IMG/VR virus record: IMGVR_UViG_3300044742_000102 | DNA length: 64,000 nucleotides | Origin: a virus | Direction: 5' to 3' (one strand) | Shown here: positions 1 to 64,000 of the stretch, one piece after another | Numbering within the stretch: position 1 is the stretch's first letter | Layout of the letters: every line of letters begins with the position of its first letter | The notes under the pieces: generated by a model | What the model was told of the DNA's origin: nothing | Database searches by the model: none | The model's input: the letters and a program-made list of their open reading frames with translations, nothing else | Program-made: the position numbers and the translations under genes

Positions 1-1707
1 CTCAACACACTCATACATCCCGCAGGTAACCTGCCGGATAAGGCAGAACTCCTGATGGAATATGCGGACACACTCTATGCGTTTGTAGGTACGGAAGTCT
101 ACAAGTGGACCGAATCCACACAATCATGGGGTACGAACCTGCATACTATCTCAGCATCAGCAAATGCTGGTGCTATATTCAATGGTTCCATGTTTATTAT
201 TACGGACCTCGGACTGCACAGCTACAATGCAATCACGAATACATGGACCGACTTCATGAGTCCTGATACGTATGTTCCAACCGGTGATTCCCTCATCGAG
301 TGGGATGGTAAGCTCTTTCGCATCGGACAGGATGATTCTGATAGTTCTTTAACAAGAATCTATTGGACAATTGATCCTGATGTTGATAACAACGGAGCAA
401 GCGAGTCAACTGATTGGGACGAAGGTGGACTACTCCATCTCCCACGCGGGTATTGTCAACAGCTTCTTATTTATTTTGATCTAACTGGTGAGCCAGTTAT
501 TCACGCAATCACACGATCCGGTGTTTACGGATATGATTTCGATAGTGAAAAATTCTACATCACCCCGGTCACCCACCCAACCATGTCTGTAGCTGGTAAG
601 GGTGCGATGGTATGGAGAGGGGAACTCTACGTACCAGAAGGTACCGAAGCTATTAAATATAATGGATCAACACTTCAATCAGTTGGTCCAGCAAAGGATG
701 AAGGTCTACCAAGCCACCTTCAAGGAAACATACTCCAAATGGTGCCGGGTCACGGTTTCTACTACGCTGTCATTGCTACAACAACAGGAAGCACCATAGA
801 CACACTGTCTATGCCATTCTTTGAGGATGCAACACCAACGACACTGGACACGGTAGTGTTGGAAGAGTTCCCCACGATTGGTGTGTTCCCACTTGGTAGT
901 AGCAGTAGTGTTGGAGCTATCGTACAGTCACCGGGGCTGTCGTGGCACCCACTCTTCGAACAGTCTATCGGTGGCACAATGGGCTACTGTCTGGTGACCT
1001 CACTAGATAATACCTTCCGCTTGTGGATTACACATTCGGATGGTGCATCCTATATTGATATCGATACGGGACTCCACAACCCACTACAGAATCCAACAAC
1101 AGAGTTTCGTGAGGATGGATATCTAGAGACACCGTGGGTAGACCTTGGTTGGGCTGAACTAGACAAGCTAGCTCTATCACTTGATGTAGATGCAGAAGGC
1201 ATTGATGCGGTACTTGGTACCAGTATACAGGTTGAAATTGCATACGATGGTGATGAATCATGGGAAACCGTTGCACTGGTTACACAAAATGGACTCACAC
1301 AGTACGCGATTGGACAGGAACCCGGTCGTGTATTTCGTAGGGTAAAATTCCGTATTCAAATGGTTCGGGGTAGCATATCTACAACCGCAACACCGGTACT
1401 TCGGCACATGATCTTCGGATTTATGCGAAGACCACAACTTCTTTGGGGTTGGGATATCAACATCCAGCTATCGAAGAGGCTACACTATGGTAAGACCTCC
1501 GAACAACTACTTGAACGACTGTATGAAATTGCAGAGGTAGAGAAGATCGCTGGTACCTTCACCTACAGGGACAGAAGAACCGGACTCATGCGTTCTCGTA
1601 GGGTGGTACTCTCGAACATTCAGGGTGCAGAACTTACTGGCTCAGAAGCCAGCGCACGCTATACTGTTTCATTAATTCAGCTAGATGAGCTTACCAATGA
1701 GCAGTAG
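1..1707 (+). CDS. virion structural protein, 5' end cut by the window edge (function unknown)
   Basis: Frame 1 is open from nt 1 (LNTLIHPAG...) into tracked ORF 55..1707. It lies in the + strand tail/fibre module. Confidence 0.6.
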   Translation, partial: LNTLIHPAGNLPDKAELLMEYADTLYAFVGTEVYKWTESTQSWGTNLHTISASANAGAIFNGSMFIITDLGLHSYNAITNTWTDFMSPDTYVPTGDSLIEWDGKLFRIGQDDSDSSLTRIYWTIDPDVDNNGASESTDWDEGGLLHLPRGYCQQLLIYFDLTGEPVIHAITRSGVYGYDFDSEKFYITPVTHPTMSVAGKGAMVWRGELYVPEGTEAIKYNGSTLQSVGPAKDEGLPSHLQGNILQMVPGHGFYYAVIATTTGSTIDTLSMPFFEDATPTTLDTVVLEEFPTIGVFPLGSSSSVGAIVQSPGLSWHPLFEQSIGGTMGYCLVTSLDNTFRLWITHSDGASYIDIDTGLHNPLQNPTTEFREDGYLETPWVDLGWAELDKLALSLDVDAEGIDAVLGTSIQVEIAYDGDESWETVALVTQNGLTQYAIGQEPGRVFRRVKFRIQMVRGSISTTATPVLRHMIFGFMRRPQLLWGWDINIQLSKRLHYGKTSEQLLERLYEIAEVEKIAGTFTYRDRRTGLMRSRRVVLSNIQGAELTGSEASARYTVSLIQLDELTNEQ

Positions 1708-2242
1708 TAGACAATCAACACGCACAAAACTACCAGAGGTAAAGCTACCACGTATTCCTTCTGGATCACGCGCACCATCGGGTTGGGGACAAGTTAACAT
1801 TGGTACACGCACACGCGGTCATCCTATGGCTGGTGGACTCAAACGACCTGAACCCGCTGGTGATCCACCCGATTGGTGGACCGGCACACGACCAGAGTGG
1901 GCTGTATATTGGGGACTACAAAAGAACGGACTACAGGATGGACTTGACTTCACATATCAGGCACGCTTGCCGGGTGTTGGTGCTGGCTACTACTCTCAGG
2001 TTGACTTCCTGGTGGACACTTACTCCATCGGTATTGAGGTTCAGGGAAAGTTTTGGCACTATGGTCAGGGCCAGCAGAAGATAGCGACCGACCTCTTTCG
2101 AGAGCAACTGTTCGCAGGACAGGGTATTAAGATTGTCTTTATTGATGAACAGGATGCACTCGAAGACCCTACCTACTTTGTCAGAGAAGCACTCGAAGGT
2201 GAGGATCACAGCCATGTCAAGAACACTGGAAAGGCTCAGTAA
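1685..2242 (+). CDS. DUF559/Vsr-like (PD-(D/E)XK fold) endonuclease-like protein
   Basis: C-terminal VDFLVDTYSIGIEVQGKFWH...IKIVFIDEQD resembles the DUF559/Vsr nuclease core. Overlaps the upstream gene by 23 nt. Confidence 0.45.
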   Translation: MSLPMSSSRQSTRTKLPEVKLPRIPSGSRAPSGWGQVNIGTRTRGHPMAGGLKRPEPAGDPPDWWTGTRPEWAVYWGLQKNGLQDGLDFTYQARLPGVGAGYYSQVDFLVDTYSIGIEVQGKFWHYGQGQQKIATDLFREQLFAGQGIKIVFIDEQDALEDPTYFVREALEGEDHSHVKNTGKAQ

Positions 2243-3910
2243 ATGCCACTAATTACACTGCGCGGCTATTTGTTTGACCAGCTTGGCAATGGTGTTGGAG
2301 ACATTGAAGTCAACGCATACGCGAAGAACTCTGATGGCACATGGGTAGGTACCCCTGCTGCCTCAGTCACAAGCTCATCGACCACTGGTAAGTGGGAAAT
2401 TATTAACCTCGACACGGCTGATGCACCACAAACTGGTGTCTTTGGTCTGCGTATAACGAACCCAGCAACCGGACAGGTACGCAAGATCGAGGGTGATACA
2501 CGCATGATGTTTGGTCAGGTCATTGGTGCTGGTGGTAGTGCTCCACTTGCGAACCTGTCAATCCAGCAGGTACACCTCGCTGATGGTATTGTCAGCGATG
2601 CCAAGATGGGTACTCGCACAATTGATGACACCAACGCACTTGCATCTGAGACTGGTACACCAACACAACTATGGAGCAGGCTTGCCAACATGGTGAAGCA
2701 AATCACAGGCAAGAGCACGTGGAGAACCGCTCCTGTCATCTCGTTGGAGACAGCGAACACAACACTCACATCACACACCGCTTCTCTTGCTACAGCAGCC
2801 GCACATATAGCGAACACATCCAACCCACACAGCACCACACATGCTCAGGTTGGTAGTCCAACCGTTACTGATACAACCGCACCAGCAGTAGACACCAACA
2901 CAATACAGATTCTCTTTAGTAACCTAGCCAATAGAATCAAGGCACTCAGCGGTGAAGCAGGCTGGAAGGATGCACCGGACACGACACTTGCAGCAGCAGC
3001 ATTACACGCTGTGAATACATCGAATCCTCATACAACTACTGCTGCACAGGTCGGTGCAGTAGCCAATGCAGGTACCGTAGTGAAAGCGCAGTCGGGCCTA
3101 CTGGCTGCTCGACCAGCGGCAGCAACAGCAGGTAATGGTGCGCTCTACTTTGCTACCGATGACCTCACGATATCATTCTCGAACGGTAGCGTGTGGACTA
3201 TCCTTGGCACCGCAGACTATAATGACCTGAGTAATGTTCCATCAGCACCCGGTGCTCCGAACATGTTCGCTACGGTACTCGCTGGTGGTAACTCTCTCGT
3301 ACCCGAATCACCAACCGATGTTCTTAACTTTAGTGCTGGTCCTGGTATCAGTATTGTTGGTTCTGTTGCATCAGATACCGTATCTATTTCTGCATCCGGT
3401 TATCCATTTGGCTTTGCTTCTGTTGCTGTCTCAGGACAGTCAACTATCTCTGCTGATGCAGAAACCGACACACTTAACATCGCTGCTGGTGCAGGCATCT
3501 CGCTCACCACAGTGGCAGGTACTGACACACTTACGATTGCTGCATCGGGTGGTACCATTGATGCTGACACTGTACAAGGTAATGATGGTGATCTATATCC
3601 ATTCATGAGTGCAGTACAGGCTCTTGGTGCTGAACCCGCACTCGCAACGGGACCGTGGAAGATTCAAGCGGGTAATGTATCCGCTGACTTTGTTTCGGGC
3701 GACTATAATCTAGCCTTGTCGGGCACAGTAAATGGATACGTAACAATACAACTCATGATTCAGCACCCAACCACAGGAATTGTGGGCATTGATAACTCTC
3801 CTGCTCCAACTACAGGAGCATCACCTACTATCAATTGCACACTCCACGATGCTGCCGGTACCGCAGAAACACGTACAGTAGTATTGTACTACTTTGTCAT
3901 ACACTGGTAA
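2243..3910 (+). CDS. tail fibre protein
   Basis: 555 aa, rich in Ala/Thr/Ser/Gly. Has two copies of the NTSNPH(S/T)TTxAQVG motif typical of phage fibre repeats. ATG follows the upstream TAA directly. Confidence 0.7.
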   Translation: MPLITLRGYLFDQLGNGVGDIEVNAYAKNSDGTWVGTPAASVTSSSTTGKWEIINLDTADAPQTGVFGLRITNPATGQVRKIEGDTRMMFGQVIGAGGSAPLANLSIQQVHLADGIVSDAKMGTRTIDDTNALASETGTPTQLWSRLANMVKQITGKSTWRTAPVISLETANTTLTSHTASLATAAAHIANTSNPHSTTHAQVGSPTVTDTTAPAVDTNTIQILFSNLANRIKALSGEAGWKDAPDTTLAAAALHAVNTSNPHTTTAAQVGAVANAGTVVKAQSGLLAARPAAATAGNGALYFATDDLTISFSNGSVWTILGTADYNDLSNVPSAPGAPNMFATVLAGGNSLVPESPTDVLNFSAGPGISIVGSVASDTVSISASGYPFGFASVAVSGQSTISADAETDTLNIAAGAGISLTTVAGTDTLTIAASGGTIDADTVQGNDGDLYPFMSAVQALGAEPALATGPWKIQAGNVSADFVSGDYNLALSGTVNGYVTIQLMIQHPTTGIVGIDNSPAPTTGASPTINCTLHDAAGTAETRTVVLYYFVIHW

Positions 3911-3914
3911 TCCT

Positions 3915-4205
3915 ATGGAACAATTTATTGGTCCGGGTAGCATTGGTATGGTGGGTGGACTACTCATCATCATTGCGACCGGATCACGCGGCATGTGGCA
4001 GTTTAGATTTCAGGTAGATAAGGAGCTATCCGCTAAGGATATGCTCATTACAAATTTAGAAAGGCAACTAACAGACCAACGTGCTGGTAGCCTCGAACGA
4101 CTCAGTGAAATGCGAAATGATCGGGAAGAGTGGAAGGAAATTGCGTATAGCCTCTCCGACCTAGGTAAGAGAGCAGCTACCATCGCAGAGAAGAGCGTGA
4201 AGTAA
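3915..4205 (+). CDS. membrane-anchored coiled-coil protein (spanin/holin-like candidate)
   Basis: ATG at 3915, just after the upstream stop. N-terminal TM segment GSIGMVGGLLIIIATG, followed by a charged coiled-coil-like region. Confidence 0.5.
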   Translation: MEQFIGPGSIGMVGGLLIIIATGSRGMWQFRFQVDKELSAKDMLITNLERQLTDQRAGSLERLSEMRNDREEWKEIAYSLSDLGKRAATIAEKSVK

Positions 4206-4393
4206 TGCAGTACATACGAAAGATTCTGCGTATAGATGCTGATGCACCGGAAGAGGAACCATCTACTACTGTTATTACTAACGTAACTGTACAACCAGCT
4301 AGTGAAATAACAATAATGAAAAAAGATATTAAAGAGCTTGATGCGAGGGTACGCTACGTTGAACAAAAGATGCACATATCGGGGGGAACATGA
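4205..4393 (+). CDS. hypothetical protein
   Basis: 62-aa ORF. TAATG overlap with the upstream gene and ATGA overlap with the downstream gene. Confidence 0.45.
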   Translation: MQYIRKILRIDADAPEEEPSTTVITNVTVQPASEITIMKKDIKELDARVRYVEQKMHISGGT

Positions 4394-4764
4394 TTAATAA
4401 TCTTAGTTATCTGGAAATATTTTGGATAACAGTTCTATTTATCGGTATCGGTGCATCACTATGGATGACAGCACAAGCGTATCTTGATCTACGAGCACGA
4501 AGAATATCAGGTAAGAATGGTTTACTACTCATGAGAGTACGTAATGATATGCGTGTTGAGCTAATTAGGCTGTCTGTTTTGATCTGTCTAGTATGGTACG
4601 CATATCGAGCAACGCTTTCACCCGTTACTGATATCCACTGGAACATAAATACAGCTATCTTTGTTGCCATTTTTATATGGATACCTTTAGCTCTTGGATA
4701 CGATGCTATCCGTTCCGCACAAACACGCGAGAAGATTACGAGAGCGTTTGAAGAGTCTACTTAG
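4390..4764 (+). CDS. integral membrane protein, 3-4 TM segments (holin-like candidate)
   Basis: Hydrophobic stretches FWITVLFIGIGASLWM, LIRLSVLICLVWYAY and AIFVAIFIWIPLALGY. Confidence 0.55.
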   Translation: MINNLSYLEIFWITVLFIGIGASLWMTAQAYLDLRARRISGKNGLLLMRVRNDMRVELIRLSVLICLVWYAYRATLSPVTDIHWNINTAIFVAIFIWIPLALGYDAIRSAQTREKITRAFEEST

Positions 4765-4776
4765 GGGGTCCGTACT

Positions 4777-5136
4777 ATGCCTATACTTCGTACTGACCAA
4801 GCACATAAGAAGGGGGATACATATGAACTTCGGGGAACTTCTAGAAGAGAAGGAATCTTACGTAGATTCGCTGAGAAAGAAGACCTACTGGAGTTTAGTA
4901 TCTCTACCGACTTTAATATTCCGGGTATTATTACCAAGACTACTGCTGCCGGTATCGAGGTCGATGACAGCGGTAACTGGATCGTTACTATTCCGAAGGA
5001 TGAAATCGAACGAGATGATTTACCAGAAGATGAATACGTATACGCGCTCCGTGTGACCGAAGGTGATACCGGCAATCGCTATACCCTCGTACGTGGGGTG
5101 TTAAACCTCGAAGATGTGCCGTTCAGCACGAACTAA
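4777..5136 (+). CDS. hypothetical virion-module protein
   Basis: 119-aa ORF on the + strand with protein-like composition. Confidence 0.5.
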   Translation: MPILRTDQAHKKGDTYELRGTSRREGILRRFAEKEDLLEFSISTDFNIPGIITKTTAAGIEVDDSGNWIVTIPKDEIERDDLPEDEYVYALRVTEGDTGNRYTLVRGVLNLEDVPFSTN

Positions 5137-5149
5137 TGAAGGAGAACTA

Positions 5150-5770
5150 ATGTTTTCTGTATTCAATCAGCCGCTACCAGAGCGGATCATTCGATTCCTG
5201 CCGGGGAGAACGGCACCAACCCCACATCGTAGACTGCACATCTTTAAGGCTCAGTCATATGGTATGGATGCGTATGGTAATATCACATGGGTAGACCCGT
5301 GGAAGGATAACATCCTACACGATGGTGGGGAGCAATACATTCTCTCCGCTGTATTTGCAACAAACTATGCCAACTATGGTGCTGCGCTTGCTGCACTCTT
5401 CCTCGGTCTTGATAACCGCACCACACCAGCAGAAGCAGATACCCTTGCTACTGTCGTAGCCAACGGTGAGCCTACTACTGGTGGTTATGCACGCAAGTCA
5501 ATTGCAACCAACGGTACTGGTGCGGGTGGTCAACCATTCGTACTTGCACAGCCAGCCGCATACTACATTGCAACCTCAGCAACCCAGACATGGACCGCAT
5601 CAGGTGCAGCCTATGGTACCGTAAAGAACAGGTTCCTCTGCTCCGACCTGACTGCTGTTGTTGATGCTGCTGGTGACCACCTAATCGCATCACTTGCACT
5701 CAGTACAGCACGTACGATTAACGATGGTGACTCCCTCGCAACGAACCTAGCTATTGGAATGAGCGAGTAA
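5150..5770 (+). CDS. hypothetical virion-module protein
   Basis: GGAG RBS 6 nt before the ATG at 5150. The tracked ORF 5114 start lies inside the upstream gene. Confidence 0.6.
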   Translation: MFSVFNQPLPERIIRFLPGRTAPTPHRRLHIFKAQSYGMDAYGNITWVDPWKDNILHDGGEQYILSAVFATNYANYGAALAALFLGLDNRTTPAEADTLATVVANGEPTTGGYARKSIATNGTGAGGQPFVLAQPAAYYIATSATQTWTASGAAYGTVKNRFLCSDLTAVVDAAGDHLIASLALSTARTINDGDSLATNLAIGMSE

Positions 5771-6156
5771 TGGCTGACATGACTGTAGCCTATGACCTAG
5801 GCAAGTACGCAATACGTGGCTCCTTTGCTATGGCAAACAGTCAGGCACAGGACACCGCTATTCCACTCGATGTACCACTTGAACTCCTACCATACACCAC
5901 TACAACCTTCCGTGCTACGGTATACAATCCGGGTGCGGTGGCTGTAACGGTGCGCTTCCTCGTGGCTGAACTTCTTGGTGGATCACTCCGCTACATTGAA
6001 GTAGATAATCTGACCGTAACCGCAGCCAACACTGGTTCAAAGGTTATCACCGGACTCACCCAAGGTGGTGATGCACGAGTAACCGTAGAGAATGACACCG
6101 CTGTTGGTGGTTCTGGTGCGTTCACAGCATCAGTAGTATTGAGAGCACTAGCGTGA
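5770..6156 (+). CDS. hypothetical virion-module protein
   Basis: 128 aa. TAATG coupling upstream and GTGA coupling downstream. Confidence 0.55.
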   Translation: MADMTVAYDLGKYAIRGSFAMANSQAQDTAIPLDVPLELLPYTTTTFRATVYNPGAVAVTVRFLVAELLGGSLRYIEVDNLTVTAANTGSKVITGLTQGGDARVTVENDTAVGGSGAFTASVVLRALA

Positions 6157-6956
6157 CCAGAACTGTACGCAGACCAGTTGGACTTGGTTGGGAACCCGAT
6201 ATCGATCCAAACGATAGAGAGTTCCCAATGGCAACGGTGCTGGCAATGGATGAGTCTCTTGTAGAGGCACCACTGCCAGCCCAACTCTACTATCAAACAG
6301 GACCAATTCTCAATCAGGGTGCCTACCCTATGTGTGTAGGCTATTCGTGGAGACAATGGCTAACGACAGGGCTGGTGGAAAACACCAACCTCAATCCCGA
6401 TGGCCGTACCATTTACTGTGAGGCACGCAAGCTAGACCCGTGGGCAGGAGACTGCACCACCGATCTACGTAGTGGTACCTCGACACGTGCTGGTGCCAAG
6501 TCTCTCCAAGCGCGAGGTCTCATCACCACCTATGTATGGGCATGGGATGCAGCAACCGTACGCACATGGATACTATCAGGCAAGGGGCCGGTCATCGTAG
6601 GTACCCGCTGGTACAACTCAATGTATCGTCCCGCTGGTGGCCGCATCATAGTCACACCAACCAGCGGCCTAGCTGGTGGACATGCCTACCTCATCAGTGG
6701 CTTCGATGATGTAACCAAACTCTTCCGAGTTACGAACAGTTGGGGTCCATATTGGGGAACCAAGGGCCACGCGAACATGCGTTACAACGATCTAAATCTG
6801 CTGCTGTCAGCCGCACAACAAGGTGAGTGTGTGACCGCAGTTGAAATAGACCGTGATGTATTTCAGCCTGCTAATTCAGTGGTAGCGACAGAAAATCTAT
6901 TAGACATTTTGGTAGATATTGGCACAGCGGAGGCCCATGAAACAATAAAGGAATAA
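6153..6956 (+). CDS. papain-like (C1 family) cysteine peptidase
   Basis: QGAYPMCVGYSW (Cys site), GGHAYLISGFD (His site) and VTNSWGPYWGTKGH (the NSWG..WG..G papain signature). Confidence 0.7.
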   Translation: MTRTVRRPVGLGWEPDIDPNDREFPMATVLAMDESLVEAPLPAQLYYQTGPILNQGAYPMCVGYSWRQWLTTGLVENTNLNPDGRTIYCEARKLDPWAGDCTTDLRSGTSTRAGAKSLQARGLITTYVWAWDAATVRTWILSGKGPVIVGTRWYNSMYRPAGGRIIVTPTSGLAGGHAYLISGFDDVTKLFRVTNSWGPYWGTKGHANMRYNDLNLLLSAAQQGECVTAVEIDRDVFQPANSVVATENLLDILVDIGTAEAHETIKE

Positions 6957-6959
6957 TAC

Positions 6960-9218
6960 GTGACAGTTATACAAATTGTAGCTACGGCTGACTGCTTTGT
7001 AAACTCAACAACAGGACAAGAGAACACAGTCAACAATGGTACCTCAATCGCTATGACCGGGGCAACCGCAACAACTACAAAGGATCGTGCATTTCTAAAG
7101 TTCCCGCTTGCTGGTAATGTACCTTCTGGTGCCACGATTAACTCTGCTCGACTTGGATTCGCTCCCAATGCAATCGTTACTGTTGTTACAGCCTTCGACT
7201 TTCACCCATTGATTGCGAACTTTGACTGGACTGAGGCTGGTGCAACATGGAACCATAAGAACACCACAGGCAGCGTTGCATGGGCTGGTGGTAGTAATGG
7301 TGGTTCCGTTGATGACACTGATATTGATGATGATGTTATTGTTTGTACAACATCGTGGACAAATACTCCCGTAGCCGATGCCGCTGACACGTTCAAAGAA
7401 CACACCATCGACACTGCATTTATTCAGGCTATATCAGATGGCACTGGATCATACCATGCCGCTGATCGAGTTGTACAGGTTCATGGCTGGAGACAAGGCA
7501 GCAGCAACTCCGCTGGTGTTACGTTCCGATCACGTTCATCTACTGGTGGTATCTATGCTCCGTATCTAGAGGTTGATTATACCTCAGATGATCCAGCAGT
7601 ATCAGGCACGGCAACGAGTCGTGCTACTGATGCGGTTGCGTTCCCACAGTGCACATATACAGGTGATACAGATGATAACGAAGTTGTCACGGTCAAACGT
7701 AAGGTTCAAGGAGCAGCCGATGGTACGTATGTTACGTTGGCTACATTCTATGATCGTACAGCTAAAATAGCCTACGCTGGACATGTGGTTGATTTCGGTG
7801 CCGGTAACGTTACCCATAAAGGTGACATCGCACTAACACCGGGCACAACGTACACATTTCAATTTACATGGTCTGGTGGTGGAACAGTTAAGACTGTCGA
7901 TCAGACTATGCTTGCACGGCTTGATCCACTTGCACATTCAGGTAGAGGAACTCGTAAGGTTCCGACTGCGTGGTGGTGGAAGGGCAGCAACACGATATCC
8001 GCTGCGAACATTCGGAAGAATGCGTGGATTGTCACTACCCTAGATGGTACGGAAGCAGCAGAGAATGCTGAAATACGAAACGGTGCAACCGACATACCAA
8101 TCTATCAATATATTGGCCCTGAGTTTCGCAGAAACTATGATGTAGGTACCCCGGTACCGGAAGACCTAGATGTTGATGGTGGTCGTAACACATGGCTCTA
8201 TAGAGATTATGTGTATGATGATTTCCTTCTCTCGTTTAGTGAAACATGGTTTACCCATAATGGTGGTAGCGCACGAACTGATCGTGTGTATAATGCAAGC
8301 TATGATACGTTCGTAATGAACTATTCGGTACCGGGATTCCGAAGCTGGGTATATAAGTGGTTCCTAGAACTTCTGTATTCAGAACATACTGACCAAACCA
8401 CAGCAGCGGATAGATTCAACGGAATTATTCAGGATAATCTGCAAGGCACATCTGTGTTTGATGTACAGTGGAGAACAATAGCAGCAGCATCTCGACCCCC
8501 GACAGAGACAGCTATTGATACGAAAGAGGAATACTCTGCTACACAACTGGCCTTCCTTGACTTCCTTGTAGCAACTGGTACCTATTTTGGTGTGAACAAT
8601 GTGAACGCAACGTCCACTAATCACACAGACTATGCACCACACTTTGATGCGCTATTCATTGAATCAACATTCACATCCTATGAGGGTGCTGGTAGCATGG
8701 ACTATATTAGTTCATCAGCGTGGAAAGCAGATGTAGATCACGTTATAGCACTTCGTTCTCTTGTACAAGATCATATTGTCTGTTCGATGCAGCTTGGTGA
8801 TACACCCCTACAAATTAATGTAGAGTATGCTGCGTGGTCACTAGCGATGGTGACCGATGCTCTTGGTGCCGGTGGCTCCGTTATCATTCGACCGACTGAT
8901 AATGCAGACTACGATGAGGATGAAATTGCCTCATCAGGTACGACCGTATTCGATGTAGATTGGGGAGCACCAACAGCAGGATATCAGCAAGATGTAACAG
9001 CAGCGGGTGGTAGTGGCACCGACCGCGTATACTATCGTGACTTTGCCAATGGTCGTGTCTGGTTCAATCCAATTGAACCAACTCCGGGTCCAAATCTCAC
9101 ACTTACTCCGACTGGTGGACCCACACTAGCACCGGGAACTGGTATCTTTATATCAAGTGGCTCTGACCAGCCTCGCGTACGAATCATGCACCACCTTAGA
9201 GAACAGGGGATATCCTAA
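6960..9218 (+). CDS. large tail-associated protein with DNRLRE-like N-terminal domain (possible polysaccharide-degrading enzyme)
   Basis: GTG start after an AAAGGA RBS. The N-terminal DRAFLKFPL...GATINSARL pattern resembles DNRLRE domains. 752 aa. Confidence 0.5.
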   Translation: MTVIQIVATADCFVNSTTGQENTVNNGTSIAMTGATATTTKDRAFLKFPLAGNVPSGATINSARLGFAPNAIVTVVTAFDFHPLIANFDWTEAGATWNHKNTTGSVAWAGGSNGGSVDDTDIDDDVIVCTTSWTNTPVADAADTFKEHTIDTAFIQAISDGTGSYHAADRVVQVHGWRQGSSNSAGVTFRSRSSTGGIYAPYLEVDYTSDDPAVSGTATSRATDAVAFPQCTYTGDTDDNEVVTVKRKVQGAADGTYVTLATFYDRTAKIAYAGHVVDFGAGNVTHKGDIALTPGTTYTFQFTWSGGGTVKTVDQTMLARLDPLAHSGRGTRKVPTAWWWKGSNTISAANIRKNAWIVTTLDGTEAAENAEIRNGATDIPIYQYIGPEFRRNYDVGTPVPEDLDVDGGRNTWLYRDYVYDDFLLSFSETWFTHNGGSARTDRVYNASYDTFVMNYSVPGFRSWVYKWFLELLYSEHTDQTTAADRFNGIIQDNLQGTSVFDVQWRTIAAASRPPTETAIDTKEEYSATQLAFLDFLVATGTYFGVNNVNATSTNHTDYAPHFDALFIESTFTSYEGAGSMDYISSSAWKADVDHVIALRSLVQDHIVCSMQLGDTPLQINVEYAAWSLAMVTDALGAGGSVIIRPTDNADYDEDEIASSGTTVFDVDWGAPTAGYQQDVTAAGGSGTDRVYYRDFANGRVWFNPIEPTPGPNLTLTPTGGPTLAPGTGIFISSGSDQPRVRIMHHLREQGIS

Positions 9219-10207
9219 TGCCAATATACCTACGACAATCAACGGCATCACAAGAGATTCCGTTAGGGTATTTCCTCGACTCGACTGATGGAAATACCGA
9301 AGAGACAGGACTAACGATAGCCAACACAGATATCAAGGTATGGAAGACTGGTGCTACCACGCTTGCAAGCAAGAACTCTGGTGGTGCCACCCATATCAGC
9401 AACGGTGTCTATTATACTGTACTCGATGCAACCGATACCAACACGATTGGTCCACTGGTTGTATTCATTCATGTAGCTGGTGCCCTCGCGATCAAGGTAG
9501 AGTGTGTTGTTCTCGATGAGGCTGTGTACGATGTACTATTTGGTACAGTAGCGTTGACAACCATTACAGGAGCAGTTGGTAGTGTTACCGGTGCCGTTGG
9601 TTCCGTAACAACTGTCTCGGATAAGACAGGCTACTCTCTGTCTGCTACTGGTTTGGATGCTATCGCTGCAACAGCCACAGGTATGGTTGAAATCGCTAAA
9701 GCCATCTGGAACAGAGCACGATCAAGTCACGTTACAGCAGGCACATTCGGAGAAGGAGCAGCCTCAGTACAAGGTAATGTTACTGGTTCGGTTGCTTCCG
9801 TAACTGGTGCTGTTGGTAGCGTAACCGGCAATGTTGGAGGTAATGTCACTGGAAGTGCTGGTTCGGTTACTGGTGCAGTAGGCTCAGTTATAGGTAACGT
9901 TGGTGGTAACGTAACAGGCACAGTAGGATCAGTAGTTACGAAGACTGGTTATGAGCTTTCATCAACCGGTGTGAACGCTGTTGCTGATGGTGTACTGGAT
10001 AGACCAATCGCAGAACCAACCGCTGTATTCTCGTGGGCTTCGGCAACTCTACGTGGTATCATGCAACACATTGGTGCGCTGAGTAGGAACAAAATCACCC
10101 AGAGTACCACACTCCAGACCCTACGTAATGATGCAGATAGTGGCAACATTGCTACAGCAGGCACCACTGATACCGCTGGTGTAACCACGCGGGATGAGTG
10201 GGCCTAA
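9218..10207 (+). CDS. fibre/virion protein with G(A/N)VGSVTG repeats
   Basis: The N-terminal IYLRQSTASQEIPLGYFLDSTDG motif is seen in phage fibre-like proteins. Central repeats read TGAVGSVTGNVGGNVTG. Confidence 0.6.
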   Translation: MPIYLRQSTASQEIPLGYFLDSTDGNTEETGLTIANTDIKVWKTGATTLASKNSGGATHISNGVYYTVLDATDTNTIGPLVVFIHVAGALAIKVECVVLDEAVYDVLFGTVALTTITGAVGSVTGAVGSVTTVSDKTGYSLSATGLDAIAATATGMVEIAKAIWNRARSSHVTAGTFGEGAASVQGNVTGSVASVTGAVGSVTGNVGGNVTGSAGSVTGAVGSVIGNVGGNVTGTVGSVVTKTGYELSSTGVNAVADGVLDRPIAEPTAVFSWASATLRGIMQHIGALSRNKITQSTTLQTLRNDADSGNIATAGTTDTAGVTTRDEWA

Positions 10208-10217
10208 GACACACAGG

Positions 10218-10250
10218 TAGGCAGCACAGAAATGTGCTGCCTATTTTCTT
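10218..10250 (+). terminator. intrinsic terminator
   Basis: 11-bp stem TAGGCAGCACA-gaaa-TGTGCTGCCTA followed by TTTTCTT, 10 nt after the stop at 10207. Confidence 0.8.
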
Positions 10251-10258
10251 ACCAAAAA

Positions 10259-10308
10259 TCTAATAGACATTTTCCAGAAAACCTCTAATAGACATTTCGA
10301 GAAACTCC
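10259..10308 (+). repeat. tandem ~24-nt repeat TCTAATAGACATTT(T)C-NN-GAAA(A)C(C)TCC upstream of gene 10324
   Basis: Two adjacent copies. Each combines the AGACATTT motif with a TTTC-NN-GAAA palindrome. They lie between the terminator and the next start codon. Confidence 0.7.
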
Positions 10309-10323
10309 AGAATAGGACAGCAT

Positions 10324-10884
10324 ATGCCAAATCAGGGACCAAACAGCACGGGTGCAGGAGCGACAGGTGGTGGTAGTGGTGCAACATGGGTTAATCCCAA
10401 TAATATCCTGACTCCTGATGATGTATATGCCACATGTAACCTTACATCTACACTCGCTCTCACTGAGTACCTTATCTCTACAAACTATGGATTCTCTATA
10501 CCCCCAACCGCTATTATTACCGGCATTTGGGCAGAGTGGCAACTAGCCATATCTGCCGGTACTGGTCGTATCACCCAAGCGTTTGTTACACTCAATGGAT
10601 CAGCCAGTGTTGGCACCGACCTCTTTCCAGCAAACCAATCATTGACCACACTTGACTCCTTATATTCTCGTGGTGGAGATGGACAAGTATTCGGCAATGT
10701 CCTTACAGGAGCAGATGTAAATCTGTCTACTTTCGGGGTGAAGCTAGAAGCACAGCAGCAAGGGGCCACGCTACCAGTTGTCGTTCGCTGCGACCATTCG
10801 AGGATGACTATCTGGTATGTTGTTGGTGGGTCACTTGTACCAAAACCCCCGCAGCATCGAATCGCTCATGTACTCGTTCGTTGA
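10324..10884 (+). CDS. hypothetical virion-module protein
   Basis: 186-aa ORF following the repeat/promoter-like region. Confidence 0.6.
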   Translation: MPNQGPNSTGAGATGGGSGATWVNPNNILTPDDVYATCNLTSTLALTEYLISTNYGFSIPPTAIITGIWAEWQLAISAGTGRITQAFVTLNGSASVGTDLFPANQSLTTLDSLYSRGGDGQVFGNVLTGADVNLSTFGVKLEAQQQGATLPVVVRCDHSRMTIWYVVGGSLVPKPPQHRIAHVLVR

Positions 10885-10895
10885 TAGGAGACCCT

Positions 10896-11369
10896 ATGTC
10901 ACGTATATACTCTATACCCTTTGGTGCCGTGGCTGTAGTCGCACAGCAGGACTTATTCTATATCGCACCAGCCGATGATAAGCCTATTCGATTTCATGCT
11001 ATTTTCCTCGCGCAAGGCACCGAAATCGGTGATGCAATGGAAGAGATGCTACGTATCGCGATTATTCGCGGCCATGCAACTGTAGGATCAGGTGGTACCG
11101 CACCAACTCCTGCACCCCTCGCACTATCAACCGAACTCGCGGCTGGATTTGTTGCACGAGTAAATGACACCACAATTGCCTCAGCCGGTACAGCACAAAC
11201 CTTACACGAAGACTATTGGAACATCCGTATGCCATATCTCTACATACCAACACCTGAGATACGACCGGGATGTAGCCAAGGAAACACGACCATTGTTGTG
11301 CGGCTACTCACTACACCAGCAGACTCTATCACGATGAGTGGCACACTATACGTGGAAGAGTTCCCATAG
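10896..11369 (+). CDS. hypothetical virion-module protein
   Basis: TAGGAG RBS before the ATG at 10896. Confidence 0.6.
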   Translation: MSRIYSIPFGAVAVVAQQDLFYIAPADDKPIRFHAIFLAQGTEIGDAMEEMLRIAIIRGHATVGSGGTAPTPAPLALSTELAAGFVARVNDTTIASAGTAQTLHEDYWNIRMPYLYIPTPEIRPGCSQGNTTIVVRLLTTPADSITMSGTLYVEEFP

Positions 11370-11383
11370 TCTAAGGGGGAACC

Positions 11384-13423
11384 ATGTCTCACGTGTTCCG
11401 TACACTCTTCCGTGCCCCACCTAGGCTATCACGTGGTCTAGCTATTCTATCCAAACCACACTTTCAATATACTGAAATCGCTGGTGAGGTTACTGTACTC
11501 ACCGCTCTATCCGGTACTGGTGTGCTCAATGTCAGTGACACCACCGGATCACCACAGGTTGTGCTTGCACTGACAACGGGTACCGAATCACATACAATAA
11601 ATGAAGCAACCGGTAGTGTAGTTGTTACTGTACCCACAACAGGTACCGACACGCAAAACCACGTGGAGACTGCGGGTGAGCTAACAATTGCCTCACAGGA
11701 ATCTGGTACCGATACCCAAGCCTATGCTGAACCAGCAGGAGCACAAGTTGTTCTTGTTGTTACAAGCGGTACCGATCTGCAACTCAATGGTGACTTCACT
11801 GGACAAGTCACCACACTCGCTCTAACCAGCGGTACCGATGTGCTTGCTGCATTAGAGCTTGGTGTAGCGGTTGTGCTTACGATATTGAGTGGTACCGAGG
11901 CTGTTACGCAGAACGAACTCACTGGCACGTTACCAGTGGTAGTTGTTCTCTCCGGTGTCGATGCCTTTACCTATCACGAAGCTACAGGTACAGCAGTTGT
12001 GCTGGTGGTGTTGAGTGGTACCGACAATATGCCGGTTACCGATCTAAGCGGTAGCGTGGTTGTTCTGGTCATACTTTCCGGTATCGATGAAGCAAACCCG
12101 ATCACTACAGCCCTACGCAGAGCCTCTATTATCAATGTGGCTCTACCATTCAGCCGTATCCTACCATACCCTGATGGAACGCTCGGTCGTGGAGACCGCG
12201 ACCAACTCAACTTCCGCTACAATGTTCCATCTGCTGATAGCTATAGCGAACTCACTGGTGAGGTCACAGTCAAGGCACTCACATCAGGTACGGATACCAG
12301 TAGTGTCATACATCTTGGTGAGACCACGGTTCGCGCACTTACCTCTGGTACCGATACAGCTAACATTACTGACACGACAAATATACAGGTTGTGTTCGTG
12401 GTGCTATCGGGTGCGGACACCTTTACTGCAAGTGGTAATATCAACACCGCTCGTAAGCGTGCTGCGATTATCAACGTAGCTCTACCATTCAGTAGAGTCC
12501 TACCATACCCAGATACCGTACTCGATGAAGAAGATCGGCAGCAGCTACTTATGCAGGCTGTACGAGAACTGACCCTCTTTAATGAAGACTTTGGTGAGCT
12601 TACTGTTCGTGCTCTCACGAGTGGTGTTGATACACTCACCAATACTGAAATTACTAGTGAGGTAACCGTTCTTGTTACTCTTGATGGTACCGATGGATTC
12701 TTCCTTGCACCTACCAACTACATAGAAACTGCTGGTGAGGTCACCGTACTTAGCGTACTCAGCGGCACCGAAGTCCAGAGTATGTCAGAAACCACCGGTG
12801 CGGTCACCACATTGGTGATACTCACCGGAAGTGATGTTTTTGGAGCCTCTGAGGCCACAGTAGCGGTTGTACCGATCATTGTGACTACCACAGGCACAGA
12901 TTCATTTACTATCATCGAACTTGGCTTACAGGTCATTGTGGTGGCTATGAGTGGTCAGGACACCGCAGTAAGCACGGATACCACCGGACAGGTCACCATC
13001 CTCGCTGTTCTTACTGGTGATGCTGCCGTAAGCACCACAGACACTACCGGACAGGTCACCATCCTCGCGGTACTCAGTGGTACCGATGGTGTATCATATA
13101 GTGACTTTGGTGAGATAACACTTCTCGCTGTTATGCCAACCGGTGTTGAAATATTCGATGCCATTGATGTAACAGGTGTGGTGGTTGTACCTGTCATAAC
13201 GACAGGTTCCGACCTCATATTCACAGGAGAGGTTCTTGGTGAGGTTACCATACTTGTGGTCACAACCGGTAGAGACACAACTACCAAGCGACCACTACAC
13301 AATAACTATCACACATCAGCATCGTTGTATGAGCCATATAGTACAGTATCCCACGTTGTAGACCCTTACACAACCACACAACAGGATGTTTATAATCCAT
13401 ACGACACACTGATCGTTCGATAG
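11384..13423 (+). CDS. SGTD-repeat fibre-like protein
   Basis: AAGGGGGA RBS. 679 aa with more than 20 degenerate ~20-aa repeats (GEVTVLxxLSGTD...) and two copies of the module R(R/K)A(S/A)IINVALPFSR(I/V)LPYPD. Confidence 0.7.
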   Translation: MSHVFRTLFRAPPRLSRGLAILSKPHFQYTEIAGEVTVLTALSGTGVLNVSDTTGSPQVVLALTTGTESHTINEATGSVVVTVPTTGTDTQNHVETAGELTIASQESGTDTQAYAEPAGAQVVLVVTSGTDLQLNGDFTGQVTTLALTSGTDVLAALELGVAVVLTILSGTEAVTQNELTGTLPVVVVLSGVDAFTYHEATGTAVVLVVLSGTDNMPVTDLSGSVVVLVILSGIDEANPITTALRRASIINVALPFSRILPYPDGTLGRGDRDQLNFRYNVPSADSYSELTGEVTVKALTSGTDTSSVIHLGETTVRALTSGTDTANITDTTNIQVVFVVLSGADTFTASGNINTARKRAAIINVALPFSRVLPYPDTVLDEEDRQQLLMQAVRELTLFNEDFGELTVRALTSGVDTLTNTEITSEVTVLVTLDGTDGFFLAPTNYIETAGEVTVLSVLSGTEVQSMSETTGAVTTLVILTGSDVFGASEATVAVVPIIVTTTGTDSFTIIELGLQVIVVAMSGQDTAVSTDTTGQVTILAVLTGDAAVSTTDTTGQVTILAVLSGTDGVSYSDFGEITLLAVMPTGVEIFDAIDVTGVVVVPVITTGSDLIFTGEVLGEVTILVVTTGRDTTTKRPLHNNYHTSASLYEPYSTVSHVVDPYTTTQQDVYNPYDTLIVR

Positions 13424-13427
13424 CAGA

Positions 13428-13467
13428 ATACCCCACTACTCATTGCTGGGTAGTGGGGTATTTCTGT
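13428..13467. terminator. bidirectional intrinsic terminator between convergent genes
   Basis: 12-bp stem ATACCCCACTAC...GTAGTGGGGTAT followed by TTCTGTTT. It sits between the + gene ending at 13423 and the - gene ending at 13468. Confidence 0.75.
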
Positions 13468-13878
13468 TTATACGAACGGGAACCGATAGATACGGATGCC
13501 ACGGTTCCCATGTTCTAGGTAGATACCAGATGCATCTACAACTAATGCATCGGCATCTCGCAAGATATTCTGTAGCCATTCACCTGGATCAGTAGATTCC
13601 TCAGTACGTTCCTCGCTAAGTTGAATGAGGCCGGATACAAAGCCAATTGACTTAGCATCATCACTAGAGTCATAGCCGGTACGAATCTTGGTGAGTGCAT
13701 TCTCAATATCCTCTCGCGTATAGCGCGTACTAGGCAGCACGAACGCATGGGCTACTGCCCGATTACCCTTCCCCCATATTGGGTACACAACACCCCTTCC
13801 CATACACAGCATACACGAATCACCCTTATCATCGTGTGTTTGACCGTAACATTTCGGGCATATATCAAGAATTGCCAT
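13468..13878 (-). CDS. zinc-finger protein (DnaJ-type CxxCxGxG motif)
   Basis: CPKC...CMLCMGRG near the N-terminus. 136 aa. Confidence 0.55.
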   Translation of the reverse strand: MAILDICPKCYGQTHDDKGDSCMLCMGRGVVYPIWGKGNRAVAHAFVLPSTRYTREDIENALTKIRTGYDSSDDAKSIGFVSGLIQLSEERTEESTDPGEWLQNILRDADALVVDASGIYLEHGNRGIRIYRFPFV

Positions 13879-14025
13879 ATAGTTCTCCTACGTTGTGTAA
13901 TATCCATCCTACCATTGTAATAGCGAATCCAGTTACAAACAGAGGCCAATCATCGCTACAGAAACTATAGCCTATACACCCACTTCCACCAGTTATGATG
14001 AGTATCCCCATTACCCTTGCTGCCA

Positions 14026-14301
14026 CTAAAAATAGCCTCCATATCCTTCTACAACAAATACCTCCATATCTTCAAATTTCTGTGGTGGCCCGACTCTTCT
14101 CCAGTTTGTCATTTCAGCAAGAGTCTTATATGCATCTTCATCCTCTGGAGTCCAATCATGTGTCTCAATGCCCAGCTTATACAGCAGGGGTTCCAGTGTT
14201 TCCCACGCACTACCGCTTAGACTATCATGATGATGATACACCAGTTCACCATCAATGTACAGAAAACACCAATCATGTAGATGTACTTGGTCAATTCTCA
14301 T
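14026..14301 (-). CDS. hypothetical early protein
   Basis: 91-aa ORF on the - strand. Confidence 0.5.
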   Translation of the reverse strand: MRIDQVHLHDWCFLYIDGELVYHHHDSLSGSAWETLEPLLYKLGIETHDWTPEDEDAYKTLAEMTNWRRVGPPQKFEDMEVFVVEGYGGYF

Positions 14302-14339
14302 GTGAGCAGCTTTCTACTATACATTACTACGCATTTCGA

Positions 14340-14480
14340 TTAATTGCTTGCCCATACCATTAGACCAATCAGTAGGCATACCACAGCCACAATCATAACC
14401 GTTGTATCCTCTCGAATAGCTCCGAACATAAACACAATCAGTTCAACAAGGATGAACGTAGTAGGCATTGGCTTATTCAT
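14340..14480 (-). CDS. 46-aa hydrophobic micro-protein
   Basis: Hand-translated as MNKPMPTTFILVELIVFMFGAIREDTTVMIVAVVCLLIGLMVWASN. Below the track cutoff. Confidence 0.4.
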   Translation of the reverse strand: MNKPMPTTFILVELIVFMFGAIREDTTVMIVAVVCLLIGLMVWASN

Positions 14481-14488
14481 ATGTGGCA

Positions 14489-14638
14489 TCATTCTGCTTT
14501 ATCTCCTGCCATCAGCACAAACATCACACCTAACATGAATATAATAAACGACTGAAATGCTGCTGTATCCATGCGGTAATCAGTCAGCCACATGGTAGTT
14601 CCTAGAAAAGTATACGCTACTCCGAAGATGTATTTCAT
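14489..14638 (-). CDS. 49-aa hydrophobic micro-protein
   Basis: MKYIFGVAYTFLGTTMWL...FIIFMLGVMFVLMAGDKAE. The ATG directly abuts the upstream TGA (TGAATG). Confidence 0.4.
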   Translation of the reverse strand: MKYIFGVAYTFLGTTMWLTDYRMDTAAFQSFIIFMLGVMFVLMAGDKAE

Positions 14639-14920
14639 TCACACAAATTCCATCACCGGGTGATATTTACCCTTTTCATTCAGTTCTCCTGGCTCGTAGT
14701 TATGATGTGTCCTCACAAACCAGCCATATGGTAGTTTCTTGATATATGTGTCTGCTGTACCTCCCTCTTTACTCTGTCGCGTATGATTAATGTTGATCCA
14801 AATTCTATTTCGCATATCAACCTCGATAGCCCACCATGTGCAATATCCTTCCTCACCCACCTTCATGTACTTGATCTTCGAACGGTCTTCACGATGTTCA
14901 GGAAGAACAGCTTGACTCAT
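14639..14920 (-). CDS. hypothetical early protein
   Basis: 93-aa ORF, 4-nt overlap with the upstream gene. Confidence 0.55.
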   Translation of the reverse strand: MSQAVLPEHREDRSKIKYMKVGEEGYCTWWAIEVDMRNRIWININHTRQSKEGGTADTYIKKLPYGWFVRTHHNYEPGELNEKGKYHPVMEFV

Positions 14921-15144
14921 ATTCTATTCCTAATCCATGCAGCATCAATCACCATAGCCTTACGCTTACCCTTCTCACGTACACTAATCTGTCGCTTGGC
15001 TGGTAGACCCAACACATCAGTCTTACTTGGGTTCTCGACAACGACACCGATGAAATCACATCCCTTCATCATGTTCATGGTGCTATCGACACAGACCTCG
15101 TTGCCTACTTTGAGCTTGGATACATCAAATACCTTAGCTGCCAC
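14917..15144 (-). CDS. hypothetical early protein
   Basis: 75-aa ORF, coupled to its neighbours. Confidence 0.5.
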   Translation of the reverse strand: MAAKVFDVSKLKVGNEVCVDSTMNMMKGCDFIGVVVENPSKTDVLGLPAKRQISVREKGKRKAMVIDAAWIRNRI

Positions 15145-15398
15145 TATTTCTCACTCCACTTATTCAAGATACTTGCCAGCACCGGGCCGAAGTCTACACC
15201 ACGCATCTCTAGTACATTCTTCCCTCCTACTAGAATGCGGAACACATGCCCACTGTTGGTTGCCTCGTGATACACATAGGCATCTGTCCACTGCATCTCT
15301 TGACTATCCCAAATCTGTCCGTACAATTCCTCCTTTCCGTATTTCTTCTCATCGTTGCTGTTCTTCAATATATCATCTGCCTCATCTAGAACACTCAT
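15144..15398 (-). CDS. hypothetical early protein
   Basis: 84-aa ORF, ATGA coupling upstream. Confidence 0.5.
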   Translation of the reverse strand: MSVLDEADDILKNSNDEKKYGKEELYGQIWDSQEMQWTDAYVYHEATNSGHVFRILVGGKNVLEMRGVDFGPVLASILNKWSEK

Positions 15399-15541
15399 CT
15401 CGTTCCCTCCACTGTTGGTGTCATCAGCTTATCCCACCATAGGCTAGGATTATCAGAGGCCGTACTGCCCACCAACGCTAACAACACCAACAGTATAACA
15501 CACAGTAACATCGATAAACCAACAACTCCTGCTTGGCTCAT
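15395..15541 (-). CDS. 48-aa signal/TM micro-protein
   Basis: MSQAGVVGLSMLLCVILLVLLALVGSTASDNPSLWW.... ATGA overlaps at both ends. Confidence 0.45.
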   Translation of the reverse strand: MSQAGVVGLSMLLCVILLVLLALVGSTASDNPSLWWDKLMTPTVEGTR

Positions 15542-15834
15542 GAGTGTGACAATACAATTCTATCAGGCCACATGCAAAGCCTTACTGGAAATCCACGAGC
15601 AACATATTCATCATAGATATCAAGTGCTCTCTCCCATGTCGTTCCTGCCCATGCTTCTAACCAGCGCACAGCGAATGGATATGGGTCTACTGGATCAACG
15701 ATATCCACAAAGAAGTTCTCTTCTTCTTCTACTTCATATGGGTCGTACATATATTCACCCATCTCACCCGGACAGACAGCATCACCCTGTAGCAGCATTA
15801 GTTCGCTCCTGCGCTCTATGATAATACGGATCAT
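15538..15834 (-). CDS. hypothetical acidic early protein
   Basis: 98 aa, with a D/E-rich centre (YDPYEVEEEENFFVDIVDPVDPY). Confidence 0.55.
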   Translation of the reverse strand: MIRIIIERRSELMLLQGDAVCPGEMGEYMYDPYEVEEEENFFVDIVDPVDPYPFAVRWLEAWAGTTWERALDIYDEYVARGFPVRLCMWPDRIVLSHS

Positions 15835-16045
15835 GGTTATGGCTCATTGGTTCTGGACAATCAGTGTTCACATGGATAGGACACGGATCATCATTAAATA
15901 TATCGTAGTTACAATCATCTATACCACTCAAACACCTTTCTCGTTCATCCTCTGCCCCACAATCAAGACACCACGCACCGGGCCATCCACTCCATCTATG
16001 CTCCATTATCCAATCCCTCCCAATGCATTTTACCATCAATACCAA
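15782..16045 (-). CDS. Cys-rich hypothetical protein
   Basis: CLDCG...CLSGIDDC...CPIHVNTDCPEP. The start is uncertain because the ORF overlaps both neighbours. Confidence 0.45.
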   Translation of the reverse strand: MVLMVKCIGRDWIMEHRWSGWPGAWCLDCGAEDERERCLSGIDDCNYDIFNDDPCPIHVNTDCPEPMSHNHDPYYHRAQERTNAATG

Positions 16046-16595
16046 ACTCCATTGAACTATCCCATACCCCGTTCACCGAGCGGATAACACTGAATCGAAT
16101 CTCTGGATTCATGTCTTTCAGAATAACACTAGCAAGTACTGTAGACCGCTCGATCAACCAGAACGGATTGTCGTGTCCACACAACATGAATGCATCATAT
16201 GGACTGTAGTGTAGATACAGTTCATATGTTACACTAGGCCGCTGATCTAGTTCTTCATAGGCTTGGTCCCATCCACGAATAAATGCTGCTTCATCTGCTG
16301 CTTCATGTCCATCATCATATCCGTGATCGTATCCTGATTTTTCTCCAGCATCCCAGCCTTGTACATAACCAGCCTGCCGTGCTTGCTCGATCAGCGCATC
16401 AGCTTGATCCATGACCTGTTCTACTAATTGTGACTTTATCAGTCCTTCGAATCCTCCCCGATATCTTTCAACAAACTCTTCACATACAGCACATGGATCA
16501 ACTCTACATCTCGTGAAATCATTTACTTCCCAATCATATTCCCCATTGTCATACATCTTTCGGGCTACGTAGTTCCGAAGCTCTTGACTAATCAT
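15996..16595 (-). CDS. hypothetical early protein
   Basis: 199-aa ORF. Confidence 0.6.
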   Translation of the reverse strand: MISQELRNYVARKMYDNGEYDWEVNDFTRCRVDPCAVCEEFVERYRGGFEGLIKSQLVEQVMDQADALIEQARQAGYVQGWDAGEKSGYDHGYDDGHEAADEAAFIRGWDQAYEELDQRPSVTYELYLHYSPYDAFMLCGHDNPFWLIERSTVLASVILKDMNPEIRFSVIRSVNGVWDSSMEFGIDGKMHWEGLDNGA

Positions 16596-16896
16596 TGTTC
16601 AACTCTCCATGCATTGCATATATTCGCAGGTAGCCAATCATCTTCCTCAATGTATGTTCGTTGTCGTGTACGTAGCCTAATGCCATGTTACAATCCCGAC
16701 AAAGAAGTCCTCTCAGTGTACCGGTTGAGTGACAATGATCGACTACCAACTGTCCTACCTCATCTACACCCCTTCCACACAGATGACAACCACCACCCTG
16801 CAAGTAGTGTACGTGTTCGTAGTCTGCTTGTGTAATACCATATCGCTTAATGAGCTTTTGTTCACGATCATAGCTCACCTTAGATGTAGAGGCCAT
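16588..16896 (-). CDS. endonuclease VII-family (HNH-like) nuclease
   Basis: CHLCG...VVDHCHSTGTLRGLLCRDCNMALG matches the Endonuclease_7 signature. I chose the ATG at 16896 because it follows a GGAGAAG RBS. Confidence 0.75.
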   Translation of the reverse strand: MASTSKVSYDREQKLIKRYGITQADYEHVHYLQGGGCHLCGRGVDEVGQLVVDHCHSTGTLRGLLCRDCNMALGYVHDNEHTLRKMIGYLRIYAMHGELNND

Positions 16897-17206
16897 TGAG
16901 CTTCTCCGCTCGTTCTTCCCAACATGCATCGGTGCTGAGTTCACGTAGTACACTACCTCTCCATGTTTCATGCGCGAATCTACGAGCATTCATACATGCT
17001 AGTTCGGGCAGCAGACCCTCAGAGTATCCCCAATCCTCCGGTTCTAGCTCAGTTGTTACCCACACAATCTCCTGTTCTACCTTATGTAGTTTACTCCCGC
17101 GCATTCGTACCGAACATTTCAACCCTTCACTCGTAAGTCCAAGTATCTTATACCAGAATACATCGTTCGGTACAGTTGCATCCGTGTACTCGTGAGTTAC
17201 TTTCAT
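16880..17206 (-). CDS. hypothetical early protein
   Basis: 108-aa ORF. Confidence 0.5.
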   Translation of the reverse strand: MKVTHEYTDATVPNDVFWYKILGLTSEGLKCSVRMRGSKLHKVEQEIVWVTTELEPEDWGYSEGLLPELACMNARRFAHETWRGSVLRELSTDACWEERAEKLNGLYI

Positions 17207-17412
17207 TCGTTCTCCTTATACGTGTATCCAGTCTCAATCAACACTTGTCGTGCCGCTTCTAGGAAATCTATCACAGCACTGCTATATAGGCTCACAATTC
17301 GTGCATCAGCTTTTGATACACAGCGCACACCACACAACGCATCATGTATATCCCTCACAGTTTTCTCAGCGGTGTTGAACGCATCCAAGTATTTAGGGTC
17401 ACAATGTTTCAT
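17203..17412 (-). CDS. hypothetical early protein
   Basis: 69-aa ORF with 4-nt overlaps on both sides. Confidence 0.5.
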   Translation of the reverse strand: MKHCDPKYLDAFNTAEKTVRDIHDALCGVRCVSKADARIVSLYSSAVIDFLEAARQVLIETGYTYKENE

Positions 17413-17645
17413 TCTTCTTCCTCATCAGCATCGACTACAATACCAAATTCTTCGAGTGCCTCATCTGGTGTGATCGGATACTCAACGAGACATAATTCGT
17501 AGTCCTGTACCTCAAACTCTGCATACCAACGTGCTACCCATTGTCGTGCTTCCCCTGCTGTACGAAATTCTACCGCTCCCGCGTATACGAAGTCAGTTTC
17601 CCACCTACGCAGAACAACTACATAGTACATCATGCAAAATCCCAA
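17409..17645 (-). CDS. hypothetical early protein
   Basis: 78-aa ORF with an acidic C-terminus. Confidence 0.5.
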   Translation of the reverse strand: MGFCMMYYVVVLRRWETDFVYAGAVEFRTAGEARQWVARWYAEFEVQDYELCLVEYPITPDEALEEFGIVVDADEEEE

Positions 17646-17836
17646 TTACGAAATTCAACATCAACTACACCACTCACCATCATAAGGTAATCAATAGAAT
17701 CTTCTTCGGAATCACTTAGAAAATTAGATAGTTTCTTATCCCATGCTTCGTTCCCATCAGGATCATCTCTGTAATCAGGTTGTTCTTCTTCCATGTCCAA
17801 CTCAACTAGCACAGAGTAACGCATCCATACCCGCAT
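17630..17836 (-). CDS. hypothetical acidic early protein
   Basis: 68-aa ORF. Confidence 0.45.
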   Translation of the reverse strand: MRVWMRYSVLVELDMEEEQPDYRDDPDGNEAWDKKLSNFLSDSEEDSIDYLMMVSGVVDVEFRNWDFA

Positions 17837-18138
17837 TATACACCATCCTCATCAGTAATGTCAACCTCTTCATCATCGCAGATAATATCAGGCTCTTCGT
17901 AATATGCATATGGGTCTAGTTCATAGTCATCCTCTTCCTCATCATCGATAATCAGATAGTCAGGTAATGGCTCGGTCACCCTCTCTACTGTATAGGTAAT
18001 ATCGTGTGGCATCCCGTACATGTATACATCTGCATAGAGTACATCAGCGAGGTCTGATGCATCCTCTTCTGCAATCGATGTGTTGTCGTTATCTACGAAG
18101 TAGCTAATCGTGAATGTAACCTTATGCATTAGCTCCAC
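17836..18138 (-). CDS. highly acidic protein (DNA-mimic-like composition)
   Basis: The C-terminal half is almost only D/E/Y (LIIDDEEEDDYELDPYAYYEEPDIICDDEEVDITDEDGV). Confidence 0.55.
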   Translation of the reverse strand: MELMHKVTFTISYFVDNDNTSIAEEDASDLADVLYADVYMYGMPHDITYTVERVTEPLPDYLIIDDEEEDDYELDPYAYYEEPDIICDDEEVDITDEDGV

Positions 18139-18500
18139 TCTCCATCTCGCTTGAACTTGTCAATTGCGTTGTCCTCTGCATCTCGCAGTGCATCCGCACG
18201 CTCGTTGTCGTAGATGTCGTGCCACTTATCATAACATTTCTCGCAGAACTTTTCACCATTGTAGAACGGTTCAATGGTTTGCAGATCATTCTCATCCCCA
18301 AACGTACCACAGCGAGAACATGCCTTGCCCTGAATATCAATCTCATCAATGCCTGTGACAATACAGGCTGCTCTCTCATATCGAAGAGCCTGTTCAATCG
18401 CAGCAATACAGTCTGATACTGCATTGTGAGCATCCTCATCGTGTGTATGCTCGAACGGCACCACGAAATCAATAATCAAACGAACAGTTGCTTCTGGCAT
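18129..18500 (-). CDS. zinc-ribbon protein
   Basis: CSRCG...CEKC pair. 123 aa. Confidence 0.55.
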   Translation of the reverse strand: MPEATVRLIIDFVVPFEHTHDEDAHNAVSDCIAAIEQALRYERAACIVTGIDEIDIQGKACSRCGTFGDENDLQTIEPFYNGEKFCEKCYDKWHDIYDNERADALRDAEDNAIDKFKRDGEWS

Positions 18501-18703
18501 TAGTTTGTTTCCTCTCCTGTGTCCGTAAGGGTACTATAGTCGTAGGTAAGGTTATCCCAATCAACTTCTTCTTGGTCATTAGCATAATCCCATATGTTGC
18601 CCTCTCTAGCATAGGCTAGTGCATCTTGTTCATCATCTCCTACAAGATACACTGTCTCGCGCATATGAACATCAAGCTCACGTACGATACTATAGATTTT
18701 CAT
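18500..18703 (-). CDS. hypothetical acidic early protein
   Basis: 67-aa ORF, coupled to its neighbours. Confidence 0.5.
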   Translation of the reverse strand: MKIYSIVRELDVHMRETVYLVGDDEQDALAYAREGNIWDYANDQEEVDWDNLTYDYSTLTDTGEETN

Positions 18704-18948
18704 TATTCTACCTCTACATCATACACACCACCGTACACACCGTACGCAGCAGCAGACTCTCGTGCATCGAGGTAACTTGTGTCATCAACACGATCCCATT
18801 CGTTACGCAGTAGATTGTTGATGAAGGTGATGTAGTAGTTCACCGCTCCTTCCAGATCATCAAACGGAAACACTTTCATGTAGTCTCTAACATTGTCAAC
18901 ATCAGTAATCACTACCCACACAACAGTTTTATCCACAGGTTTCTCCAA
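18703..18948 (-). CDS. hypothetical early protein
   Basis: 81-aa ORF. Confidence 0.5.
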   Translation of the reverse strand: MEKPVDKTVVWVVITDVDNVRDYMKVFPFDDLEGAVNYYITFINNLLRNEWDRVDDTSYLDARESAAAYGVYGGVYDVEVE

Positions 18949-19030
18949 ACACTACCATCAATCCTAACACAATGAACATGGGAATCCACAGCACCGCTAG
19001 AAGAATAACTGGCTCCCAATCAATTCTCAT
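18929..19030 (-). CDS. 33-aa TM micro-protein
   Basis: MRIDWEPVILLAVLWIPMFIVLGLMVVFGETCG. ATGA overlap with the upstream gene. Confidence 0.35.
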   Translation of the reverse strand: MRIDWEPVILLAVLWIPMFIVLGLMVVFGETCG

Positions 19031-19236
19031 TCAGGTTCCTCCGTGATATCTACGAGTTTTGTTGTCACATCAACGAGAGTAGGCAGACCATCCTCATCAG
19101 TTACATCAAAGTAATACTGATAGTCAGTCCAGTAGCGTAGCCAGCTCATGTAGTCTTGCACAAGGTCTTCTACATGTGCCCCACTCTCTGCTTCGACAAT
19201 CACACCAAGAGTTACTCGTGCGGTAAACTCAGCCAT
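19027..19236 (-). CDS. hypothetical acidic early protein
   Basis: 69-aa ORF. Confidence 0.5.
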   Translation of the reverse strand: MAEFTARVTLGVIVEAESGAHVEDLVQDYMSWLRYWTDYQYYFDVTDEDGLPTLVDVTTKLVDITEEPE

Positions 19237-19304
19237 ACAACACCTTCACAATCAAGTATGCCGTAATACACACAGACACAGTAATGAACGCGAGGGCTTC
19301 CCAC

Positions 19305-19436
19305 TTATCCAATGTACTCACCTTTCGTTTCTACTATAATTCCACTAGGAAATCGATTCAAGACACTCAACGCAATAGCATAGTCTAGCGTTGTGATGAT
19401 GTGCATACTACCAGAGAACACATGATAGATTGTCAT
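19305..19436 (-). CDS. 43-aa micro-protein
   Basis: MTIYHVFSGSMHIITTLDYAIALSVLNRFPSGIIVETKGEYIG. ATGA overlap with the upstream stop. Confidence 0.35.
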   Translation of the reverse strand: MTIYHVFSGSMHIITTLDYAIALSVLNRFPSGIIVETKGEYIG

Positions 19437-19939
19437 TCGTCCATCAATCCTGTTCCGTACTTCTCAACATAACACGGCATACAATACTCACCAGTCCAAA
19501 ACACGCTGTATTCATAGTCCTCTTTTCTGGGTGGCAGGGTCTCCCCACAACGCGCACACACAGTCTGGTCTTTCGGATCATCACTCCATCCTACACGAGT
19601 CCCTGATTCAACCTCATATTCAAACCCACTGGTATCTCCAATCGCTGTTTCCCACGCACGCACATCATTCCAAGCCTCTTCCGCGCTAGCTCTCCAATCT
19701 AATTCATGAGTCACACGAGTACCAACCGACCGACCGGCCTGTGCAATGAATGAGAATGCTACACGATAGACTGTGTATGTGAATGGATAATATGCTCCAC
19801 TCTCACATCTTACACACATGAAGTCGATACCGCAACCACCCACATACACACCATGCACACAATAATCATATGGTTCAGCACGATCAAACTGTCCGTAGTC
19901 TACACCATAGCCATTTACATCATCATCACGGTCGATCAC
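19433..19939 (-). CDS. Cys-rich (zinc-binding-like) protein
   Basis: 168 aa with several Cys pairs (CVHGVYVGGCGIDFMCVRC...CARCG...CMPC). Confidence 0.55.
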   Translation of the reverse strand: MIDRDDDVNGYGVDYGQFDRAEPYDYCVHGVYVGGCGIDFMCVRCESGAYYPFTYTVYRVAFSFIAQAGRSVGTRVTHELDWRASAEEAWNDVRAWETAIGDTSGFEYEVESGTRVGWSDDPKDQTVCARCGETLPPRKEDYEYSVFWTGEYCMPCYVEKYGTGLMDE

Positions 19940-20175
19940 TATGGATTCCTCTCATCCTGTACAGCAACAATCTCACGATCTTCATCTGCATAGTAGATAT
20001 CCCACGGATTCTCTACATCAAGATCATGTCCTTCCATTACAAGCAGACCACAATACACTTCCCACGCTTGCCAGAAGTTCTTGTAGAGTACGACTGACTT
20101 TCTATCGTATTCTTCATCATCTCCGCGATCATCTACAATAACGTGCATACCATCAAGAATCGTTGGCATTTTCAT
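19939..20175 (-). CDS. hypothetical early protein
   Basis: 78-aa ORF. Confidence 0.5.
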   Translation of the reverse strand: MKMPTILDGMHVIVDDRGDDEEYDRKSVVLYKNFWQAWEVYCGLLVMEGHDLDVENPWDIYYADEDREIVAVQDERNP

Positions 20176-20306
20176 GGCAATTCTCCTGCTTCTACTGTAA
20201 GGATAACTGACTTAGGGTATTCACGCATAGTATCATATGCATGTCTAATGTCAGTAGTCATCACACGACACACACACCATACGAGAATACGAAGTAAATA
20301 GTCATA

Positions 20307-20690
20307 CTAATACTTCCACGGTTGAATAGGTGTGTCACACTGACTACATATCATGTGGCAACATCCAGTATATCTCACATAGTTGGCAGGTTCAGCCGCA
20401 CCAAACTCGAATATCCATCCAAACAAGCATGAGATACACACCATCTCTCCGTTATAGTCTACGTATCCATTGATTGGTGCTTCATTATCAGGGTATAATG
20501 AGCTAGACTCATCGTTGTACGTTTGGTAGTAGTCACCGCATGTACGCATCACATCTGATTCGTTTCTATCAGCAAGTGAGAGAATACGATGTGCTTCTAG
20601 TTCATGTCCAGTGAGCCAGTAGAATACATCATGCATGTTATTCACCATCCTCAAACTCTGTAATGTCTGCTTCCCACTCGTATACATCAC
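20307..20690 (-). CDS. Cys-rich hypothetical protein
   Basis: 127 aa with VCISC...GCCHMICSQC. Confidence 0.5.
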   Translation of the reverse strand: MMYTSGKQTLQSLRMVNNMHDVFYWLTGHELEAHRILSLADRNESDVMRTCGDYYQTYNDESSSLYPDNEAPINGYVDYNGEMVCISCLFGWIFEFGAAEPANYVRYTGCCHMICSQCDTPIQPWKY

Positions 20691-20877
20691 TAATAATTGC
20701 TTGTGGTTCTCTTACATCACGATACCCCTGCCGCACTATCACACGCTCAGATTCACGATTTGCAATTTCCCATAGTTCTCCAATGCTATCAACATCACCC
20801 GGATGTGGAATCTCGATAGTAACCATAATTTCGATCACCAAAGTCTTACGAGTTTCCATGCTACTTCCTCCTGACAA
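20638..20877 (-). CDS. hypothetical early protein
   Basis: 79-aa ORF. Confidence 0.45.
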   Translation of the reverse strand: MSGGSSMETRKTLVIEIMVTIEIPHPGDVDSIGELWEIANRESERVIVRQGYRDVREPQAIISDVYEWEADITEFEDGE

Positions 20878-21058
20878 TCACAACCACATCATCGACATGC
20901 TTATCCCTATTCTTCTGAGATAGTGGGCAGAATCCGTACCTCTCACCTATACTAAATATGATGTATCCTTTCCATCTTTCTAGATCATGCAGGAACTCTG
21001 CACTTTCGATGCATCTACTCAGCATACTGATTCTCTCGCTCCGATGTGTTGTCACCAA
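20861..21058 (-). CDS. hypothetical early protein
   Basis: 65-aa ORF. The start is uncertain because it overlaps the upstream gene. Confidence 0.4.
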   Translation of the reverse strand: MVTTHRSERISMLSRCIESAEFLHDLERWKGYIIFSIGERYGFCPLSQKNRDKHVDDVVVIVRRK

Positions 21059-21221
21059 AGTCGTCCTCGCTTTCTTCTACATTCCACTCCATCTGAGCAA
21101 CGATGTTAGGTGGAATATCCCATGCGTAGAATATCTCTGCAATGATCCTTTCTGCTTCTTCGTAGTTATCTGCTACTACACCATCGAGGAATCCCGCAAA
21201 GCCTGCTGCGTAGTATTTCAT
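21015..21221 (-). CDS. hypothetical acidic early protein
   Basis: 68-aa ORF. Confidence 0.5.
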   Translation of the reverse strand: MKYYAAGFAGFLDGVVADNYEEAERIIAEIFYAWDIPPNIVAQMEWNVEESEDDFGDNTSERENQYAE

Positions 21222-21265
21222 CTAATCCTCATCGTACGGATGAACGATGACTTCAATCAATCGCA

Positions 21266-21484
21266 TTAGATCATCTCCAAGATCAACAATGGACTCTTGA
21301 CACCATGATGACAGATACCATCAGGTTCGACAGTACAACCACATGGTAGATCGTACATATCTTCGAACATCAACTCTGCAATCTGGTAGTCGTATGTCTC
21401 AGTCCATGTCTCTTTCTTATCTGAGACAGTAATAACTACCACATCATCACCGCGAATGGCATACGATGCCTTCAACTTAACCAT
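21266..21484 (-). CDS. hypothetical early protein
   Basis: ATG at 21484 (MVKLKASYAIRGDD...). The track start at 21490 is a TTG. Confidence 0.5.
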   Translation of the reverse strand: MVKLKASYAIRGDDVVVITVSDKKETWTETYDYQIAELMFEDMYDLPCGCTVEPDGICHHGVKSPLLILEMI

Positions 21485-21650
21485 TGTCAATCTCCTTCTT
21501 ACATGTTACACAGTAGTAGTCACGATATGGCACACCATCAGCATCAGCGTAGAGTGTATCACGTTTCGAGTTGAGTTGGTTATTGCAGCGTACACATGCT
21601 GGTCGAAACTCTGCGTTGTGTGGATGAACAATGACTTCGATTAGTCTCAC
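21477..21650 (-). CDS. 57-aa zinc-ribbon protein
   Basis: GTG start in a GTGA overlap. Translates as (M)RLIEVIVHPHNAEFRPACVRCNN...YYCVTCKKEIDNG. Confidence 0.45.
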   Translation of the reverse strand: MRLIEVIVHPHNAEFRPACVRCNNQLNSKRDTLYADADGVPYRDYYCVTCKKEIDNG

Positions 21651-22078
21651 GCAAACACCAACCCTGTCTCTAGTGCTACCTGCAACTCATTATCCCAAAT
21701 TGCACGCTGGTTGTTCACACGTGCCAACTCCATCACCGTTGATAGATACATTTCATCCTTACTAATGATGCTTGACACATCAATGTACACATCATCCTCA
21801 TCAATCCACGTACCAATTGCTTTCAGTGTCCCCCTATTCGTTCCTCGACTATTCCATTGTTCAATGTATGCTTCATTCCCATTGAGGCACCATTGGGTAA
21901 ATCTAGTCATATCGAAGCTATCAATAGGAATCTGAATACCACGATCATCATCCAGTGACAAACAATACACACGTGCTGCTGGATGCAATGCATACATACG
22001 TGGTAGTAGGAACGTACCACCACCAAACTGCAACGTATGCATCACGACACTATCGTAGTTGTTGTATGGTCTACTCAC
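21647..22078 (-). CDS. hypothetical early protein
   Basis: 143-aa ORF. Confidence 0.6.
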   Translation of the reverse strand: MSRPYNNYDSVVMHTLQFGGGTFLLPRMYALHPAARVYCLSLDDDRGIQIPIDSFDMTRFTQWCLNGNEAYIEQWNSRGTNRGTLKAIGTWIDEDDVYIDVSSIISKDEMYLSTVMELARVNNQRAIWDNELQVALETGLVFA

Positions 22079-22699
22079 TTAGTATGCTCTCCCTCTCTTT
22101 AGAATCCACACATATGCTTGCAGTTCAGCATATGCCCAACCGAGACTATCTGCCACAATACGTACTGCATCACACATAGCAGCATAGTGCTTCGTGCTGA
22201 TCTTCTTCTTCTTATCCTTTCGTGTGAACAATCCAAACACCTGTGCCATGATGCTATCTATGACAATCATCAAGCTCCTATTCCTGTGTCGAATCACATC
22301 AGCGAATGATGTAATCTTCTGACCATTCAGTACGTACAACACATCAGACCATGTGAACGTATCAGGCAACATCATGATATGTTCACATTTGTCTATGCAT
22401 ATATCGAAACATCGAGGTGCTTCATCATCTAATCCCATGTACCAACGAATGAACTGTTCAGCGTTGTATCTGTTTCTTTTCCAACGCTGTCTGATCGACA
22501 TGGCACTTGTAATGCCAATACACTTGTCAATATGCACACCATATGTCTCGCTGAGATACACAGCGAAATCATATGCATACGGATACCAATGTCGCGCATG
22601 TCCCTTCGCATACGCAGCAAGAACAGTATCCTCTTCCTCTTTACGTTGAATGAAATCGTACAAGCGATATGCATATTCCCATGTCAATGCATCAATCAT
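22079..22699 (-). CDS. hypothetical early protein
   Basis: 206-aa ORF. Confidence 0.6.
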   Translation of the reverse strand: MIDALTWEYAYRLYDFIQRKEEEDTVLAAYAKGHARHWYPYAYDFAVYLSETYGVHIDKCIGITSAMSIRQRWKRNRYNAEQFIRWYMGLDDEAPRCFDICIDKCEHIMMLPDTFTWSDVLYVLNGQKITSFADVIRHRNRSLMIVIDSIMAQVFGLFTRKDKKKKISTKHYAAMCDAVRIVADSLGWAYAELQAYVWILKRGRAY

Positions 22700-22920
22700 T
22701 AGTCCTCCAACTCTCGCTTACGAATCCGATAGTACACCTGATGATAGTTACCACCATGCCACACATTGACATAGTATGACCACGACAATGGTTCCCACTG
22801 TGGGTTGTTCTCATGCCAATCTAGTTCTGCTGCCTGCATCGCACCAACGAGTGTTTCGTACACATCCTTGAAATGGTCATGTGTGTACAACTCACAGCCC
22901 AACAACACATACACGTACAT
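22699..22920 (-). CDS. hypothetical early protein
   Basis: 73-aa ORF. Confidence 0.5.
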   Translation of the reverse strand: MYVYVLLGCELYTHDHFKDVYETLVGAMQAAELDWHENNPQWEPLSWSYYVNVWHGGNYHQVYYRIRKRELED

Positions 22921-23061
22921 CTACAGCAATCCCTTCACACACAACACCAACGAGAACACCAGCCCAGCATTTCCCCACAGCGGTAAGCCATAGAGTATGT
23001 TCGTACTGATAAACCCCACAATCACTATGATCGAGATAATCGTGTACAGTGTAAGACTCAC
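22921..23061 (-). CDS. 46-aa two-TM micro-protein
   Basis: GTG start in a GTGA overlap. Translates as (M)SLTLYTIISIIVIVGFISTNILYGLPLWGNAGLVFSLVLCVKGLL. Confidence 0.4.
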   Translation of the reverse strand: MSLTLYTIISIIVIVGFISTNILYGLPLWGNAGLVFSLVLCVKGLL

Positions 23062-23321
23062 GAATATACTCTACGTGGATGTACTACTCCCACAATCTCA
23101 TCATCACGAAACACACCAACAGTATCTACATTCCCCTCATATCTACGCTGCCTAAACTTACCCTTTCCTTCGTAGCCATTACGCACACCATCAGCACTAG
23201 CCCAATCACGAGTATAGGCTATTGCATCATCACGTGTCTTCAACAGTTTCGTATGGTAGTTATCCTTTCTACCACATCCAAACAGCGTAGCCTGCCATTT
23301 CATATGTACTCGTTGTGCCAT
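23058..23321 (-). CDS. hypothetical early protein
   Basis: 87-aa basic ORF. Confidence 0.5.
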   Translation of the reverse strand: MAQRVHMKWQATLFGCGRKDNYHTKLLKTRDDAIAYTRDWASADGVRNGYEGKGKFRQRRYEGNVDTVGVFRDDEIVGVVHPRRVYS

Positions 23322-23654
23322 CTAATCCTCCACGTATTCTGTCTGCTTCAATGATAGGTGAAATTCCTCATCATAGAAGAAGTATGATGACCACAATTCG
23401 TTGAAATCTTCCTCGTTCGTACATTCATCTAGTGCTTCTGAAAAGAGCAGAACACTTTCATCATCTTGCAAGTATGCTACTCCTGTCACACTCCCATCTG
23501 CTTCAATGTAATCAATGGCATAGTTCGCACCATTGCCATATGATGTGAGCCTGTACTTGTTGTAGTATGTCCATGTGTCGATCTTGTGGAATCCCATCTG
23601 CCTACCAACTTTCATCATGATTGTAGACAATACCAACAACCAACTCATTAGCAT
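23322..23654 (-). CDS. hypothetical early protein
   Basis: 110-aa ORF. Confidence 0.5.
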   Translation of the reverse strand: MLMSWLLVLSTIMMKVGRQMGFHKIDTWTYYNKYRLTSYGNGANYAIDYIEADGSVTGVAYLQDDESVLLFSEALDECTNEEDFNELWSSYFFYDEEFHLSLKQTEYVED

Positions 23655-23832
23655 GGTCTATCACTTCGATCATGCTACGGTGATAACACGTGTACAGTGT
23701 CTTACCGAAGTTACCCTGATTGTACAGGATAAACTGTAGACACTGATTCACAGACACAAAGCACCTGTTCATCACGAATACAGATTCATCATCATGCCAC
23801 AAACGAACATCATACATGTTGGACTCCTTCAT
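23602..23832 (-). CDS. hypothetical early protein
   Basis: 76-aa ORF. Confidence 0.45.
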   Translation of the reverse strand: MKESNMYDVRLWHDDESVFVMNRCFVSVNQCLQFILYNQGNFGKTLYTCYHRSMIEVIDHANELVVGIVYNHDESW

Positions 23833-24086
23833 CGTGCCATTCCTCCCAATACATCAAACAGAACCAACACACGTTGCATGATAGCATCATACTGCTCCAC
23901 GCTATCAGTATTATCGAATACTGAATCACGTGTACGTATGAATGTAATCGCATCACTCCCTTCAATGGTAAACAAGTAGTGACCATTCTCGCTCACATCG
24001 AATGCGAGTTTGCCTTTCACCCATGTTGGATTCCATGTGTACAAGGTGATTTCATCATTGTTATTCATTCTACTCACCATCTTCAA
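23829..24086 (-). CDS. hypothetical early protein
   Basis: 85-aa ORF. Confidence 0.5.
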   Translation of the reverse strand: MKMVSRMNNNDEITLYTWNPTWVKGKLAFDVSENGHYLFTIEGSDAITFIRTRDSVFDNTDSVEQYDAIMQRVLVLFDVLGGMAR

Positions 24087-24309
24087 TCAATTCATCATCG
24101 GACACATCAGCGGAGTTGTCATCGACATTGACATTCAACACACGCGCAACAACACCCTTACCATCGAATACCAAGAAACCACCTGAAATCATATCCCAAT
24201 GTGGATTCTTGATCTTCAACTTGCCGACAATTCCGCGTGCTTCACCGTATGACTCCGCAACAGTCTTACCATACGCGGCACCATTCTTGACAAACTCAAC
24301 TGTAAACAC
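24070..24309 (-). CDS. hypothetical early protein
   Basis: 79-aa ORF. Confidence 0.5.
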   Translation of the reverse strand: MFTVEFVKNGAAYGKTVAESYGEARGIVGKLKIKNPHWDMISGGFLVFDGKGVVARVLNVNVDDNSADVSDDELIEDGE

Positions 24310-24388
24310 GTTGTGTACTCCCTACACATGAGACAATGAGCATCACATGATACTCTTTAAATAAATAATACATAGGGTGCATTGAATG

Positions 24389-24592
24389 TTATTCGTAGAG
24401 CGGCTTGGCCTCATAGTATGTCGCATATCGTGTTGCAAGTGTAATGCGACCATCAGAATCAGTTGTCACCTTAGCAGCACCGTACTTGCGCTTTTCGTGT
24501 CGCATATACTGTAGCACCGCGCTTTTCGATGCATTATGCAATACACAAGACTTGCCATAGTCGGCACGCAATTCGTACAAGTTGTACTTCAC
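24389..24592 (-). CDS. hypothetical basic early protein
   Basis: GTG at 24592, just after the upstream TAA. The longer tracked ORF would overlap the upstream gene by 65 nt. Confidence 0.45.
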   Translation of the reverse strand: MKYNLYELRADYGKSCVLHNASKSAVLQYMRHEKRKYGAAKVTTDSDGRITLATRYATYYEAKPLYE

Positions 24593-24593
24593 G

Positions 24594-24989
24594 TTACTTC
24601 CCCATTTCCACGATGTAATCGACCGTATGTCCGTATTGCATGGTTTCGTTGCGTGCAATCAATTCGTGCTGGAGTGCTGTTGCATTGTCAATGCCGTACA
24701 CCTTAGCGTACAGGGTACGCGTAACAATCGGCTTGCGTGCGAACGTGTTAGTTACCACACGAAACACTCTACAATCAGCATCTTTGTGACTATTGTACGA
24801 TCCGGTTGAGACAGGCTCACGAACAATCTCACGTACAGGAATTAGTGCGACCGCTATGTTGTTACTGTCAACAGTACACAACATAGGCTCAAATATGGTT
24901 TCTTCGGCTGCCACCATGCCATGTTTGTCGCGGTATTTCTTGACAACCGGCACATCCTTCGGAAATGTATCGTACACAACTAATTCCAT
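24594..24989 (-). CDS. hypothetical early protein (first gene of the left - strand block)
   Basis: 131-aa ORF, preceded by about 200 nt of untranslated leader. Confidence 0.6.
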   Translation of the reverse strand: MELVVYDTFPKDVPVVKKYRDKHGMVAAEETIFEPMLCTVDSNNIAVALIPVREIVREPVSTGSYNSHKDADCRVFRVVTNTFARKPIVTRTLYAKVYGIDNATALQHELIARNETMQYGHTVDYIVEMGK

Positions 24990-25193
24990 GCTACCCTACA
25001 ATCTTCCGAACTACGAAACCACCAACTACCCTAGCAGGCTCACGTGTGATGACAACTCCGCGTACAATCGTTCGTTGTGTGACACTATCGGGATTCAATG
25101 ACTCACGAATCAGTACACTGTTGCTGATGCCCTTAGTCCGTTTCGTGTTTCTCACGACATATCCTATCTGTCATTCCTAGTGTGATACTTTCA

Positions 25194-25258
25194 CACTGTA
25201 CAGTACACAACACGGGGGTTTCTAGAAACCCCCTCACAACATTCTGTACTGTACAGTG
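25194..25258. repeat. nested inverted repeat
   Basis: Outer 13-bp arms CACTGTACAGTAC (25194-25206) and GTACTGTACAGTG (25246-25258) enclose the perfect 20-bp palindrome GGGGGTTTCTAGAAACCCCC (25214-25233). Confidence 0.85.
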
Positions 25259-25263
25259 CGGTC

Positions 25264-25290
25264 ATACGCGACAATCGCACTGTCGCGTAT
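25264..25290. repeat. 10-bp-stem hairpin
   Basis: ATACGCGACA-atcgcac-TGTCGCGTAT. Confidence 0.8.
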
Positions 25291-26280
25291 CACTCACACA
25301 ATCGCACATCCTAGCAGTATGCTAACTCCGCTAGTCTGTACTATCCTCGCACTGTCACTACCCTGTACGCGATGCAAGCGTTACAACCTATTGTGTAGGG
25401 TCTGAATCCCTACCATATCAGCGGTTCCTAGTAGGTTGAGAGTCTATCCCTGTAGGCTATGTACGCGATCCGTACTAGTGTCGCTATCTGCAACACAACT
25501 AGTACAGTTTTGCGATCCGCACAACTCTACCCCTACAGTCTAGTGCTATCCCTACCCTAGTCCTACCGATACGCGGCACGCGGCACGCATACGTAGTGCT
25601 AACAGCGGGATTGATTATCCGAATCCTCGCACCGCGTACGGCATTCCTGCCTGAACATTCACGCGGGACTGATTCAGTTGTGAGTTGAGGGATACTCAAC
25701 ATACCCGGAGTATACGCGCTATAAAGGAAGCAGACTAGTGTACGTACACTCTCAGAACACCTATATTTGCAGAATGGTACAGTCTATTCCTATTCTAGCA
25801 ATACAGTGGTACACATGCTAGCGTATGCGGTCGATACGCAATCCTTGCTAGACAAGATTCATAGCCTGCCTTGTGCGTAGCCAAATGAGTCGTGGGTCAT
25901 CTGTGCCAGCGGCATGAGCCTTGCATACAAGCCAATAGTTGTCCCGCAACCCCTGCCATATGCTCCCTTTCGTGCGTGGTAAGCATGGTGCTTGCGTGGT
26001 ATGCAACTGGTTGGTTGCGTATGAGGCACCACCCCTACCACTAGCGCAACCATTGCCCCACCAGACACACCCATGCCTACCCTTGTCCCTTGCTGCGCGA
26101 GTGTGCAATGAACACACACCATACGCAATGACACACACTATGAGGCAAGTCTTGTGCCATGCCAACCCACACGCACCATGCACAAGTCTTGTCCACACAC
26201 AACCATTGCACCGAAGCACTTAACCCACCCCCCAGACAATTATTGCCCCGGCTCCGGGCACGAGCGCGTAGGCCCATACT

Positions 26281-26310
26281 AATCTATGCAGACTTTTCAT
26301 ATTATTTCAA
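26281..26310 (-). promoter_or_regulatory. weak candidate sigma70-type promoter reading leftward into the island
   Basis: On the - strand: TTGAAA, 18-nt spacer, TAGATT. Only a partial match to consensus. Confidence 0.25.
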
Positions 26311-26391
26311 GCTGGTATAAAAATGTATATGGACATTTGCATTATGCAGACATTTCACATTATCCCCGCGCACATCAATATAATAAATGGA

Positions 26392-26437
26392 CAAAGAAAA
26401 ACCGACCTACTCAACCCGTGTGGGAAGAATAAGTCGG
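26392..26437 (-). terminator. intrinsic terminator ending the - strand replication operon
   Basis: On the - strand: CCGACTTA...TAGGTCGG (8 bp including one G-U pair) followed by TTTTTCTTTG. It begins about 20 nt after the stop of gene 26459..26671. Confidence 0.6.
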
Positions 26438-26458
26438 TGTATTACTAGCTAAATGTGT

Positions 26459-26671
26459 TTAGGTGGTAACAACATGTCCGTTTCGAAGATGTACGCTAAG
26501 AGTGCCCTCTGTACCCCACACAGTGTGGACAGGTATGATGTTCTCGCAAGTAGAACAATAGCCTACGCTACGACCATTTTCGTGTCGTACATCTATCTTT
26601 CTATTACCCGAACCGGGACAGTGGGCTGGTAGTCCCAGGAATCGTGCGTAGGTACTGTTAGGAGTTTTCAT
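26459..26671 (-). CDS. small Cys-containing (zinc-binding-like) protein
   Basis: ATG at 26671, 10 nt after the upstream TAA. Translates as MKTPNSTYARFLGLPAHCPGSG...GYCSTCENI. Confidence 0.5.
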   Translation of the reverse strand: MKTPNSTYARFLGLPAHCPGSGNRKIDVRHENGRSVGYCSTCENIIPVHTVWGTEGTLSVHLRNGHVVTT

Positions 26672-26681
26672 GAAACCTTCG

Positions 26682-27074
26682 TTAGAATCTAAGGGTGCCT
26701 CGAAGGGTTCCAGCTTGTATGGCACGCTGTTGGGTATCTGCTGTTCCACGTGATTCTCCATCCCATATGGTATACACTTGTCCACCAATACGAACCATAA
26801 AATCGTTCCGAAGAAACCCCGCATGTTTACCCAGATACCAAGGAGCCTTCATTTCATATGCCTCAAATCCGCGCTGTACTGCTGTAATGTGGCTGATTCT
26901 GTCGATACCCGCTGCACCACCTGTCACGATGATGTGTTCTGCTGGATCAAGCTGTGCGATCAGATACTCTACCTGATCGAATGCAGCTACATACCGCTGT
27001 TCGTAGTTTTCTCGAAAACTTCTTTCTGAGTGCTTATCCAGCCTGCTACCCGCGATAACTGTGATTTCCTTCAT
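26682..27074 (-). CDS. SLOG-superfamily DUF2493-like protein
   Basis: VIAGSR...IIVTGGAAGIDRISH...GKHAGFLRNDFMV...WDGESRGT matches the GGAxGxD / AGxxRN / GxxGT pattern of DUF2493. ATG at 27074 follows a GGTGG RBS. Confidence 0.6.
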   Translation of the reverse strand: MKEITVIAGSRLDKHSERSFRENYEQRYVAAFDQVEYLIAQLDPAEHIIVTGGAAGIDRISHITAVQRGFEAYEMKAPWYLGKHAGFLRNDFMVRIGGQVYTIWDGESRGTADTQQRAIQAGTLRGTLRF

Positions 27075-27075
27075 G

Positions 27076-27288
27076 TTACCACCTTTGCATACCCGGATCA
27101 TATCGTGGTTGTGATTGTCTCCAATTGTACTCGTAGGTATCTCGTTCTTGTCTAGCACGCTGTAGTTGATTTATCAGGTTCGCTAGCTCTGCCCGTGCAA
27201 CAGTTAACTCATTTTGTAGGTGGGTATTTTGTGTCACAAGTTCGACAATACGGTCGAGTGCTGCCTGCATATCAGTCATGGTCATCAA
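27076..27288 (-). CDS. coiled-coil protein
   Basis: 70 aa with a heptad-like region LQNELTVARAELANLINQLQRARQERD. Confidence 0.5.
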   Translation of the reverse strand: MMTMTDMQAALDRIVELVTQNTHLQNELTVARAELANLINQLQRARQERDTYEYNWRQSQPRYDPGMQRW

Positions 27289-27835
27289 ACATTTCTAGAG
27301 CTTTACGGGGTAGTTCTGATATCCCACATGATCGACTGCCTGTAAGTAGCGTGCCTCTTCGATATTGGTAAGCCTGCTCCCAGCTATGACTGTTAGGGTT
27401 TTCATCTTCCTCAGCCTCTTTGTCAGCATAGAGATTATCCATATGTTCATTAACCAGATCGGGAATACGCTCGATGGCATACCATAGCTTGTGCCATGTA
27501 AGCTCTGCCTCATCTGCACGAGCATGGCTGTTCTGTGCTGCTTGTACAGTTACATCGTACCGTTGCTGGAGTAGTTTGTTTGCTTCATGAGCCTCAACGA
27601 GTTCTCGTAACATCTGTCTATCAGATTTTTCTAGTTCTGCAATACGTGCGTGTAGCTTCATATTCTCCGATGCTGTACTATACAACGCAGCATTATTACC
27701 CCGCTCGTAGCACTCATTTGCAAACTCTCCTAGAACATTGTACTGCTCTGTCCAGTTCGTACCGCTATTGTGTAGATCACTCAGCACATCGATAATGAAC
27801 TCAGTTGGTATGTAGTTTTCTCGAAGTATGCTCAT
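27272..27835 (-). CDS. hypothetical protein
   Basis: 187-aa ORF. Its 3' end shares DNA with an alternative-frame SLOG fragment. Confidence 0.5.
   Translation of the reverse strand: MSILRENYIPTEFIIDVLSDLHNSGTNWTEQYNVLGEFANECYERGNNAALYSTASENMKLHARIAELEKSDRQMLRELVEAHEANKLLQQRYDVTVQAAQNSHARADEAELTWHKLWYAIERIPDLVNEHMDNLYADKEAEEDENPNSHSWEQAYQYRRGTLLTGSRSCGISELPRKALEMFDDHD
27295..27405 (-). pseudogene. truncated paralogue of the SLOG/DUF2493 N-terminus, in an alternative frame
   Basis: MKTLTVIAGSRLTNIEEARYLQAVDHVGY... compares with MKEITVIAGSRL...YEQRYVAAFDQVEY of gene 26682..27074. About 35 nt of DNA similarity is also visible. Confidence 0.45.
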
Positions 27836-28053
27836 TCTGACATCCTCTTTATGTATTCATAACGGAATCCGTTCTCTTTACCCACTTCGATGCCTTTGTC
27901 ATACCCAGCACCCCATGTGAGTCGTGCCAGTCTGAGGTGTTCCGTAGAGAGTGTATCCAACCAATCACGTATCTCTTCCTGCACAGCTTCCTTTTCCTCA
28001 TCTGTTTCAGGCCAGTCACCCAAGTTATCTATGTATGTCATATATCTAACCAC
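27832..28053 (-). CDS. hypothetical protein
   Basis: 73-aa ORF. Confidence 0.5.
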   Translation of the reverse strand: MVRYMTYIDNLGDWPETDEEKEAVQEEIRDWLDTLSTEHLRLARLTWGAGYDKGIEVGKENGFRYEYIKRMSE

Positions 28054-28247
28054 ACCACTTCTGTTTGTCCGTTATGCCCGTGTACTGCTTCAATATAGCT
28101 GATCGATGGATACAGGTTATAGCTGGTGTACTCAGTCAGCCATGTCATCGCGCACATGCCATTTGTGAAGCGTACTCCCTCAGCGACAACCCCCGTTCCT
28201 GAAATACCTGATGTATCCTTGTGTCTGAGCAGTATGAACCTCTTCAT
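28038..28247 (-). CDS. hypothetical protein
   Basis: Internal ATG giving MKRFILLRHKDTSGISGTGVVAEGVRF.... The longer track ORF overlaps the upstream gene. Confidence 0.45.
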   Translation of the reverse strand: MKRFILLRHKDTSGISGTGVVAEGVRFTNGMCAMTWLTEYTSYNLYPSISYIEAVHGHNGQTEVVWLDI

Positions 28248-28773
28248 CTGTGACTTGTTCGAGGATTTCGACAAGTCTATCGATTGGTCTGAATCGATAG
28301 GCTGGTATGCCGTTACGTAACTCTGTTCTCCCCGATTTGCTTCCTGATACGGGTATCTCAATGACATATGCGTTCATAGCCTCCTTTGGCAAGTACCCCA
28401 CAAGCTCCAATACACTATACGGCTCTACCCAGAGTCCAACCACACCATAGTCATCATGGAAGGTCTCTGGCTGTTGTTTGGGTGGATAGAGGAAGTCTGG
28501 TCGGAGGTCTCCATGTCGTGTCTTGACACTAAGGGTGATATCCCCCCTCCACAAGTCTCTACGGTGACCATCCCCCCTACCCATGTGCAACCACGGGTCA
28601 AACATGCAGCCGAGAGCCTTTGCCATTGCAAACTCCCCAGCTATGCCCATCTCGACTACCCGCAGGTTGCTATAGCGGGATACCTGCTTGGTGTTCCACT
28701 TCTTTGCCATAACCCGTATCTCAGCCTGTTCTCGTATGAATGCCTGTTCTTCCTTAGTCAGATAGGAGAGCAT
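28180..28773 (-). CDS. putative PD-(D/E)XK-like nuclease
   Basis: GIAGEFAMAKALG...GDGHRRDL...ITLSVKTR resembles a restriction-endonuclease-like core. The ATG at 28773 lies 5 nt after the palindrome at 28778-28793. Confidence 0.4.
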   Translation of the reverse strand: MLSYLTKEEQAFIREQAEIRVMAKKWNTKQVSRYSNLRVVEMGIAGEFAMAKALGCMFDPWLHMGRGDGHRRDLWRGDITLSVKTRHGDLRPDFLYPPKQQPETFHDDYGVVGLWVEPYSVLELVGYLPKEAMNAYVIEIPVSGSKSGRTELRNGIPAYRFRPIDRLVEILEQVTDEEVHTAQTQGYIRYFRNGGCR

Positions 28774-28777
28774 TGGG

Positions 28778-28793
28778 AAGTTTCTAGAAACTT
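28778..28793. repeat. GTTTC-TA-GAAAC family palindrome
   Basis: AAGTTTCTAGAAACTT, a perfect 16-mer. Confidence 0.8.
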
Positions 28794-29182
28794 GCATTGT
28801 TCTGTGCGACTCCCTCATCTACGCACTCTTGGAGCATGGTTGTTAGCTGTACATTCAGTGCAGATATGGCCTGTATCACCTGAAAGAGTGTTGCGATAGC
28901 CTGTCGTTCGAGATACAGATCATATGCATGTGGCACAGATAGGTCCATTTCTCCTTTGGGACAGTCACAGGTTGGGAATACTGCTTCTGGTAGCTGGTGA
29001 TGCGTGGCTGGACCAGCGGGATGTGTTAACGTATACTCACCAGCACCATGATAGAAGATCGGATAGTTGCATACGGGACACGAACCCGACTTATAGAACC
29101 CACTTGGAGGGTCAGGATTGAGTACCTGACCCTGCAAGTTAACGAGTTTACCCATCCACAGGCTCATTTCCTTCTGTGCCAT
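28784..29182 (-). CDS. hypothetical protein
   Basis: 132-aa ORF. Confidence 0.5.
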   Translation of the reverse strand: MAQKEMSLWMGKLVNLQGQVLNPDPPSGFYKSGSCPVCNYPIFYHGAGEYTLTHPAGPATHHQLPEAVFPTCDCPKGEMDLSVPHAYDLYLERQAIATLFQVIQAISALNVQLTTMLQECVDEGVAQNNASF

Positions 29183-29591
29183 CTAAACATGCGGTTGAAG
29201 AGGCATCTACGAACGCATGTAACTCTTCTCCAAGGGGTTGTTCTGTCCCTGCAAGTGGGTTTGTGACCCCAAACACGAGATTTCCATCCTGATCGTAGAC
29301 ACCGGGTGGTCTAGCACCCCCAAATGACCCAATTTTGGCATCAAGCTGGTCAATACGCTCCTGAATGTCGTAGAGTTCCCCATCAGAGTAGTTAAATAGG
29401 TCTTCTTGGACCTCTTCATGCTCATCGAACTCATCTTCGAGTGCTTCAAGCGCGTTCCAGAGTGGTCTGCTCATCAAATATGAGGCTGCAATCGCTATAA
29501 TGACCGCTAACAGGGCTGCTACTGCAATTTCCACTATTCTACTCCTTCGTTTTGGTATTGTCCAGCATACAATGAGCTTGCTAGCGCACAT
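29148..29591 (-). CDS. membrane-anchored hypothetical protein
   Basis: TM segment IVEIAVAALLAVIIAIAASYLM. Confidence 0.5.
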   Translation of the reverse strand: MCASKLIVCWTIPKRRSRIVEIAVAALLAVIIAIAASYLMSRPLWNALEALEDEFDEHEEVQEDLFNYSDGELYDIQERIDQLDAKIGSFGGARPPGVYDQDGNLVFGVTNPLAGTEQPLGEELHAFVDASSTACLDGTEGNEPVDG

Positions 29592-30274
29592 GGAACCATA
29601 ACCATGTGGCCGATACGAGTACCTACCTCGATATTGAATCCATGTGTGTTATGTACTATCAGACTAGACTTACTTACACCTTGATAGCCTGCATCCCATA
29701 CCGCTGTTCCCATATCAACCCCACAACGCAGCAGGGAGCTTCTGGGCCACATCAAGCCCATATAGTTGGCTGGAATCTTAACGAGTTCCTCAAATTCGAC
29801 CAGATACATGCCGGGATCGAGATGATACATGTTACTGGTCGGTACGATGCGTGTATACCTCGGCAAACTCTTATCATCCTGCCAGAGTGTCCCATATCCG
29901 TACATTTTATAGATTTGACTCAGTGTGAAGTCATATCCAACCGGTGTTTCGTGTGTAGAGCGGTACGGATCAACAATATCGATCCAGCCTAGCTCTGCTG
30001 GTATAAACCGCTCATTATCGTAGAGCAGGTTAACTCCACCGGGATGTAGGTTGAGTTGTCGGCCAAAATTCCACTCATTCCGCGATGGTGTTTGGTGTTC
30101 TTGCTGGGAAGCGTGTATCTTCTCTGTACGGTCTCGTTCTTCCGTGTCCATCAACTGCTGGCTCATTTCTAGTCTGTCTGTCACCAGAGATAGGCTCCAT
30201 CGAGGTCTGTAGCCTCTCCACACCTTCCTCAGTTGGAGCTTCGTTATGCGGTTCCACATTTTCGACCATAGCAC
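29534..30274 (-). CDS. dCTP deaminase / dUTPase-superfamily protein
   Basis: PRSSLLRCGVDMGTAVWDAGYQGVSKSSLIVHN and C-terminal YAGQYQNE match Dcd/dUTPase beta-barrel motifs. The start is uncertain, with in-frame ATGs at 30166 and 30151. Confidence 0.65.
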   Translation of the reverse strand: MLWSKMWNRITKLQLRKVWRGYRPRWSLSLVTDRLEMSQQLMDTEERDRTEKIHASQQEHQTPSRNEWNFGRQLNLHPGGVNLLYDNERFIPAELGWIDIVDPYRSTHETPVGYDFTLSQIYKMYGYGTLWQDDKSLPRYTRIVPTSNMYHLDPGMYLVEFEELVKIPANYMGLMWPRSSLLRCGVDMGTAVWDAGYQGVSKSSLIVHNTHGFNIEVGTRIGHMVMVPCALASSLYAGQYQNEGVE

Positions 30275-30686
30275 GGTAGGTTTCCTCTGTTATCACCAAC
30301 TCCCTATCACGATCATTGAATACGGCCATGTAGGTCGTAACCGGGTGAGCAGCGAGTCCAGCCCCTTCCGATTCTTCGATTATGGCCGGATCGAGTACCC
30401 CATCCTCATAGAAGGCTCGTACTGGTGCGGAATGGGTGAATGCGATGATCTGGGTGTCCATTGTGTGCCCAGCGATGGATGCAAGCGATGTGGGGAAGGG
30501 TCCGAGGGGTATACCCACGATCTGTTCGATTTCGAGCAGTTGTTCGTGGGTCAGCGGTAGTAGTTCTTCAACTGGCTCTATTATACCAGATTCGGGTTCG
30601 TTTGTCAAGCCCAATTCTCCATCGGGAGCATTAGGCAAGGGGATCAGTCGAATGACCGGATTCCTATCCATTTGGGATGCTCCCAT
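30075..30686 (-). CDS. hypothetical protein
   Basis: 203-aa ORF. It contains a perfect internal promoter and overlaps the Dcd-like ORF. Confidence 0.4.
   Translation of the reverse strand: MGASQMDRNPVIRLIPLPNAPDGELGLTNEPESGIIEPVEELLPLTHEQLLEIEQIVGIPLGPFPTSLASIAGHTMDTQIIAFTHSAPVRAFYEDGVLDPAIIEESEGAGLAAHPVTTYMAVFNDRDRELVITEETYRAMVENVEPHNEAPTEEGVERLQTSMEPISGDRQTRNEPAVDGHGRTRPYREDTRFPARTPNTIAE
30580..30608 (-). promoter_or_regulatory. perfect sigma70-consensus promoter (TTGACA, 17-nt spacer, TATAAT)
   Basis: - strand: gCTTGACAAACgaacccgaatctggTATAATaga. It shares the extended CTTGACAAAC -35 element with the promoters at 46697 and 47368. Confidence 0.75.
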
Positions 30687-30897
30687 CCCCGATAATGAGT
30701 TCTACCTCAGCCAGCGTGGCTACCTTGACAATCATGCCGTTTCCTACGTTGACAGCGTAGCCATCGCGCTCTCGAACGACTCTGGAGCGTACTGCTGGTG
30801 CTTTGAGCCATTCTACGCTAGGTCGCTCCGTTTCGTTGCGTAGATCGTATCCACTGGTTATTTCGTATTCTGAGTTTTCTAGAAAACTTATTTCCAT
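30664..30897 (-). CDS. hypothetical protein
   Basis: GGAGG RBS. 77 aa. Codons 4-9 carry the palindrome at 30873-30888. Confidence 0.55.
   Translation of the reverse strand: MEISFLENSEYEITSGYDLRNETERPSVEWLKAPAVRSRVVRERDGYAVNVGNGMIVKVATLAEVELIIGDGSIPNG
30873..30888. repeat. GTTTTC-TA-GAAAAC family palindrome
   Basis: AGTTTTCTAGAAAACT, a perfect 16-mer. Confidence 0.8.
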
Positions 30898-30906
30898 TCT
30901 AGCCTC

Positions 30907-30990
30907 CTAGGCCGGTAATGCGCTAATAAACGCGGCAGCGATGAAAAACAGGATTATTCCAACAAGTATCGTTCGAATGTGTTCATTCAT
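30907..30990 (-). CDS. 27-aa TM micro-protein
   Basis: MNEHIRTILVGIILFFIAAAFISALPA. ATGA overlap with the RNR stop codon. Confidence 0.35.
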   Translation of the reverse strand: MNEHIRTILVGIILFFIAAAFISALPA

Positions 30991-33044
30991 CTTGAAAAAT
31001 CAATTTCGCACGAATTGCCATCACAATAGCGGTTATCAATACCATCACTACCCCCGTAATCACTCCAGTCAACCACAGGAGTAATTTCCTTACACCTTCG
31101 TTCATATTCTTCTGCCGTAATCCCTTCATATGGTGCCTGCTCATACATCTTGTGTTCATCGTTATTTACGAGAAATGATAGTGCTTTGACTACGGGAAGC
31201 GTTTGGCTGACAACAGCTTCAAGTTGTCCAATCTCTCGTAGTCCAACAGTACCAGTAAAGGATACGGCATTGTCGGCCCACACTCGTTGCAAGAAAGCTG
31301 CAATGCTAGCCTGCTCCCAGATACTAACTTGATCGACAGAACGTGTTCTTCCCCTTCCGGCCGATTGCATAGGGAACTGAAAGGAATAGCTGCCAGTTGG
31401 ATCGGTGGCAAGGGGTTCATAGGGCACTCCTGCTTCTATTAAGCGTTCCACGGCAGGGTCGGTTTGGGCAAATGTAATTCTGCGAATGAAGGTCTTCTTG
31501 ACCGGGTGATGGACACCGGGTGATACCCACGGTAGGAGACTGACCGTTCCAGATGGTTTGACCGTTGTGAGTCTGATGCTGTTCGGTACACCGGCTTCAC
31601 TCGCAAGCAGAGTATTACTATTTCTGACAGTATCGTACCCATCATCGAGCCAACGATGAATATATGAGAAGGGGGTGGAGTCGATCCAGTCTGCAATACC
31701 CGATACCGATACCCCGATCCTCCGATTCTGGGCAACGACCGCATTGGTGTCGTAATCGTGTGATGGCAACAGTGCGACCGTTGATGCAAAAAAGGTAGCA
31801 GCTTCCAATATGTCGTGCCACTCCGCTTTGCTTGTAATGCGCGTTGGGAATGTCTCAACAAGATTACATAGCTCCTTACTATAGAGTGGAATCTCCCCAC
31901 AGGGATTCATTCCTGTCGCAAAGTCTTCTCTGAGGAAGGGGTTGCCATTCCCAACTTTATCACGATATCTTCCCCTCGTCCGTATGTTTCGAGCATTAAT
32001 GAATCCGGGTTCACCACGACCTTCCACCCCGATAATATGTGATACAAGGTCAGGGATTCGTTCGAAGTCTGCATCATTATCCATCCAAACGGAATTATTG
32101 GACATGTAACTATGTCCTGCACGATGCGCGTAATCTCCGGGTATCCAGAGTCCATCCTTATCCTCGTGTCCTATATCCTTCATAGAAACGAATATATCAT
32201 CGCTTGGTGAGCCAATAGCTATCTCTGCGCTTCTGCGTACGTTACCTGCAATGACACAAACACCTATCAGGTTCATTATATCGGCTGTAAGCTCCGTACC
32301 GACCATCTGTCGGCCTGAATTGACCGCTTGGTCCAGTAGCTCTCTCACCCTGTTGTGCAGGGCTATCATTGGCTCTGGACCGCTTGCAATGCCTCCAAAC
32401 CCACGAATCAGGCTACCCTTCGGTCGTACCTCGCTATAATCGAAGAATACGGGCTGGAGACCAAACTCGTAGCTGGCAACAAGCTGTCGGGTTGCCTCTA
32501 CCCAACCTTCCCTCGAATCAGGGACCACATAGACAGTCGGCTCCCCGCGAGGTCTTGCAAGAAGGGCTGTGACCATAGGGACAGAGAATCCGACTCCAAC
32601 GCCCAACATCAAGTGATCCATTAACCAAGCAGAGGCTTCTGAAAGACTGCCCGACTCCACAAATCCGCAATTGTTCAGTGCAGCATTGCCCCTCTTGTAG
32701 ACATAATCTGTGCCCATTGCATAGAGCGAACGACCGGGTGGTAGCCATTTCATCGCAAACATCTGTCGTGCGTAGTGTTGTGCTCGTAACTGCCATTCTC
32801 GATCATCCCATCTTCTACCGATGAGCGTATACCATGACTTACGAATATTCATGATTCCTTCGATGTTACGCTGGATTACGTGGTGCCAATGCTCCTGCAC
32901 ACCAAATGGTGACTGTTCTGGACCTCTACTATAGGTGCGGTAGAAGGTTGCCTGACTGAGCAGCCCTCCACCCCACGGAACCGGTGTTTCCTCTAATTCT
33001 TGTATAAACCCCTTATCTAGATGGAAGGTCTGCTCTACCCACAT
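30987..33044 (-). CDS. nrdJ: class II (adenosylcobalamin-dependent) ribonucleotide reductase
   Basis: NPCGEIPL active-site motif, TTVKPSGTVS, and a C-terminal CDGNSC cysteine pair. 685 aa. Confidence 0.8.
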   Translation of the reverse strand: MWVEQTFHLDKGFIQELEETPVPWGGGLLSQATFYRTYSRGPEQSPFGVQEHWHHVIQRNIEGIMNIRKSWYTLIGRRWDDREWQLRAQHYARQMFAMKWLPPGRSLYAMGTDYVYKRGNAALNNCGFVESGSLSEASAWLMDHLMLGVGVGFSVPMVTALLARPRGEPTVYVVPDSREGWVEATRQLVASYEFGLQPVFFDYSEVRPKGSLIRGFGGIASGPEPMIALHNRVRELLDQAVNSGRQMVGTELTADIMNLIGVCVIAGNVRRSAEIAIGSPSDDIFVSMKDIGHEDKDGLWIPGDYAHRAGHSYMSNNSVWMDNDADFERIPDLVSHIIGVEGRGEPGFINARNIRTRGRYRDKVGNGNPFLREDFATGMNPCGEIPLYSKELCNLVETFPTRITSKAEWHDILEAATFFASTVALLPSHDYDTNAVVAQNRRIGVSVSGIADWIDSTPFSYIHRWLDDGYDTVRNSNTLLASEAGVPNSIRLTTVKPSGTVSLLPWVSPGVHHPVKKTFIRRITFAQTDPAVERLIEAGVPYEPLATDPTGSYSFQFPMQSAGRGRTRSVDQVSIWEQASIAAFLQRVWADNAVSFTGTVGLREIGQLEAVVSQTLPVVKALSFLVNNDEHKMYEQAPYEGITAEEYERRCKEITPVVDWSDYGGSDGIDNRYCDGNSCEIDFSR

Positions 33045-33372
33045 TATTATCTAATTCCTCTGCTAGAATCCACGAATCGTTGTTTTCTGCGAATGCCTTC
33101 GCTGCTTCGATCATTAGCGGTGTTCGTTTTCTTTCTACCGGTCTTGGTTTGTCTAAGAGTGGGTCATCCGGTGAAAGTTCTTTTAACCTGTTTCGTAGTG
33201 CTGTTGTGTGTCTATATAGCTCATCCCAACAGTTAGGTATCCTCCATTCGAGAATACGTATAGCTGTATCTATATCCTGCCGAGTGCCGTATGTCATCGT
33301 AATACAGTTAACCGCATTCCTACGATAGTTGTTATACTCTCTCTGGAGTTGCCATAGTGCGCTATCCTTCAC
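33013..33372 (-). CDS. hypothetical protein
   Basis: 119-aa ORF. Confidence 0.5.
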   Translation of the reverse strand: MKDSALWQLQREYNNYRRNAVNCITMTYGTRQDIDTAIRILEWRIPNCWDELYRHTTALRNRLKELSPDDPLLDKPRPVERKRTPLMIEAAKAFAENNDSWILAEELDNNVGRADLPSR

Positions 33373-33629
33373 TACAGTTGTTCCAGTTCTCGCAAAAAGC
33401 GCATCACGAATTTATGTGCTTCCGGTTCTCCGTGATTCCAGTATAGAATACGTTCTTCTGCGCGTAGAAGACCACGCACATGGGCAATGCCGTTATGGTA
33501 TCCATTCACTAGACCCTCTTCGTTGCCTTCATCATAGCCCCTCTGCCAGTCACCCTCACTACAGTAGCACTCACAGGTACAATCATCGAGTCCATCCTGA
33601 TAGCCATCTTCGTATCGATCATCATCCAT
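33372..33629 (-). CDS. hypothetical protein
   Basis: 85-aa ORF with an acidic, Cys-containing N-terminus. Confidence 0.5.
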   Translation of the reverse strand: MDDDRYEDGYQDGLDDCTCECYCSEGDWQRGYDEGNEEGLVNGYHNGIAHVRGLLRAEERILYWNHGEPEAHKFVMRFLRELEQL

Positions 33630-33637
33630 AATATCCT

Positions 33638-35212
33638 CTATACTAGGTCTGGGTAGACCGCACCAATTTCCTTAGCCTCAGCGAGTGCTGTTACACGCTC
33701 GTGTGGCAGAAGGTTACGAATAAAGAATGGATCGTTCTCTGGTACTCCATGTGGTAGTCCAAGTGGGTAGCAGGCCATGCAGCCACGCTCAGTGAACTGC
33801 ACATAGCGTAGTATACCATCCACGTGCATCCGCACCATACCGCTTGCTAGGAGTCCGTAGGCTGAATAGAACTGGTCACCGAGTGCTTGGAACTTCTCAT
33901 AGAAGGGTCCGATAACATAGAAGGTGAGGTTGTTCCACTGATTCGTAAGGGGTATACCCGGCCCGGATGGATGATACTCTCCCGGTGGTTGTGGTGGATT
34001 GGAACCGGGGATAGGGATATGCTCCATGTTGAACCATGCTGTGAGGAAGGCATCGACTGCCTTCTGGTTGAAGTCTCCCTGGTTGATAATGGCACGATCT
34101 GCCGGACATGTATGACATCCGTGCTCTATGATTGTTCGCGTTGTAGTCGCTTTGAGACCCACTGACTGAGAGAAAACCCCCAACCTGTCTCCAGCCGCTC
34201 CCACTGCCGTTCGTTTTTCAGACATTCCTCCATCCCCATATGCAGGCATTCCTGTTCGAGCGGTGAAATCTGGAATCCATAGCGGTCTAAATACGTCCCG
34301 TACGTCCGTGTCAAGATCATTTGTCCAATCTGGGTAGATGCAAAATACACCCCTACCCGCATTACTATTTCCTGAAAGTCCCTGAAAGTGAACCTCGACC
34401 AACATATCAGCTACCCAGCCGTTGTTGGCCCATCCTTGTACCTCGCGCACCGCTGCACCCAGATTCCCCGGATAGTCTCCTAGTCCATCGTTGGGTGTGT
34501 AGCAGCGCACATCAACACCCCACGCTCGTGCGGTATCGACATAACACTTTGTCAGTGGTCCGGTGAGTGACTTCTCTGTCGCGTTCCCACCACTACTATT
34601 GTGGTGACCAGCACCAATCGCTAGCTTCAATACACGGGGCATAATCCCTCCATCTGCGGCAACCATGTTGCCCCTGCGTACAATTTCCTTTGGATAGTGG
34701 TCACCCGCTTCGGCCCAATTGCCGTTGCCTAGATCACCGATCTGTGAACATACTCCTGCCTTCCCCGCTCCAACTGCGATCCAGTAGCGGTGTGATGCGT
34801 TCCAATATTCCTGTAGTGTTGTGGGCCATTTATCCTTTGTACCACGAAAATAGATACTCAAATGTGCGAATATAGCCAATACACCATCATCGATGTTGTC
34901 GAAGAATTCACCCTTGACACCACCACCTGTGGTGCCTAGACCACCAAAGTTAAACTGCTCTGGGTCTACATCACCAGTAAAACGAAAATAGTTAGTCTCT
35001 TCAAACATCAATCCAGTGGCAGTTCTACCATCGAAGCTGAACTCACGCGATCTACGTGCTGTTTGGAGTGCAATCGCTTCTATCTGTGTGCGGGTATAGG
35101 CTGGCTGTCTACCCTCCGCATAGACCGCGTTGACAAAAGAATCTGGGTCAATCCCGAATCCGGTAGCAAGTGGGTAGGTTGTTAAGCTAATCGGATTGAC
35201 TGCTGCGCTCAT
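33638..35212 (-). CDS. peptidoglycan hydrolase: N-acetylmuramoyl-L-alanine amidase (Amidase_3-like) with a possible N-terminal glucosaminidase-like domain
   Basis: LAIGAGHHNSSGGNATEKS...MLVEVHFQG...GRGVF fits the Amidase_3 H/E/H pattern. The N-terminal FEETNYFRF...NFGGLG is weakly GH73-like. Confidence 0.55.
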   Translation of the reverse strand: MSAAVNPISLTTYPLATGFGIDPDSFVNAVYAEGRQPAYTRTQIEAIALQTARRSREFSFDGRTATGLMFEETNYFRFTGDVDPEQFNFGGLGTTGGGVKGEFFDNIDDGVLAIFAHLSIYFRGTKDKWPTTLQEYWNASHRYWIAVGAGKAGVCSQIGDLGNGNWAEAGDHYPKEIVRRGNMVAADGGIMPRVLKLAIGAGHHNSSGGNATEKSLTGPLTKCYVDTARAWGVDVRCYTPNDGLGDYPGNLGAAVREVQGWANNGWVADMLVEVHFQGLSGNSNAGRGVFCIYPDWTNDLDTDVRDVFRPLWIPDFTARTGMPAYGDGGMSEKRTAVGAAGDRLGVFSQSVGLKATTTRTIIEHGCHTCPADRAIINQGDFNQKAVDAFLTAWFNMEHIPIPGSNPPQPPGEYHPSGPGIPLTNQWNNLTFYVIGPFYEKFQALGDQFYSAYGLLASGMVRMHVDGILRYVQFTERGCMACYPLGLPHGVPENDPFFIRNLLPHERVTALAEAKEIGAVYPDLV

Positions 35213-35460
35213 AACGATGCTCCTTCCTCTATATCATCATTACTACCCGGCATGTATATGGGTGTAATGCCGTGTTGGTGCAAAACCAAATAGAGAAAAC
35301 TGCGTTCTTGTACCAACTCCAACGCACGAACATAGATATTACGTAGCTGGATGATTTCGGTCATCATTTCCGTGGGGTTCATATTTTCAACTGGTTTGAA
35401 CACAACCTTAGAAGGTTGGGACATGGATTCTCTCCTTTCGTAATGTTTGACCTGTTTCAT
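35209..35460 (-). CDS. hypothetical protein
   Basis: 83-aa ORF. Confidence 0.5.
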   Translation of the reverse strand: MKQVKHYERRESMSQPSKVVFKPVENMNPTEMMTEIIQLRNIYVRALELVQERSFLYLVLHQHGITPIYMPGSNDDIEEGASL

Positions 35461-35722
35461 CCATAACTACATAATCCTGCCATGAGCGTATCCAGTCTAC
35501 CATGATAACTCCACCGGTAAGCATCGTGAACTCACAGGCTACTCTGCCAGCTTGATCTATGAGCATGTGACAGTCTGCCATGATTACGAGCCGGTAGGGT
35601 AGCTCTTTCCGTTTTGATTCATCACACCATATGATTTCATTGAGCAGGATATCCAGCACGACATTTTGGGCACTTCTCCACTCTATGATGTTATCTATCT
35701 CTGGATCGAGTGTATAGCGCAT
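35408..35722 (-). CDS. hypothetical protein
   Basis: 104-aa ORF. Confidence 0.5.
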   Translation of the reverse strand: MRYTLDPEIDNIIEWRSAQNVVLDILLNEIIWCDESKRKELPYRLVIMADCHMLIDQAGRVACEFTMLTGGVIMVDWIRSWQDYVVMDETGQTLRKERIHVPTF

Positions 35723-35723
35723 A

Positions 35724-36521
35724 CTACTTCCCCTCTAGGGCAAGTTCCTGACAGCGTTGCTGTAGTGGGCAGAATCGACATACATCCCACTCAGGATCGT
35801 AGTGTTCCTGTGGAAGCTCTCCGGTGACCTCATACCATGCCAGCGGCTCTGCTAGTTCACATGCGTGGTGGTAGAGGTCTTCCATATCCCATATTGGGCA
35901 CTCCACCAATCTGCGAGTTACGTTCTTCTTGCCTTCGCTCTTAACATACCAAATGTAAAGATGATCTACAGGAACATTCTGCCAGCGTAGCATCATACCA
36001 TATAGGTTAATTTGGAGTACATGACTGTCGTACGGAAGTTGCCGTGTGGTGCGCTGCTTCGTGGCTGTGTCGTAGTATACGAAGTCACCAATGGTCTTCC
36101 AGTCATATAGACTACGGTACTCACTGTCCCAATAATCAGCGGTACCTTGCATTTTCATGGTGTATGGTTGCCCATCTCTTAGCTGGAAACGAAGGTCCAT
36201 CTCTAGATATATCTCTGACTGTCCTGAATCATGTGCTCTACGGTCTCCTGCTATCTCCCGATGATATGCATTTCCCGTGAAGGTAGTCCAAGCAGCTTCG
36301 AGGTCTTGGCTATACGGTTCCAAGCGTTTGAGAACCCTCTGCCTCGCGCAACCCCCAGCAGAACTAGGGGATAGCCAGTCACCATCGACACGCTCGTTGT
36401 GCATCGCTTGTAAAACAGGAGCCGGGAATTTTTGGAACTCTCCGTTCTTTCGTGCCATATCTAAGGCTTCCTGATATGATACCTGTGTTCCATCTTTGCA
36501 TGTCCACCCGATTGATGGCAT
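35724..36521 (-). CDS. Cas4/RecB-like PD-(D/E)XK exonuclease with Fe-S cysteine cluster
   Basis: N-terminal GGCARQ, LYDWKT (D-x-K), the Q-x-x-x-Y motif in HVLQINLYG, and C-terminal CRFCPLQQRC. Confidence 0.75.
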   Translation of the reverse strand: MPSIGWTCKDGTQVSYQEALDMARKNGEFQKFPAPVLQAMHNERVDGDWLSPSSAGGCARQRVLKRLEPYSQDLEAAWTTFTGNAYHREIAGDRRAHDSGQSEIYLEMDLRFQLRDGQPYTMKMQGTADYWDSEYRSLYDWKTIGDFVYYDTATKQRTTRQLPYDSHVLQINLYGMMLRWQNVPVDHLYIWYVKSEGKKNVTRRLVECPIWDMEDLYHHACELAEPLAWYEVTGELPQEHYDPEWDVCRFCPLQQRCQELALEGK

Positions 36522-36572
36522 ACTAAATTCCCTCGCGTTCGTTACTGCATCTTGTACATATTTGTGATAGCA

Positions 36573-36929
36573 TTATTCTTCTCTCATGAGATCACGAATC
36601 AGTAGAATTTCGTTAGCTTGTGATTCACATAATCCAAAAGCATCAAACTCTTCTGCATCAATATCTTCTGACCCTCTCATGTCTTCAACAAGCTCTAGCA
36701 CGTTGTAGCATAGACTATACGCACGATCCAGTATCTTCTTCTCTAACCACTCTTCGTGACCAACTTCCTGTAGTGGTGTCACACTCTGCTCCAATGCTTT
36801 ATCAACAACTGTCTTAAACACATTTTCTGACAGTTCGACAAGATTACGTAGTGCTTCCTCGTTTGCTTGTTGTTCTTCACTGGTTCCGAAGAAGATCGCG
36901 TAAAGCTCGTCCCCGCTCATCCTCTCCAT
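36573..36929 (-). CDS. acidic hypothetical protein
   Basis: I chose the internal ATG at 36929 (MERMSGDELY...). The 5' part of the tracked ORF lies inside the primase gene. Confidence 0.4.
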   Translation of the reverse strand: MERMSGDELYAIFFGTSEEQQANEEALRNLVELSENVFKTVVDKALEQSVTPLQEVGHEEWLEKKILDRAYSLCYNVLELVEDMRGSEDIDAEEFDAFGLCESQANEILLIRDLMREE

Positions 36930-37689
36930 AGCTGCACAGATATTCCGTGATATCTTTTCCGGTGGGCAGGGATAGCCGAACTGCATTGTGAAGTGTGCTT
37001 GCCAACTGATCGGCAACCTGCTGACCACTTGTGTCCATGTCAAGAAGAATGTAAACCCCTGATCGTATGCGCTCGAACTGTAGTAGGTTGCTGATACTCC
37101 CGACTCCGGTACTGCTCGTAATAGCATCCATCCCCCATTGGGACAGCAGATATGCGTCCAACTCTCCTTCGGTGATAACTGTTGGGCTTCCGCTGGGATT
37201 GGGTCTAACACATACACTTGATTGGCCTTTCGGTATTAGGTATTTGACTTCATCGGGGTCACAGTAGCGTTCATCTCTTCTGAGCTTGTATCCGTGGAAC
37301 TCTCCGTTGTACCAGAGGGGGATGACCAAGTGCTCTCCTGTATGGCCGAATTTGAATCTGCTACACGAATACTCCGTGAAACCACGTGAATAAAACCACT
37401 CTTTTCTAGCCTGTCTGCGGCCTGTAAGAAGTGTTGCATTGCTAAGAAGGCAGAATCGGTAGCCTTCGTCCCGGCTGGGACCACGATGTGTATGCGTGAT
37501 GGAAGCAATCCGTTTGGCTTCCGTAACCATCTGGGCATAGTTGTCACCAATCCACTCCTTTAATTGCTCTTGTGTAATGTACCCACATCGACTGAAACAG
37601 AACGCACCACCATCATTGTATACTGCACAGGATGGGTTGTGGTCGTTATGCTCTGGGTTTGGACAGCGAATCGTTGTGTACGCGGTCAT
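36877..37689 (-). CDS. DNA primase (zinc finger + TOPRIM)
   Basis: CPNPEHNDHNPSC...C..C zinc motif. TOPRIM motifs EGELDA and DMDTSG. Confidence 0.75.
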   Translation of the reverse strand: MTAYTTIRCPNPEHNDHNPSCAVYNDGGAFCFSRCGYITQEQLKEWIGDNYAQMVTEAKRIASITHTHRGPSRDEGYRFCLLSNATLLTGRRQARKEWFYSRGFTEYSCSRFKFGHTGEHLVIPLWYNGEFHGYKLRRDERYCDPDEVKYLIPKGQSSVCVRPNPSGSPTVITEGELDAYLLSQWGMDAITSSTGVGSISNLLQFERIRSGVYILLDMDTSGQQVADQLASTLHNAVRLSLPTGKDITEYLCSYGEDERGRALRDLLRNQ

Positions 37690-39814
37690 CGCTACTCCAA
37701 CTACGGGTTACCTCTGCTTCGACCGCTGATGGAACGCTCTTTAGTACCATCTCGCTGGCTACCATCATTCCGGTATAAACCACTTCACGTGCCCAGCCTG
37801 ACAACGCTTCGCATACTTCGACCAAAATCTCATCATAAATGGTGAGTACGATCTTTCCATCTTCTCCGAGGGCATCATAAATGAGGGCCATTGCGATCTT
37901 GGTGATATCTGCGTTTCCTCCTTGGATGGGGTGATTTGCTCCTTCTCGCTTGATGGAGAAGGCTGCTTGCTCTTCGTTGAGCTTTCCTCTGGAGAGTCTG
38001 GACACGGTAGCGGGGTCATCAAAGTATCTCTTTCTCCCTAGTGGGGTTGCTGTCCATCCATCTTTAAGAGCTTGCCATCCGGTTCTGTCGATCCAGTGGG
38101 CAGCTTGTGGATAACTGGTCTTCCATAGCTTAACGGCAGCGTAAGCCTCGTTGGCCGATAGTCTGATTCCCTGTTCAGCCAGTGTAGAGCGCAGCTTATT
38201 GGCTCCCATTCCGTAGAGAATACCGAAGTTGATAGTCTTGGCTGTGGCACGCTGATCCTCCGTAACCCTCTCTATGTCCACCTTGAACATCAGAGAGGCT
38301 GTATAGGTGTGTAGGTCCACTCCGGTCTTAAAGGCTCTCTGCATTGCTGTGTCACCAGACTGTTCTGCCACTAAGCGTAGCTCCATCTGTGAATAGTCAG
38401 CACGAACAAAGAGGTTACCCGGACCCGGCACGAACAACCTGCGGAAATACTTATTCTTGCCCCTCTTCGGCATGGTCAACATGTTTGGTCTGGAAGATGA
38501 TGGCCTGCCGGTCGCGGTCCCGATTTGCATGAAGTTTCCGCGCAATCTGCCGTCCGGTCCTATTCTTGCTACGAGCTTCGGCCCAAACGCTGTCAGGAGT
38601 TTCTCTAGACTCTTGTATGATAGTAGCGAGGTCAGAATCTCTTGAAGGTATTCGCTCTCTGTATCTGCGAGTGCGAGAGCGAGACTTACCTTTCGATAGT
38701 TCGGGAGACTGATACCCAATGTCTTGAAGGCTGCGATCATCTGGTCGTCCGAGTTGAGATTGATGAATGATGTATCGAGCTTGGGTCTCAAAGGCCGTGG
38801 GTTCGTTTCCCTCCATTTCTTCATCATCCATTTGACATATCTCCGCTGTCCCTCTGGCTGATTATCTTTCTTGTTGATCTTCCAATCGTTCCACTTTCGA
38901 TCATATTCCCACTCCATGTCGGGATGACCATCTATATTGATTTGATAGTGCTGATACTCGTACCATTTAAAGCGATAATCCCATTCAGCCGTTTCGTACT
39001 GTAGCATCCATTCATCAAGTGGGCCTTGTTTACTATCGAACTTGTCGATCCTGAGGTTGTGTACGTGCGGTGTTAACTCATCCTGTAGGTAGCGTTGCAG
39101 TGTCGCGTGTGTCTGACCGGCCTCTTCCAGTCTGGTGTTCATTTGCTCCTGATCGATGGAGAGTCCGATACGTTCCATCTCTGCGAAGACTCGTAGTACA
39201 TCAATTTCAATATCGTAGATACCCATCAGGTCTTGTTCGAGCAGCTTCTCTAGCTGTGCTTCCCACAATGCTGGTAGCCAGAGTACATCAGCCACCGCAT
39301 AGCGTTTCTGCTCATCTGAGAAGGGACCAATCACATCGAAGCTGAGTTGCAGGCTCTTATCCAGTGTGTGCTTCGTGTAGTATTCGACTGTACTCTCTAG
39401 ATCAAACTCAGGCTGGAGTCCTGCATACATCACCTGTTCGGCCAGCATGGTGTCCCACAGGAATGCTGATCTGGGATACTCCACTCCATAGTGGTGTCTA
39501 AGCCACATTAGGTCGAAGCGGATATTGTGTCCGATAATCAGGGTGTCGTTGTGAAGCAATGCTTCACACAGGTATCTGCCTTCATATCGATCCACGTAGC
39601 GCATGTCAATGAAATGTGCGCTCTCTCCATCACTGAATACGAAGGCTGTTACCTTACCGGTCATCACATCGACTGAGGCATCAGTCTCGATATCGATGGC
39701 TAGCTTCTGGGCTAGCTTGGCCCACTCTGGAAGATATGGGCCTTCTGTGCATACTCTAGCACCTGCTGGACTCTCTGGTCCACCGAACTGGCCTCTGAAA
39801 ACCACAGGTTCCAC
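37646..39814 (-). CDS. polA: family A DNA polymerase with 3'-5' exonuclease domain
   Basis: Exo I DIETD. Motif A DYSQMELRLVA, motif B RATAKTINFGILYGMG and motif C IYDEILVEV. Confidence 0.9.
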   Translation of the reverse strand: MEPVVFRGQFGGPESPAGARVCTEGPYLPEWAKLAQKLAIDIETDASVDVMTGKVTAFVFSDGESAHFIDMRYVDRYEGRYLCEALLHNDTLIIGHNIRFDLMWLRHHYGVEYPRSAFLWDTMLAEQVMYAGLQPEFDLESTVEYYTKHTLDKSLQLSFDVIGPFSDEQKRYAVADVLWLPALWEAQLEKLLEQDLMGIYDIEIDVLRVFAEMERIGLSIDQEQMNTRLEEAGQTHATLQRYLQDELTPHVHNLRIDKFDSKQGPLDEWMLQYETAEWDYRFKWYEYQHYQINIDGHPDMEWEYDRKWNDWKINKKDNQPEGQRRYVKWMMKKWRETNPRPLRPKLDTSFINLNSDDQMIAAFKTLGISLPNYRKVSLALALADTESEYLQEILTSLLSYKSLEKLLTAFGPKLVARIGPDGRLRGNFMQIGTATGRPSSSRPNMLTMPKRGKNKYFRRLFVPGPGNLFVRADYSQMELRLVAEQSGDTAMQRAFKTGVDLHTYTASLMFKVDIERVTEDQRATAKTINFGILYGMGANKLRSTLAEQGIRLSANEAYAAVKLWKTSYPQAAHWIDRTGWQALKDGWTATPLGRKRYFDDPATVSRLSRGKLNEEQAAFSIKREGANHPIQGGNADITKIAMALIYDALGEDGKIVLTIYDEILVEVCEALSGWAREVVYTGMMVASEMVLKSVPSAVEAEVTRSWSSDDRVHNDSLSKPRA

Positions 39815-40275
39815 TCTTCCTTCTCTATATGGTCAAGCCCTGTTTCGCTAGGATGATCGAACGTTCCCTCTTCACCACCCCTATTATACACCATCTCGGG
39901 TGAAATGTCAAGCCTAACCAGAATGAACCCGTTTTCCCTGCACCAATCGTATTCGTTCTGGAAGCGCATGTCATCGATGATAACCGGTTCAGCTAGAGGC
40001 ATTCGATCAGTGCGTGCAGCCATCCTCTTTACCCACCAGTTAGGATCGTAGGTACGGCATAGTTCGGTACCAATATATTGCGCTCCTTTGCGATATAGCT
40101 CAGGATGCTCTGCTTTCTCGATACCAAGTTCACGAAGAGCCTGTCGAATAGGATCGGCAAATGAGTAGGTCTTGCTGCTATAGTTACCCTCTCGCGCAAA
40201 TGCTCGTTCGAGATACCACGCGAGTGTTGTTTTACCTGACTTCATTTTGCCACTAATCGCTATTCTCATCCTCAT
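39712..40275 (-). CDS. deoxynucleoside monophosphate kinase (T4 gp1-like)
   Basis: P-loop GKMKSGKTT and IIDDMRFQNE. Overlaps the polA ORF by 103 nt. Confidence 0.65.
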   Translation of the reverse strand: MRMRIAISGKMKSGKTTLAWYLERAFAREGNYSSKTYSFADPIRQALRELGIEKAEHPELYRKGAQYIGTELCRTYDPNWWVKRMAARTDRMPLAEPVIIDDMRFQNEYDWCRENGFILVRLDISPEMVYNRGGEEGTFDHPSETGLDHIEKEEWNLWFSEASSVDQRVQQVLEYAQKAHIFQSGPS

Positions 40276-40684
40276 CTTCTTTCATATTAGCCAGCACTTC
40301 ATCTACAGGCTTATAGAATACACGGTCTATGAGTGCCCGTATCAGTCGGTGTTCTGGATCGAAGAAGACAAAGGTGTCCAACTCATCGTAGTTGTTCCAC
40401 TTATAGATTGACATACCAAGCACCCACGCGGCATGTAGTTCCAGCAAACACCCCTTACTCAAATCCCACCCATCAAGAAACACAATAGCCTCAGCGAATG
40501 CCATGAGTTTCAGGTCTTCGCGGATATACCAGTCATAAGGTAGATCAGAGCGACCACCGAAATTCTCAGCCGGGTTGAGAACTGTCCAACCTTGTTTGGA
40601 TAGTACATCTGACACACGCTTGAATTCGGGATAGTTACCATCTTTGTAACCGGTCATTGGACCAGCTACGTATATCCTAGGCAT
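40253..40684 (-). CDS. DUF4406 / nucleoside 2-deoxyribosyltransferase-like protein
   Basis: IYVAGPMTGYKDGNYPEF...LNPAE...SKGCLLELHAA fits the DUF4406 pattern. Confidence 0.55.
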   Translation of the reverse strand: MPRIYVAGPMTGYKDGNYPEFKRVSDVLSKQGWTVLNPAENFGGRSDLPYDWYIREDLKLMAFAEAIVFLDGWDLSKGCLLELHAAWVLGMSIYKWNNYDELDTFVFFDPEHRLIRALIDRVFYKPVDEVLANMKEDEDENSD

Positions 40685-41669
40685 CTAACATCTTTTCTAC
40701 TGTTTTCACAGCTACAGCCATCAGGTTACTATCGGTTCCATTGGATGATGAATAGGGTATCAGGAGTGTTGTGCCATCATGACTCAGGCAGTGTCCACAG
40801 GTATATTCGACTCCTTCTTCTCTGAAATTGAAGAGTGGAGAGATGCGGGTAATCTGGTAGGAGTGGTCCATCTCCACAAACCGGTGAGAATAGAAATATT
40901 GGTCGGTGAGTGGTAGTTCTCCCCATAGTACACCCTGTTCGTGGACGGTATATAGATAACGGTCCCCCCACGGAATAGGGCTTCCTGACCCTCGAAAGGT
41001 TGGTAAATCATTCTTTTCTCCTATGTATACTGGCACACCACTCACCTGTAGGATGGTCATGGGATTGCTTTCATAGAGCAGGTTGATATACCCACGATGG
41101 ATAAATGGCAACCAGTTCTTCTCCATGAGCCTACGGTTCTTGTAGCGTAGTGGATTGACCTCTACTACTTTGGTAGTGTCATCGCTCAGGAGTCCGAAGC
41201 ATTGTCCCCAGAACTGGTGGGCATCCCAATCATCGAAATGCCCGGTGCTAGCTACAAAGCCCCAGCGGTCCCAACACCATATCAAGCGCATATCTTCGAG
41301 TCCGATAATCAGTTGTCGATCAACTGGTCGTACACTCTTCTGATACAATAGGCTCTGATCTATGAGATGTGATCCAACAATGTGTAGGTCCATATCCATA
41401 TTGATCCACTGAACATAGCTTATAGTCTGTATCTTCTCTTTCTGTGAGGGGTGGTGTCTGCCCAGACTCGTGTAGTGATTCTGAATACGGTTCGTTAGAA
41501 CATATCCCTCCGCTGTGCGGTTGATTGAGCCATTCCCAACGTTGAAGAACACTCCCTTCGGATCGTTCCAAGACCGAACTGGCCTGTCCCAGAGAGCTTC
41601 AATTAAGGTCACTATCATCCACCTGATCGAAGAAGAATTCGACATAGCTGTCTTCATCTCCCGGCCCAT
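40677..41669 (-). CDS. hypothetical protein (weak resemblance to beta-propeller glycosidase/glycosyltransferase-like proteins)
   Basis: 330 aa with LEDMRL and EKNWLPF motifs. The family assignment is uncertain and so is the start. Confidence 0.35.
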   Translation of the reverse strand: MGREMKTAMSNSSSIRWMIVTLIEALWDRPVRSWNDPKGVFFNVGNGSINRTAEGYVLTNRIQNHYTSLGRHHPSQKEKIQTISYVQWINMDMDLHIVGSHLIDQSLLYQKSVRPVDRQLIIGLEDMRLIWCWDRWGFVASTGHFDDWDAHQFWGQCFGLLSDDTTKVVEVNPLRYKNRRLMEKNWLPFIHRGYINLLYESNPMTILQVSGVPVYIGEKNDLPTFRGSGSPIPWGDRYLYTVHEQGVLWGELPLTDQYFYSHRFVEMDHSYQITRISPLFNFREEGVEYTCGHCLSHDGTTLLIPYSSSNGTDSNLMAVAVKTVEKMLDA

Positions 41670-41835
41670 AGTTCTGTGCTACTCCCGCGAGTGATGCCCC
41701 CTCATGCTCATCGAGCCACTGTGCGACACCGCGTAGTGCCTCTGACATTGTGAAGTTATTTAGGTTAACCGAAGCTGATGCGGTCTGCGTGAGTCTATAG
41801 GGTCTGATCTTTGCTTTCGATGCCATCTGTTTCAC
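41599..41835 (-). CDS. hypothetical protein
   Basis: 78-aa ORF with an acidic C-terminus. Confidence 0.5.
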   Translation of the reverse strand: MKQMASKAKIRPYRLTQTASASVNLNNFTMSEALRGVAQWLDEHEGASLAGVAQNYGPGDEDSYVEFFFDQVDDSDLN

Positions 41836-42178
41836 CCATTTCTAGTAGTTGTAGGGCCGACCTCCTGCGCAGGAAGGCCACATACTCATTGAAGGATTCC
41901 AAGGGTACGGATACCCAAACCCGTGCATTCTGGTAGGGTTTACCTCCCGTATAAACAAGTCCAAACCTCTTGCCTGTGTTGCGTTTTTCGTAGTCAAGGA
42001 TTTGATCGTGATACTCCTTTGCTTTGAATGCGCGTAGATTTTGTACATACTTGCACTCCAAGCGAAAATTAGTGCCAGTAACGTCCACATCTGCACCTTG
42101 CCCGACATATACTGTCCCATCTACCAGTCTTGCTACTCTATGTTCAAACTCGTGTCCCCGGTCTGTTGCTCGTGTCAT
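41795..42178 (-). CDS. Holliday-junction-resolvase-like PD-(D/E)XK nuclease
   Basis: I chose the ATG at 42178. GHEFEHRVARLV...GADVDV...RLECKY resembles the Hjc/archaeal resolvase core. Confidence 0.5.
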   Translation of the reverse strand: MTRATDRGHEFEHRVARLVDGTVYVGQGADVDVTGTNFRLECKYVQNLRAFKAKEYHDQILDYEKRNTGKRFGLVYTGGKPYQNARVWVSVPLESFNEYVAFLRRRSALQLLEMGETDGIESKDQTL

Positions 42179-42254
42179 AGCAGAAGCGTTAACGCATATA
42201 TAATATTCATTACACCGAGACCCATGAAAAATCCTGATACCCACATAAGCTTCA

Positions 42255-43163
42255 TTATGCTGCCTCCGGATCAACGAAGCGTGTATACGCTGGATAATAC
42301 CACAGTGGCACGATGCCAACCGGGCCATTGCGATTCTTGCCAATACGCACCAGAGCACGTTGTGGGTCATCCTCATTGATCGATATCTTGATCGGTCTCC
42401 AGAGCAACGCTACCGTATCGGCACGTGCTTCGATCTTCCCACTGCCCTCTAGTTCATGTAGTTCGGGTACATCCTCTGAGTCATCCTCAGCCTTCTGTGC
42501 GGCCTTACGATTCATTTGGGAGAGCACAAGCACTGGCACATCAAGTCTGTTTGCGAGGTCTTTGAGTTCTTTTGTGACACCCGAAACCTGCTCGTAGGTA
42601 TTATCCCTGCCTCCTGCATTTGTGAGATATTGAAGATAATCGACCACAACGAGTCGTATGGGAATTCCTTTGGCATGTTGGGTTGATACCTGCGTAACAA
42701 TGTCTTGGGCCGATAAGTCCCCGGCAGTACGCATGACAACATACGGATCAAACTCTCGAAGAATATCGGTGGCTGACCTCCACGATTGGAGTTCCTGCTC
42801 ACTAGCCTGACCCCTACGTATCTTGGTGCTTGGCACCAGACTCATCACCGATGCCTGTCGTAGCATCAGCATGGCTCCGCTCATCTCTGGAGAGAACACG
42901 ACAACCTTACCAGTTGTCTCCTTAGCATCAATCGACTCCAGAGCAATCTCTTCCACAATCGAAAATAGCATCTGCGAACCCAGAGCAGTCTTGCCATGTG
43001 AGGTTCGAGCACCAATGACAAATACTTCACCATTATGGAAGCCACCCGTATACTTATCAATACTCGGAAAGCCCGTACTCGTACCCCAGACATCGCTCTT
43101 GTTCCTCATCCACTTATCTTGTAGCTGTTCGAGCTTGTCGATTGCTACGTTGATATCACCCAC
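42255..43163 (-). CDS. DnaB-like replicative helicase (RecA-fold C-terminal domain)
   Basis: Walker A GARTSHGKT and Walker B VVVDYLQYL. Confidence 0.75.
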   Translation of the reverse strand: MGDINVAIDKLEQLQDKWMRNKSDVWGTSTGFPSIDKYTGGFHNGEVFVIGARTSHGKTALGSQMLFSIVEEIALESIDAKETTGKVVVFSPEMSGAMLMLRQASVMSLVPSTKIRRGQASEQELQSWRSATDILREFDPYVVMRTAGDLSAQDIVTQVSTQHAKGIPIRLVVVDYLQYLTNAGGRDNTYEQVSGVTKELKDLANRLDVPVLVLSQMNRKAAQKAEDDSEDVPELHELEGSGKIEARADTVALLWRPIKISINEDDPQRALVRIGKNRNGPVGIVPLWYYPAYTRFVDPEAA

Positions 43164-43779
43164 GCAGTCGGCCTCTCAGTGCTTCAAGTCGTTCGATGTG
43201 TTCCTGTGTCACAGTGGGCTTCTCAGCCTCACGCATCTTCCTGTCTGCCTCGCGCAAGGCTCGTTGGATATGGGTTGTGTCATCGATCTTCCTACGTACA
43301 ATCTCTGCCTGTTCGCGTATACGAGAGGGGTCCGTACTCTGTAGGATATAACGCACAAGTACCGGTGGTGTACGGATGGTATCGGTGCTAACCTCTAGTG
43401 TGGTTATTACATCCACGATGAGGGACATGTCGTGTCCTGCTGCTTCCCACAGGCTCTCACATAGGCTAGTGTCGGGGCTTAGGTGGTCGGGCCACGTTGT
43501 CTTGAATAGTGTCGATATCGAAGTCAACGTATCGTTTTCCAAGGGTTCGGAAGGATGGTTCTGTATGTTGTTTGCGCTTCTTTCCTCCGCGCTGTTCTTT
43601 GTTTCGGTCGCGGTCTGGATAGTATCTAACGCGGTCTCGATAGCATCTTCGGGTAGCATCTCCATCAAGGTCTTCTGGCTCATCCCGATCATAAAACCGG
43701 CATAGGCCAACGTACTGTCTTCGGGTGCTGTCCCGTTCAGTTCCATCTCCACTAAACTCTTGGGTATCTGTATCCACAC
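43156..43779 (-). CDS. hypothetical replication-module protein
   Basis: 207-aa ORF, coupled to the helicase gene. Confidence 0.5.
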   Translation of the reverse strand: MWIQIPKSLVEMELNGTAPEDSTLAYAGFMIGMSQKTLMEMLPEDAIETALDTIQTATETKNSAEERSANNIQNHPSEPLENDTLTSISTLFKTTWPDHLSPDTSLCESLWEAAGHDMSLIVDVITTLEVSTDTIRTPPVLVRYILQSTDPSRIREQAEIVRRKIDDTTHIQRALREADRKMREAEKPTVTQEHIERLEALRGRLRG

Positions 43780-44730
43780 TTATTGGGCCTTTCGCTTCCC
43801 ATCTCGGGAGTTTCTCGAACCTCCCTTACGGTCTCCACCGTGGGACCGCATGAAACCATTATCTTTCAGGTATTTCCTAAATCGCTTCTGTCCGAAACCA
43901 TAGCGTTGTGCTATCTCTTCTGTTGTGCCTTCTTCTGCTAGGAATGACTGTACAGCCTGCTGCATACGGATATCCTCTTCGAAGTCTTCCGCTTTCTTTT
44001 CCTCTGCCACCCTGTGCGGATCATCCGGTAGGATTCCTTGAATGGGCTGTTTGTTCAGCGTACATTCTACCCGTACTACATCACTATACATCTGTTGGAG
44101 TGACTGTACAGCTTCCCACGTACCGGGTACCGCAACGAACACGTTGGAGAGATACCATACCGGATCAGTCTCATCATAGTCATCTCGTGACCTGAATGCA
44201 ATGGCATCTGCACGCTTGGGTGGTAGCGCACAGCTAACCTCTGCCATATGTTCAGTCAGGAGTGAGATAATAGCCTTTGCGCTTACGAACATCACAAATG
44301 ATGAATAGCTACGAATAGCATCTGCATCTTCAAGCTGGTCTTTATATTCTTGATAGAGGAAGTTGTCGATAATATCCTGCCGCACGTGTCGTACGCTTAC
44401 ATCTGTGTCATAGTAGTGCATGTGCTGATACATCTGTGTAATTCTGTCGTGCCATGCTTCGTAGTCTTCTCCAGTTACCTTACAGTACGTTTTCAGATAC
44501 CGTTCGACACCCAGCCGTTCAGCGGTGCGGGATGGACGAACGGGCCGAATACCAAAGACCCGTTCGTCCTGTTCATCCATCCAAGTCATTCTAGCAAAGG
44601 CTTTCGAGAGGGCTTCGTTCAGCGCGACTTCGTTGGGGTATCTGTCAGGATACTCCGATGTATTCGAAAATCGTGCTGTCATGGTTATGCCTTCGTAGCA
44701 TTCAGAATCTTCTGCTGCTCGTCCCAACAT
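43780..44730 (-). CDS. hypothetical protein with C-terminal HTH-like and basic tail
   Basis: TEEIAQRYGFGQKRFRKYLKDNG, followed by an Arg/Lys/Gly-rich tail. Confidence 0.5.
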   Translation of the reverse strand: MLGRAAEDSECYEGITMTARFSNTSEYPDRYPNEVALNEALSKAFARMTWMDEQDERVFGIRPVRPSRTAERLGVERYLKTYCKVTGEDYEAWHDRITQMYQHMHYYDTDVSVRHVRQDIIDNFLYQEYKDQLEDADAIRSYSSFVMFVSAKAIISLLTEHMAEVSCALPPKRADAIAFRSRDDYDETDPVWYLSNVFVAVPGTWEAVQSLQQMYSDVVRVECTLNKQPIQGILPDDPHRVAEEKKAEDFEEDIRMQQAVQSFLAEEGTTEEIAQRYGFGQKRFRKYLKDNGFMRSHGGDRKGGSRNSRDGKRKAQ

Positions 44731-45500
44731 ACCGTGCGTCCAACCTTATCATTGGACCAGAATGCCTGCTTGCCTGTGAGTGGTACATTCGTAATCTCAC
44801 AGGTAAAGCCAGTGCCATCCTCATTGTTGGGTTCAGGCCAGTATTCCGGCATCACTGCCATATCGGCCTTACTCAGACCATTCGATGTAGCACGTGCCTG
44901 CCGCTGTGGAGCGGGACCAGAGCTAGGGAAGGTCTGGGCTTGACCTCCGCGTGCTGGTGTGATAGCATCATCCTTATCGGCCAGTTCATCACTGAGTACC
45001 GCGTTGAGGTTCATAGCACGTGATAGAGCACGTCCCTGTGCGCGTGTCTCAGCCATACGAACGAAATGCTTACCGACCATCTTGTTACAGTTGGATGGTG
45101 ATGCATCACCGATACCGTAATGGAAGGTGTCGTTTCCTTCCTCATCAGCGAAGACAGCACAGGCAGTCACAACCGCAATAGGCTCTCCCCTATCTGGTCC
45201 ACCGGTCGGATAGACCGTAACATCGGGTGCTTCGAACCGCTGGAACCCCTGTGTGTACGCAAAGTCTAGCACATCAATGAATCGATATGCTTTGATGTTA
45301 CCAAGGTGATCCACTGGCAACGTGTGGTTTTCCCGCAACGTGCGGTATGCTTGGGCTGGGTATGGGATCGGTCCAGCAGCTACCTGTGGACTGGAGCCAA
45401 CCGACTCAACCAACGCTTCCTCGAATCCATCATCCTCATCGGATGTTTCAGTTGGAGCCGGGACGCTCTTAGCTCGTGGGGGCATGTAGTTTCCTTTCAC
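44685..45500 (-). CDS. Rad52/Sak-like single-strand annealing protein (putative)
   Basis: GIGDASPSNC...RMAETRAQGRALSRA resembles the Rad52-family core motif. Confidence 0.45.
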   Translation of the reverse strand: MKGNYMPPRAKSVPAPTETSDEDDGFEEALVESVGSSPQVAAGPIPYPAQAYRTLRENHTLPVDHLGNIKAYRFIDVLDFAYTQGFQRFEAPDVTVYPTGGPDRGEPIAVVTACAVFADEEGNDTFHYGIGDASPSNCNKMVGKHFVRMAETRAQGRALSRAMNLNAVLSDELADKDDAITPARGGQAQTFPSSGPAPQRQARATSNGLSKADMAVMPEYWPEPNNEDGTGFTCEITNVPLTGKQAFWSNDKVGRTVCWDEQQKILNATKA

Positions 45501-45538
45501 TTGCCCTGCGTTCGAAGCTATCTCCGAACGATGCTAGC

Positions 45539-45567
45539 ATTATATCACATCTTGATACAAATGTCAA
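45539..45567 (-). promoter_or_regulatory. perfect sigma70-consensus promoter (TTGACA, 17-nt spacer, TATAAT)
   Basis: - strand: cCTTGACAtttgtatcaagatgtgaTATAATgcta. The spacer end AGATGTGATATAATG is identical to that of the promoter at 47368. Confidence 0.8.
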
Positions 45568-45578
45568 GGGGTAATAGA

Positions 45579-45860
45579 TTAGTCGTCCGACACGTATCGA
45601 ATACCCAGAATGTAGTCTCTGGCCGTGTCGAGTAGATCGGGATCATCTTGGAGCATACCCAACCCCGAATTGCAGGTAACACATAGTAAACCGCGAACTG
45701 CTCCTGAGTGGTGGTCGTGGTCTACAACGAGCCTCTGGTCAGATCGATCACAGATAGCACATCGTCCTCTTTGGGCCGCATACATCGCGTTCCACACATC
45801 AAGAGTGATACCGTATTTCCTTCTTAGGTCTCTGTCTTTACGCTCAGTAAAGTCTAGCAT
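45579..45860 (-). CDS. endonuclease VII-family (HNH-like) nuclease
   Basis: CAICD...VVDHDHHSGAVRGLLCVTCNSGLG. A paralogue of gene 16588..16896. Confidence 0.75.
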   Translation of the reverse strand: MLDFTERKDRDLRRKYGITLDVWNAMYAAQRGRCAICDRSDQRLVVDHDHHSGAVRGLLCVTCNSGLGMLQDDPDLLDTARDYILGIRYVSDD

Positions 45861-45900
45861 CTAGCTCCTTTCTAGTTTGTCGGGCAATAAAATCATGGAT

Positions 45901-45943
45901 CAAGTGGCAAGAAAAACCGCTTCTACAAGCCCGTTGCCACTTG
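45901..45943. repeat. inverted repeat with 10-bp arms
   Basis: CAAGTGGCAA, 23-nt spacer, TTGCCACTTG. Confidence 0.8.
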
Positions 45944-45983
45944 AAGGATGGTCTTTTACGAAACGGCAAACCACTAGAAGCGT

Positions 45984-46007
45984 GGGGAGGGGGATCAGGG
46001 GGAGGGG
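45984..46007 (+). other. four-tract G-run (potential G-quadruplex)
   Basis: GGGGAGGGGGATCAGGGGGAGGGG. Confidence 0.5.
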
Positions 46008-46015
46008 TTAAACCA

Positions 46016-46035
46016 CGTAGCTCTTTAGAGCTACG
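46016..46035. repeat. 9-bp-arm palindrome
   Basis: CGTAGCTCT-tt-AGAGCTACG. Confidence 0.8.
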
Positions 46036-46040
46036 ATACA

Positions 46041-46098
46041 ACAGAACGAACAGAACGAGTAACGAACGATAGTGAGTTATGAGTGATGTGAGTGATGT
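46041..46098 (+). repeat. two sets of tandem 9-mers (iteron-like)
   Basis: ACAGAACGA twice plus a degenerate GTAACGAACGA, then GAGTGATGT twice preceded by a degenerate GTGAGTTAT. Confidence 0.7.
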
Positions 46099-46144
46099 TG
46101 TATTCAATATTGACAAACGATTCTCCTAATCTGCCCCTCTGTGT

Positions 46145-46225
46145 GTAGTAACGCGGCCTGAGCCGCTACTACGGGGCATATTAGTAGGTAGTTGTAACGC
46201 AACTCTGTCAGTTGCTAACAACTAC
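46145..46225 (+). ncRNA. two strong hairpins, candidate structured sRNA or leader ending at the terminator at 46266-46291
   Basis: GTAGTA-GCGGC-ctga-GCCGC-TACTAC (46145-46172). GTAGTTGT..GCAACT-ctgtc-AGTTGC..ACAACTAC (46188-46225). Preceded by TTGACAAAC at 46110, but with no good -10 element. Confidence 0.3.
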
Positions 46226-46265
46226 AATATACTACATAATCTATTCTCGGCACCAATAAAAACAA

Positions 46266-46291
46266 AGCCGTGGACATCACGGCTATGTTTT
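46266..46291. terminator. intrinsic terminator-like hairpin (A-run upstream, T-run downstream)
   Basis: AGCCGTG-gacat-CACGGCT, flanked by AAAAACAA and ATGTTTT. Confidence 0.55.
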
Positions 46292-46366
46292 CCTTGTTAC
46301 CTCGAATAGATTATATACTCTATGTATATACGTATAATCCAATTATGTGAAGGGGGGTGGTTATCG

Positions 46367-46510
46367 ATGCCTTTACGTGATTGTTCGAAGCTGAGTGGGA
46401 AGGCTAAGAAAGATTGTATATCAGACAATATCTCACGGGAACACAAAGCAGGTAAACCACACAAACAAGCCATAGCCATAGGTATGTCAACTGGCAGAAA
46501 GAAGAAGTAG
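46367..46510 (+). CDS. small basic protein (DUF6496-like KQAIAIG motif)
   Basis: AAGGGGGG RBS. Translates as MPLRDCSKLSGKAKKDCISDNISREHKAGKPHKQAIAIGMSTGRKKK. Confidence 0.5.
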   Translation: MPLRDCSKLSGKAKKDCISDNISREHKAGKPHKQAIAIGMSTGRKKK

Positions 46511-46612
46511 ATGGACATATTCACGAACTTAACAATAACTGATTTCGTTGCTATGCTTGTGATCGTTCTACTGATCGTAGCTGTAATTTACTTTGTACGT
46601 AGAGCATTCTAG
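46511..46612 (+). CDS. 33-aa TM micro-protein
   Basis: The ATG abuts the upstream TAG. Translates as MDIFTNLTITDFVAMLVIVLLIVAVIYFVRRAF. Confidence 0.4.
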   Translation: MDIFTNLTITDFVAMLVIVLLIVAVIYFVRRAF

Positions 46613-46621
46613 GAGGAACCC

Positions 46622-46678
46622 GTGTGTGAATGCGAAGTATGCACATGCTGCTCAGGCTGTGCATGTAAACGGAAGTAG
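46622..46678 (+). CDS. 18-aa Cys-rich micro-ORF
   Basis: AGGAGG RBS, 5 nt, then GTG. Translates as (M)CECEVCTCCSGCACKRK, with 8 Cys in 18 residues. Confidence 0.35.
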   Translation: MCECEVCTCCSGCACKRK

Positions 46679-46696
46679 ACCTGTACTAACGGACAC

Positions 46697-46725
46697 TTGA
46701 CAAACACGTATCAATATGATACAAT
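46697..46725 (+). promoter_or_regulatory. sigma70-type promoter (TTGACA, 17-nt spacer, TACAAT) heading the tRNA island
   Basis: aCTTGACAAACacgtatcaatatgaTACAATgta. Confidence 0.75.
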
Positions 46726-46810
46726 GTATACAAGTTCATAAAACGCGGTCCTGAGCATGACCACTACGTTCCTCTCACTATCATACGGGGACATAAAAAC
46801 TGCTCAACGT

Positions 46811-46882
46811 GGGGGTTTAGTTTACTTGGGAAAACCATTGCTTTGCACGCAGTAGTACGGGGTCCGAATCCCCGAACCTCCA
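46811..46882 (+). tRNA. tRNA-Ala(TGC)
   Basis: Hand-folded. Acceptor GGGGGTT/AACCTCC, anticodon loop TTTGCAC, T arm CGGGG-TCCGAAT-CCCCG. Confidence 0.75.
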
Positions 46883-46980
46883 CCCGTGACTGGCTGACTC
46901 ACGTTAATAATCAGTTCCGTGACTTGGGGACACGTACCCATGCCCAACCGTTTGCTGGTGTCGGTGAATAACCAACACAC

Positions 46981-47061
46981 GTGTCTGATGCGGGTGGACC
47001 CGCAGGGTGACTGTAAATCATCTGCATTGTGACAATGGGAGTTCGATTCTCCCCGGACACA
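46981..47061 (+). tRNA. tRNA-Tyr(GTA), long variable arm
   Basis: Acceptor GTGTCTG/CGGACAC, loop CTGTAAA, T arm GGGAG-TTCGATT-CTCCC. Confidence 0.75.
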
Positions 47062-47066
47062 CCCAC

Positions 47067-47140
47067 GCATCCATAAGACAATGGAAGTCTAGCGGACTTT
47101 TAATCCGTGAGTTTAGGTTCGATCCCTGATGGATGTACCA
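47067..47140 (+). tRNA. tRNA-Lys(TTT), CCA encoded
   Basis: Acceptor GCATCCA/TGGATGT, loop CTTTTAA, T loop TTCGATC. Confidence 0.75.
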
Positions 47141-47141
47141 A

Positions 47142-47214
47142 GCCCGTGTATTTCGACTGGCAGAATGTCATCTCGACATGATGAAGGATAGAGGTTCGAA
47201 TCCTCTCACGGGCA
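47142..47214 (+). tRNA. tRNA-Val(GAC) with unusual C33
   Basis: Acceptor GCCCGTG/CACGGGC, anticodon stem TCATC/GATGA, loop TCGACAT, T arm AGAGG-TTCGAAT-CCTCT. Confidence 0.6.
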
Positions 47215-47216
47215 CC

Positions 47217-47287
47217 CAGCATGTAGCATATTGGAAATGCACTGGACTGTGAATCCAGCTATGTGGGTTCGATTCTCACCTTGCTGA
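47217..47287 (+). tRNA. tRNA-His(GTG)
   Basis: Acceptor CAGCATG/CTTGCTG (one T-T mismatch), loop CTGTGAA, T arm GTGGG-TTCGATT-CTCAC. Confidence 0.7.
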
Positions 47288-47291
47288 CCCT

Positions 47292-47366
47292 GCCCCATTA
47301 GCTTAACGGAAGAGCTTGATCGTTCTAAGGTCTAAGGTGTGGGTTCAAATCCTACATGGGGTGCCA
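47292..47366 (+). tRNA. tRNA-Arg(TCT), CCA encoded
   Basis: Acceptor GCCCCAT/ATGGGGT, loop GTTCTAA, T arm GTGGG-TTCAAAT-CCTAC. Confidence 0.7.
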
Positions 47367-47367
47367 C

Positions 47368-47396
47368 TTGACAAACAATGAAAGATGTGATATAAT
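47368..47396 (+). promoter_or_regulatory. perfect sigma70-consensus promoter (TTGACA, 17-nt spacer, TATAAT)
   Basis: aCTTGACAAACaatgaaagatgtgaTATAATgtgg, immediately after tRNA-Arg. Confidence 0.8.
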
Positions 47397-47493
47397 GTGG
47401 CTCACAGCATTGATACTCTGGTTGATGGTGTTTGGAGCTATTGTGTGGATGTTGTGGGAACTGTATCATCCAGACTGATAAGGATGTGGTATA

Positions 47494-47571
47494 ATGATTA
47501 TCTGGCCGGGTGGACTTGTTGGATTGATTCTTATCATATTGATTGTGCTGTTCCTCACAGGGAACTGCTAG
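47494..47571 (+). CDS. 25-aa hydrophobic micro-ORF
   Basis: AGGA 9 nt upstream of the ATG. Translates as MIIWPGGLVGLILIILIVLFLTGNC. Confidence 0.3.
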   Translation: MIIWPGGLVGLILIILIVLFLTGNC

Positions 47572-47576
47572 AAATA

Positions 47577-47592
47577 GGTTTTCACGAAAACC
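47577..47592. repeat. GTTTTC-NN-GAAAAC family palindrome
   Basis: GGTTTTCacGAAAACC, followed by CTAGAAAG and then the ATG at 47608. Confidence 0.75.
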
Positions 47593-47607
47593 TAGAAAGC
47601 CTGTAGT

Positions 47608-47823
47608 ATGCTACAAATAAACATCTCAGAGGATGCACTAGAATCTCTCCTGTTTGATCGTGATATGACAGGCAATGCTATACGTGATTTTGCCAAACTT
47701 GCTGAGATTCTGATTCCAGTGCTCAAACGGGTGGGTGATGCGTGGGATTTAAACTATGATGCAAACTACATTGAAGAGGAACTCGAAAAAGCCATTGATA
47801 TTATTGTGAATTGGTGCGGATAA
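47608..47823 (+). CDS. hypothetical protein
   Basis: 71-aa acidic ORF. Confidence 0.55.
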   Translation: MLQINISEDALESLLFDRDMTGNAIRDFAKLAEILIPVLKRVGDAWDLNYDANYIEEELEKAIDIIVNWCG

Positions 47824-48068
47824 TGCTGCGTGTAACGGTTGAACTGATTCCGGGTGGATACCTTAGTAATAAGCGAAACATACGTGAACTGGAAATCACC
47901 AACACATCTGTTTCAAGTATCGTTGGTCACCCATCTACATACAAGGTCACATCAAAGGGTGACTACATCGACACCATCGAGGATTGGGATAGCAATAGAC
48001 CAGTCGAGGAACTTGTAGCTGAGGCATTGTTTAGTCTGCGTGATAGACCTCTTAGAGATTATTACTAA
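47823..48068 (+). CDS. hypothetical protein
   Basis: TAATG coupling to the upstream gene. Translates as MLRVTVELIPGGYLSNKRNIRELEITN.... Confidence 0.5.
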   Translation: MLRVTVELIPGGYLSNKRNIRELEITNTSVSSIVGHPSTYKVTSKGDYIDTIEDWDSNRPVEELVAEALFSLRDRPLRDYY

Positions 48069-48072
48069 TAAA

Positions 48073-48147
48073 CGCTCTTGTGCCAGCCGGTAGTTGGCAG
48101 GAAGCTTATATCTTCTTCATGAGCAGGTTCAACTCCTGAAAGAGCGA
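48073..48147 (+). tRNA. tRNA-Ile(TAT)
   Basis: Acceptor CGCTCTT/AAGAGCG, D arm GCCA-gccggtagt-TGGC, loop CTTATAT. Confidence 0.65.
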
Positions 48148-48149
48148 CC

Positions 48150-48239
48150 GGGACTGTCTCAAATGCGGGAAGCCTAGTACCTACGATCTGACTGTACAGC
48201 AGAGAGCGGGGAAGTGCCAGCGTTAGGTTTGCGGTCCCT
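48150..48239 (+). other. 90-nt tRNA-sized structured spacer without a canonical T arm
   Basis: A 7-bp closing stem GGGACTG/CGGTCCC resembles an acceptor stem, but I could not build a T loop or a cloverleaf. Confidence 0.3.
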
Positions 48240-48242
48240 CAT

Positions 48243-48313
48243 GCCCGGTTAGCATAATGGTAAGGCAACAGTGTTACATACTGTGGATAGAGGTTCAATT
48301 CCTCTACGGGGCA
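48243..48313 (+). tRNA. tRNA-Val(TAC)
   Basis: Acceptor GCCCGGT/ACGGGGC (one mismatch), anticodon stem ACAGT/ACTGT, loop GTTACAT. Confidence 0.7.
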
Positions 48314-48384
48314 CAGGGCTATATCACCAGCCCTCTTAGGGATCGCACATGCGGAGCCAGTGCGTTATCAACGCTCCGCAACAT

Positions 48385-48455
48385 GCTCTGTTATGCTAGT
48401 GGAAGGCAAACATTCTTTCAAAGTGTTGGCACGGGTTCGATCCCCGTACAGAGTA
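48385..48455 (+). tRNA. tRNA-Glu(TTC)
   Basis: Acceptor GCTCTGT/ACAGAGT, loop CTTTCAA, T arm ACGGG-TTCGATC-CCCGT. Confidence 0.75.
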
Positions 48456-48499
48456 CCGCATGGTTGTAGGTGACTGCGCTATAGAGTGGAACCTATAGT

Positions 48500-48519
48500 A
48501 AGTTTCACGAATGAAACTT
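48500..48519. repeat. hairpin with AGTTTC/GAAACT arms (same family as the palindromes)
   Basis: AAGTTTCA-cgaa-TGAAACTT. Confidence 0.7.
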
Positions 48520-48528
48520 TCTTATCAT

Positions 48529-48601
48529 CTGGCATTAGGGAAGCGGTCATCCCCCCGCGTTTGGAATGCGGTAGCCGGTAGTTCGAATCTACCATGCCAG
48601 A
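48529..48601 (+). tRNA. tRNA-Pro(TGG)
   Basis: Acceptor CTGGCAT/ATGCCAG, loop TTTGGAA, T arm GGTAG-TTCGAAT-CTACC. Confidence 0.8.
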
Positions 48602-48605
48602 CCCT

Positions 48606-48681
48606 CGAACCATCTTCTAGTGGATCAGGAAGCCTGTCTCTCACACAGGCAACACGAGTTCAAATCTCGTTGGTTCGACCA
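48606..48681 (+). tRNA. tRNA-Glu(CTC), CCA encoded
   Basis: Acceptor CGAACCA/TGGTTCG, anticodon stem CCTGT/ACAGG, loop CTCTCAC. Confidence 0.75.
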
Positions 48682-48682
48682 A

Positions 48683-48756
48683 CTCCCTATAGTGAAGTGG
48701 CCTATCACGCGGCCCTGTCAAGGCTGAGAACACGGGTTCGAATCCCGTTGGGGGGA
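48683..48756 (+). tRNA. tRNA-Asp(GTC)
   Basis: Acceptor CTCCCTA/TGGGGGG (two G-U pairs), D arm GTGA..TCAC, loop CTGTCAA. Confidence 0.7.
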
Positions 48757-48897
48757 CTAACATGCGTAAGTGTGCAACTCCGAATGGTAAACGATCATCA
48801 CTGAATGAATATGCTACACATGCTCGTAGTGGTAGACTACAGATGAAGCAACAGCATTGGTCATCGGTACGTAGAATAACGAAAGACTGGTTGAAGC

Positions 48898-49137
48898 ATG
48901 AGAAAGCGTATTGGTAGCTACGAACTAGAAACGATGCGAAAATATAAAGGCCGTGCGTTTGCTATTACTAAGATCGTAGGTGAGCACAAAGAAACACGTG
49001 TACCGTGGAGATTCTGGATATGTTTCACCTATCTTGTAAAACGGCTAACATATCAGCATTCGCACCATACTTTCGAAAGCTATAAATGGCTGGCAATACC
49101 ATTTATAACAATTCAGTATACATACACTCCTTCATAG
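48898..49137 (+). CDS. hypothetical protein (doubtful)
   Basis: 79-aa ORF whose last 10 nt overlap tRNA-Phe. Confidence 0.35.
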   Translation: MRKRIGSYELETMRKYKGRAFAITKIVGEHKETRVPWRFWICFTYLVKRLTYQHSHHTFESYKWLAIPFITIQYTYTPS

Positions 49138-49198
49138 CTCAGAAGTAGAGCGTCCGGTTGAAGCCCGGTGTGGATCGGAGCGTTACCGGTTGAGGGAA
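49128..49198 (+). tRNA. tRNA-Phe(GAA) with non-canonical T loop
   Basis: Acceptor TCCTTCA/TGAGGGA, D arm AGCTCAGAAGTAGAGC, loop TTGAAGC, T arm ATCGG-AGCGTTA-CCGGT. Confidence 0.6.
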
Positions 49199-49202
49199 CC
49201 CT

Positions 49203-49277
49203 ATCCTCATAGTTCAAGGGATAGAACGAGGGCTTGCGAAGCCTTTGGTCGCAGTTCGAATCTGCGTGAGGATGCCA
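49203..49277 (+). tRNA. tRNA-Arg(GCG), CCA encoded
   Basis: Acceptor ATCCTCA/TGAGGAT, loop TTGCGAA, T arm CGCAG-TTCGAAT-CTGCG. Confidence 0.7.
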
Positions 49278-49278
49278 T

Positions 49279-49350
49279 GCCGCTATAACATAAAGGAGAG
49301 TGTTTCGGACTTCGAATCCGAGAGTCGTGGTTCGATTCCACGTAGCGGTA
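49279..49350 (+). tRNA. tRNA-Arg(TCG)
   Basis: Acceptor GCCGCTA/TAGCGGT, anticodon stem TCGGA/TCCGA, loop CTTCGAA. Confidence 0.75.
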
Positions 49351-49354
49351 CCTT

Positions 49355-49425
49355 ACCTTTGTGGTGTAATGGTAACACAACTGTTTTGTAATCAGTTACT
49401 GCGGGTTCGATTCCTGCCATTGGTG
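49355..49425 (+). tRNA. tRNA-Thr(TGT) with two T-T mismatches in the acceptor stem
   Basis: Acceptor ACCTTTG/CATTGGT, D arm GTGT-aatggta-ACAC, loop TTTGTAA. Confidence 0.6.
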
Positions 49426-49430
49426 CCCTT

Positions 49431-49455
49431 GCTAGTATCAGATACTCGTACTAGC
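49431..49455. repeat. hairpin following the CCTTGCTAG motif
   Basis: GCTAGTA...TACTAGC arms with an inner palindrome AGTATCaGATACT. Confidence 0.65.
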
Positions 49456-49622
49456 TCGTGAGTGTAAGAGTGTCCAGCCACTTGTCAATCATGACAGGTA
49501 AGGAGTACCCCACACGACAGTCTCACGAAGATCATAGATCGACTGTCTCACTCCACAACAGACTGATCCACCATATGTGGAAACAGATCATTGACCGTTA
49601 GACCAACTAGCGGTCATTGCTT

Positions 49623-49696
49623 GCGGGATTGAGTTACCGGTAAACTGCGACTCTTCCAAAGTTGATAAGCCGGTTCAATTCCGGCATCCCGCACCA
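49623..49696 (+). tRNA. tRNA-Gly(TCC), CCA encoded
   Basis: Acceptor GCGGGAT/ATCCCGC, loop CTTCCAA, T arm GCCGG-TTCAATT-CCGGC. Confidence 0.8.
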
Positions 49697-49712
49697 TTAG
49701 AATGGAGTCCTG

Positions 49713-50036
49713 ATGGACATTGACACTACATTAATCATACAGGGTGGAGTATTCGGTGCCGTTGGTGTACTCACATCAGTCAAGCTATTGACTAGCTATT
49801 TCAAGAAGTTCTTTGATCTACGTGGCCGATGGGTCATGGGTATGACCCTGCTCTTGTCTGCATACGCGGTATCGACTGCGATACTATCAGTCTACTGGTC
49901 CATCGTAGGTCTCGTGTTCATGGGAGTATACCTAACCGTATTGGTGGCTACAACAGCAGATGCCTACTTTCAGCAAGAAGAAGCTACGCAGGTACAACGC
50001 GCTGCGGAGCATCCTGATAAGGTTCGTTTACGATAG
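49713..50036 (+). CDS. membrane protein, 3 TM segments (holin-like candidate)
   Basis: GGAG RBS. Hydrophobic stretches GGVFGAVGVLTSVKLL, MGMTLLLSAYAVSTAILSVYW and IVGLVFMGVYLTVLVA. Confidence 0.55.
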   Translation: MDIDTTLIIQGGVFGAVGVLTSVKLLTSYFKKFFDLRGRWVMGMTLLLSAYAVSTAILSVYWSIVGLVFMGVYLTVLVATTADAYFQQEEATQVQRAAEHPDKVRLR

Positions 50037-50106
50037 GCAGCAATAAGCTAGCGGTAAACTTCTACATTGCCAATGTAGACTCAGGAGTTCGATCCTCCTT
50101 TGCTGC
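50037..50106 (+). tRNA. tRNA-Gly(GCC)
   Basis: Acceptor GCAGCAA/TTGCTGC, anticodon stem CTACA/TGTAG, loop TTGCCAA. Confidence 0.75.
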
Positions 50107-50153
50107 ACTTTGCGGTTGATGGTAACGCGCAATCGCGGTGGAACCATCATCAT

Positions 50154-50234
50154 GTACTTGTGGTGGAATGGCATACACGATAGCCTTAGAAGCTATTCTC
50201 GCAAGGGGTGCAGGTTCGAATCCTGTCAGGTACA
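50154..50234 (+). tRNA. tRNA-Leu(TAG), long variable arm
   Basis: Acceptor GTACTTG/CAGGTAC, anticodon stem ATAGC/GCTAT, loop CTTAGAA. Confidence 0.75.
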
Positions 50235-50302
50235 CAAAGAGGTTGGTGGCAACGCTCACTAATATGTCTGTGAGTTACCCTCTCTAAAAACCACCCATCT
50301 AT

Positions 50303-50375
50303 GCGGGTATGGTGAAACGGCAAACACAACTGGTTTAAGCCCAGCACGCTACAGGTTCGAATCCTGTTACCCGTA
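50303..50375 (+). tRNA. 73-nt type-I tRNA carrying the Leu anticodon TAA (short variable loop)
   Basis: Acceptor GCGGGTA/TACCCGT, loop TTTAAGC, 5-nt variable loop ACGCT, T arm ACAGG-TTCGAAT-CCTGT, discriminator A73. Confidence 0.6.
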
Positions 50376-50380
50376 CCCAT

Positions 50381-50461
50381 GTGCGATTGGTGGAATGGCA
50401 TACACGCAAGTCTGAGAGGCTTGTCTCGCAAGAGATGGGAGTTCGAGTCTCCTGTCGCACA
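50381..50461 (+). tRNA. tRNA-Leu(GAG), long variable arm
   Basis: Acceptor GTGCGAT/GTCGCAC, loop CTGAGAG, T arm GGGAG-TTCGAGT-CTCCT. Confidence 0.75.
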
Positions 50462-50480
50462 CTAGTTAGAAAGTAGCAAT

Positions 50481-50687
50481 ATGACATCAAGTATCGGTCG
50501 GATCGTACACTACGTAGACTATGATGGTCGGCACATTGCAGCAATGATTGTGCAGCTTGCTGATGAAGATACGAATGAGGAACGACTCGCTATTTTTGAT
50601 CCATACTACAACACAACAATGTGGAGAGATGCATCACAAGATGCAGAATGTGGACTAACAACATGGCATGAGCCAGAAAGGGTATAA
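50481..50687 (+). CDS. hypothetical protein
   Basis: 68 aa, preceded by the TAGAAAGTAG leader. Confidence 0.5.
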   Translation: MTSSIGRIVHYVDYDGRHIAAMIVQLADEDTNEERLAIFDPYYNTTMWRDASQDAECGLTTWHEPERV

Positions 50688-50689
50688 CA

Positions 50690-50884
50690 ATGCACATGAC
50701 ATCAGCGCAGGCAGAAGCAATCGTAGAAGCGTTTCGTGTAGCAGCGATCACAACACTGACACACCTAACTCGTAGGTTCCTCTTCACTGTAGTCAGTACA
50801 CCGGGTGTGACATGGAACACCGCACAGGCTGCATACCTGAATGCACGAGACATTCACGCAGCGGAGCCGTTCGTAGAAACATAA
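50690..50884 (+). CDS. hypothetical protein
   Basis: 64-aa ORF. Confidence 0.45.
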   Translation: MHMTSAQAEAIVEAFRVAAITTLTHLTRRFLFTVVSTPGVTWNTAQAAYLNARDIHAAEPFVET

Positions 50885-50887
50885 AAT

Positions 50888-50968
50888 GGAAGGTTGGCAG
50901 AGTGGTAATGCAGCGGTTTGCTAAACCGTAGGGGGCAACCTCCAGGGGTTCGATTCCTCTACTTTCCG
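50888..50968 (+). tRNA. tRNA-Ser(GCT), long variable arm
   Basis: Acceptor GGAAGGT/ACTTTCC, loop TTGCTAA, variable arm AGGGGGCAACCTCC. Confidence 0.75.
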
Positions 50969-51003
50969 CTTGGTCCTGAGCAGGACTATAAAAGGCTCAA
51001 CAT

Positions 51004-51075
51004 GTCTCCGTAGCACAATGGTACTGCTACTGGCTCTTACCCAGCAGAATACTGGTTCGAATCCAGTCGGGGACA
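51004..51075 (+). tRNA. tRNA-Lys(CTT)
   Basis: Acceptor GTCTCCG/CGGGGAC, loop CTCTTAC, T arm ACTGG-TTCGAAT-CCAGT. Confidence 0.7.
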
Positions 51076-51098
51076 CCCCCCTAGAAAGTAGTTACACC

Positions 51099-51404
51099 AT
51101 GCAATCAGGCATTGACTACATTCAGGAACAGATCGAAAGAGGGAATACAGGCAACTTTGCGAGTAATCAATTTACGAATGAAGAAGCCCTACAATTCTTT
51201 CAAACCATCGAACAGCTAGGTGGTCATGTGACTATACCAGAAATATATAAAGATCACGATGGACCCGGTGAAGACTATGCTGACTCGTGTGAGGTACACC
51301 TGTATACGGACACATTGTTTGGTGAAATTATGATTACAATAATCCCACACAGCCCAGATGATATGGAGTTCAAGACCGATCTTGTCTGGTTGTGGTGGGA
51401 CTAA
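51099..51404 (+). CDS. hypothetical acidic protein
   Basis: I chose the ATG at 51099, after the TAGAAAGTAG leader. The upstream part of the tracked ORF covers two tRNAs. Confidence 0.5.
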   Translation: MQSGIDYIQEQIERGNTGNFASNQFTNEEALQFFQTIEQLGGHVTIPEIYKDHDGPGEDYADSCEVHLYTDTLFGEIMITIIPHSPDDMEFKTDLVWLWWD

Positions 51405-51407
51405 TAT

Positions 51408-51481
51408 TCCAGAGTCTTCTAAGGGTAGGAAGGCTGTCTTTGAAACAGCTAATGAATGTTCGAATCATTCCTTTGGAACCA
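51408..51481 (+). tRNA. tRNA-Gln(TTG), CCA encoded
   Basis: Acceptor TCCAGAG/CTTTGGA (U1-A72), anticodon stem GCTGT/ACAGC, loop CTTTGAA. Confidence 0.8.
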
Positions 51482-51499
51482 TCCTAGAAAGAGATATAC

Positions 51500-51799
51500 A
51501 TGGTTAATTATACTGGTGTGTGGTTGTGTAACGATGCCGGTGACTGTTCAATGGTGGAGCGTAGCGATGATAATTGCTATGTTGCTGTAGAAGTTGGTGT
51601 TGTTAAGGATACTATGCCATACTACAACAGCGTGAAGCTCATTGTAGCATTGCCAAATGTCCTTGCTGCATCTCCTACGTTTATGAATATATTTCAACAA
51701 GAGTTTGTAGAAGCAACGGCATACCTACACCGCTATGCTGTAGAAAAGCTAGAAAGTAGTTCTCATGCAGATCATACCGCTTCTTCGAACATTTCTTGA
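51500..51799 (+). CDS. hypothetical protein
   Basis: 99 aa, preceded by the CCTAGAAAG leader. Confidence 0.5.
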   Translation: MVNYTGVWLCNDAGDCSMVERSDDNCYVAVEVGVVKDTMPYYNSVKLIVALPNVLAASPTFMNIFQQEFVEATAYLHRYAVEKLESSSHADHTASSNIS

Positions 51800-51824
51800 C
51801 AACAACAGAGATGTGAAGGTTGTT

Positions 51825-52181
51825 ATGTTCGAGATGGGTACACGCGAGTACGAGATATTCGAAGAGGAATTGGATAGTATGCGCTACTACCCACGCACGC
51901 ATGAACAATTATCATTTTGTGGAGTACCTATTGTGCGTACGGGTGATCCCGGTATATGTGCAAAAATTCAACAGTGGATCATTATTTCGGACTCTGCTAA
52001 TGGTAGGCAAGCTGTCTCTGAAACAGCCAATCTAGGTCCGACTCCTAGGTCCGAAGCAGACCAGTTTATTATAGATCACTATAGTAAGCTGGAGTGTAGA
52101 ACAAACTATGGTGAAACTCGTGGTCGTAGAGATATTCGTACCTACAACCATTGGGACTATGCAGACTCAATTGGGGAGTAA
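51825..52181 (+). CDS. hypothetical ORF that reads through tRNA-Gln(CTG) (3' extent doubtful)
   Basis: MFEMGTREYEIFEEELD.... The frame stays open across the tRNA at 51986-52056 and stops inside the next tRNA. Confidence 0.35.
   Translation: MFEMGTREYEIFEEELDSMRYYPRTHEQLSFCGVPIVRTGDPGICAKIQQWIIISDSANGRQAVSETANLGPTPRSEADQFIIDHYSKLECRTNYGETRGRRDIRTYNHWDYADSIGE
51986..52056 (+). tRNA. tRNA-Gln(CTG)
   Basis: Acceptor TTCGGAC/GTCCGAA, anticodon stem GCTGT/ACAGC, loop CTCTGAA, T arm CTAGG-TCCGACT-CCTAG. A paralogue of the tRNA at 51408. Confidence 0.7.
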
Positions 52182-52244
52182 CGCAAATGGTTCGCGGCAT
52201 CTCTGATAAGGATGTATTCGAAGGTCCGATTCCTTCATTCCCCA
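52173..52244 (+). tRNA. tRNA-Ile(GAT)
   Basis: Acceptor GGGGAGT/ATTCCCC, loop CTGATAA, T arm GAAGG-TCCGATT-CCTTC. Confidence 0.7.
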
Positions 52245-52251
52245 CCGGTTT

Positions 52252-52292
52252 GGCAGTATTACCTCTAGTTAGCTTTTCTAGTGAAAACTGCC
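52252..52292. repeat. hairpin GGCAGT...ACTGCC enclosing TTTTC-tagt-GAAAA
   Basis: 6-bp outer arms with an inner motif of the palindrome family. Confidence 0.6.
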
Positions 52293-52297
52293 TATAT

Positions 52298-52368
52298 TCC
52301 CCGGTCGTATAAAGATATTACGCGACTCTGTTAAAGTCATTATAGAGGTTTGATTCCTCTCTGGGGAG
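52298..52368 (+). tRNA. tRNA-Asn(GTT)
   Basis: Acceptor TCCCCGG/CTGGGGA, loop CTGTTAA, T arm AGAGG-TTTGATT-CCTCT. Confidence 0.7.
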
Positions 52369-52370
52369 CC

Positions 52371-52433
52371 TTGCTAGGTTGTAGTGTCATGTAAAATGTG
52401 GGTCATCGGCACACACCCCACATTACCTAGCAA
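52371..52433. repeat. long two-tier hairpin following CCTTGCTAG
   Basis: Outer arms TTGCTAGGT/ACCTAGCAA (9 bp) and inner arms AATGTGGG/CCCACATT (8 bp). Confidence 0.75.
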
Positions 52434-52436
52434 TAT

Positions 52437-52509
52437 GTCACACTAATTCATCTGGTAGAATGCGTTCTTGGTAAGAACGATGTACTGAGTTCAAGTCTCA
52501 GGTGTGGCT
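52437..52509 (+). tRNA. tRNA-Thr(GGT)
   Basis: Acceptor GTCACAC/GTGTGGC, anticodon stem CGTTC/GAACG, loop TTGGTAA. Confidence 0.8.
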
Positions 52510-52518
52510 CCGCGATCA

Positions 52519-52572
52519 TGGGGAACCAAGTGGCTAGGATATCATAGGTAGATGCGAGTTCTACTTCCCTAT
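52519..52572 (+). other. 54-nt mini-helix / D-arm-less tRNA-like element
   Basis: Acceptor-like TGGGGAA/TTCCCTA plus a T-arm-like GTAGA-tgcgagt-TCTAC. Too short for a cloverleaf. Confidence 0.3.
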
Positions 52573-52583
52573 GGTGCGTGCTT

Positions 52584-52654
52584 GTCGTTGTAGTTTAGTG
52601 GAAGAACAAGTGTTTCGTAAACACTGAGCAGCAGTTCGAATCTGCTCTTCGGCT
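52584..52654 (+). tRNA. tRNA-Thr(CGT) with two T-T mismatches in the acceptor stem
   Basis: Acceptor GTCGTTG/CTTCGGC, anticodon stem AGTGT/ACACT, loop TTCGTAA. Confidence 0.6.
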
Positions 52655-52694
52655 CATGTAGTGAGTCGGATTTATTCGGCTCTTAGGAGGTTAC

Positions 52695-52955
52695 GTGGAT
52701 ATTCAGTCATTGCTTGGTAGAATGGGTGCTGGTGGTGGACAAGCTGGTGGTGGTATGCCACCCGGAATGGGTGGTGGTGGACAGGGTATGGAAGCTATCA
52801 TGCCATTCCTGATGATGCTACTAAAGCAGATGTTAGGACAGAGTGGTGCTATGCCACAGGGGCAGGCAGGACCACCGGGTATGGGTGGTGGAATGCCCTT
52901 CGCTAGTGCCCTAGGTGCTCAGGGTGGACAAGGTATGCCACCGGGAATGATGTAA
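52695..52955 (+). CDS. Gly/Met/Pro/Gln-rich low-complexity protein (GGM-repeat-like)
   Basis: AGGAGG RBS, 5 nt, then GTG. Contains MPPGMGGGGQGM, GPPGMGGGMPF and GGQGMPPGMM. Confidence 0.55.
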   Translation: MDIQSLLGRMGAGGGQAGGGMPPGMGGGGQGMEAIMPFLMMLLKQMLGQSGAMPQGQAGPPGMGGGMPFASALGAQGGQGMPPGMM

Positions 52956-52979
52956 TACACGGGGCTACGGCCCCAACAT

Positions 52980-53050
52980 ATGCCATTCGTATAACGGAAG
53001 TACAACTGATTCCAAACCAGTTAGCGCGGGTTCGACTCCTGCATGGTGTG
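52980..53050 (+). tRNA. tRNA-Trp(CCA)
   Basis: Acceptor ATGCCAT/ATGGTGT (two G-U pairs), loop TTCCAAA, T arm GCGGG-TTCGACT-CCTGC. Confidence 0.65.
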
Positions 53051-53076
53051 CCGTGGGTCCAGCCTAGGAATCTTTA

Positions 53077-53097
53077 GTGACTAGCAAAGCTAGTCAC
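53077..53097. repeat. perfect 9-bp-stem hairpin
   Basis: GTGACTAGC-aaa-GCTAGTCAC. Confidence 0.8.
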
Positions 53098-53099
53098 GC

Positions 53100-53120
53100 G
53101 GAGTCAGCCTTGCTGACTCC
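53100..53120. repeat. perfect 9-bp-stem hairpin
   Basis: GGAGTCAGC-ctt-GCTGACTCC, 2 nt after the previous hairpin. Confidence 0.8.
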
Positions 53121-53233
53121 TATGAAAGCGAACGCACTACTCTTCGTAGTAGGTGCCCCGACAGGTTCCAGTGATGAGTTGGGTGGCCGGAACAGTGCGA
53201 TATAACCACAACCAAAAAGGCATCGCACAACAT

Positions 53234-53315
53234 GGAAGAGCTAACGTTGGAGAGTGTAGCTGCCTTGAACGCAGTAGGGCTAAATGCCCAGCGGGTTCGA
53301 ATCCTGTCTCTTCCG
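53234..53315 (+). tRNA. tRNA-Ser(TGA), long variable arm
   Basis: Acceptor GGAAGAG/CTCTTCC, loop CTTGAAC, variable arm AGGGCTAAATGCCCA. Confidence 0.7.
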
Positions 53316-53452
53316 CTGTGTGCAACAAGAGGATAATGTGATTCCGTGGGCATGTACCACAGCAGGGAATCGGTACTCGGCCTCAGTGTACCTGCACCGC
53401 TACAACTGAATATGCTTGTCAGCCTGATGACACCTTGGTCGCGCTCGGTAGG

Positions 53453-53468
53453 AGTTTTCTCGAAAACT
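53453..53468. repeat. GTTTTC-NN-GAAAAC family palindrome
   Basis: AGTTTTCtcGAAAACT, overlapping a second palindrome ACTTCGAAGT (53466-53475). Confidence 0.7.
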
Positions 53469-53495
53469 TCGAAGTCACAGCCCTTCTGGCAACGA

Positions 53496-53618
53496 TGAAC
53501 CGAAGCACGTACGCTGTCAGACCGGCCAGTCAACAGCTATAGGCACGTGTCGGTAGAGCACACTACTGCCCACTGATTGTGAAATTGTGGGTTGCAGGTT
53601 CGAATCCTGTCCGGTTCT
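53496..53618 (+). other. atypical tRNA-like element / possible pseudo-tRNA
   Basis: Canonical T arm GCAGG-TTCGAAT-CCTGT (53594-53610) and a D-loop-like TCGGTAGAGCAC. The only acceptor partner (GAACCGA/CCGGTTC) lies about 120 nt away, across an inserted hairpin (CACGT...ACGTG). No 7-nt anticodon loop can be formed. Confidence 0.3.
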
Positions 53619-53623
53619 TTCGT

Positions 53624-53694
53624 GGCTCATTGATCGAGCAGTTAGATAGCTGTCTGCAAAACAGTGTACACTGGTGCAAATCCAGTATGAGCCT
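53624..53694 (+). tRNA. tRNA-Cys(GCA)
   Basis: Acceptor GGCTCAT/ATGAGCC, loop CTGCAAA, T arm ACTGG-TGCAAAT-CCAGT. Confidence 0.75.
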
Positions 53695-53696
53695 CC

Positions 53697-53716
53697 GGGG
53701 TTTTCTAGAAAACCCC
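53697..53716. repeat. GC-clamped GTTTTC-TA-GAAAAC palindrome
   Basis: GGGGTTTTCTAGAAAACCCC, a perfect 20-mer between tRNA-Cys and the next tRNA. Confidence 0.85.
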
Positions 53717-53722
53717 TTCCTT

Positions 53723-53796
53723 ATCCACGTATGCTAATTGGCAAAGCAAATAGTTTCAAAAACTGTTGAATGCGAGTTCGAATCTCGCGGTGGATA
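53723..53796 (+). tRNA. 74-nt type-I tRNA carrying the Leu anticodon CAA (short variable loop)
   Basis: Acceptor ATCCACG/GGTGGAT (6 of 7 pairs), D arm TGCT..AGCA, loop TTCAAAA, variable loop TGAAT, T arm GCGAG-TTCGAAT-CTCGC, discriminator A73. Confidence 0.6.
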
Positions 53797-53799
53797 CAT

Positions 53800-53875
53800 T
53801 GCGGTGTAGAGAAGTAGTCATCTCGCTTGGCTCATAACCAAGAAAACGTTGGTGCAAACCCAACCACCGCTACCA
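53800..53875 (+). tRNA. tRNA-Met(CAT) with a T1xT72 mismatch, CCA encoded (initiator-like or Ile2 possible)
   Basis: Acceptor TGCGGTG/CACCGCT, anticodon stem CTTGG/CCAAG, loop CTCATAA, T arm GTTGG-TGCAAAC-CCAAC. Confidence 0.65.
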
Positions 53876-53876
53876 T

Positions 53877-53948
53877 GTCTATAGAGCCAAACGGTGAGGC
53901 CGATGTTTCATACGCATCTTACACTCAGTTCGACTCTGAGTATAGACA
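53877..53948 (+). tRNA. tRNA-Met(CAT) (elongator or Ile2 type)
   Basis: Acceptor GTCTATA/TATAGAC, anticodon stem GATGT/GCATC, loop TTCATAC, T arm CTCAG-TTCGACT-CTGAG. Confidence 0.7.
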
Positions 53949-54095
53949 CCTAAGAGGGAGAGCCAGAACACCACTAGTCATAAGACTCACATTTGTTGTA
54001 GGGAAGCATCTGGCTTGCCCCTCTTATACGCTCGTAGTATTCACTACGGGCTTATTTGCGTTCCCGTAGCGTGCAAGCGCAACGAAAGGCATGAC

Positions 54096-54500
54096 ATGGC
54101 ATTACGCATTCGACACGTACTTGACAAGAACAACCTGTACGCAGTATATTTTCTAGAAACAGCACCGTGGGCACAGCTTGTGCCGTGTTTGCACCAGGCA
54201 CTCGTTGATCGCACCCATTTTGATGATGATGAGAACGAAATATCAGTGAACGAAATCCTCGGTCTGGTTGTTACAACTGATGGTATTGTACCAGCAGATG
54301 AATCACCGACCGGCATCTTTATGTGGTATGTTGATGGCAATGCTGTCAACCTGACCGACTATCACATGGAAATGGTTAAGCTCAGTTCGGCACAGTTCCA
54401 AGCAGCACAGCCACCACCAACACCACCAGAGGCAGTGACACGAGTATTCGAGCAACGTAAGGGCAAGCAGAATGGCAAATCCCAGCGAAGACCTACGTAG
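54096..54500 (+). CDS. hypothetical protein, first gene of the packaging module
   Basis: I chose the ATG at 54096, after GAAAGG (MALRIRHVLDKNN...). The tracked ORF start at 54015 lies in a structured non-coding stretch. Confidence 0.5.
   Translation: MALRIRHVLDKNNLYAVYFLETAPWAQLVPCLHQALVDRTHFDDDENEISVNEILGLVVTTDGIVPADESPTGIFMWYVDGNAVNLTDYHMEMVKLSSAQFQAAQPPPTPPEAVTRVFEQRKGKQNGKSQRRPT
54121..54159 (+). promoter_or_regulatory. promoter-like TTGACA, 18-nt spacer, TATATT, fused to TTTTCTAGAAA (inside a CDS)
   Basis: TTGACAagaacaacctgtacgcagTATATTTTCTAGAAAC. The location inside a gene makes function uncertain. Confidence 0.3.
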
Positions 54501-55023
54501 GAGACAAGCCTACGAAGACTACAAACGACTTCCACTACTCGGTATGAAGCAGAACCCGAACCAACTGTATCTCTGGTATATACAACGCTTACATGATGAT
54601 CCATCAGACAGACCCAATATTCCGACCACCAACAGGGCAACAGTCTATGAGTGGTACAAGCAGGACAGATGGGAAGAGAAGGTTGCCCTTGAAGGTATCG
54701 CAATTCTTGACCGCTCTGCTGCTACATTTGCCGACCTCAGACAGCGCGGCTATGACCAGCTTAACATGCTTATTATTGATGCTGTGGCTGGCCTAGAGAA
54801 GCTCATTAAGCCTAAGGCCGGTACGAGAATCGATCCGAAGGTACAACTCGAAGCGATTAAAACATTGCTAGACAGAGTTGGTATTAGTGCTGAGAAGGCA
54901 CAACAGAATAGGCACGTGGTTGGCACACCACAAGATACACCGATTGAGAAGGAAGTACCTGACTTTGAGGGTGATCCAGATCAGCTATATGCGTTTCTAT
55001 CGGAACAATCACGGGAGGGGTAA
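54472..55023 (+). CDS. terminase small subunit-like DNA-binding protein
   Basis: Lies upstream of TerL. The HTH-like segment TVYEWYKQDRWEEKVALE is typical of TerS N-termini. Confidence 0.5.
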   Translation: MANPSEDLRRRQAYEDYKRLPLLGMKQNPNQLYLWYIQRLHDDPSDRPNIPTTNRATVYEWYKQDRWEEKVALEGIAILDRSAATFADLRQRGYDQLNMLIIDAVAGLEKLIKPKAGTRIDPKVQLEAIKTLLDRVGISAEKAQQNRHVVGTPQDTPIEKEVPDFEGDPDQLYAFLSEQSREG

Positions 55024-55025
55024 GC

Positions 55026-55205
55026 ATGGCATACAATACGTATGATGCCGAACAGCAGGATCGTATTCGCAGAGTTGGTAAGGAAATGCGCGCGGCTGCA
55101 CCGATTACCAATCGTACTGTGAGTGCTCCGGGTGAATCAAAAATGTGTAAGCAGATTAAGGGTGGACCAACTGGCTCAGGTAAGAGCAGGAAGGCAGGCT
55201 ACTAA
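55026..55205 (+). CDS. 59-aa hypothetical protein
   Basis: Hand-translated as MAYNTYDAEQQDRIRRVGKEMRAAAP...KGGPTGSGKSRKAGY. TAATG coupling to the next gene. Confidence 0.4.
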   Translation: MAYNTYDAEQQDRIRRVGKEMRAAAPITNRTVSAPGESKMCKQIKGGPTGSGKSRKAGY

Positions 55206-55480
55206 TGGCAGGTAGAACTGGACCAACTGGTGCTACGGGTGACATCCTCGCAACTGGACCCACAGGATTTACTGGTGGACCACCAACACAGGAACAGGTG
55301 AGTGCAGCAGCAAAAGCAGGTAATACTGGACCGACTGGCCCCGTAGGACCAGCCGGTGTAGATGGCACAGCATTCCCGACCGAAGCTCATAGACTAGCCT
55401 ATCTATCATCAGCGGCACAGGCAGCAGCAATTACAGCAGCACGACCAGTTAGTGATGATGAAGATGAGGACGATGATTAG
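55205..55480 (+). CDS. collagen-like (Gly-X-Y repeat) small protein with acidic tail
   Basis: GRTGPTGATGD, TGPTGFTGG and GNTGPTGPVGPAGVDG. C-terminal DDEDEDDD. Confidence 0.55.
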   Translation: MAGRTGPTGATGDILATGPTGFTGGPPTQEQVSAAAKAGNTGPTGPVGPAGVDGTAFPTEAHRLAYLSSAAQAAAITAARPVSDDEDEDDD

Positions 55481-55662
55481 TGTCAACACCTGCTAAACGA
55501 ACGACAACGAAAAACAAAAGAAAGCCAGACAATGTTATCAGTGAAGACAGTAGAACACGTAAGTCTCCGTTTGAACCAGATAATAAGGTAGGCTCTCGCA
55601 AGTCAAGCGGCACTAATCCGTTTGCTAAAAAGAAGAAACCTAGTTCACGTAAAGCGTACTAA
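55480..55662 (+). CDS. highly basic Lys/Arg-rich protein
   Basis: GTG start. TTKNKRKPD...KKKKPSSRKAY. Confidence 0.45.
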   Translation: MSTPAKRTTTKNKRKPDNVISEDSRTRKSPFEPDNKVGSRKSSGTNPFAKKKKPSSRKAY

Positions 55663-55698
55663 GCGCACAGATACGATCACCTACATAGGAATGGTATA

Positions 55699-57264
55699 AT
55701 GGCACAATTGATTCTTCCTGATAACCCGATAACACTGCGCGACAGAGCAAAGCTCACGGTGCTGTTACGGGACTATCCACAATATAGAGATGGAGTACGT
55801 GAGCGTTGTAAGAACGATCCGATATTCTTTATTAATCTCTTTGGCTTTACATTTGATCCCAGAGAAGGAGCACCACACCCCGATCTTCCTTTCCTTATGA
55901 CAGACAACCGACAGTATCAGATGGAAGTTATCGAGTGGTTCACAAGTCTCCTAGACAATCAAGAAGATGGACTCTTAGAGAAGTCACGCGAGATGGGAGC
56001 TACATGGCTCTTTGTCGCGTGGCTTTGTCATAACTTCCTCTTTCGCAAAGGTTTCCAAGCACTCGTTGGCTCCCGTAAGGAAGACCTCGTAGACAACTGG
56101 ACCCTTGATAGTCACTTTGGTAAGATCGCATACTTCCTCGAACACCTACCACGCTGGTTATTACCCAAGGGATACAACCCCGGCCAGCACCGTATGAAGC
56201 TCAAAGTAGTTAACCCGGAGAATGGCAATGTTATTATTGGTGAATCTAGTAATCCAAATTTCTCCAGACAGGGCCGATATACAGTCATTGTCATGGATGA
56301 AGCTGCCTTCTGGGACGACTTTGAACAGGCTTTTCGAGCTACTACACAGTCTACTCCCACCCGTATCCTCATCTCCACTGTCAACGGACCACCTGAGCAG
56401 AATGGATTTGCCAAGGAACGATTTAGTGGAAGACATAGAATCTTTACCCTACATTTTACACGAGATTCTGCCAAGAATGCAGAATGGGAGCGCACACAAC
56501 GCTCTCGTATGACCAAAGAGGATGCGGCACAAGAGCTTGATATCGACTATCATCGCTCTGGTCGTGGCCTAGTCTATCCCGACTTTGTACACACAAAGCA
56601 GGGACTCTATCCGTGGGAACCACGTTGGCATCTCTTTGTGGCATGGGACTTTGGTATTCATGATGACACAGCCCTGATATGGATTGCACGTAATGCAACC
56701 ACGGGCAAGACACGTATCGTGGACTGCTATAGCAATCGAGACAAGGCTATTGACTTCTATGTACCCTTTATATTAGGTTCATTCCCAGATGATAATACAC
56801 ACGACTATACGGAACTCGACAAGATCATTATTGCCGATCATGCCCATTTCCCTAGAGCTATGCATTATGGAGACCCGGATGTATACAAGCGTTCGGTAGC
56901 CTCTGGTACCTCTGCCTATCATGTACTGGCCGGTCACAATATTATTATTCAGACCAACCAGAAGGATAATGACTTTGCTGAACGCAAGCGCAAGACAGAG
57001 CTAGGCATTCGTAACATCGAAGGCATCAACATGCCCAACTGTGTCGAATTCTATAACGCACTATCTAACGCACGCTTCCCACAGCGCAACCCTACATCAC
57101 AGTCAACCAATGAGAAGATCAAGCCAATTCATGATGGCACAAGCCACTATCGGTCAGCACTTGAATACTATTTTGTCAACGAGCCTCTCTTTGCGATCAT
57201 GGAACGACCAGAACCAGAGAGACTAAAAAGAGCGTACGATGACATTGTAGCGCACCGGAGGTAA
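55699..57264 (+). CDS. terL: terminase large subunit
   Basis: ATPase motifs KSREMGATW (Walker A-like) and VIVMDEAAF (Walker B). 521 aa, immediately upstream of the portal gene. Confidence 0.85.
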   Translation: MAQLILPDNPITLRDRAKLTVLLRDYPQYRDGVRERCKNDPIFFINLFGFTFDPREGAPHPDLPFLMTDNRQYQMEVIEWFTSLLDNQEDGLLEKSREMGATWLFVAWLCHNFLFRKGFQALVGSRKEDLVDNWTLDSHFGKIAYFLEHLPRWLLPKGYNPGQHRMKLKVVNPENGNVIIGESSNPNFSRQGRYTVIVMDEAAFWDDFEQAFRATTQSTPTRILISTVNGPPEQNGFAKERFSGRHRIFTLHFTRDSAKNAEWERTQRSRMTKEDAAQELDIDYHRSGRGLVYPDFVHTKQGLYPWEPRWHLFVAWDFGIHDDTALIWIARNATTGKTRIVDCYSNRDKAIDFYVPFILGSFPDDNTHDYTELDKIIIADHAHFPRAMHYGDPDVYKRSVASGTSAYHVLAGHNIIIQTNQKDNDFAERKRKTELGIRNIEGINMPNCVEFYNALSNARFPQRNPTSQSTNEKIKPIHDGTSHYRSALEYYFVNEPLFAIMERPEPERLKRAYDDIVAHRR

Positions 57265-57269
57265 AGCGT

Positions 57270-59387
57270 ATGTCTATACCGTTCCCACCACAGCAGCATC
57301 CTAATCCGTTTGCTGCACTTCTTGGTGGTGGTGGCTTTCCTCCGGGTGTTGTCGGGCCACTACCGCAACAGATGAATCCACAGCAGGGGTTCGGTGCTCC
57401 TATGGGTCTACAGAACCCTATTGCTGCTGGTATTGGTGGACCGCAAGCTGCTGGTGATCCTCTCGGTGGAATCCTGGCCGGTCTTGCGAACACCCCAACC
57501 ATGCAGTTCATTCTACAGGAGATACAGGCCCAGCAGGGGCTATCACAGCCCCCATCACTACCAGATAATCAGTCACAAGCGAAGGCACAGCAGCGCAAGA
57601 AGAAGCGCAAGATCACCGAAGATGAAATCGATGACAAGGTTACTCGAATCACCGGTAAATGGCTTCCCCGCGACAACCGCATGGATGAAGACCTATCACT
57701 CTATCGTTTGGAAGAGCAGGTAGAGGGTACTGGTGAAGTTATCCAGAAAAATACACCCTACGTTGTGGTTGAGAAGGCAGCAAACATGCTTGCATCTCAG
57801 ACTCCTACGATCCAAGTTATTCCACCCGGACCAGATGACAAAGAAGAAGCTCAGAAGATTGAGAACTTCCTACGTTGGTCGTGGACAACGTGGAATCGCA
57901 CGTGGAGAAGGTCACAGAGTCAGGGTTCACTCCAGCACGCGATGGCACATTTCCTCTGTTTGAGGGGATGGGCCTCTTTTCGTATCTGGTACGACTCCGA
58001 AGTAGACCCAGCAGTCGAAATGCCCATCAGAGTCAAGCTCTTTGATCCACGACAGGTATACCCTGAGTTTGGAGACAGAGGGCTACTCTATGTAGTGCAT
58101 AAATATTGGACCACATATGGAGAACTCAAAGATGAGTGGGAGGAAGCGGCTAAGGAATTCGATGAGGAAGATGATGAGGAACAGGTGGAGGTCACCGAAT
58201 ACTACGATGACTGGTTCCACGCTATCTCAGTTGCGGGTGTGTACATCAAGAAGCCAACCGCACATGAATATGGCTTTGTACCGTGGGCTATTGTTACCGG
58301 CAACGGCTCTCCGATCCGCGCAACTTCGGTGGACCAGACTTCATGGGTTGAAGATGTGGGTGTACCGATCTTCCACGGCATCAAGGCATCCTATGCATCC
58401 CTCAACCGACTCCTATCACAACTTGCGACACAAGTTGCCAACGCAGCTAACCCCGCTTCACTCTACTACTATGACCCAAACCAAGATAAGCTCCCACGAC
58501 CACTCGACTATACACCGGGCACCACAAACTACCTGTTGTATGACAGAGAGCGAGTAGAACCACTCCTACTGAACCCAAATCCAAACGATGTTGGGCCGGT
58601 CATTGACAGCCTACTCGATGATGTACAGAAGGGCACACTGCCGAACGTACTCTGGGGACAGGGTGGCACCGAAACTGGCTTCCTCATGTCGATGATGACT
58701 GATGCAGCAAGAGACCAACTCTATGCTGTGGTTGAGGCAATGCAGGAAGCATATACACAGGTAAATGAGTGTGCACTTATTCTTATCCGTGACTTCGTAG
58801 AGGGTGAGATTGGTTTCTGGACACGCGACCAGCAAGGTGTTGTACAATCTGGTGTAACACTTGCACCAGAAGAAGTAGAGGCTGTTGGTACCGAAAATAT
58901 TGTATACTATCGTGATGTATCACCGAAGGATCGAGCAACGATGGCACAGCTAGCAACCATGCTGGTTGAGAAGAAGCTCATCTCACTAGAAACTGCACGT
59001 GAAGACTACCTCATGATCGACAATCCAGAGCGAGAAAATCAGCGCGTATTGTATGATCTTATCAACATGGATGAAGATATCATCAAGAAGGGACTGGTTC
59101 CTCTTACCTTGTATCAGGCTGATCCAGAACTCTTCAAACTCTATATGACCATGAAGATGGCAGAGTTTGCTGGTGGACAACCACAACAACCACAGATGCC
59201 ACAGGGACCACAGGTACCGGGACTCACAACCACATCGCAAGCACCGGTAGCACAGCCCGGAGCCAACCTGATGCAGCAATCACTCGGCTCATCTCTTGGT
59301 GGACCGGGTGGTGGACTACCACCGGGACAACCGGGTGCTGGTGCTATGCCGCTTGGTATGGCAGCAGGTATGCCACTAGGAGTGTAA
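57270..59387 (+). CDS. portal protein (putative) with low-complexity Gly/Pro/Gln/Met termini
   Basis: GGAGG RBS. 705 aa, directly after TerL. The N-terminal ~100 aa and C-terminal ~80 aa are rich in P/Q/G/M. Confidence 0.6.
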   Translation: MSIPFPPQQHPNPFAALLGGGGFPPGVVGPLPQQMNPQQGFGAPMGLQNPIAAGIGGPQAAGDPLGGILAGLANTPTMQFILQEIQAQQGLSQPPSLPDNQSQAKAQQRKKKRKITEDEIDDKVTRITGKWLPRDNRMDEDLSLYRLEEQVEGTGEVIQKNTPYVVVEKAANMLASQTPTIQVIPPGPDDKEEAQKIENFLRWSWTTWNRTWRRSQSQGSLQHAMAHFLCLRGWASFRIWYDSEVDPAVEMPIRVKLFDPRQVYPEFGDRGLLYVVHKYWTTYGELKDEWEEAAKEFDEEDDEEQVEVTEYYDDWFHAISVAGVYIKKPTAHEYGFVPWAIVTGNGSPIRATSVDQTSWVEDVGVPIFHGIKASYASLNRLLSQLATQVANAANPASLYYYDPNQDKLPRPLDYTPGTTNYLLYDRERVEPLLLNPNPNDVGPVIDSLLDDVQKGTLPNVLWGQGGTETGFLMSMMTDAARDQLYAVVEAMQEAYTQVNECALILIRDFVEGEIGFWTRDQQGVVQSGVTLAPEEVEAVGTENIVYYRDVSPKDRATMAQLATMLVEKKLISLETAREDYLMIDNPERENQRVLYDLINMDEDIIKKGLVPLTLYQADPELFKLYMTMKMAEFAGGQPQQPQMPQGPQVPGLTTTSQAPVAQPGANLMQQSLGSSLGGPGGGLPPGQPGAGAMPLGMAAGMPLGV

Positions 59388-59388
59388 T

Positions 59389-60447
59389 ATGAGCTTCTTA
59401 GATGAAATACTAAAGAAATCCCCAATCAAACCCGTTGTTCCTATGCCCCCTATCGGACCAGCAGTAGGCTTGTTTAAGGCAGCAACGGGACCAAACGCAC
59501 GCGCATTTACACGTAGTATGCTGCCCGGTATGGGTGAAGCACGTGTAACCGGTGATGTAATTGGACAGTTACTCGGTAGTGGAAAAGACTTTGCTACCGA
59601 TGCCAGCAGAATAACCGGAGCACCAACACGCTTCCTGTACAATTCACCACTTAATGTCACCAGACCGCTCATAAGAAGTCTACCGCGTGCAGCAATGAAC
59701 GCTGGTCAGGCTATTACTGATGCCGTACAGGGTACACAAGCAGCAGAGTCACCAACCGACAGAACAACCGCATGGGACACCGATGCACAATATGCCGTTA
59801 TGCGTAACCTGACCGAAGCAGACCGTACTGTACCATTCCAAAACGCAACAAACTCACAACAGGTCACGAATAAGACCAGTGCAATTGTGTTGAAATACCT
59901 TGCACAAGAGGGTGTTACCATTGCACCAGAGGTAGCTAAGGCATTCACAGAGGGTGCCGATGAGGCTATCAGACTCTGGTATAATGGATCGATGCAGGAT
60001 GAACAGAATGTAGACATTTCCGAATACTACAAGTTCATGACTGATGCGGTACTCGAAGCACAACGCAGCTTTGAACAGGACCAACCAGAAGAAACAACAT
60101 CCACTGCTCCACCAGCAGAGGGACTAACCTCTACCGAAGCAGCGATGGCAACCGGTAACCAACAACAGACAGCACCAGCAGGAGCAGCACCGGATACTGC
60201 GATGGATTGGGGCTTTATGGAAGCAACCGATGAAGCCCAAATGATGCCGGATGAGGATATGATGGCATGGGATGGTAGCTATTGGGGCAGTGGTCAGGGT
60301 GGTAACTTTGATAATCAGTCTATGTATAACGCATACATTGGTTGGCTACAAGGCACCGCGCAACCATCATGGAATAAGACACCAGAGGCATTTATGAAGT
60401 ACGCAGAGGCACTAGCCAAGCGTAATAGAGAACGGGGGACTACCTAA
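59389..60447 (+). CDS. virion/scaffold-like protein
   Basis: 352 aa following the portal gene, with an acidic, Met-rich C-terminal half. Confidence 0.5.
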   Translation: MSFLDEILKKSPIKPVVPMPPIGPAVGLFKAATGPNARAFTRSMLPGMGEARVTGDVIGQLLGSGKDFATDASRITGAPTRFLYNSPLNVTRPLIRSLPRAAMNAGQAITDAVQGTQAAESPTDRTTAWDTDAQYAVMRNLTEADRTVPFQNATNSQQVTNKTSAIVLKYLAQEGVTIAPEVAKAFTEGADEAIRLWYNGSMQDEQNVDISEYYKFMTDAVLEAQRSFEQDQPEETTSTAPPAEGLTSTEAAMATGNQQQTAPAGAAPDTAMDWGFMEATDEAQMMPDEDMMAWDGSYWGSGQGGNFDNQSMYNAYIGWLQGTAQPSWNKTPEAFMKYAEALAKRNRERGTT

Positions 60448-60818
60448 TGCCTAGCTACGCATACAATGGTCAATCCTCACCGTTTAATATGGGTCCATTC
60501 GCACAGGCTATGGCCGGTAATGCCCCATTCACTACAGGGTTCTACAACGATAACCCCGACCTTGCATGGGAGGATTTAATTCGTAGAGCACGACCATCGA
60601 ACTCTGCTACGGATATGCTCCGTAGAATGTTCGGTAGTGTGCGAGACCAGTGGACAAACCAACAGTGGAACGAGCAGGTTAATATGCAGCCTATGACTTC
60701 GTTCACTGATTACGTAAAGAACTATAACTTTAATAAGGAGTTTGCACGCTCATCTCCGAACATACGTAGGGAGAACCCAAGCTACTTTAACCGGCCAGTT
60801 CGTACGATTTCATTTTAG
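60447..60818 (+). CDS. hypothetical virion protein
   Basis: 123-aa ORF, TAATG coupled. Confidence 0.5.
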   Translation: MPSYAYNGQSSPFNMGPFAQAMAGNAPFTTGFYNDNPDLAWEDLIRRARPSNSATDMLRRMFGSVRDQWTNQQWNEQVNMQPMTSFTDYVKNYNFNKEFARSSPNIRRENPSYFNRPVRTISF

Positions 60819-60833
60819 TCTAGGGAGACACAT

Positions 60834-61613
60834 ATGGCAACTGATTCGGGGGGTACCCGCAAGAAGAAGAAGACAACAGGGAGTGGTGGTACCGGTCATG
60901 AGGCCAGCCTTGGTACTGTGCCTTCACCACCCGATCTACAAGTATACAAAACAGGCTATTGGGACCCTGCACGGGATGCTGGACTCGTTGATCCAAACCA
61001 GCCCGGTATGCAAAGTGGTCCGTATCCGGCACAGGCACCAGACCCATATACCACCGGTAGTGGTACAACAGCAGACTATGTTGGCAACTCATTTCTAGAC
61101 AATCCGGGTGCTGCTGTCAACAACATTATGCAGGGACTCGGACTCAGTGTCAGCAGTAACTCTCCATTCTATAATGCGATGAGTCAGCTAGCACCGGGAC
61201 TAGAATGGATGCAATATTTCGGTAGCGGTACCGGAGCACCGGGGGAGTTCCTTGGTAACGTAGGTAGCTGGTTCAATCAGGGTACCGGTGGCAACGCTAT
61301 GGGTGCTAATCTCGGTGGTATGCTCCAGAACTTTTTCAGTGGTGGTAACACCGCTGACCTATCCGCAATGATTGATAATATGACACCGGAGGATATCACA
61401 CGAGCTATTGCATCGATGATGGAAACTGGCATGTATGGTAGTGCTGGTAGCAGGGTGCGGCAGGGGCTACAGTCTCGACTACTTGACCAGTACAATCAGT
61501 TCGCTGGTAATCAGCCAACCATTGAAGCAGGACTTGGTGCGGGACAGACCATTGCTGATGCATTCCTAGAGTGGATGCGTGGAAAAGATGTTCTCGGATC
61601 GTTAGGATTCTAA
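60834..61613 (+). CDS. Gly-rich internal-virion-like protein
   Basis: GGGAG RBS. 259 aa with G/S/N/Q-rich composition. Confidence 0.55.
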   Translation: MATDSGGTRKKKKTTGSGGTGHEASLGTVPSPPDLQVYKTGYWDPARDAGLVDPNQPGMQSGPYPAQAPDPYTTGSGTTADYVGNSFLDNPGAAVNNIMQGLGLSVSSNSPFYNAMSQLAPGLEWMQYFGSGTGAPGEFLGNVGSWFNQGTGGNAMGANLGGMLQNFFSGGNTADLSAMIDNMTPEDITRAIASMMETGMYGSAGSRVRQGLQSRLLDQYNQFAGNQPTIEAGLGAGQTIADAFLEWMRGKDVLGSLGF

Positions 61614-61614
61614 G

Positions 61615-61989
61615 ATGGGACCATTTAGTAACGCACTCGCACATGGCTTACAGCGCGGAGCTAATCGCGCAATGATGGGACCAACACGACCGGTTGTAAC
61701 ACCAGTACGACCATTCATGCCACGATCAACTAGTCAGCCCGGTAATCCCGGTAACTTTGTTGACTGGTTCCAGCGTATGCAGCGACCAGAGTGGCAGGAG
61801 TGGCTACGCAGAATGGCCGGTGGTCAGGGTGCGGGGGATACCTCGTACATGATGCCGGGAAGAACGATGCAAGCTGGGCCGGGTATGATAAATCCGGGTG
61901 CGCTTGGTGCTATCCGACAGCAGTATAGACACAACTTGGCCCCCAATGCAGGCAGTGCAAAGGGTGGTCCATACCGACCAAAATTTTAA
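61615..61989 (+). CDS. basic Pro/Gly/Met-rich internal-virion-like protein
   Basis: 124-aa ORF. Confidence 0.5.
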   Translation: MGPFSNALAHGLQRGANRAMMGPTRPVVTPVRPFMPRSTSQPGNPGNFVDWFQRMQRPEWQEWLRRMAGGQGAGDTSYMMPGRTMQAGPGMINPGALGAIRQQYRHNLAPNAGSAKGGPYRPKF

Positions 61990-62003
61990 CATAGGGGGCA
62001 GCA

Positions 62004-63215
62004 ATGGCTGAACGCTTTGGTGACTATACCTCAGCAGTGAACCGCGTAAGTCAAAACTTACGTGCCTTGCTGCCCAACACAACCGCTGCTGGTATGCAGA
62101 AACGAACACCACCACTCTCATCCTACATCACACAGCTACAGAAATCTGGGGGTGGATACCAGACACAAACTGGTGCCGGTGGTGGGTATAACACGAACAT
62201 CGGTGGTAGTGGCCTACTTGGATTTAAGGGCAGCAACCCACAAATGGAGTTGTTCTCCTTCCTGAATGCTGGACCAAAGAGTTATCAGGACATGTTGGCA
62301 CAGAACCAGTTCAATCCGAAGACTTCTGTAGGTCAGGTCACACAGTCGAACCAGAATGCATCGGTAGGTGGGGGTAACCTCGCTGGCACAATGCAGTGGA
62401 GAGACCTGATGGAGCAGGCCGGTGCAGAGCTACAGGTGCCGTGGCAGGTACTTGCATCGATCATGGCTATCGAATCACAGGGTAACAATGTCAACGATCC
62501 CGGTGGAGCTATGGGTCTGATGCAGATCATGCCACAATATTGGTCACAGCTTGCACAACAGTATGGTGGTAATCTACAAGACCCACGCACAAACATCTTC
62601 ACCGCAGCAGCAATTCTACGACAGAACTATGAACGCTATGGTAGCTGGTCATCAGCGGCAGCAGCCTACTTCGGTGGTGCTGGTGCCTTCAATGATGATG
62701 GCTCCTATAGTGGAAGTTCCGACTCATACGGCACCGATATTGGAGCCTATGTATCAGCGTTCGATGGCTACATGCAGCAGCTAGAGTATGGTGTACCAAC
62801 CGTAGGAGAAACCTTTAATGGTGGTAACCCAGCTACACCGAATGCTTCTCATGCCCTTGCAGCAGCTATGTCTGCACAGGGGGCACCCTATATCTGGTCA
62901 GGAGAATCATGGGAAGAGGGTGGGTTCGACTGTTCTGGACTGATGCAGTGGGCCTATCAGCAGGCCGGTATTCAGCTTCCACGTACCGCAGCGGAGCAGT
63001 ACAACGCAACGAAGCGTATTACAAGTCAGGAACTCCAACCGGGTGACCTTATTTTCTTTGCAGGCACAACAGATGCCCCAGGTATCACCCACGTTGGTAT
63101 GTATATAGGCAATGGACAGATGATTCAGGCTCCTAAAGAGGGAGATATTGTTAAGATTGTATCAATCAATGATGCCTATTGGTCACAACACACGGTAGGA
63201 TATGGTAGGGTATAG
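62004..63215 (+). CDS. virion-associated peptidoglycan hydrolase: lytic transglycosylase (SLT) + NlpC/P60 endopeptidase
   Basis: SLT motifs AIESQG and GLMQIMPQYW. NlpC/P60 motifs GFDCSGLMQWAY (Cys) and ITHVGMYIGNGQMIQAP (His). Confidence 0.85.
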   Translation: MAERFGDYTSAVNRVSQNLRALLPNTTAAGMQKRTPPLSSYITQLQKSGGGYQTQTGAGGGYNTNIGGSGLLGFKGSNPQMELFSFLNAGPKSYQDMLAQNQFNPKTSVGQVTQSNQNASVGGGNLAGTMQWRDLMEQAGAELQVPWQVLASIMAIESQGNNVNDPGGAMGLMQIMPQYWSQLAQQYGGNLQDPRTNIFTAAAILRQNYERYGSWSSAAAAYFGGAGAFNDDGSYSGSSDSYGTDIGAYVSAFDGYMQQLEYGVPTVGETFNGGNPATPNASHALAAAMSAQGAPYIWSGESWEEGGFDCSGLMQWAYQQAGIQLPRTAAEQYNATKRITSQELQPGDLIFFAGTTDAPGITHVGMYIGNGQMIQAPKEGDIVKIVSINDAYWSQHTVGYGRV

Positions 63216-63223
63216 GAGGTTGC

Positions 63224-64000
63224 ATGTCTGCATCAGTACAGCAGATCGTGAAGGATACAATTGTACCCAAGATCGAGCGCAAGCAGCCTCTCACAAACCT
63301 TACCGTACAACAGGTAACACAGCCCCTCGCAACACAGCAAGCACAACAACCGAAGAAAGGCAAGAATCTACTAGACCGTGCGCTACATGTGCCGGGAGAG
63401 GGGCTACACTATCTTGGTGAGGCACTCGACCTATCTGGTAAGTATCTAGCCCGACCGACACTTGGTGTAGCATCACGAGCAGCATCTAGCAACACACCGG
63501 TTGGTGACTATATCCGTGCAATGGCAAAGAGCCGCAGAAACGCACCGCTCACATGGGACTTGGGACCGGTTGATATTGGTCTTGGTCCGATGTTCATACC
63601 GGGTACAGTCGCAGATGTAATCGCACCACACAATGAAGCACAACGCAAGCAGGTACAGAAGTCAGGCTCTCTGACACAAGCATGGAGAGAACAGGCTAAG
63701 GGTAACAGTTTCCTAGAGAACGTACTCGCAGAAATTGCTGCCGATCCTACCACGTGGATCACAGCAGGTACCGCTGGTGCAGCAATGAAGCTGCCAAAGG
63801 TTGCATCTCTTGCTGCACGACACCCTGTTCTCGCAGCGGAGACACTCCAAGCAATCAACCGACTCCAAGACCTACAGGCTCTTCCTATACTTGGTCCCCT
63901 AAAGGGTGCAAAGAAGGCTATACAACTCGTTAAGAAGGATGCCTTTGTAGAAACCAAAGAGACCGGAGTATTGAAGAAAATTCGTGATGTTATTGGAGCA
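63224..64000 (+). CDS. virion protein, 3' end cut by the window edge
   Basis: TAGGAGG RBS, 5 nt, then the ATG at 63224. The frame stays open for 259 codons to the last base of the window. Confidence 0.6.
   Translation, partial: MSASVQQIVKDTIVPKIERKQPLTNLTVQQVTQPLATQQAQQPKKGKNLLDRALHVPGEGLHYLGEALDLSGKYLARPTLGVASRAASSNTPVGDYIRAMAKSRRNAPLTWDLGPVDIGLGPMFIPGTVADVIAPHNEAQRKQVQKSGSLTQAWREQAKGNSFLENVLAEIAADPTTWITAGTAGAAMKLPKVASLAARHPVLAAETLQAINRLQDLQALPILGPLKGAKKAIQLVKKDAFVETKETGVLKKIRDVIGA

Follow-up and report, generated by a model that had tools for sequence, protein, structure and literature searches.

What purpose is served by a stretch of more than 1.3 kb, devoid of recognisable genes, in the genome of a virus that is otherwise tightly packed? 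Compact lytic phage genomes seldom retain more than 1 kb of non-coding DNA, and in the 64-kb stretch of viral DNA analysed here (hereafter the window) no credible gene is present in positions 25156-26458. This island adjoins the end of an operon encoding DnaB, primase, PolA, ribonucleotide reductase and a DCD (dCTP deaminase/dUTPase-family) protein, and about 25 small genes lie downstream of it. Nearly all of the features that an earlier note had named in this DNA were found where it had placed them. Read along the minus strand, the elements now recognised here follow one another in the order terminator, AT-rich box segment, G-run, CAA-N3-TTG array, body, inverted-repeat cluster and first small gene:

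26392-26437, minus strand: intrinsic terminator closing the replication/nucleotide-metabolism operon
26283-26390, minus strand: AT-rich segment with three copies of a box, consensus AAAATGTCTATAAT on the minus strand
26228-26238, minus strand: G-run motif TGTCTGGGGGG, spaced at a fixed interval from the last box
25839-26245, no strand assigned: array of seven CAA-N3-TTG palindromic words in a CA/TG-rich zone
25300-25838, no strand assigned: fast-evolving body rich in CTAG, GTAC, TAGG and TACGCG, with no stable fold
25179-25293, minus strand: inverted-repeat cluster (17-nt arms, perfect 20-bp palindrome, 13-nt-arm hairpin, 7-bp hairpin)
24991-25155, minus strand: first small ORF past the island, coding for a basic 54-aa product and predicted in 4 of 10 assemblies
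24594-24989, minus strand: 131-aa gene, next after the 54-aa ORF

The description of the island as protein-free was borne out. Readthrough of TAG or other stop recoding opens no frame in it, a tblastx comparison among the gaps of five lineages yielded no conserved ORF, and its stop-free runs have the lengths of those in shuffled sequence. Two ORFs of 71 and 111 aa, overlapping in two frames of the G+T-rich zone, are placed by some gene callers only, and possess neither a Pfam match nor a counterpart in relatives. A protein-coding gene, whether standard or TAG-recoded, was ruled out because no open frame is conserved in relatives. The gene-free span, originally given as 25181-26458, is real but its true edge lies at about 25156, and the interval of about 200 nt thought to separate it from the first small gene (24989) is in fact interrupted by the 54-aa ORF. 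The latter is preceded by an AGGA ribosome-binding site, and its stop codon is located 1 nt 5' of the next ATG. Searched against a database of 5.8 billion proteins, the product of the following 131-aa gene matched itself only (an ORFan). Comparison of the island with cultured phages by megablast and blastn returned no match.

A gene-free gap of 1.35-2.3 kb is found at the same syntenic spot in seven further lineages (L numbers below) with ribonucleotide reductases 60-70% identical, where it is flanked by a DprA-like gene upstream and a DUF7178-containing block of small genes downstream. These viruses form an uncultured phage group with genomes of 62-74 kb, in which hardly any regulators have been annotated; for the phage of the window, PolA and the capsid protein reach no more than 36% identity to those of any cultured phage. 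In each of the eight lineages 1.3-2.3 kb are devoid of genes, in a genome whose remainder is tightly packed. The anatomy of the gap is kept across lineages, but its sequence mostly is not: alignment among relatives is confined to a core of ~90 nt and a patch of ~60 nt at the end, and for the bodies of the closest pair, L014 and L015, the alignment is no better than that of shuffled sequence. A gap held at one position in eight divergent lineages argues for an essential cis-acting function and, together with the conserved cis-elements described below, it strongly supports the view that the island is a functional non-coding region. Variation among 10 near-identical assemblies (0-8 differences) was too limited to inform. 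A 212-aa protein used as query for relatives retrieved two short contigs only, and protein-pattern scans of IMG/VR retrieved two partial relatives, neither of which extends to the island. A DNA pattern combining the box, the G-run and the first palindromic site matched once in viral_contigs and 76 times in metagenome_contigs; having no protein homology and no arrays, all of these matches were dismissed as chance.

At the upstream border, the proposed minus-strand terminator proved to be real, with a 15-bp interrupted stem (-24.1 kcal/mol, fold z-score -3.9) followed by TTTTTCTTTGT. Terminator-like hairpins occupy the equivalent place in L015, L016 and L018, and one was read by eye in L022. The box is a rare element of 14 nt, present in 1-3 copies per gap across lineages and arranged in tandem in the window and in L015. 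Its 18-mer matches in the window are located at 26341-26358, 26324-26341 and 26283-26300; of three AGAC(A/T)TTT copies claimed for this segment, two are exact (26290 and 26348), while the third reads GGACATTT (26333). The window contains 5 copies of the core word RAAATGTCYR where 1.07 would be expected, a count reached in 0 of 100 shuffles, and in the 12-22 kb loci of relatives high-scoring boxes are found inside the gap only. In all eight genomes, when the surrounding +/-4 kb are considered, the 80 nt highest in AT are situated at or near the box: in five of them the box segment holds the AT-richest 80 nt of the surrounding 8 kb, and in the remaining three it falls within the lowest 1.2% of such windows. 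Other copies, at 10264-10300 and 6901, are upstream of plus-strand genes and in the opposite sense, so that the box could be a promoter of the late type, directed outward from the island. As a sigma-70 -35 or -10 element the box was rejected in either orientation, since by our own reading it has no convincing partner hexamer. The G-run motif, (G/T)(G/T)T(A/C)(T/C)DGGGG, starts 61-65 nt from the start of the box in seven genomes, and the sequence between the two is not conserved. A GC-rich hairpin is predicted in this interval (Stouffer z -3.1 on the sense and -1.2 on the antisense strand), and ACCTCCT is found 12-20 nt past the box in L018, L021 and L022.

The CAA-N3-TTG words start at 25839, 25933, 26047, 26146, 26183, 26200 and 26237; 7 of the 17 copies in the window are thus contained in 407 nt, for which 0.11 would be expected. 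Across the eight genomes this word is found at 2.72/kb in gaps versus 0.20/kb outside (14-fold), whereas CAA and TTG separated by any other spacing from N0 to N7 occur at 0.08-0.66/kb in gaps, near the 0.16-0.41/kb seen outside. In their extended form, (G/A)CAA-N3-TTG(C/T), the words are short (9-11 bp) and irregularly spaced, and they represent candidate protein-binding sites. A variant, CAAG-N3-CTTG, is present in L022, and other arrays were identified in relatives (seven copies of TCGATC in L016, five of CGGAATCGGC in L022 and eight of ACAATTCTTG in L019). Such lineage-specific array words are as expected from co-evolving pairs of protein and site. The direct repeats reported from this C+A-rich zone, TGCGTGGTA and CAAGTCTTGT (two copies each), were recovered, as was the long-range complement GCATGGTGC (25983) / GCACCATGC (26173). 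TAG is enriched and TAA depleted to the same degree on either strand of the gaps, the sense strand shows no specific avoidance of ATG or SD motifs, and the array zone has a positive GC skew in three lineages (+0.15 to +0.28) but a negative one in another three (-0.22 to -0.34). These strand-symmetric statistics, and a strand bias that flips between lineages, point to a function acting at the DNA level.

The body carries loosely repeated GATAG/ACTAG words, and relatives carry different short repeats in the equivalent region. Its fold z-scores, 0 to -2.4, are no better than those of the coding flanks. The abundance of CTAG reported for 25300-25860 was confirmed: 11 copies are present where the window rate of 2.94/kb predicts about 1.6 (Poisson P ~1e-6), CTAGT occurs seven times, ACTAGT three times (of 7 window-wide), and TGTACGCGAT, at 25364 and 25460, has its sole two copies in 64 kb there. 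The excess is partly relaxed avoidance, not enrichment: CTAG and 6-bp palindromes are depleted in the coding DNA of these genomes, CTAG rates are 1.6/kb in flanks and 5.5/kb in gaps for a random expectation of 3.9/kb, and only this zone of the window, at 19.6/kb, is far above random. A general enrichment of palindromes in the gaps was rejected, as they stay below random expectation and are merely less depleted than in the coding flanks.

At the downstream end, the nested inverted repeats were located as described. The 13-bp arms at 25194 and 25246 can be extended to 17 nt (94% complementary), the perfect 20-bp palindrome GGGGGTTTCTAGAAACCCCC occupies 25214-25233, and the hairpin ATACGCGACA-N7-TGTCGCGTAT occupies 25264-25290. 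This cluster folds with z -7 to -9 on both strands, and in L014, L015, L018, L019 and L022 the corresponding gap end has an equally exceptional fold (z -5 to -6.4). Ahead of the first gene, 6 of 7 genomes have a cluster of hairpins with strong folding, which lies 40-100 nt 5' of the first start codon in the lineages examined; it is only this terminal cluster, not the 1-kb body, that folds exceptionally. A weak promoter-like TAGAAA-18-TACAGT is included in the cluster of the window, and TA(G/C)AGTGT followed by a small hairpin, upstream of the first gene, is shared between lineages. The window contains five perfect sigma-70 promoters, none of them between the terminator at 26.4 kb and 17.9 kb; with no strong promoter in this interval, the first 7 kb of small genes would need a start signal inside the island. 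Near-consensus promoters directed toward the small genes are present inside the gaps of L016 and L019, and in L016 the seven TCGATC repeats are located directly upstream of TTGACA-17-TATCTT.

The best explanation for these features is a composite cis-acting DNA control region, comprising no gene and no single large RNA. From the three functions offered in the earlier note, which made no choice between them, origin and promoter/leader remain, whereas a long structured ncRNA is not supported and a genome end is disfavoured (see below). The two remaining functions probably apply to different parts of the island, and we tentatively prefer to see in it a module resembling an origin, coupled to the promoter/leader of the small-gene block. 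From the arrangement of motifs we infer protein binding, promoter activity and origin function along the following lines. The upstream third (26390-25840), with the most easily melted DNA nearby, would constitute the origin-like module: a dimeric phage DNA-binding protein would load onto the palindromic array, the AT-rich box segment would open, and transcription from the box would run into the G-run, six helical turns (~63 bp) away. The RNA-DNA hybrid, perhaps stabilised by the G-run, would then be extended by the phage PolA-type polymerase. At the downstream end (25293-25179), the stacked hairpins and the weak promoter-like site may feed or process the small-gene transcript, and the middle ~0.5-1.5 kb would represent a fast-evolving spacer with lineage-specific short repeats.

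Transcription-activated origins, such as the T7 primary origin, T4 oriF/oriG and ColE1, are 100-500 bp long. The island shares with them a promoter-like element in or beside the most AT-rich DNA and a G-rich non-template stretch at a fixed distance downstream, and the phage's own genes specify a polymerase of the PolA type, a primase and a helicase; unlike them, the island measures 1.3 kb, and its box is ambiguous in orientation. Iteron origins (lambda ori, P1/F/pSC101-type plasmids) are built of 17-22-bp direct repeats in helical phase. Similarly to these, the island displays an array of short sites flanking an AT-rich unwinding segment, with repeat words that are lineage-specific, but its words are 9-11-bp palindromes at irregular spacing and the array is neither in nor beside an identifiable initiator gene. 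Both the length of 1.3-2.3 kb, several times that of known phage origins, and the dissimilarity of the palindromic words to classical 17-22-bp iterons count against an origin. No initiator protein was identified, the sole hint being a KilAC-type DNA-binding match, below threshold, in a protein of 316 aa whose gene lies two genes upstream of dnaB and 17 kb from the island. Further candidates for a protein that binds the array are a 207-aa protein, likewise encoded upstream of dnaB, a 70-aa zinc-ribbon protein at 26459-26671, and the proteins of 54 and 67 aa encoded downstream. Nor does GC skew, which the earlier note had put forward as a test, show an inflection at the island: it is negative on both sides, and its cumulative minimum falls at about 45-46 kb, a divergent region that also includes ~460 nt of non-coding DNA. 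GC skew is a weak origin criterion in phages because transcription dominates it.

The main rival to the combination of origin and promoter/leader is a purely transcriptional control region, which we regard as possible but rather unlikely. Under this scenario the terminator would be followed by a phage-specific promoter (the box), recognised by a modified host polymerase or a minimal sigma factor (cf. phiEco32 gp36, T4 gp55); the palindromic words would be operators, the body a leader, and the hairpin cluster an RNase III-type processing or stabilising site, comparable to R0.3 before T7 gene 0.3. The terminator-then-box layout does recur in relatives, the L022 box includes a perfect TATAAT, and the hairpin between box and G-run is stronger on the sense strand. 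The lack of any other strong promoter for 7 kb of downstream genes, the TCGATC repeats abutting a promoter in L016, and the position of the exceptional hairpin cluster shortly before the first start codon, with its fold in 6 of 7 genomes, are equally in line with it. Furthermore, the box (AAATGTcTATA) resembles the single-element phiEco32 promoter, tAATGTAtA, and the genome has the same two-strand layout as that of phiEco32, with late genes on one strand and middle and small early genes on the other (PMC8948821). The capsid protein matches the SU10_MCP family, like that of the phiEco32 type; it is, however, 23-34% identical to that of any cultured phage, its best matches are not Kuravirus phages, and the box copies near late genes are in inverted orientation. 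If read in the island orientation, the other boxes of the genome would be antisense to their neighbouring genes. Searches of Pfam, PHROGs and PDB sequences detected no sigma factor or regulator, and no counterpart of gp36 or gp79. A leader of 1-2 kb would also be unusual in showing neither sequence constraint nor sense-strand avoidance of ATG and SD motifs, and palindromic sites that start 35-50 nt past the presumed transcription start and span 400 nt would be an atypical geometry for operators.

The remaining alternatives are considerably less probable. One or more non-coding RNAs transcribed from the box, for instance a protein sponge or a regulatory RNA, would be consistent with the preserved order and fixed spacing of box, hairpin and G-run, with the ACCUCCU, anti-Shine-Dalgarno-like 5' region of three relatives (L018, L021 and L022), and with far-end hairpins that are followed by G/T-rich tails. 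This is nonetheless the explanation to which we attach the least weight, and the long structured ncRNA proposed in the earlier note is not supported: Rfam 15 returned nothing at the gathering threshold for the window and six relatives (the best sub-threshold matches, with E of at least 0.47, were to animal miRNA or lncRNA models), the unalignable body folds like its flanks and shows no sequence conservation, its polarity flips between G+T-rich and C+A-rich from lineage to lineage, and ATG/SD avoidance is lacking. Mismatches in the inverted-repeat arms (6 G.U vs 3 A.C) are not significantly biased, and the three central positions (N3) of the palindromic word vary freely, as would be expected of the spacer between DNA half-sites. 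A plasticity zone, in which small genes would be gained and lost at a module boundary, leaving decayed DNA between terminator and promoter, appears improbable as well. It would account for body identity at random level in the closest pair, for random-like stop-free runs and stop counts, and for the small variable genes at both edges of the gap, but not for eight lineages that are all gene-free over 1.3-2.3 kb despite tight genomes, nor for the conservation of spacing-specific arrays and of the fixed-distance core, nor for the internal repeat arrays that each lineage has of its own. There is, finally, a slight chance that the island is a DNA-entry or genome-end element, either a region like the T5 injection stop (iss), at the boundary of a block of small take-over genes that enters first, or the collapsed terminal-repeat junction of a T7-type linear genome assembled as a circle. 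It does part two co-directional blocks differing in GC and AT skew, the partial contigs L012 and L021 end inside it and L001 just before it, and the structural module is podovirus-like (SU10-type capsid protein, lysin, 2,113-aa protein). Enrichment of contig ends at the island is, however, weak (2-3 of ~20 ends; L002 and L020 end in coding DNA), and three full-length contigs of ~74 kb cross it, with their breaks at unrelated places elsewhere. A distance of 30 kb separates the island from the terminase gene, and the ATPase domain of the terminase is closest to the headful-type enzymes of T4-like cyanophages and BcepB1A, phages with a headful packaging mode. With such a terminase and with assemblies running through the island, a genome end or packaging site is disfavoured.

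The resemblance to the iss of T5 nevertheless deserves consideration. Both are gene-free over 1.3-1.7 kb and crowded with direct repeats, palindromes and nested inverted repeats, both edge a block of small genes of unknown function, and both hold their position across relatives. In T5 the neighbouring block includes the genes A1, A2 and dmp; some of the small proteins of the block adjacent to the island were compared with Pfam and gave no informative match. The T5 iss lies inside the long terminal repeat, ~8% from a fixed genome end, and is associated with two-step DNA transfer; for the present phage, which is unrelated to T5, a long terminal repeat is unsupported and the terminase is headful-like. 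DnaA boxes (TTWTNCACA), which are paired inside the inverted repeats of the T5 iss, number 0 in the island and 0 in the gaps of six relatives (4 in the whole window), and the repeat elements are not conserved in sequence or order among the relatives of the island, whereas the T5-type iss is conserved in sequence.

Two more far-reaching possibilities may be raised, which even jointly we consider unlikely. Taken together, box, G-run (at a fixed 63 bp) and CAA-N3-TTG array might define a previously undescribed type of phage origin, with a dedicated promoter placed in the DNA that melts most readily, priming by a G-rich RNA-DNA hybrid, and a new dimeric initiator bound to the array; or else the island might be a T5-like DNA-entry checkpoint without DnaA boxes, in phages unrelated to T5. 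The comparison with T5 also shows that T5-like 'repeat jungles' beside small-gene blocks occur outside the T5 group, and without DnaA boxes. For the phage group itself, the motif set, consisting of the box, the fixed-spacing G-run, the spacing-specific palindromic array and the terminal hairpin cluster, provides handles that may be used for locating the origin and the promoter classes, for finding the cognate DNA-binding protein, and for annotating this region in related metagenomic genomes.

The window is part of an uncultured phage genome of ~74.3 kb that was recovered in several independent assemblies (including contigs of 74,354 bp and 74,245 bp); their break points bear no relation to one another, a sign of a circular assembly graph. 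No close relative was found among 50,697 deposited phage genomes and no DNA match to the island among them; PolA and the capsid protein share at most 36% and 34% identity, respectively, with those of deposited phages. The genome is laid out as follows:

45.6 kb to 26.46 kb, - strand: replication and nucleotide-metabolism block (Erf-like protein, DnaB, PolA, primase, PD-(D/E)XK nuclease, class II ribonucleotide reductase, dCTP deaminase, DprA-like protein)
beyond the island to 13.47 kb, - strand: small-gene block of ~12 kb, mostly without homologues
46810-53950, + strand: 33 tRNA genes in an array, two of them tRNA-Met and one tRNA-Ile(tat)
after the tRNA array, + strand: terminase, portal, lysin, 2,113-aa protein, SU10-type capsid protein and tail genes

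The 33 tRNA genes are unusually many for a 74-kb phage and are read from near-perfect sigma-70 promoters at 46697 and 47368. The 2,113-aa ORF (11221-17562 of L023, which covers the genome immediately past the right edge of the window) has an SLT/NlpC-P60 lysin on one side and the capsid gene on the other. It matches nothing in Pfam or PHROGs and could encode an ejected internal protein or a virion enzyme. Two genes belong to the endonuclease VII family, one opening the - strand arm (45579-45860, - strand; Pfam E = 9e-24), the other adjoining the capsid gene (L023 19318-19749). A 524-aa protein (33638-35212, - strand), whose homologues in relatives give weak Amidase_2 or Glucosaminidase matches, is encoded within the replication operon, an odd location for a cell-wall hydrolase-like gene. 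ORFs 28038-28367 and 28180-28818 (- strand) overlap by 188 nt in different frames and are each ~52% identical, over the full length, to L001, a partial contig ending just before the island; either both are genuine overlapping genes or one frame is the shadow of the other.

The earlier note described the island as protein-free and dense in repeats, an observation that is confirmed here and extended to the entire phage group. No frame opens, TAG read-through included, island ORFs have no Pfam match, tblastx among the gaps (the gene-free counterparts in relatives) finds no conserved coding sequence, and stop-free runs are those of shuffled sequence. The proposed terminator of the replication operon folds at -24.1 kcal/mol and carries a T-run. 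All listed repeats, palindromes and counts were recovered, apart from three minor corrections. Two AGAC(A/T)TTT copies are exact and the supposed third reads GGACATTT. The gene-free stretch reaches further left, to about 25156, where it meets a 54-aa ORF that has an AGGA ribosome-binding site and is coupled to a 131-aa gene. The reported CTAG excess is in part relaxed avoidance, since CTAG and 6-bp palindromes are depleted in the coding DNA of these genomes; only the window's zone ii (25300-25860; 19.6 CTAG/kb) lies far above random. For 6-bp palindromes, counted over the whole window and all relatives' loci, the depletion is ~2.4-fold (6.4/kb in flanks, 10.3/kb in gaps, 15.6/kb at random), which is consistent with pressure from restriction systems.

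Relatives were gathered with the ribonucleotide reductase as a handle, yielding seven further lineages (reductase 60-70% identical; contigs of 17-72 kb). Six of them possess a complete gene-free gap at the island's syntenic position, with a DprA-like (SLOG) gene upstream and a small-gene block downstream that includes DUF7178 (missing from that of L016). The contig of the seventh, L021, stops within the gap and is left out of the lengths:

L014: 1523 nt
L015: 1442 nt
L016: 1355 nt
L018: 1850 nt
L019: 2337 nt
L022: 1716 nt

The shared position makes the gap a conserved feature of the phage group, conserved as a feature and mostly not in sequence: in the closest pair, L014 and L015, the flanking genes share 60-90% nucleotide identity and the gap body aligns only at the level of shuffled sequence.

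On the window's - strand the conserved parts follow one another as terminator, box, G-run motif, array, body and inverted-repeat cluster. The box (consensus AAAATGTCTATAAT), a motif of the AT-rich segment, is found three times in the window and one to three times in relatives; its core word occurs five times in the window against 1.07 expected, and high-scoring boxes are confined to the gap in each relative's 12-22 kb locus. Within ±4 kb, the AT-richest 80 nt lie at or near the box in each of the eight genomes. The motif (G/T)(G/T)T(A/C)(T/C)DGGGG begins 61-65 nt away from the box in seven genomes, the sequence between not being conserved; several genomes carry there a GC-rich hairpin that differs in sequence (Stouffer z -3.1 sense, -1.2 antisense). 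In the gap of L021 (19393-20017), an unbroken run of ~26 A between two boxes forms the AT-richest stretch seen (GC 0.12 over 80 nt), and the contig ends ~240 nt further.

Strong boxes in the window keep one absolute orientation throughout, sense to the flanking genes in the island and antisense at two further sites, where they come without G-run and without array:

10264-10300, - strand: tandem box pair, 25-nt period, AAATGTCTATTAGA twice, in the intergenic region 10207-10324 between two + strand genes, just past a + strand terminator hairpin and 26-50 nt before a + strand start codon
6901-6910: single box, 48 nt before a 752-aa gene

The box could act as a promoter, either a - strand one serving the island or a late-type one directed outward into the end of the replication operon, or it could be an element for binding or unwinding that works in either orientation. 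It resembles tAATGTAtA, the single-element promoter read by the phiEco32 sigma factor gp36, and phiEco32-type phages have a similar genome layout (PMC8948821). Searches with Pfam, PHROGs and PDB sequences returned no sigma-like protein.

The array (25839-26245) is built of the palindromic word (G/A)CAA-N3-TTG(C/T). CAA-N3-TTG occurs at 2.72/kb inside gaps against 0.20/kb outside; other spacings in the range N0-N7 stay at 0.08-0.66/kb in gaps, near the 0.16-0.41/kb found outside. The whole window holds 17 copies (17.65 expected), hence no overall excess, and seven of these crowd into a 407-nt part of the island for which 0.11 are expected. The words appear to be lineage-specific and protein-site-like. 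Beyond them, a body of 0.5-1.5 kb carries short repeats particular to each lineage:

L016: TCGATC seven times, directly upstream of TTGACA-17-TATCTT
L022: CGGAATCGGC five times, and the variant word CAAG-N3-CTTG
L019: ACAATTCTTG eight times

The long inverted-repeat cluster folds exceptionally in six of seven genomes (z -9.3 in the window, -5 to -6.4 in relatives). After it come the shared motif TA(G/C)AGTGT, a small hairpin and, behind a ribosome-binding site, the first small gene.

The earlier note left three readings side by side, namely a replication origin, a long structured RNA or leader, and a genome end. A non-coding RNA is now very improbable. The hairpin cluster folds well, and its arms hold six G.U against three A.C mismatches, which is no significant difference; the body is without exceptional fold, and Rfam has no family in the window or relatives. 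The sense strand of the array zone is rich in G+T in the window, L018 and L022 (GC skew +0.15 to +0.28) and in C+A in L015, L016 and L019 (-0.22 to -0.34); TAG is enriched and TAA depleted equally on both strands, the sense strand does not avoid ATG or Shine-Dalgarno motifs, and the three central bases of the palindromic word vary freely, as in a half-site spacer. The flipping composition, strand symmetry, free N3 and lack of an Rfam family point to double-stranded DNA as the functional level and make a single large structured RNA unlikely; a short transcript or leader may still begin at the box. A DNA-entry or terminal element has only a slim chance. Two partial contigs stop within the island and a third just ahead of it; as two others end in coding DNA, the enrichment is only suggestive. 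The terminase gene lies 30 kb away, its ATPase domain is nearest to enzymes of T4-like cyanophages and BcepB1A, which package by headful, and three full-length assemblies run through the island; fixed termini there are disfavoured. Among described objects the T5 injection-stop region comes closest, by its architecture alone: the island and six relatives' gaps lack the paired DnaA boxes that have been proposed to define it, and the T5-type region is sequence-conserved among its own relatives, unlike the gaps. A low-function plasticity zone, as the unalignable bodies might suggest, is about as improbable as the DNA-entry or terminal element, given the conserved gene-free gap and the spacing-specific motifs.

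Five perfect (12/12) TTGACA-17/18-TATAAT promoters occur in the window against ~0.02 by chance, so host polymerase evidently reads canonical sigma-70 promoters:

45567, 39911, 30608 and 17864, - strand
47368, + strand

They divide the - strand into transcription units, and none lies inside the island. The small-gene block (13000-25000) and the replication block (26500-45000), on the same strand, differ sharply in composition (GC skew -0.25 to -0.31 against about -0.1; AT skew ~0 against -0.1 to -0.25), the switch falling at the island. Where the two genome arms diverge, ~460 non-coding nt (45860-46320) hold the cumulative GC-skew minimum, G-runs (GGGGAGGGGGATCAGGGGGAGGGG) and repeated GAACGA and GTGAGTGATGT words, and are a candidate alternative origin or genome-end site.

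Judging function from anatomy alone, we infer that the island is a composite cis-acting DNA region. Its downstream end most plausibly serves the small-gene block, which otherwise has no strong promoter for 7 kb, as promoter, leader or processing region. A purely transcriptional control region, to which the promoter-like box would also belong, is the main rival and a somewhat unlikely account of the whole. The upstream third, directly after the replication operon, is built like an origin: its DNA is the most easily melted, the box is repeated, the G-run follows at six helical turns, and the array adjoins. We tentatively take this third as a possible origin component, with confidence limited because no initiator was found, the sites are short and irregular, the length is unusual, and the GC skew, suggested earlier as a check, has no inflection at the island. 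In the mechanism we favour for this putative origin, by analogy with the T7 primary origin, T4 oriF/oriG and ColE1, a protein would load on the array and transcription from the box would open or prime the AT-rich segment. The element is a large non-coding phage control region, of a kind already known, whose motif architecture is defined and testable.

Follow-up and report, generated by a model that had tools for sequence, protein, structure and literature searches.

What does a phage gain from a set of tRNA genes that reaches every amino acid? The question is raised by positions 46811–53948 of the 64,000-nucleotide stretch of viral DNA analyzed here (the window; IMG/VR record IMGVR_UViG_3300044742_000102), in which the initial annotation had folded 35 cloverleaves by hand.

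Gene content of the tRNA island

The ARAGORN scan proposed at the time, run at default settings, called 33 tRNA genes, every one on the + strand and inside the island. The Rfam model RF00005 supplied two more, Phe-GAA and Ile-GAT, which ARAGORN also recovered once its threshold was relaxed. The resulting 35 genes, with 34 distinct anticodons, are the same 35 that had been folded by hand, and their anticodons agree exactly with the earlier list. As an internal control, the default scan found no tRNA genes in the remaining ~57 kb of the window; the tRNA and tmRNA scan reported no tmRNA within the window. Rejection of most genes by covariance models had been named as grounds for abandoning the claim; instead, 32 of the 35 reached the RF00005 gathering score. 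The three below it (Ile-TAT, Gln-CTG, and Ser-TGA) were all accepted by ARAGORN, and their cloverleaves are maintained via compensatory changes in related phages. The 35-tRNA block is a real, evolutionarily conserved phage feature. The genes are listed below; ARAGORN called all of them at default settings unless stated, and bits are Rfam scores.

46811–46882, +, tRNA-Ala(TGC), G3:U70, CCC next; 52.1 bits
46981–47061, +, tRNA-Tyr(GTA), class II (bacterial type), long D stem; 29.4 bits
47067–47137, +, tRNA-Lys(TTT), CCA encoded; 58.1 bits
47142–47214, +, tRNA-Val(GAC), anticodon loop C33 replacing U33; 52.3 bits
47217–47287, +, tRNA-His(GTG), no G-1, C1-G72, A73; 62.5 bits
47292–47363, +, tRNA-Arg(TCT), CCA encoded; 50 bits
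48073–48147, +, tRNA-Ile(TAT), noncanonical; tRNA-Sec model only, 24.2 bits
48243–48313, +, tRNA-Val(TAC); 53.8 bits
48385–48455, +, tRNA-Glu(TTC); 56.1 bits
48529–48601, +, tRNA-Pro(TGG); 56.6 bits
48606–48678, +, tRNA-Glu(CTC), CCA encoded; 56.3 bits
48683–48756, +, tRNA-Asp(GTC); 59.2 bits
49128–49198, +, tRNA-Phe(GAA), deviant T loop; 37.8 bits, relaxed ARAGORN
49203–49274, +, tRNA-Arg(GCG), CCA encoded; 60.4 bits
49279–49350, +, tRNA-Arg(TCG); 61.8 bits
49355–49425, +, tRNA-Thr(TGT); 54.4 bits
49623–49693, +, tRNA-Gly(TCC), CCA encoded; 57.8 bits
50037–50107, +, tRNA-Gly(GCC); 54.4 bits
50154–50234, +, tRNA-Leu(TAG), class II; 57.7 bits
50303–50375, +, tRNA-Leu(TAA), class I; 59.1 bits
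50381–50461, +, tRNA-Leu(GAG), class II; 41.7 bits
50888–50968, +, tRNA-Ser(GCT), class II; 56.1 bits
51004–51075, +, tRNA-Lys(CTT); 60.4 bits
51408–51478, +, tRNA-Gln(TTG), CCA encoded; 55.2 bits
51986–52056, +, tRNA-Gln(CTG), T loop TCCGACT; no Rfam report, cloverleaf conserved in three lineages
52173–52244, +, tRNA-Ile(GAT); 46.6 bits, relaxed ARAGORN
52298–52368, +, tRNA-Asn(GTT); 47.1 bits
52437–52509, +, tRNA-Thr(GGT); 48.9 bits
52584–52654, +, tRNA-Thr(CGT); 52.5 bits
52980–53050, +, tRNA-Trp(CCA); 45.2 bits
53234–53315, +, tRNA-Ser(TGA), class II, unusual D arm; tRNA-Sec model 32.6 bits, subthreshold
53624–53694, +, tRNA-Cys(GCA), T loop TGCAAAT; 53.2 bits
53723–53796, +, tRNA-Leu(CAA), class I; 50.7 bits
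53800–53872, +, tRNA-Met(CAT), initiator-like (U1xU72 mismatch, A11:U24), CCA encoded; 58.9 bits
53877–53948, +, tRNA-Met(CAT), elongator-like (G1-C72); 47 bits

Judged by published identity rules (PMC9976931), bacterial identity elements are present where readable: G3:U70 in Ala, a class II Tyr, and A73, A15:U48, and G18G19 in Leu. The His gene of the window lacks G-1 and C73 and has C1-G72 and A73, which is atypical for bacteria, whereas its counterparts in two related lineages (L005 and L113) retain G-1 and C73; the T loop of Phe reads AGCGTTA where TTCGATT would stand. Because of these two genes, the all-20-amino-acid set announced earlier, which is borne out by the anticodons, is to be read as coverage by anticodon only. 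Positions 32/33 are unusual in Val-GAC, Arg-TCT, and Val-TAC, most anticodon loops of the island being canonical. Ile-TAT has a 6-bp D stem with a loop of 5 nt, an anticodon stem of 6 bp, and a T stem of 4 bp, and 14 of its 23 pairs are compensatory over three lineages. Its D arm resembles that of tRNA-Sec. The Cys-GCA T loop (with G55) is common to four lineages, and Gln-CTG, which Rfam did not match, sits within a called ORF (51765–52181).

The tRNA-Leu(UUR) genes are of class I and lack the long variable arm. In Leu-TAA the variable region is 5 nt long, the D arm is Leu-like, and A73 and A15:U48 are present; Leu-CAA is kept as class I in five lineages, with A73, A15:U48, and the D loop AATTGGCA, and 13 of its 17 pairs are compensatory.

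Predicted expression and non-tRNA elements

The island is bracketed by predicted promoters and a predicted terminator. Consensus promoters had been placed at 46697 and 47368, and both stood up to inspection.

46697–46725, +, sigma-70-type promoter-like P1, TTGACA-17-TACAAT plus TG, 11/12 consensus positions, 85 nt before the first tRNA
47368–47396, +, sigma-70-type promoter-like P2, TTGACA-17-TATAAT plus TG, perfect consensus (12/12)
54030–54051, +, terminator-like hairpin and T run, 80 nt past the last tRNA

The gap from discriminator to next gene is 2–5 nt at 13 of the 34 junctions, corresponding to the runs described earlier as spaced by 1–5 nt. The hand count of encoded CCA ends was likewise reproduced, at seven of 35 genes (Lys-TTT, Arg-TCT, Glu-CTC, Arg-GCG, Gly-TCC, Gln-TTG, and the first Met-CAT). 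Position -1 is U in 27 genes, C74 is present in all 35, and CC in 25. C74 was encoded in 96 of 96 genes, those of the relatives all having it too.

Host sigma-70 RNA polymerase would initiate at the two promoters and move to the right across the tRNA runs, small ORFs, and hairpin spacers as far as the terminator at ~54040, just before the structural genes. Host RNase P would cut the 5′ ends; the contacts of bacterial RNase P are known and fit U at -1 and encoded C74/C75. Trailers of 1–5 nt would be trimmed, the 3′ ends finished by the host CCA-adding enzyme, and the tRNAs charged by host synthetases. Among the 50 ORFs scanned, we found no CCA-adding enzyme, aminoacyl-tRNA synthetase, RNA ligase, or RNase, so the set relies on host enzymes and is not autonomous; the encoding of CCA by only seven genes and the deviant His and Phe genes are further signs of this.

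Gene callers placed 10 ORFs within the island, in agreement with the initial count of about 10 interleaved small ORFs. One conserved ORF and three further elements are as follows.

47823–48068, +, 81-aa ORF directly 5′ of tRNA-Ile(TAT), kept in L005 (54% identity) and L113 (66%); no Pfam or PHROG match
48148–48242, +, ~95-nt structured non-tRNA RNA between Ile-TAT and Val-TAC, conserved, 26 pairs of which 7 compensatory; no Rfam match
52245–52297, +, 53-nt hairpin spacer separating Ile-GAT from Asn, conserved, 87% identity with L005, inner stem compensatory
53547–53618, +, degenerate tRNA-like remnant, good T arm that matches that of Ser-TGA in L003, other stems poor

Conservation, codon usage, and role

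The carrier is an uncultured phage of ~74 kb, as the hallmark genes in the window (TerL, portal, PolA, DnaB, class II RNR, and endonuclease VII) attest; among cultured phages, its closest TerL match reaches 37.5% identity. The tRNAs form a single 7.1-kb block with the replication module on one side and the structural module on the other. Five or more independent assemblies, drawn from several samples (74,245, 74,257, and 74,354 bp among them), carry the same genes, whose order is shared with four diverged lineages (L005, L003/L012, L111, and L113), among which TerL identity is only 53–67%; the G+C content of tRNA-bearing relatives is 46–54%. TerL relatives with ≤46% identity have no tRNA island beside TerL, and the island is therefore dispensable for the wider group. 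Across 28 window–L005 orthologue pairs (53–95% identity), of 570 predicted base pairs, 199 had compensatory changes on both sides, 40 were changed on one side only, and 6 were broken; the excess of compensatory over broken pairs demonstrates structural selection on the tRNA genes.

The 34 anticodons suffice to decode all 61 sense codons, by a scheme of G34/U34 with C34 added in split boxes. GCA, CCA, TCA, ACA, and GTA each lead their codon family in one or more gene sets, and AUA, CUA, and AGA make up 19–22% of Ile, 22–25% of Leu, and 20–21% of Arg codons of the phage; island U34 tRNAs are exact cognates of all of these. This shows directly that the set matches the phage's own A-ending codon preference. 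Cognate-codon use is 0.61 in early and 0.60 in late gene sets, which gives no hint of the tRNAs being for one gene class in particular.

On balance, we favor the view that the ~74-kb phage, of lytic type, has inherited the island vertically as a working tRNA operon region. The benefit is most likely phage translation largely independent of host tRNA pool composition, the set probably keeping protein synthesis supplied with the tRNAs that the phage's own codons need. Counting against this are C33 in Val-GAC, the Phe T loop, the window His gene, Gln-CTG inside an ORF, the equal early and late cognate-codon use, and the more distant TerL relatives without an adjoining island. A decaying, horizontally acquired bacterial tRNA array, or a chimeric phage–bacterial assembly, could account for the remnant, the deviant His and Phe genes, and the tRNA-sized hairpin spacers, which could be decayed genes. 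It is nevertheless highly improbable: the independent assemblies agree in sequence and ~74.3-kb length, gene order is conserved across the diverged lineages, phage codon usage fits the set, and the free build-up of stem-breaking mutations expected under decay is contradicted by both the assembly and the window–L005 comparisons.

The initial annotation proposed that, should host tRNAs be cleaved or depleted, the set may keep translation going, which is plausible. The idea derives from work in other phages (PMC10264068, PMC11555353); according to these studies and PMC12409363, tRNAs of phages can resist or offset tRNA-targeting defenses. That the set mainly replaces host tRNAs lost to anticodon nucleases, other tRNA-targeting immunity, or phage-induced shutoff seems possible but doubtful; such a role is compatible with codon supply. 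A set for every codon exceeds the need of codon compensation alone, and the unusual yet conserved tRNAs (class I Leu(UUR), Ile-UAU with its D stem, and Val-GAC, Arg-TCT, and Val-TAC at 32/33) fit the corollary that deviant structures would make phage tRNAs poor nuclease substrates. However, no nuclease, defense, or antidefense gene was recognized within the window, and the anticodon loops are mostly canonical. Translation in several hosts differing in tRNA pools and codon biases is a less likely purpose still: the presence of the phage in many independent samples, the G+C span of its relatives, and the wide host range of XacN1, linked to its high tRNA complement (PMC5852040), speak for it, but the same data fit codon supply equally well.

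Comparison with known tRNA sets

A dense and complete phage tRNA island is unusual in its density, yet it is an already known kind of feature. The tRNA region of Escherichia phage T5 (NC_005859, at ~28–41 kb of the genome) likewise has short one-strand tRNA runs with small ORFs of no assigned function between them, several sigma-70 promoters, annotated stable non-tRNA RNAs adjoining tRNAs, as the 95-nt element does here, and an initiator-type tRNA-Met with a 1:72 mismatch. The two differ in number (T5, at 121.8 kb, has 25 annotated tRNA features, of which one is marked as a pseudogene, versus 35 in ~74 kb), in full CCA ends (22 of 22 T5 genes checked versus 7 of 35, with C74 universal here), and in Ile decoding, by Ile2(CAU) in T5 and Ile(UAU) here. 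HNH endonuclease genes lie inside the T5 region, but none was recognized in this island; the two islands share no sequence similarity, and the 95-nt RNA model had no match in T5. Besides T5, cluster C and M mycobacteriophages and XacN1 are known phages of this kind.

Complete sets had been called uncommon, and the survey of Morgado and Vicente 2019 (PMC6409571) lists eight viral clusters that carry all 20 isotypes; the phages it covers include ~72-kb Cellulophaga phages and mycobacteriophages of cluster C1. By its definition (at least 15 genes, at least 2 tRNA per kb), our island is a cluster and lies within its ranges (15–37 genes, 2–10 tRNA/kb, genomes ≥72 kb), close to the upper end in gene number and to the lower end in genome size; compared with those clusters, the phage represents an uncultured lineage. 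The C1 mycobacteriophage Momo has 34 tRNAs (PMC4472892). The Xanthomonas jumbo phage XacN1, with 56 tRNA genes, also covers all 20 amino acids (PMC5852040), but in 385 kb with the tRNAs in 66-kb terminal repeats, whereas the present genome is ~5 times smaller with a single block.

Mitochondrial class I tRNA-Leu(UUR), whose identity depends on A73 and D-loop elements (PMC9976931), similarly pairs a leucine anticodon with the lack of any long variable arm. Unlike it, the class I Leu tRNAs here are otherwise bacterial-type (full D loop with G18G19, A15:U48, T loop TTCGAAT) and share the island with class II Leu(TAG) and Leu(GAG).

Gene content and setting of the tRNA island

The tRNA island is confirmed as a real feature of the window. 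With default settings and the whole window as input, ARAGORN predicted 33 tRNA genes, all on the plus strand within 46810-53950, and none in the roughly 57 kb outside the island, which served as an internal control. The Rfam tRNA model RF00005 (gathering threshold 29 bits) added Phe-GAA (49128-49198, 37.8 bits) and Ile-GAT (52173-52244, 46.6 bits), both of which were also recovered by ARAGORN at relaxed thresholds. The union of 35 genes with 34 different anticodons reproduces exactly the list that the initial annotation had folded by hand, and the covariance model does not reject most of those genes, as 32 of the 35 reached the threshold with scores of 29.4-62.5 bits. The three below it, Ile-TAT, Ser-TGA and Gln-CTG, were all accepted by ARAGORN, and their cloverleaves are maintained via compensatory changes in related phages. 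Gln-CTG was not reported by Rfam at all; Ile-TAT matched the tRNA-Sec model (RF01852) alone and Ser-TGA matched the same model, with 24.2 and 32.6 bits and anticodons UAU and UGA, respectively, so that neither qualifies as tRNA-Sec, for which we required at least 47 bits and a UCA anticodon.

The additional calls of relaxed ARAGORN were mostly antisense or in-ORF false positives, and we retained only Phe, Ile-GAT and a tRNA-like remnant at 53547-53618. The remnant, detected by relaxed ARAGORN only and with no Rfam match, has poor acceptor, D and anticodon stems and an intact T arm identical to that of Ser-UGA in the related lineage L003. A search for intron-containing tRNAs (ARAGORN -i) yielded zero extra genes. 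Suppressor or recoding tRNAs were rejected, the anticodons CTA, TCA and TTA being absent from the set and long ORFs being normal in code 11. The ARAGORN scan reported no tmRNA in the window, and the fetched flanks of the phage genome contained no further tRNA.

Viral tRNA gene clusters were defined by Morgado and Vicente (2019, PMC6409571) as at least 15 tRNA genes at a density of at least 2 per kb. The island, with 35 genes over 7,138 bp of a virus genome (4.9 per kb; 0.47 per kb over the whole genome of about 74 kb), falls under this definition. It lies inside the ranges of their survey (15-37 genes, 2-10 tRNA per kb, genomes of 72 to 617 kb, eight clusters with all 20 isotypes; PMC6409571), close to their extreme in the number of genes relative to genome size. 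Comparable sets are those of XacN1, with 56 tRNAs for all 20 amino acids (PMC5852040), and mycobacteriophage Momo, with 34 tRNAs (PMC4472892). As large phage tRNA arrays are already well documented, the main contribution of the island is one more case, an extreme one, from an uncultured lineage. Judged by layout, its nearest analogue is the tRNA region of T5, which combines runs of tRNAs with small ORFs, numerous promoters and stable RNAs annotated without a function. T5-like regions also have homing endonuclease genes between their tRNAs, but the island ORFs gave no HNH match.

The island is flanked by a leftward replication and nucleotide-metabolism module and a rightward structural module, and the following features mark its setting:

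45567-45539, minus strand: perfect sigma-70 consensus promoter with extended -10, directed leftward into the replication module and divergent from the tRNA promoters
46266-46284: bidirectional terminator-like hairpin between the leftward promoter and the tRNA promoters
46697-46725: sigma-70 consensus promoter, 11/12 positions plus TG
47368-47396: sigma-70 consensus promoter, 12/12 positions plus TG
54030-54051: terminator-like hairpin that, with a promoter at 54121, divides the island from the structural genes
55699-57264: T4-type large terminase (TerL)
57270-59387: portal

The consensus sites at 46697 and 47368 are the promoters that the initial annotation had placed at the head of the island. 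The small ORFs thought to be interleaved with the tRNA genes, about 10 in number, were likewise found, with 10 ORFs called within the island. The tight spacing of 1-5 nt read from the sequence corresponds to a gap of 2-5 nt between the discriminator and the next gene at 13 of the 34 junctions.

The window is phage DNA. Besides the terminase and portal, it encodes an NlpC/P60 plus SLT protein, replication genes (family A DNA polymerase, DnaB-like helicase, Toprim primase), nucleotide genes (class II ribonucleotide reductase, dCTP deaminase/dUTPase, a dNMP kinase-like protein) and two endonuclease VII genes. When the 9-kb island was compared by megablast with 50,697 phage records, no match emerged, and the best TerL match to cultured phages by tblastn was 37.5% identical. 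Identical TerL was present on contigs of several independent samples, and three independent assemblies were 74,245, 74,257 and 74,354 bp long; the repeated assembly at that length indicates a genome of about 74.3 kb and shows that the island did not arise from chimeric assembly. Between the assemblies, the tRNA genes do not differ except for one Val-GAC difference in assembly L002. Within the window, 14001-24000 is unlike the rest, with a strongly negative GC skew (-0.24 to -0.30), lower G+C (43-45%) and many small minus-strand ORFs.

Covariation among relatives and departures from type

Related arrays were drawn from IMG/VR, JGI and Logan assemblies and fall into four diverged lineages (L003 and L012 form one, as do L113 and L114):

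L005: TerL 53% identical to the window; 28 matching tRNAs in the same order
L003: TerL 67% identical; last 6 genes of the array
L012: TerL 62% identical; last 2 genes of the array
L111: neighbouring 183-aa protein 48% identical; last 13 genes of the array
L113, L114: conserved 81-aa ORF 66% identical; 5' half of the array

All relatives share the order of the array, apart from occasional gains and losses: Arg-TCT, Glu-CTC and Arg-GCG are missing from L113, in which Leu-TAA follows Glu-TTC, and neither Leu-TAA nor Leu-GAG occurs in L005. In relatives whose TerL identity is 46% or lower, many of them on contigs of about 45-49 kb, no tRNA block adjoins TerL, indicating that the island is an innovation of one sub-lineage. 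The G+C content of the relatives was uninformative, and exact-pattern scans of IMG/VR with a conserved 95-nt spacer element and the tRNA-Cys core returned already-known contigs only.

The tRNA orthologues are only 53-95% identical. Of the 570 base pairs predicted across the 28 window and L005 pairs, 199 have compensatory double changes, 40 are changed on one side and 6 are broken. The excess of compensatory over broken pairs is strong comparative evidence that the tRNAs are made and used.

Several of the genes depart from type, among them those for Leu(UUR), which are of class I:

50303-50375: class I Leu-TAA
53723-53796: class I Leu-CAA
L003 1823-1896, L012 21-95, L005 7595-7667, L111 2436-2510 and L113 3869-3943: class I Leu(UUR) in relatives

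In every lineage, the variable region of Leu-TAA and Leu-CAA is 4-6 nt and the long arm of bacterial class II tRNAs is absent; Leu-TAG and Leu-GAG of the island do possess it. We know of no precedent for class I tRNA-Leu(UUR) outside organelles. In the seven sequences from five lineages, 13 of the 17 predicted pairs have compensatory changes, the D loop AATTGGCAGA is conserved, the last variable position is T and A73 is present in all seven. The class I tRNAs thus carry the leucine identity set of the E. coli type (A73, A15:U48, G18G19), as described for bacterial tRNA-Leu (PMC9976931). Their leucylation is plausible from these sequences because E. coli LeuRS requires A73 and the tertiary core, the long arm being dispensable (PMC9976931).

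A second structural departure is that of Ile-UAU (48073-48147 in the window; L005 666-738; L113 3453-3525), in which the D stem has 6 bp and its loop 5 nt, the anticodon stem 6 bp and the T stem 4 bp; these dimensions are kept in three lineages, where 14 of 23 pairs are compensatory. A long D stem, present in Ile-UAU and possibly in Ser-UGA and Tyr, is all that Ile-UAU and Ser-UGA would have in common with tRNA-Sec. The D arms of Ser-UGA (53234-53315) and Tyr (46981-47061) are likewise odd, and the general tRNA model gives both genes poor scores.

The tRNA-His of the window (47217-47287) has C at -1, a C1-G72 pair and A73, and thus lacks the G-1 and C73 that are the chief histidine identity element in most bacteria (PMC9976931); the genes of L005 (114-184) and L113 (2811-2882) have the canonical G-1 and C73. 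The window gene is 53% identical to that of L005, and it starts with CAGCA where L005 and L113 start with GTGTT. The alphaproteobacterial type of tRNA-His without G-1 has U72 (PMC9976931) and was rejected for the window gene, which has G72 instead. The gene may have been replaced or remoulded, which makes its histidine acceptance doubtful. Smaller deviations are the T loop AGCGTTA of tRNA-Phe (49128-49198; A54/G55/T58), where the orthologues have TTCGATT; C33 in Val-GAC (47142-47214); and G55 in the T loops of Cys (53624-53694), where it is kept in four lineages, and of the initiator-like Met (53800-53872). The latter has a U1xU72 mismatch in four of the five lineages and the A11:U24 pair, and carries two G:C pairs at the foot of the anticodon stem, the bacterial initiator type having three consecutive ones.

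The 3' ends show a pattern of their own. C74 is encoded in all 96 tRNA genes of the five lineages (window, L005, L003, L111, L113), and CC in about 70%. Among the 35 island genes, C74 is universal, C75 is present in 25 and the full CCA in seven, the number originally counted, A76 being no commoner than expected by chance; the full CCA is found in 22 of the 22 T5 genes checked. Whether a given gene has C only or CC is largely shared between the window and L005, and the -1 nucleotide is T/U in 27 of the 35 island genes. Bacterial RNase P prefers U(-1) and pairs C74 and C75 with its P15 loop, A76 being outside the pairing, and the U(-1) and the encoded C74 and C75 fit these preferences. The retention of C74 without A76 suggests selection for RNase P contacts and not for a complete 3' end. 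We propose that the host RNA polymerase would transcribe the island from the two consensus promoters (46697-46725 and 47368-47396) and that RNase P would release the 5' ends. In the tandem runs, the upstream tRNA would then retain just 2-5 surplus nucleotides, and trimming and a CCA-adding enzyme would produce the finished 3' end.

Decoding capacity and probable benefit to the phage

Coverage was computed from the anticodon list with standard wobble rules, G34 reading C/U, C34 reading G and U34 reading A/G, plus more in four-codon boxes. On these rules, the set covers all 61 sense codons. Neither A34-to-inosine editing nor lysidine is needed because no anticodon has A34, Arg CGN being read by GCG and TCG instead of ACG, and AUA is decoded by UAU instead of a lysidine-requiring CAU tRNA. 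The coverage of all 20 amino acids claimed in the initial annotation stands at the level of anticodon classes, of which there are 20, but is qualified by the window tRNA-His without G-1/C73 and by the deviant T loop of tRNA-Phe.

The codon usage of the phage fits the tRNA set. In about 13,800 codons, GCA, CCA, TCA, ACA and GTA each topped their codon family in one or more gene sets, and AUA accounted for 19-22% of the Ile codons, CUA for 22-25% of the Leu codons and AGA for 20-21% of the Arg codons; all eight are exact cognates of U34 tRNAs of the island. The suggested comparison of early and late genes brought out this fit but no difference between the gene sets, which are alike in their use of cognate codons (0.61 versus 0.60).

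Pfam scans of 50 ORFs of the window, which covers all but about 10 kb of the genome, found no CCA-adding enzyme, aminoacyl-tRNA synthetase, RNA ligase, Thg1-like enzyme or RNase, and no tRNA repair or modification enzymes. Within these ORFs, the phage thus has no maturation or charging enzymes of its own that would make a self-sufficient translation module, and the host must mature and charge the phage tRNAs. Distant TerL relatives (L097, L098, L100 and L103), on contigs binned as Saccharibacteria, Moraniibacteriota, Patescibacteria and Peribacteria MAGs, were rejected as a guide to the host, being too distant (35-37% identity) and prone to binning error; they hint, weakly, at CPR bacteria as hosts of the wider phage group.

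The best-supported benefit of the island is a supply of tRNAs matched to the codon usage of the phage, which would free its translation to a large extent from the host pool. The role suggested in the initial annotation, surviving the cleavage or depletion of host tRNAs, would be compatible with such codon supply, and work on other phages (PMC10264068, PMC11555353, PMC12409363) supports it there; as a whole, the earlier interpretation is partly supported. A more novel reading is that the lineage may have evolved a structurally re-engineered, largely host-independent decoding set. It would take in the freedom from inosine editing and lysidine, the loss of the long variable arm from Leu(UUR), the tRNA-Sec-like long D stems of Ile-UAU (possibly also Ser-UGA and Tyr) and the keeping of C74 in every gene and A76 usually not; we consider this reading improbable. 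Were it true, with the departures hiding the phage tRNAs from host tRNA-targeting nucleases while leaving them chargeable, the island would be a natural orthogonalised tRNA complement, for which the conserved 95-nt spacer RNA could serve as an accessory factor.

The island is an extreme case in that each sense codon is matched by its anticodons and its gene order is stable across deep divergence. The five diverged copies of the array amount to a natural mutagenesis experiment on the tRNA features that a phage can alter yet keep, among them the loss of the Leu variable arm, the long D stem of Ile(UAU), G55 T loops and C74 without A76. With a host in hand, the system would be a compact model for codon supply versus defence evasion.

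Spacer RNAs and small ORFs

Conserved or hairpin-rich elements other than tRNAs lie between the genes:

48148-48242 (L005 739-833; L113 3526-3624): 95-nt element between Ile-UAU and Val-UAC
52245-52297 (L005 6414-6466): 53-nt hairpin in the Ile-GAT/Asn spacer
about 53513-53541 (L003 1507-1535; also L005): hairpin GCTGT-CAGACCGGCCAGTCA-ACAGC
52369-52436, 52510-52583 and 53051-53233: hairpin-rich inserts of 68, 74 and 183 nt

The 95-nt element, present in a single copy per genome, is more conserved than the flanking tRNAs and folds into a long, irregular hairpin; of its 26 pairs, 7 are compensatory in three lineages. It has zero Rfam matches, and a covariance model built from it found no more copies in the window, T5 or the tRNA-less relatives. 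Possible analogues are the stable RNAs of the T5 tRNA region. Between lineages, the 53-nt spacer is 87% identical and its inner stem shows compensatory change, and the stem of the GCTGT-CAGACCGGCCAGTCA-ACAGC hairpin covaries in L005. At the sites of the three inserts, the tRNAs of L005, L003 and L111 are just 1-4 nt apart; the inserts, with two perfect 9-bp hairpins in 53051-53140 (z = -4.5), may represent either tRNA genes in decay or small elements that were inserted.

Only two island ORFs, 47823-48068 and 48762-48917, are conserved in L005. The island ORFs had zero Pfam matches and one weak PHROGs match, to a family of unknown function. A called ORF of 138 aa (51765-52181) runs straight through tRNA-Gln(CTG) at 51986-52056; its homologue is absent from L005, and it is either a spurious call or a transcript with two uses. 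Several small island ORFs are preceded by the motif CTAGAAAG(T)AG, about 8-10 nt before their ATG, with exact copies at 51081, 51484 and 51749 and copies with one mismatch at 47568, 47592 and 50466. The sequence may be a translation-initiation, processing or regulatory motif, and with at most one mismatch it has 36 matches in the whole window against 19 expected.
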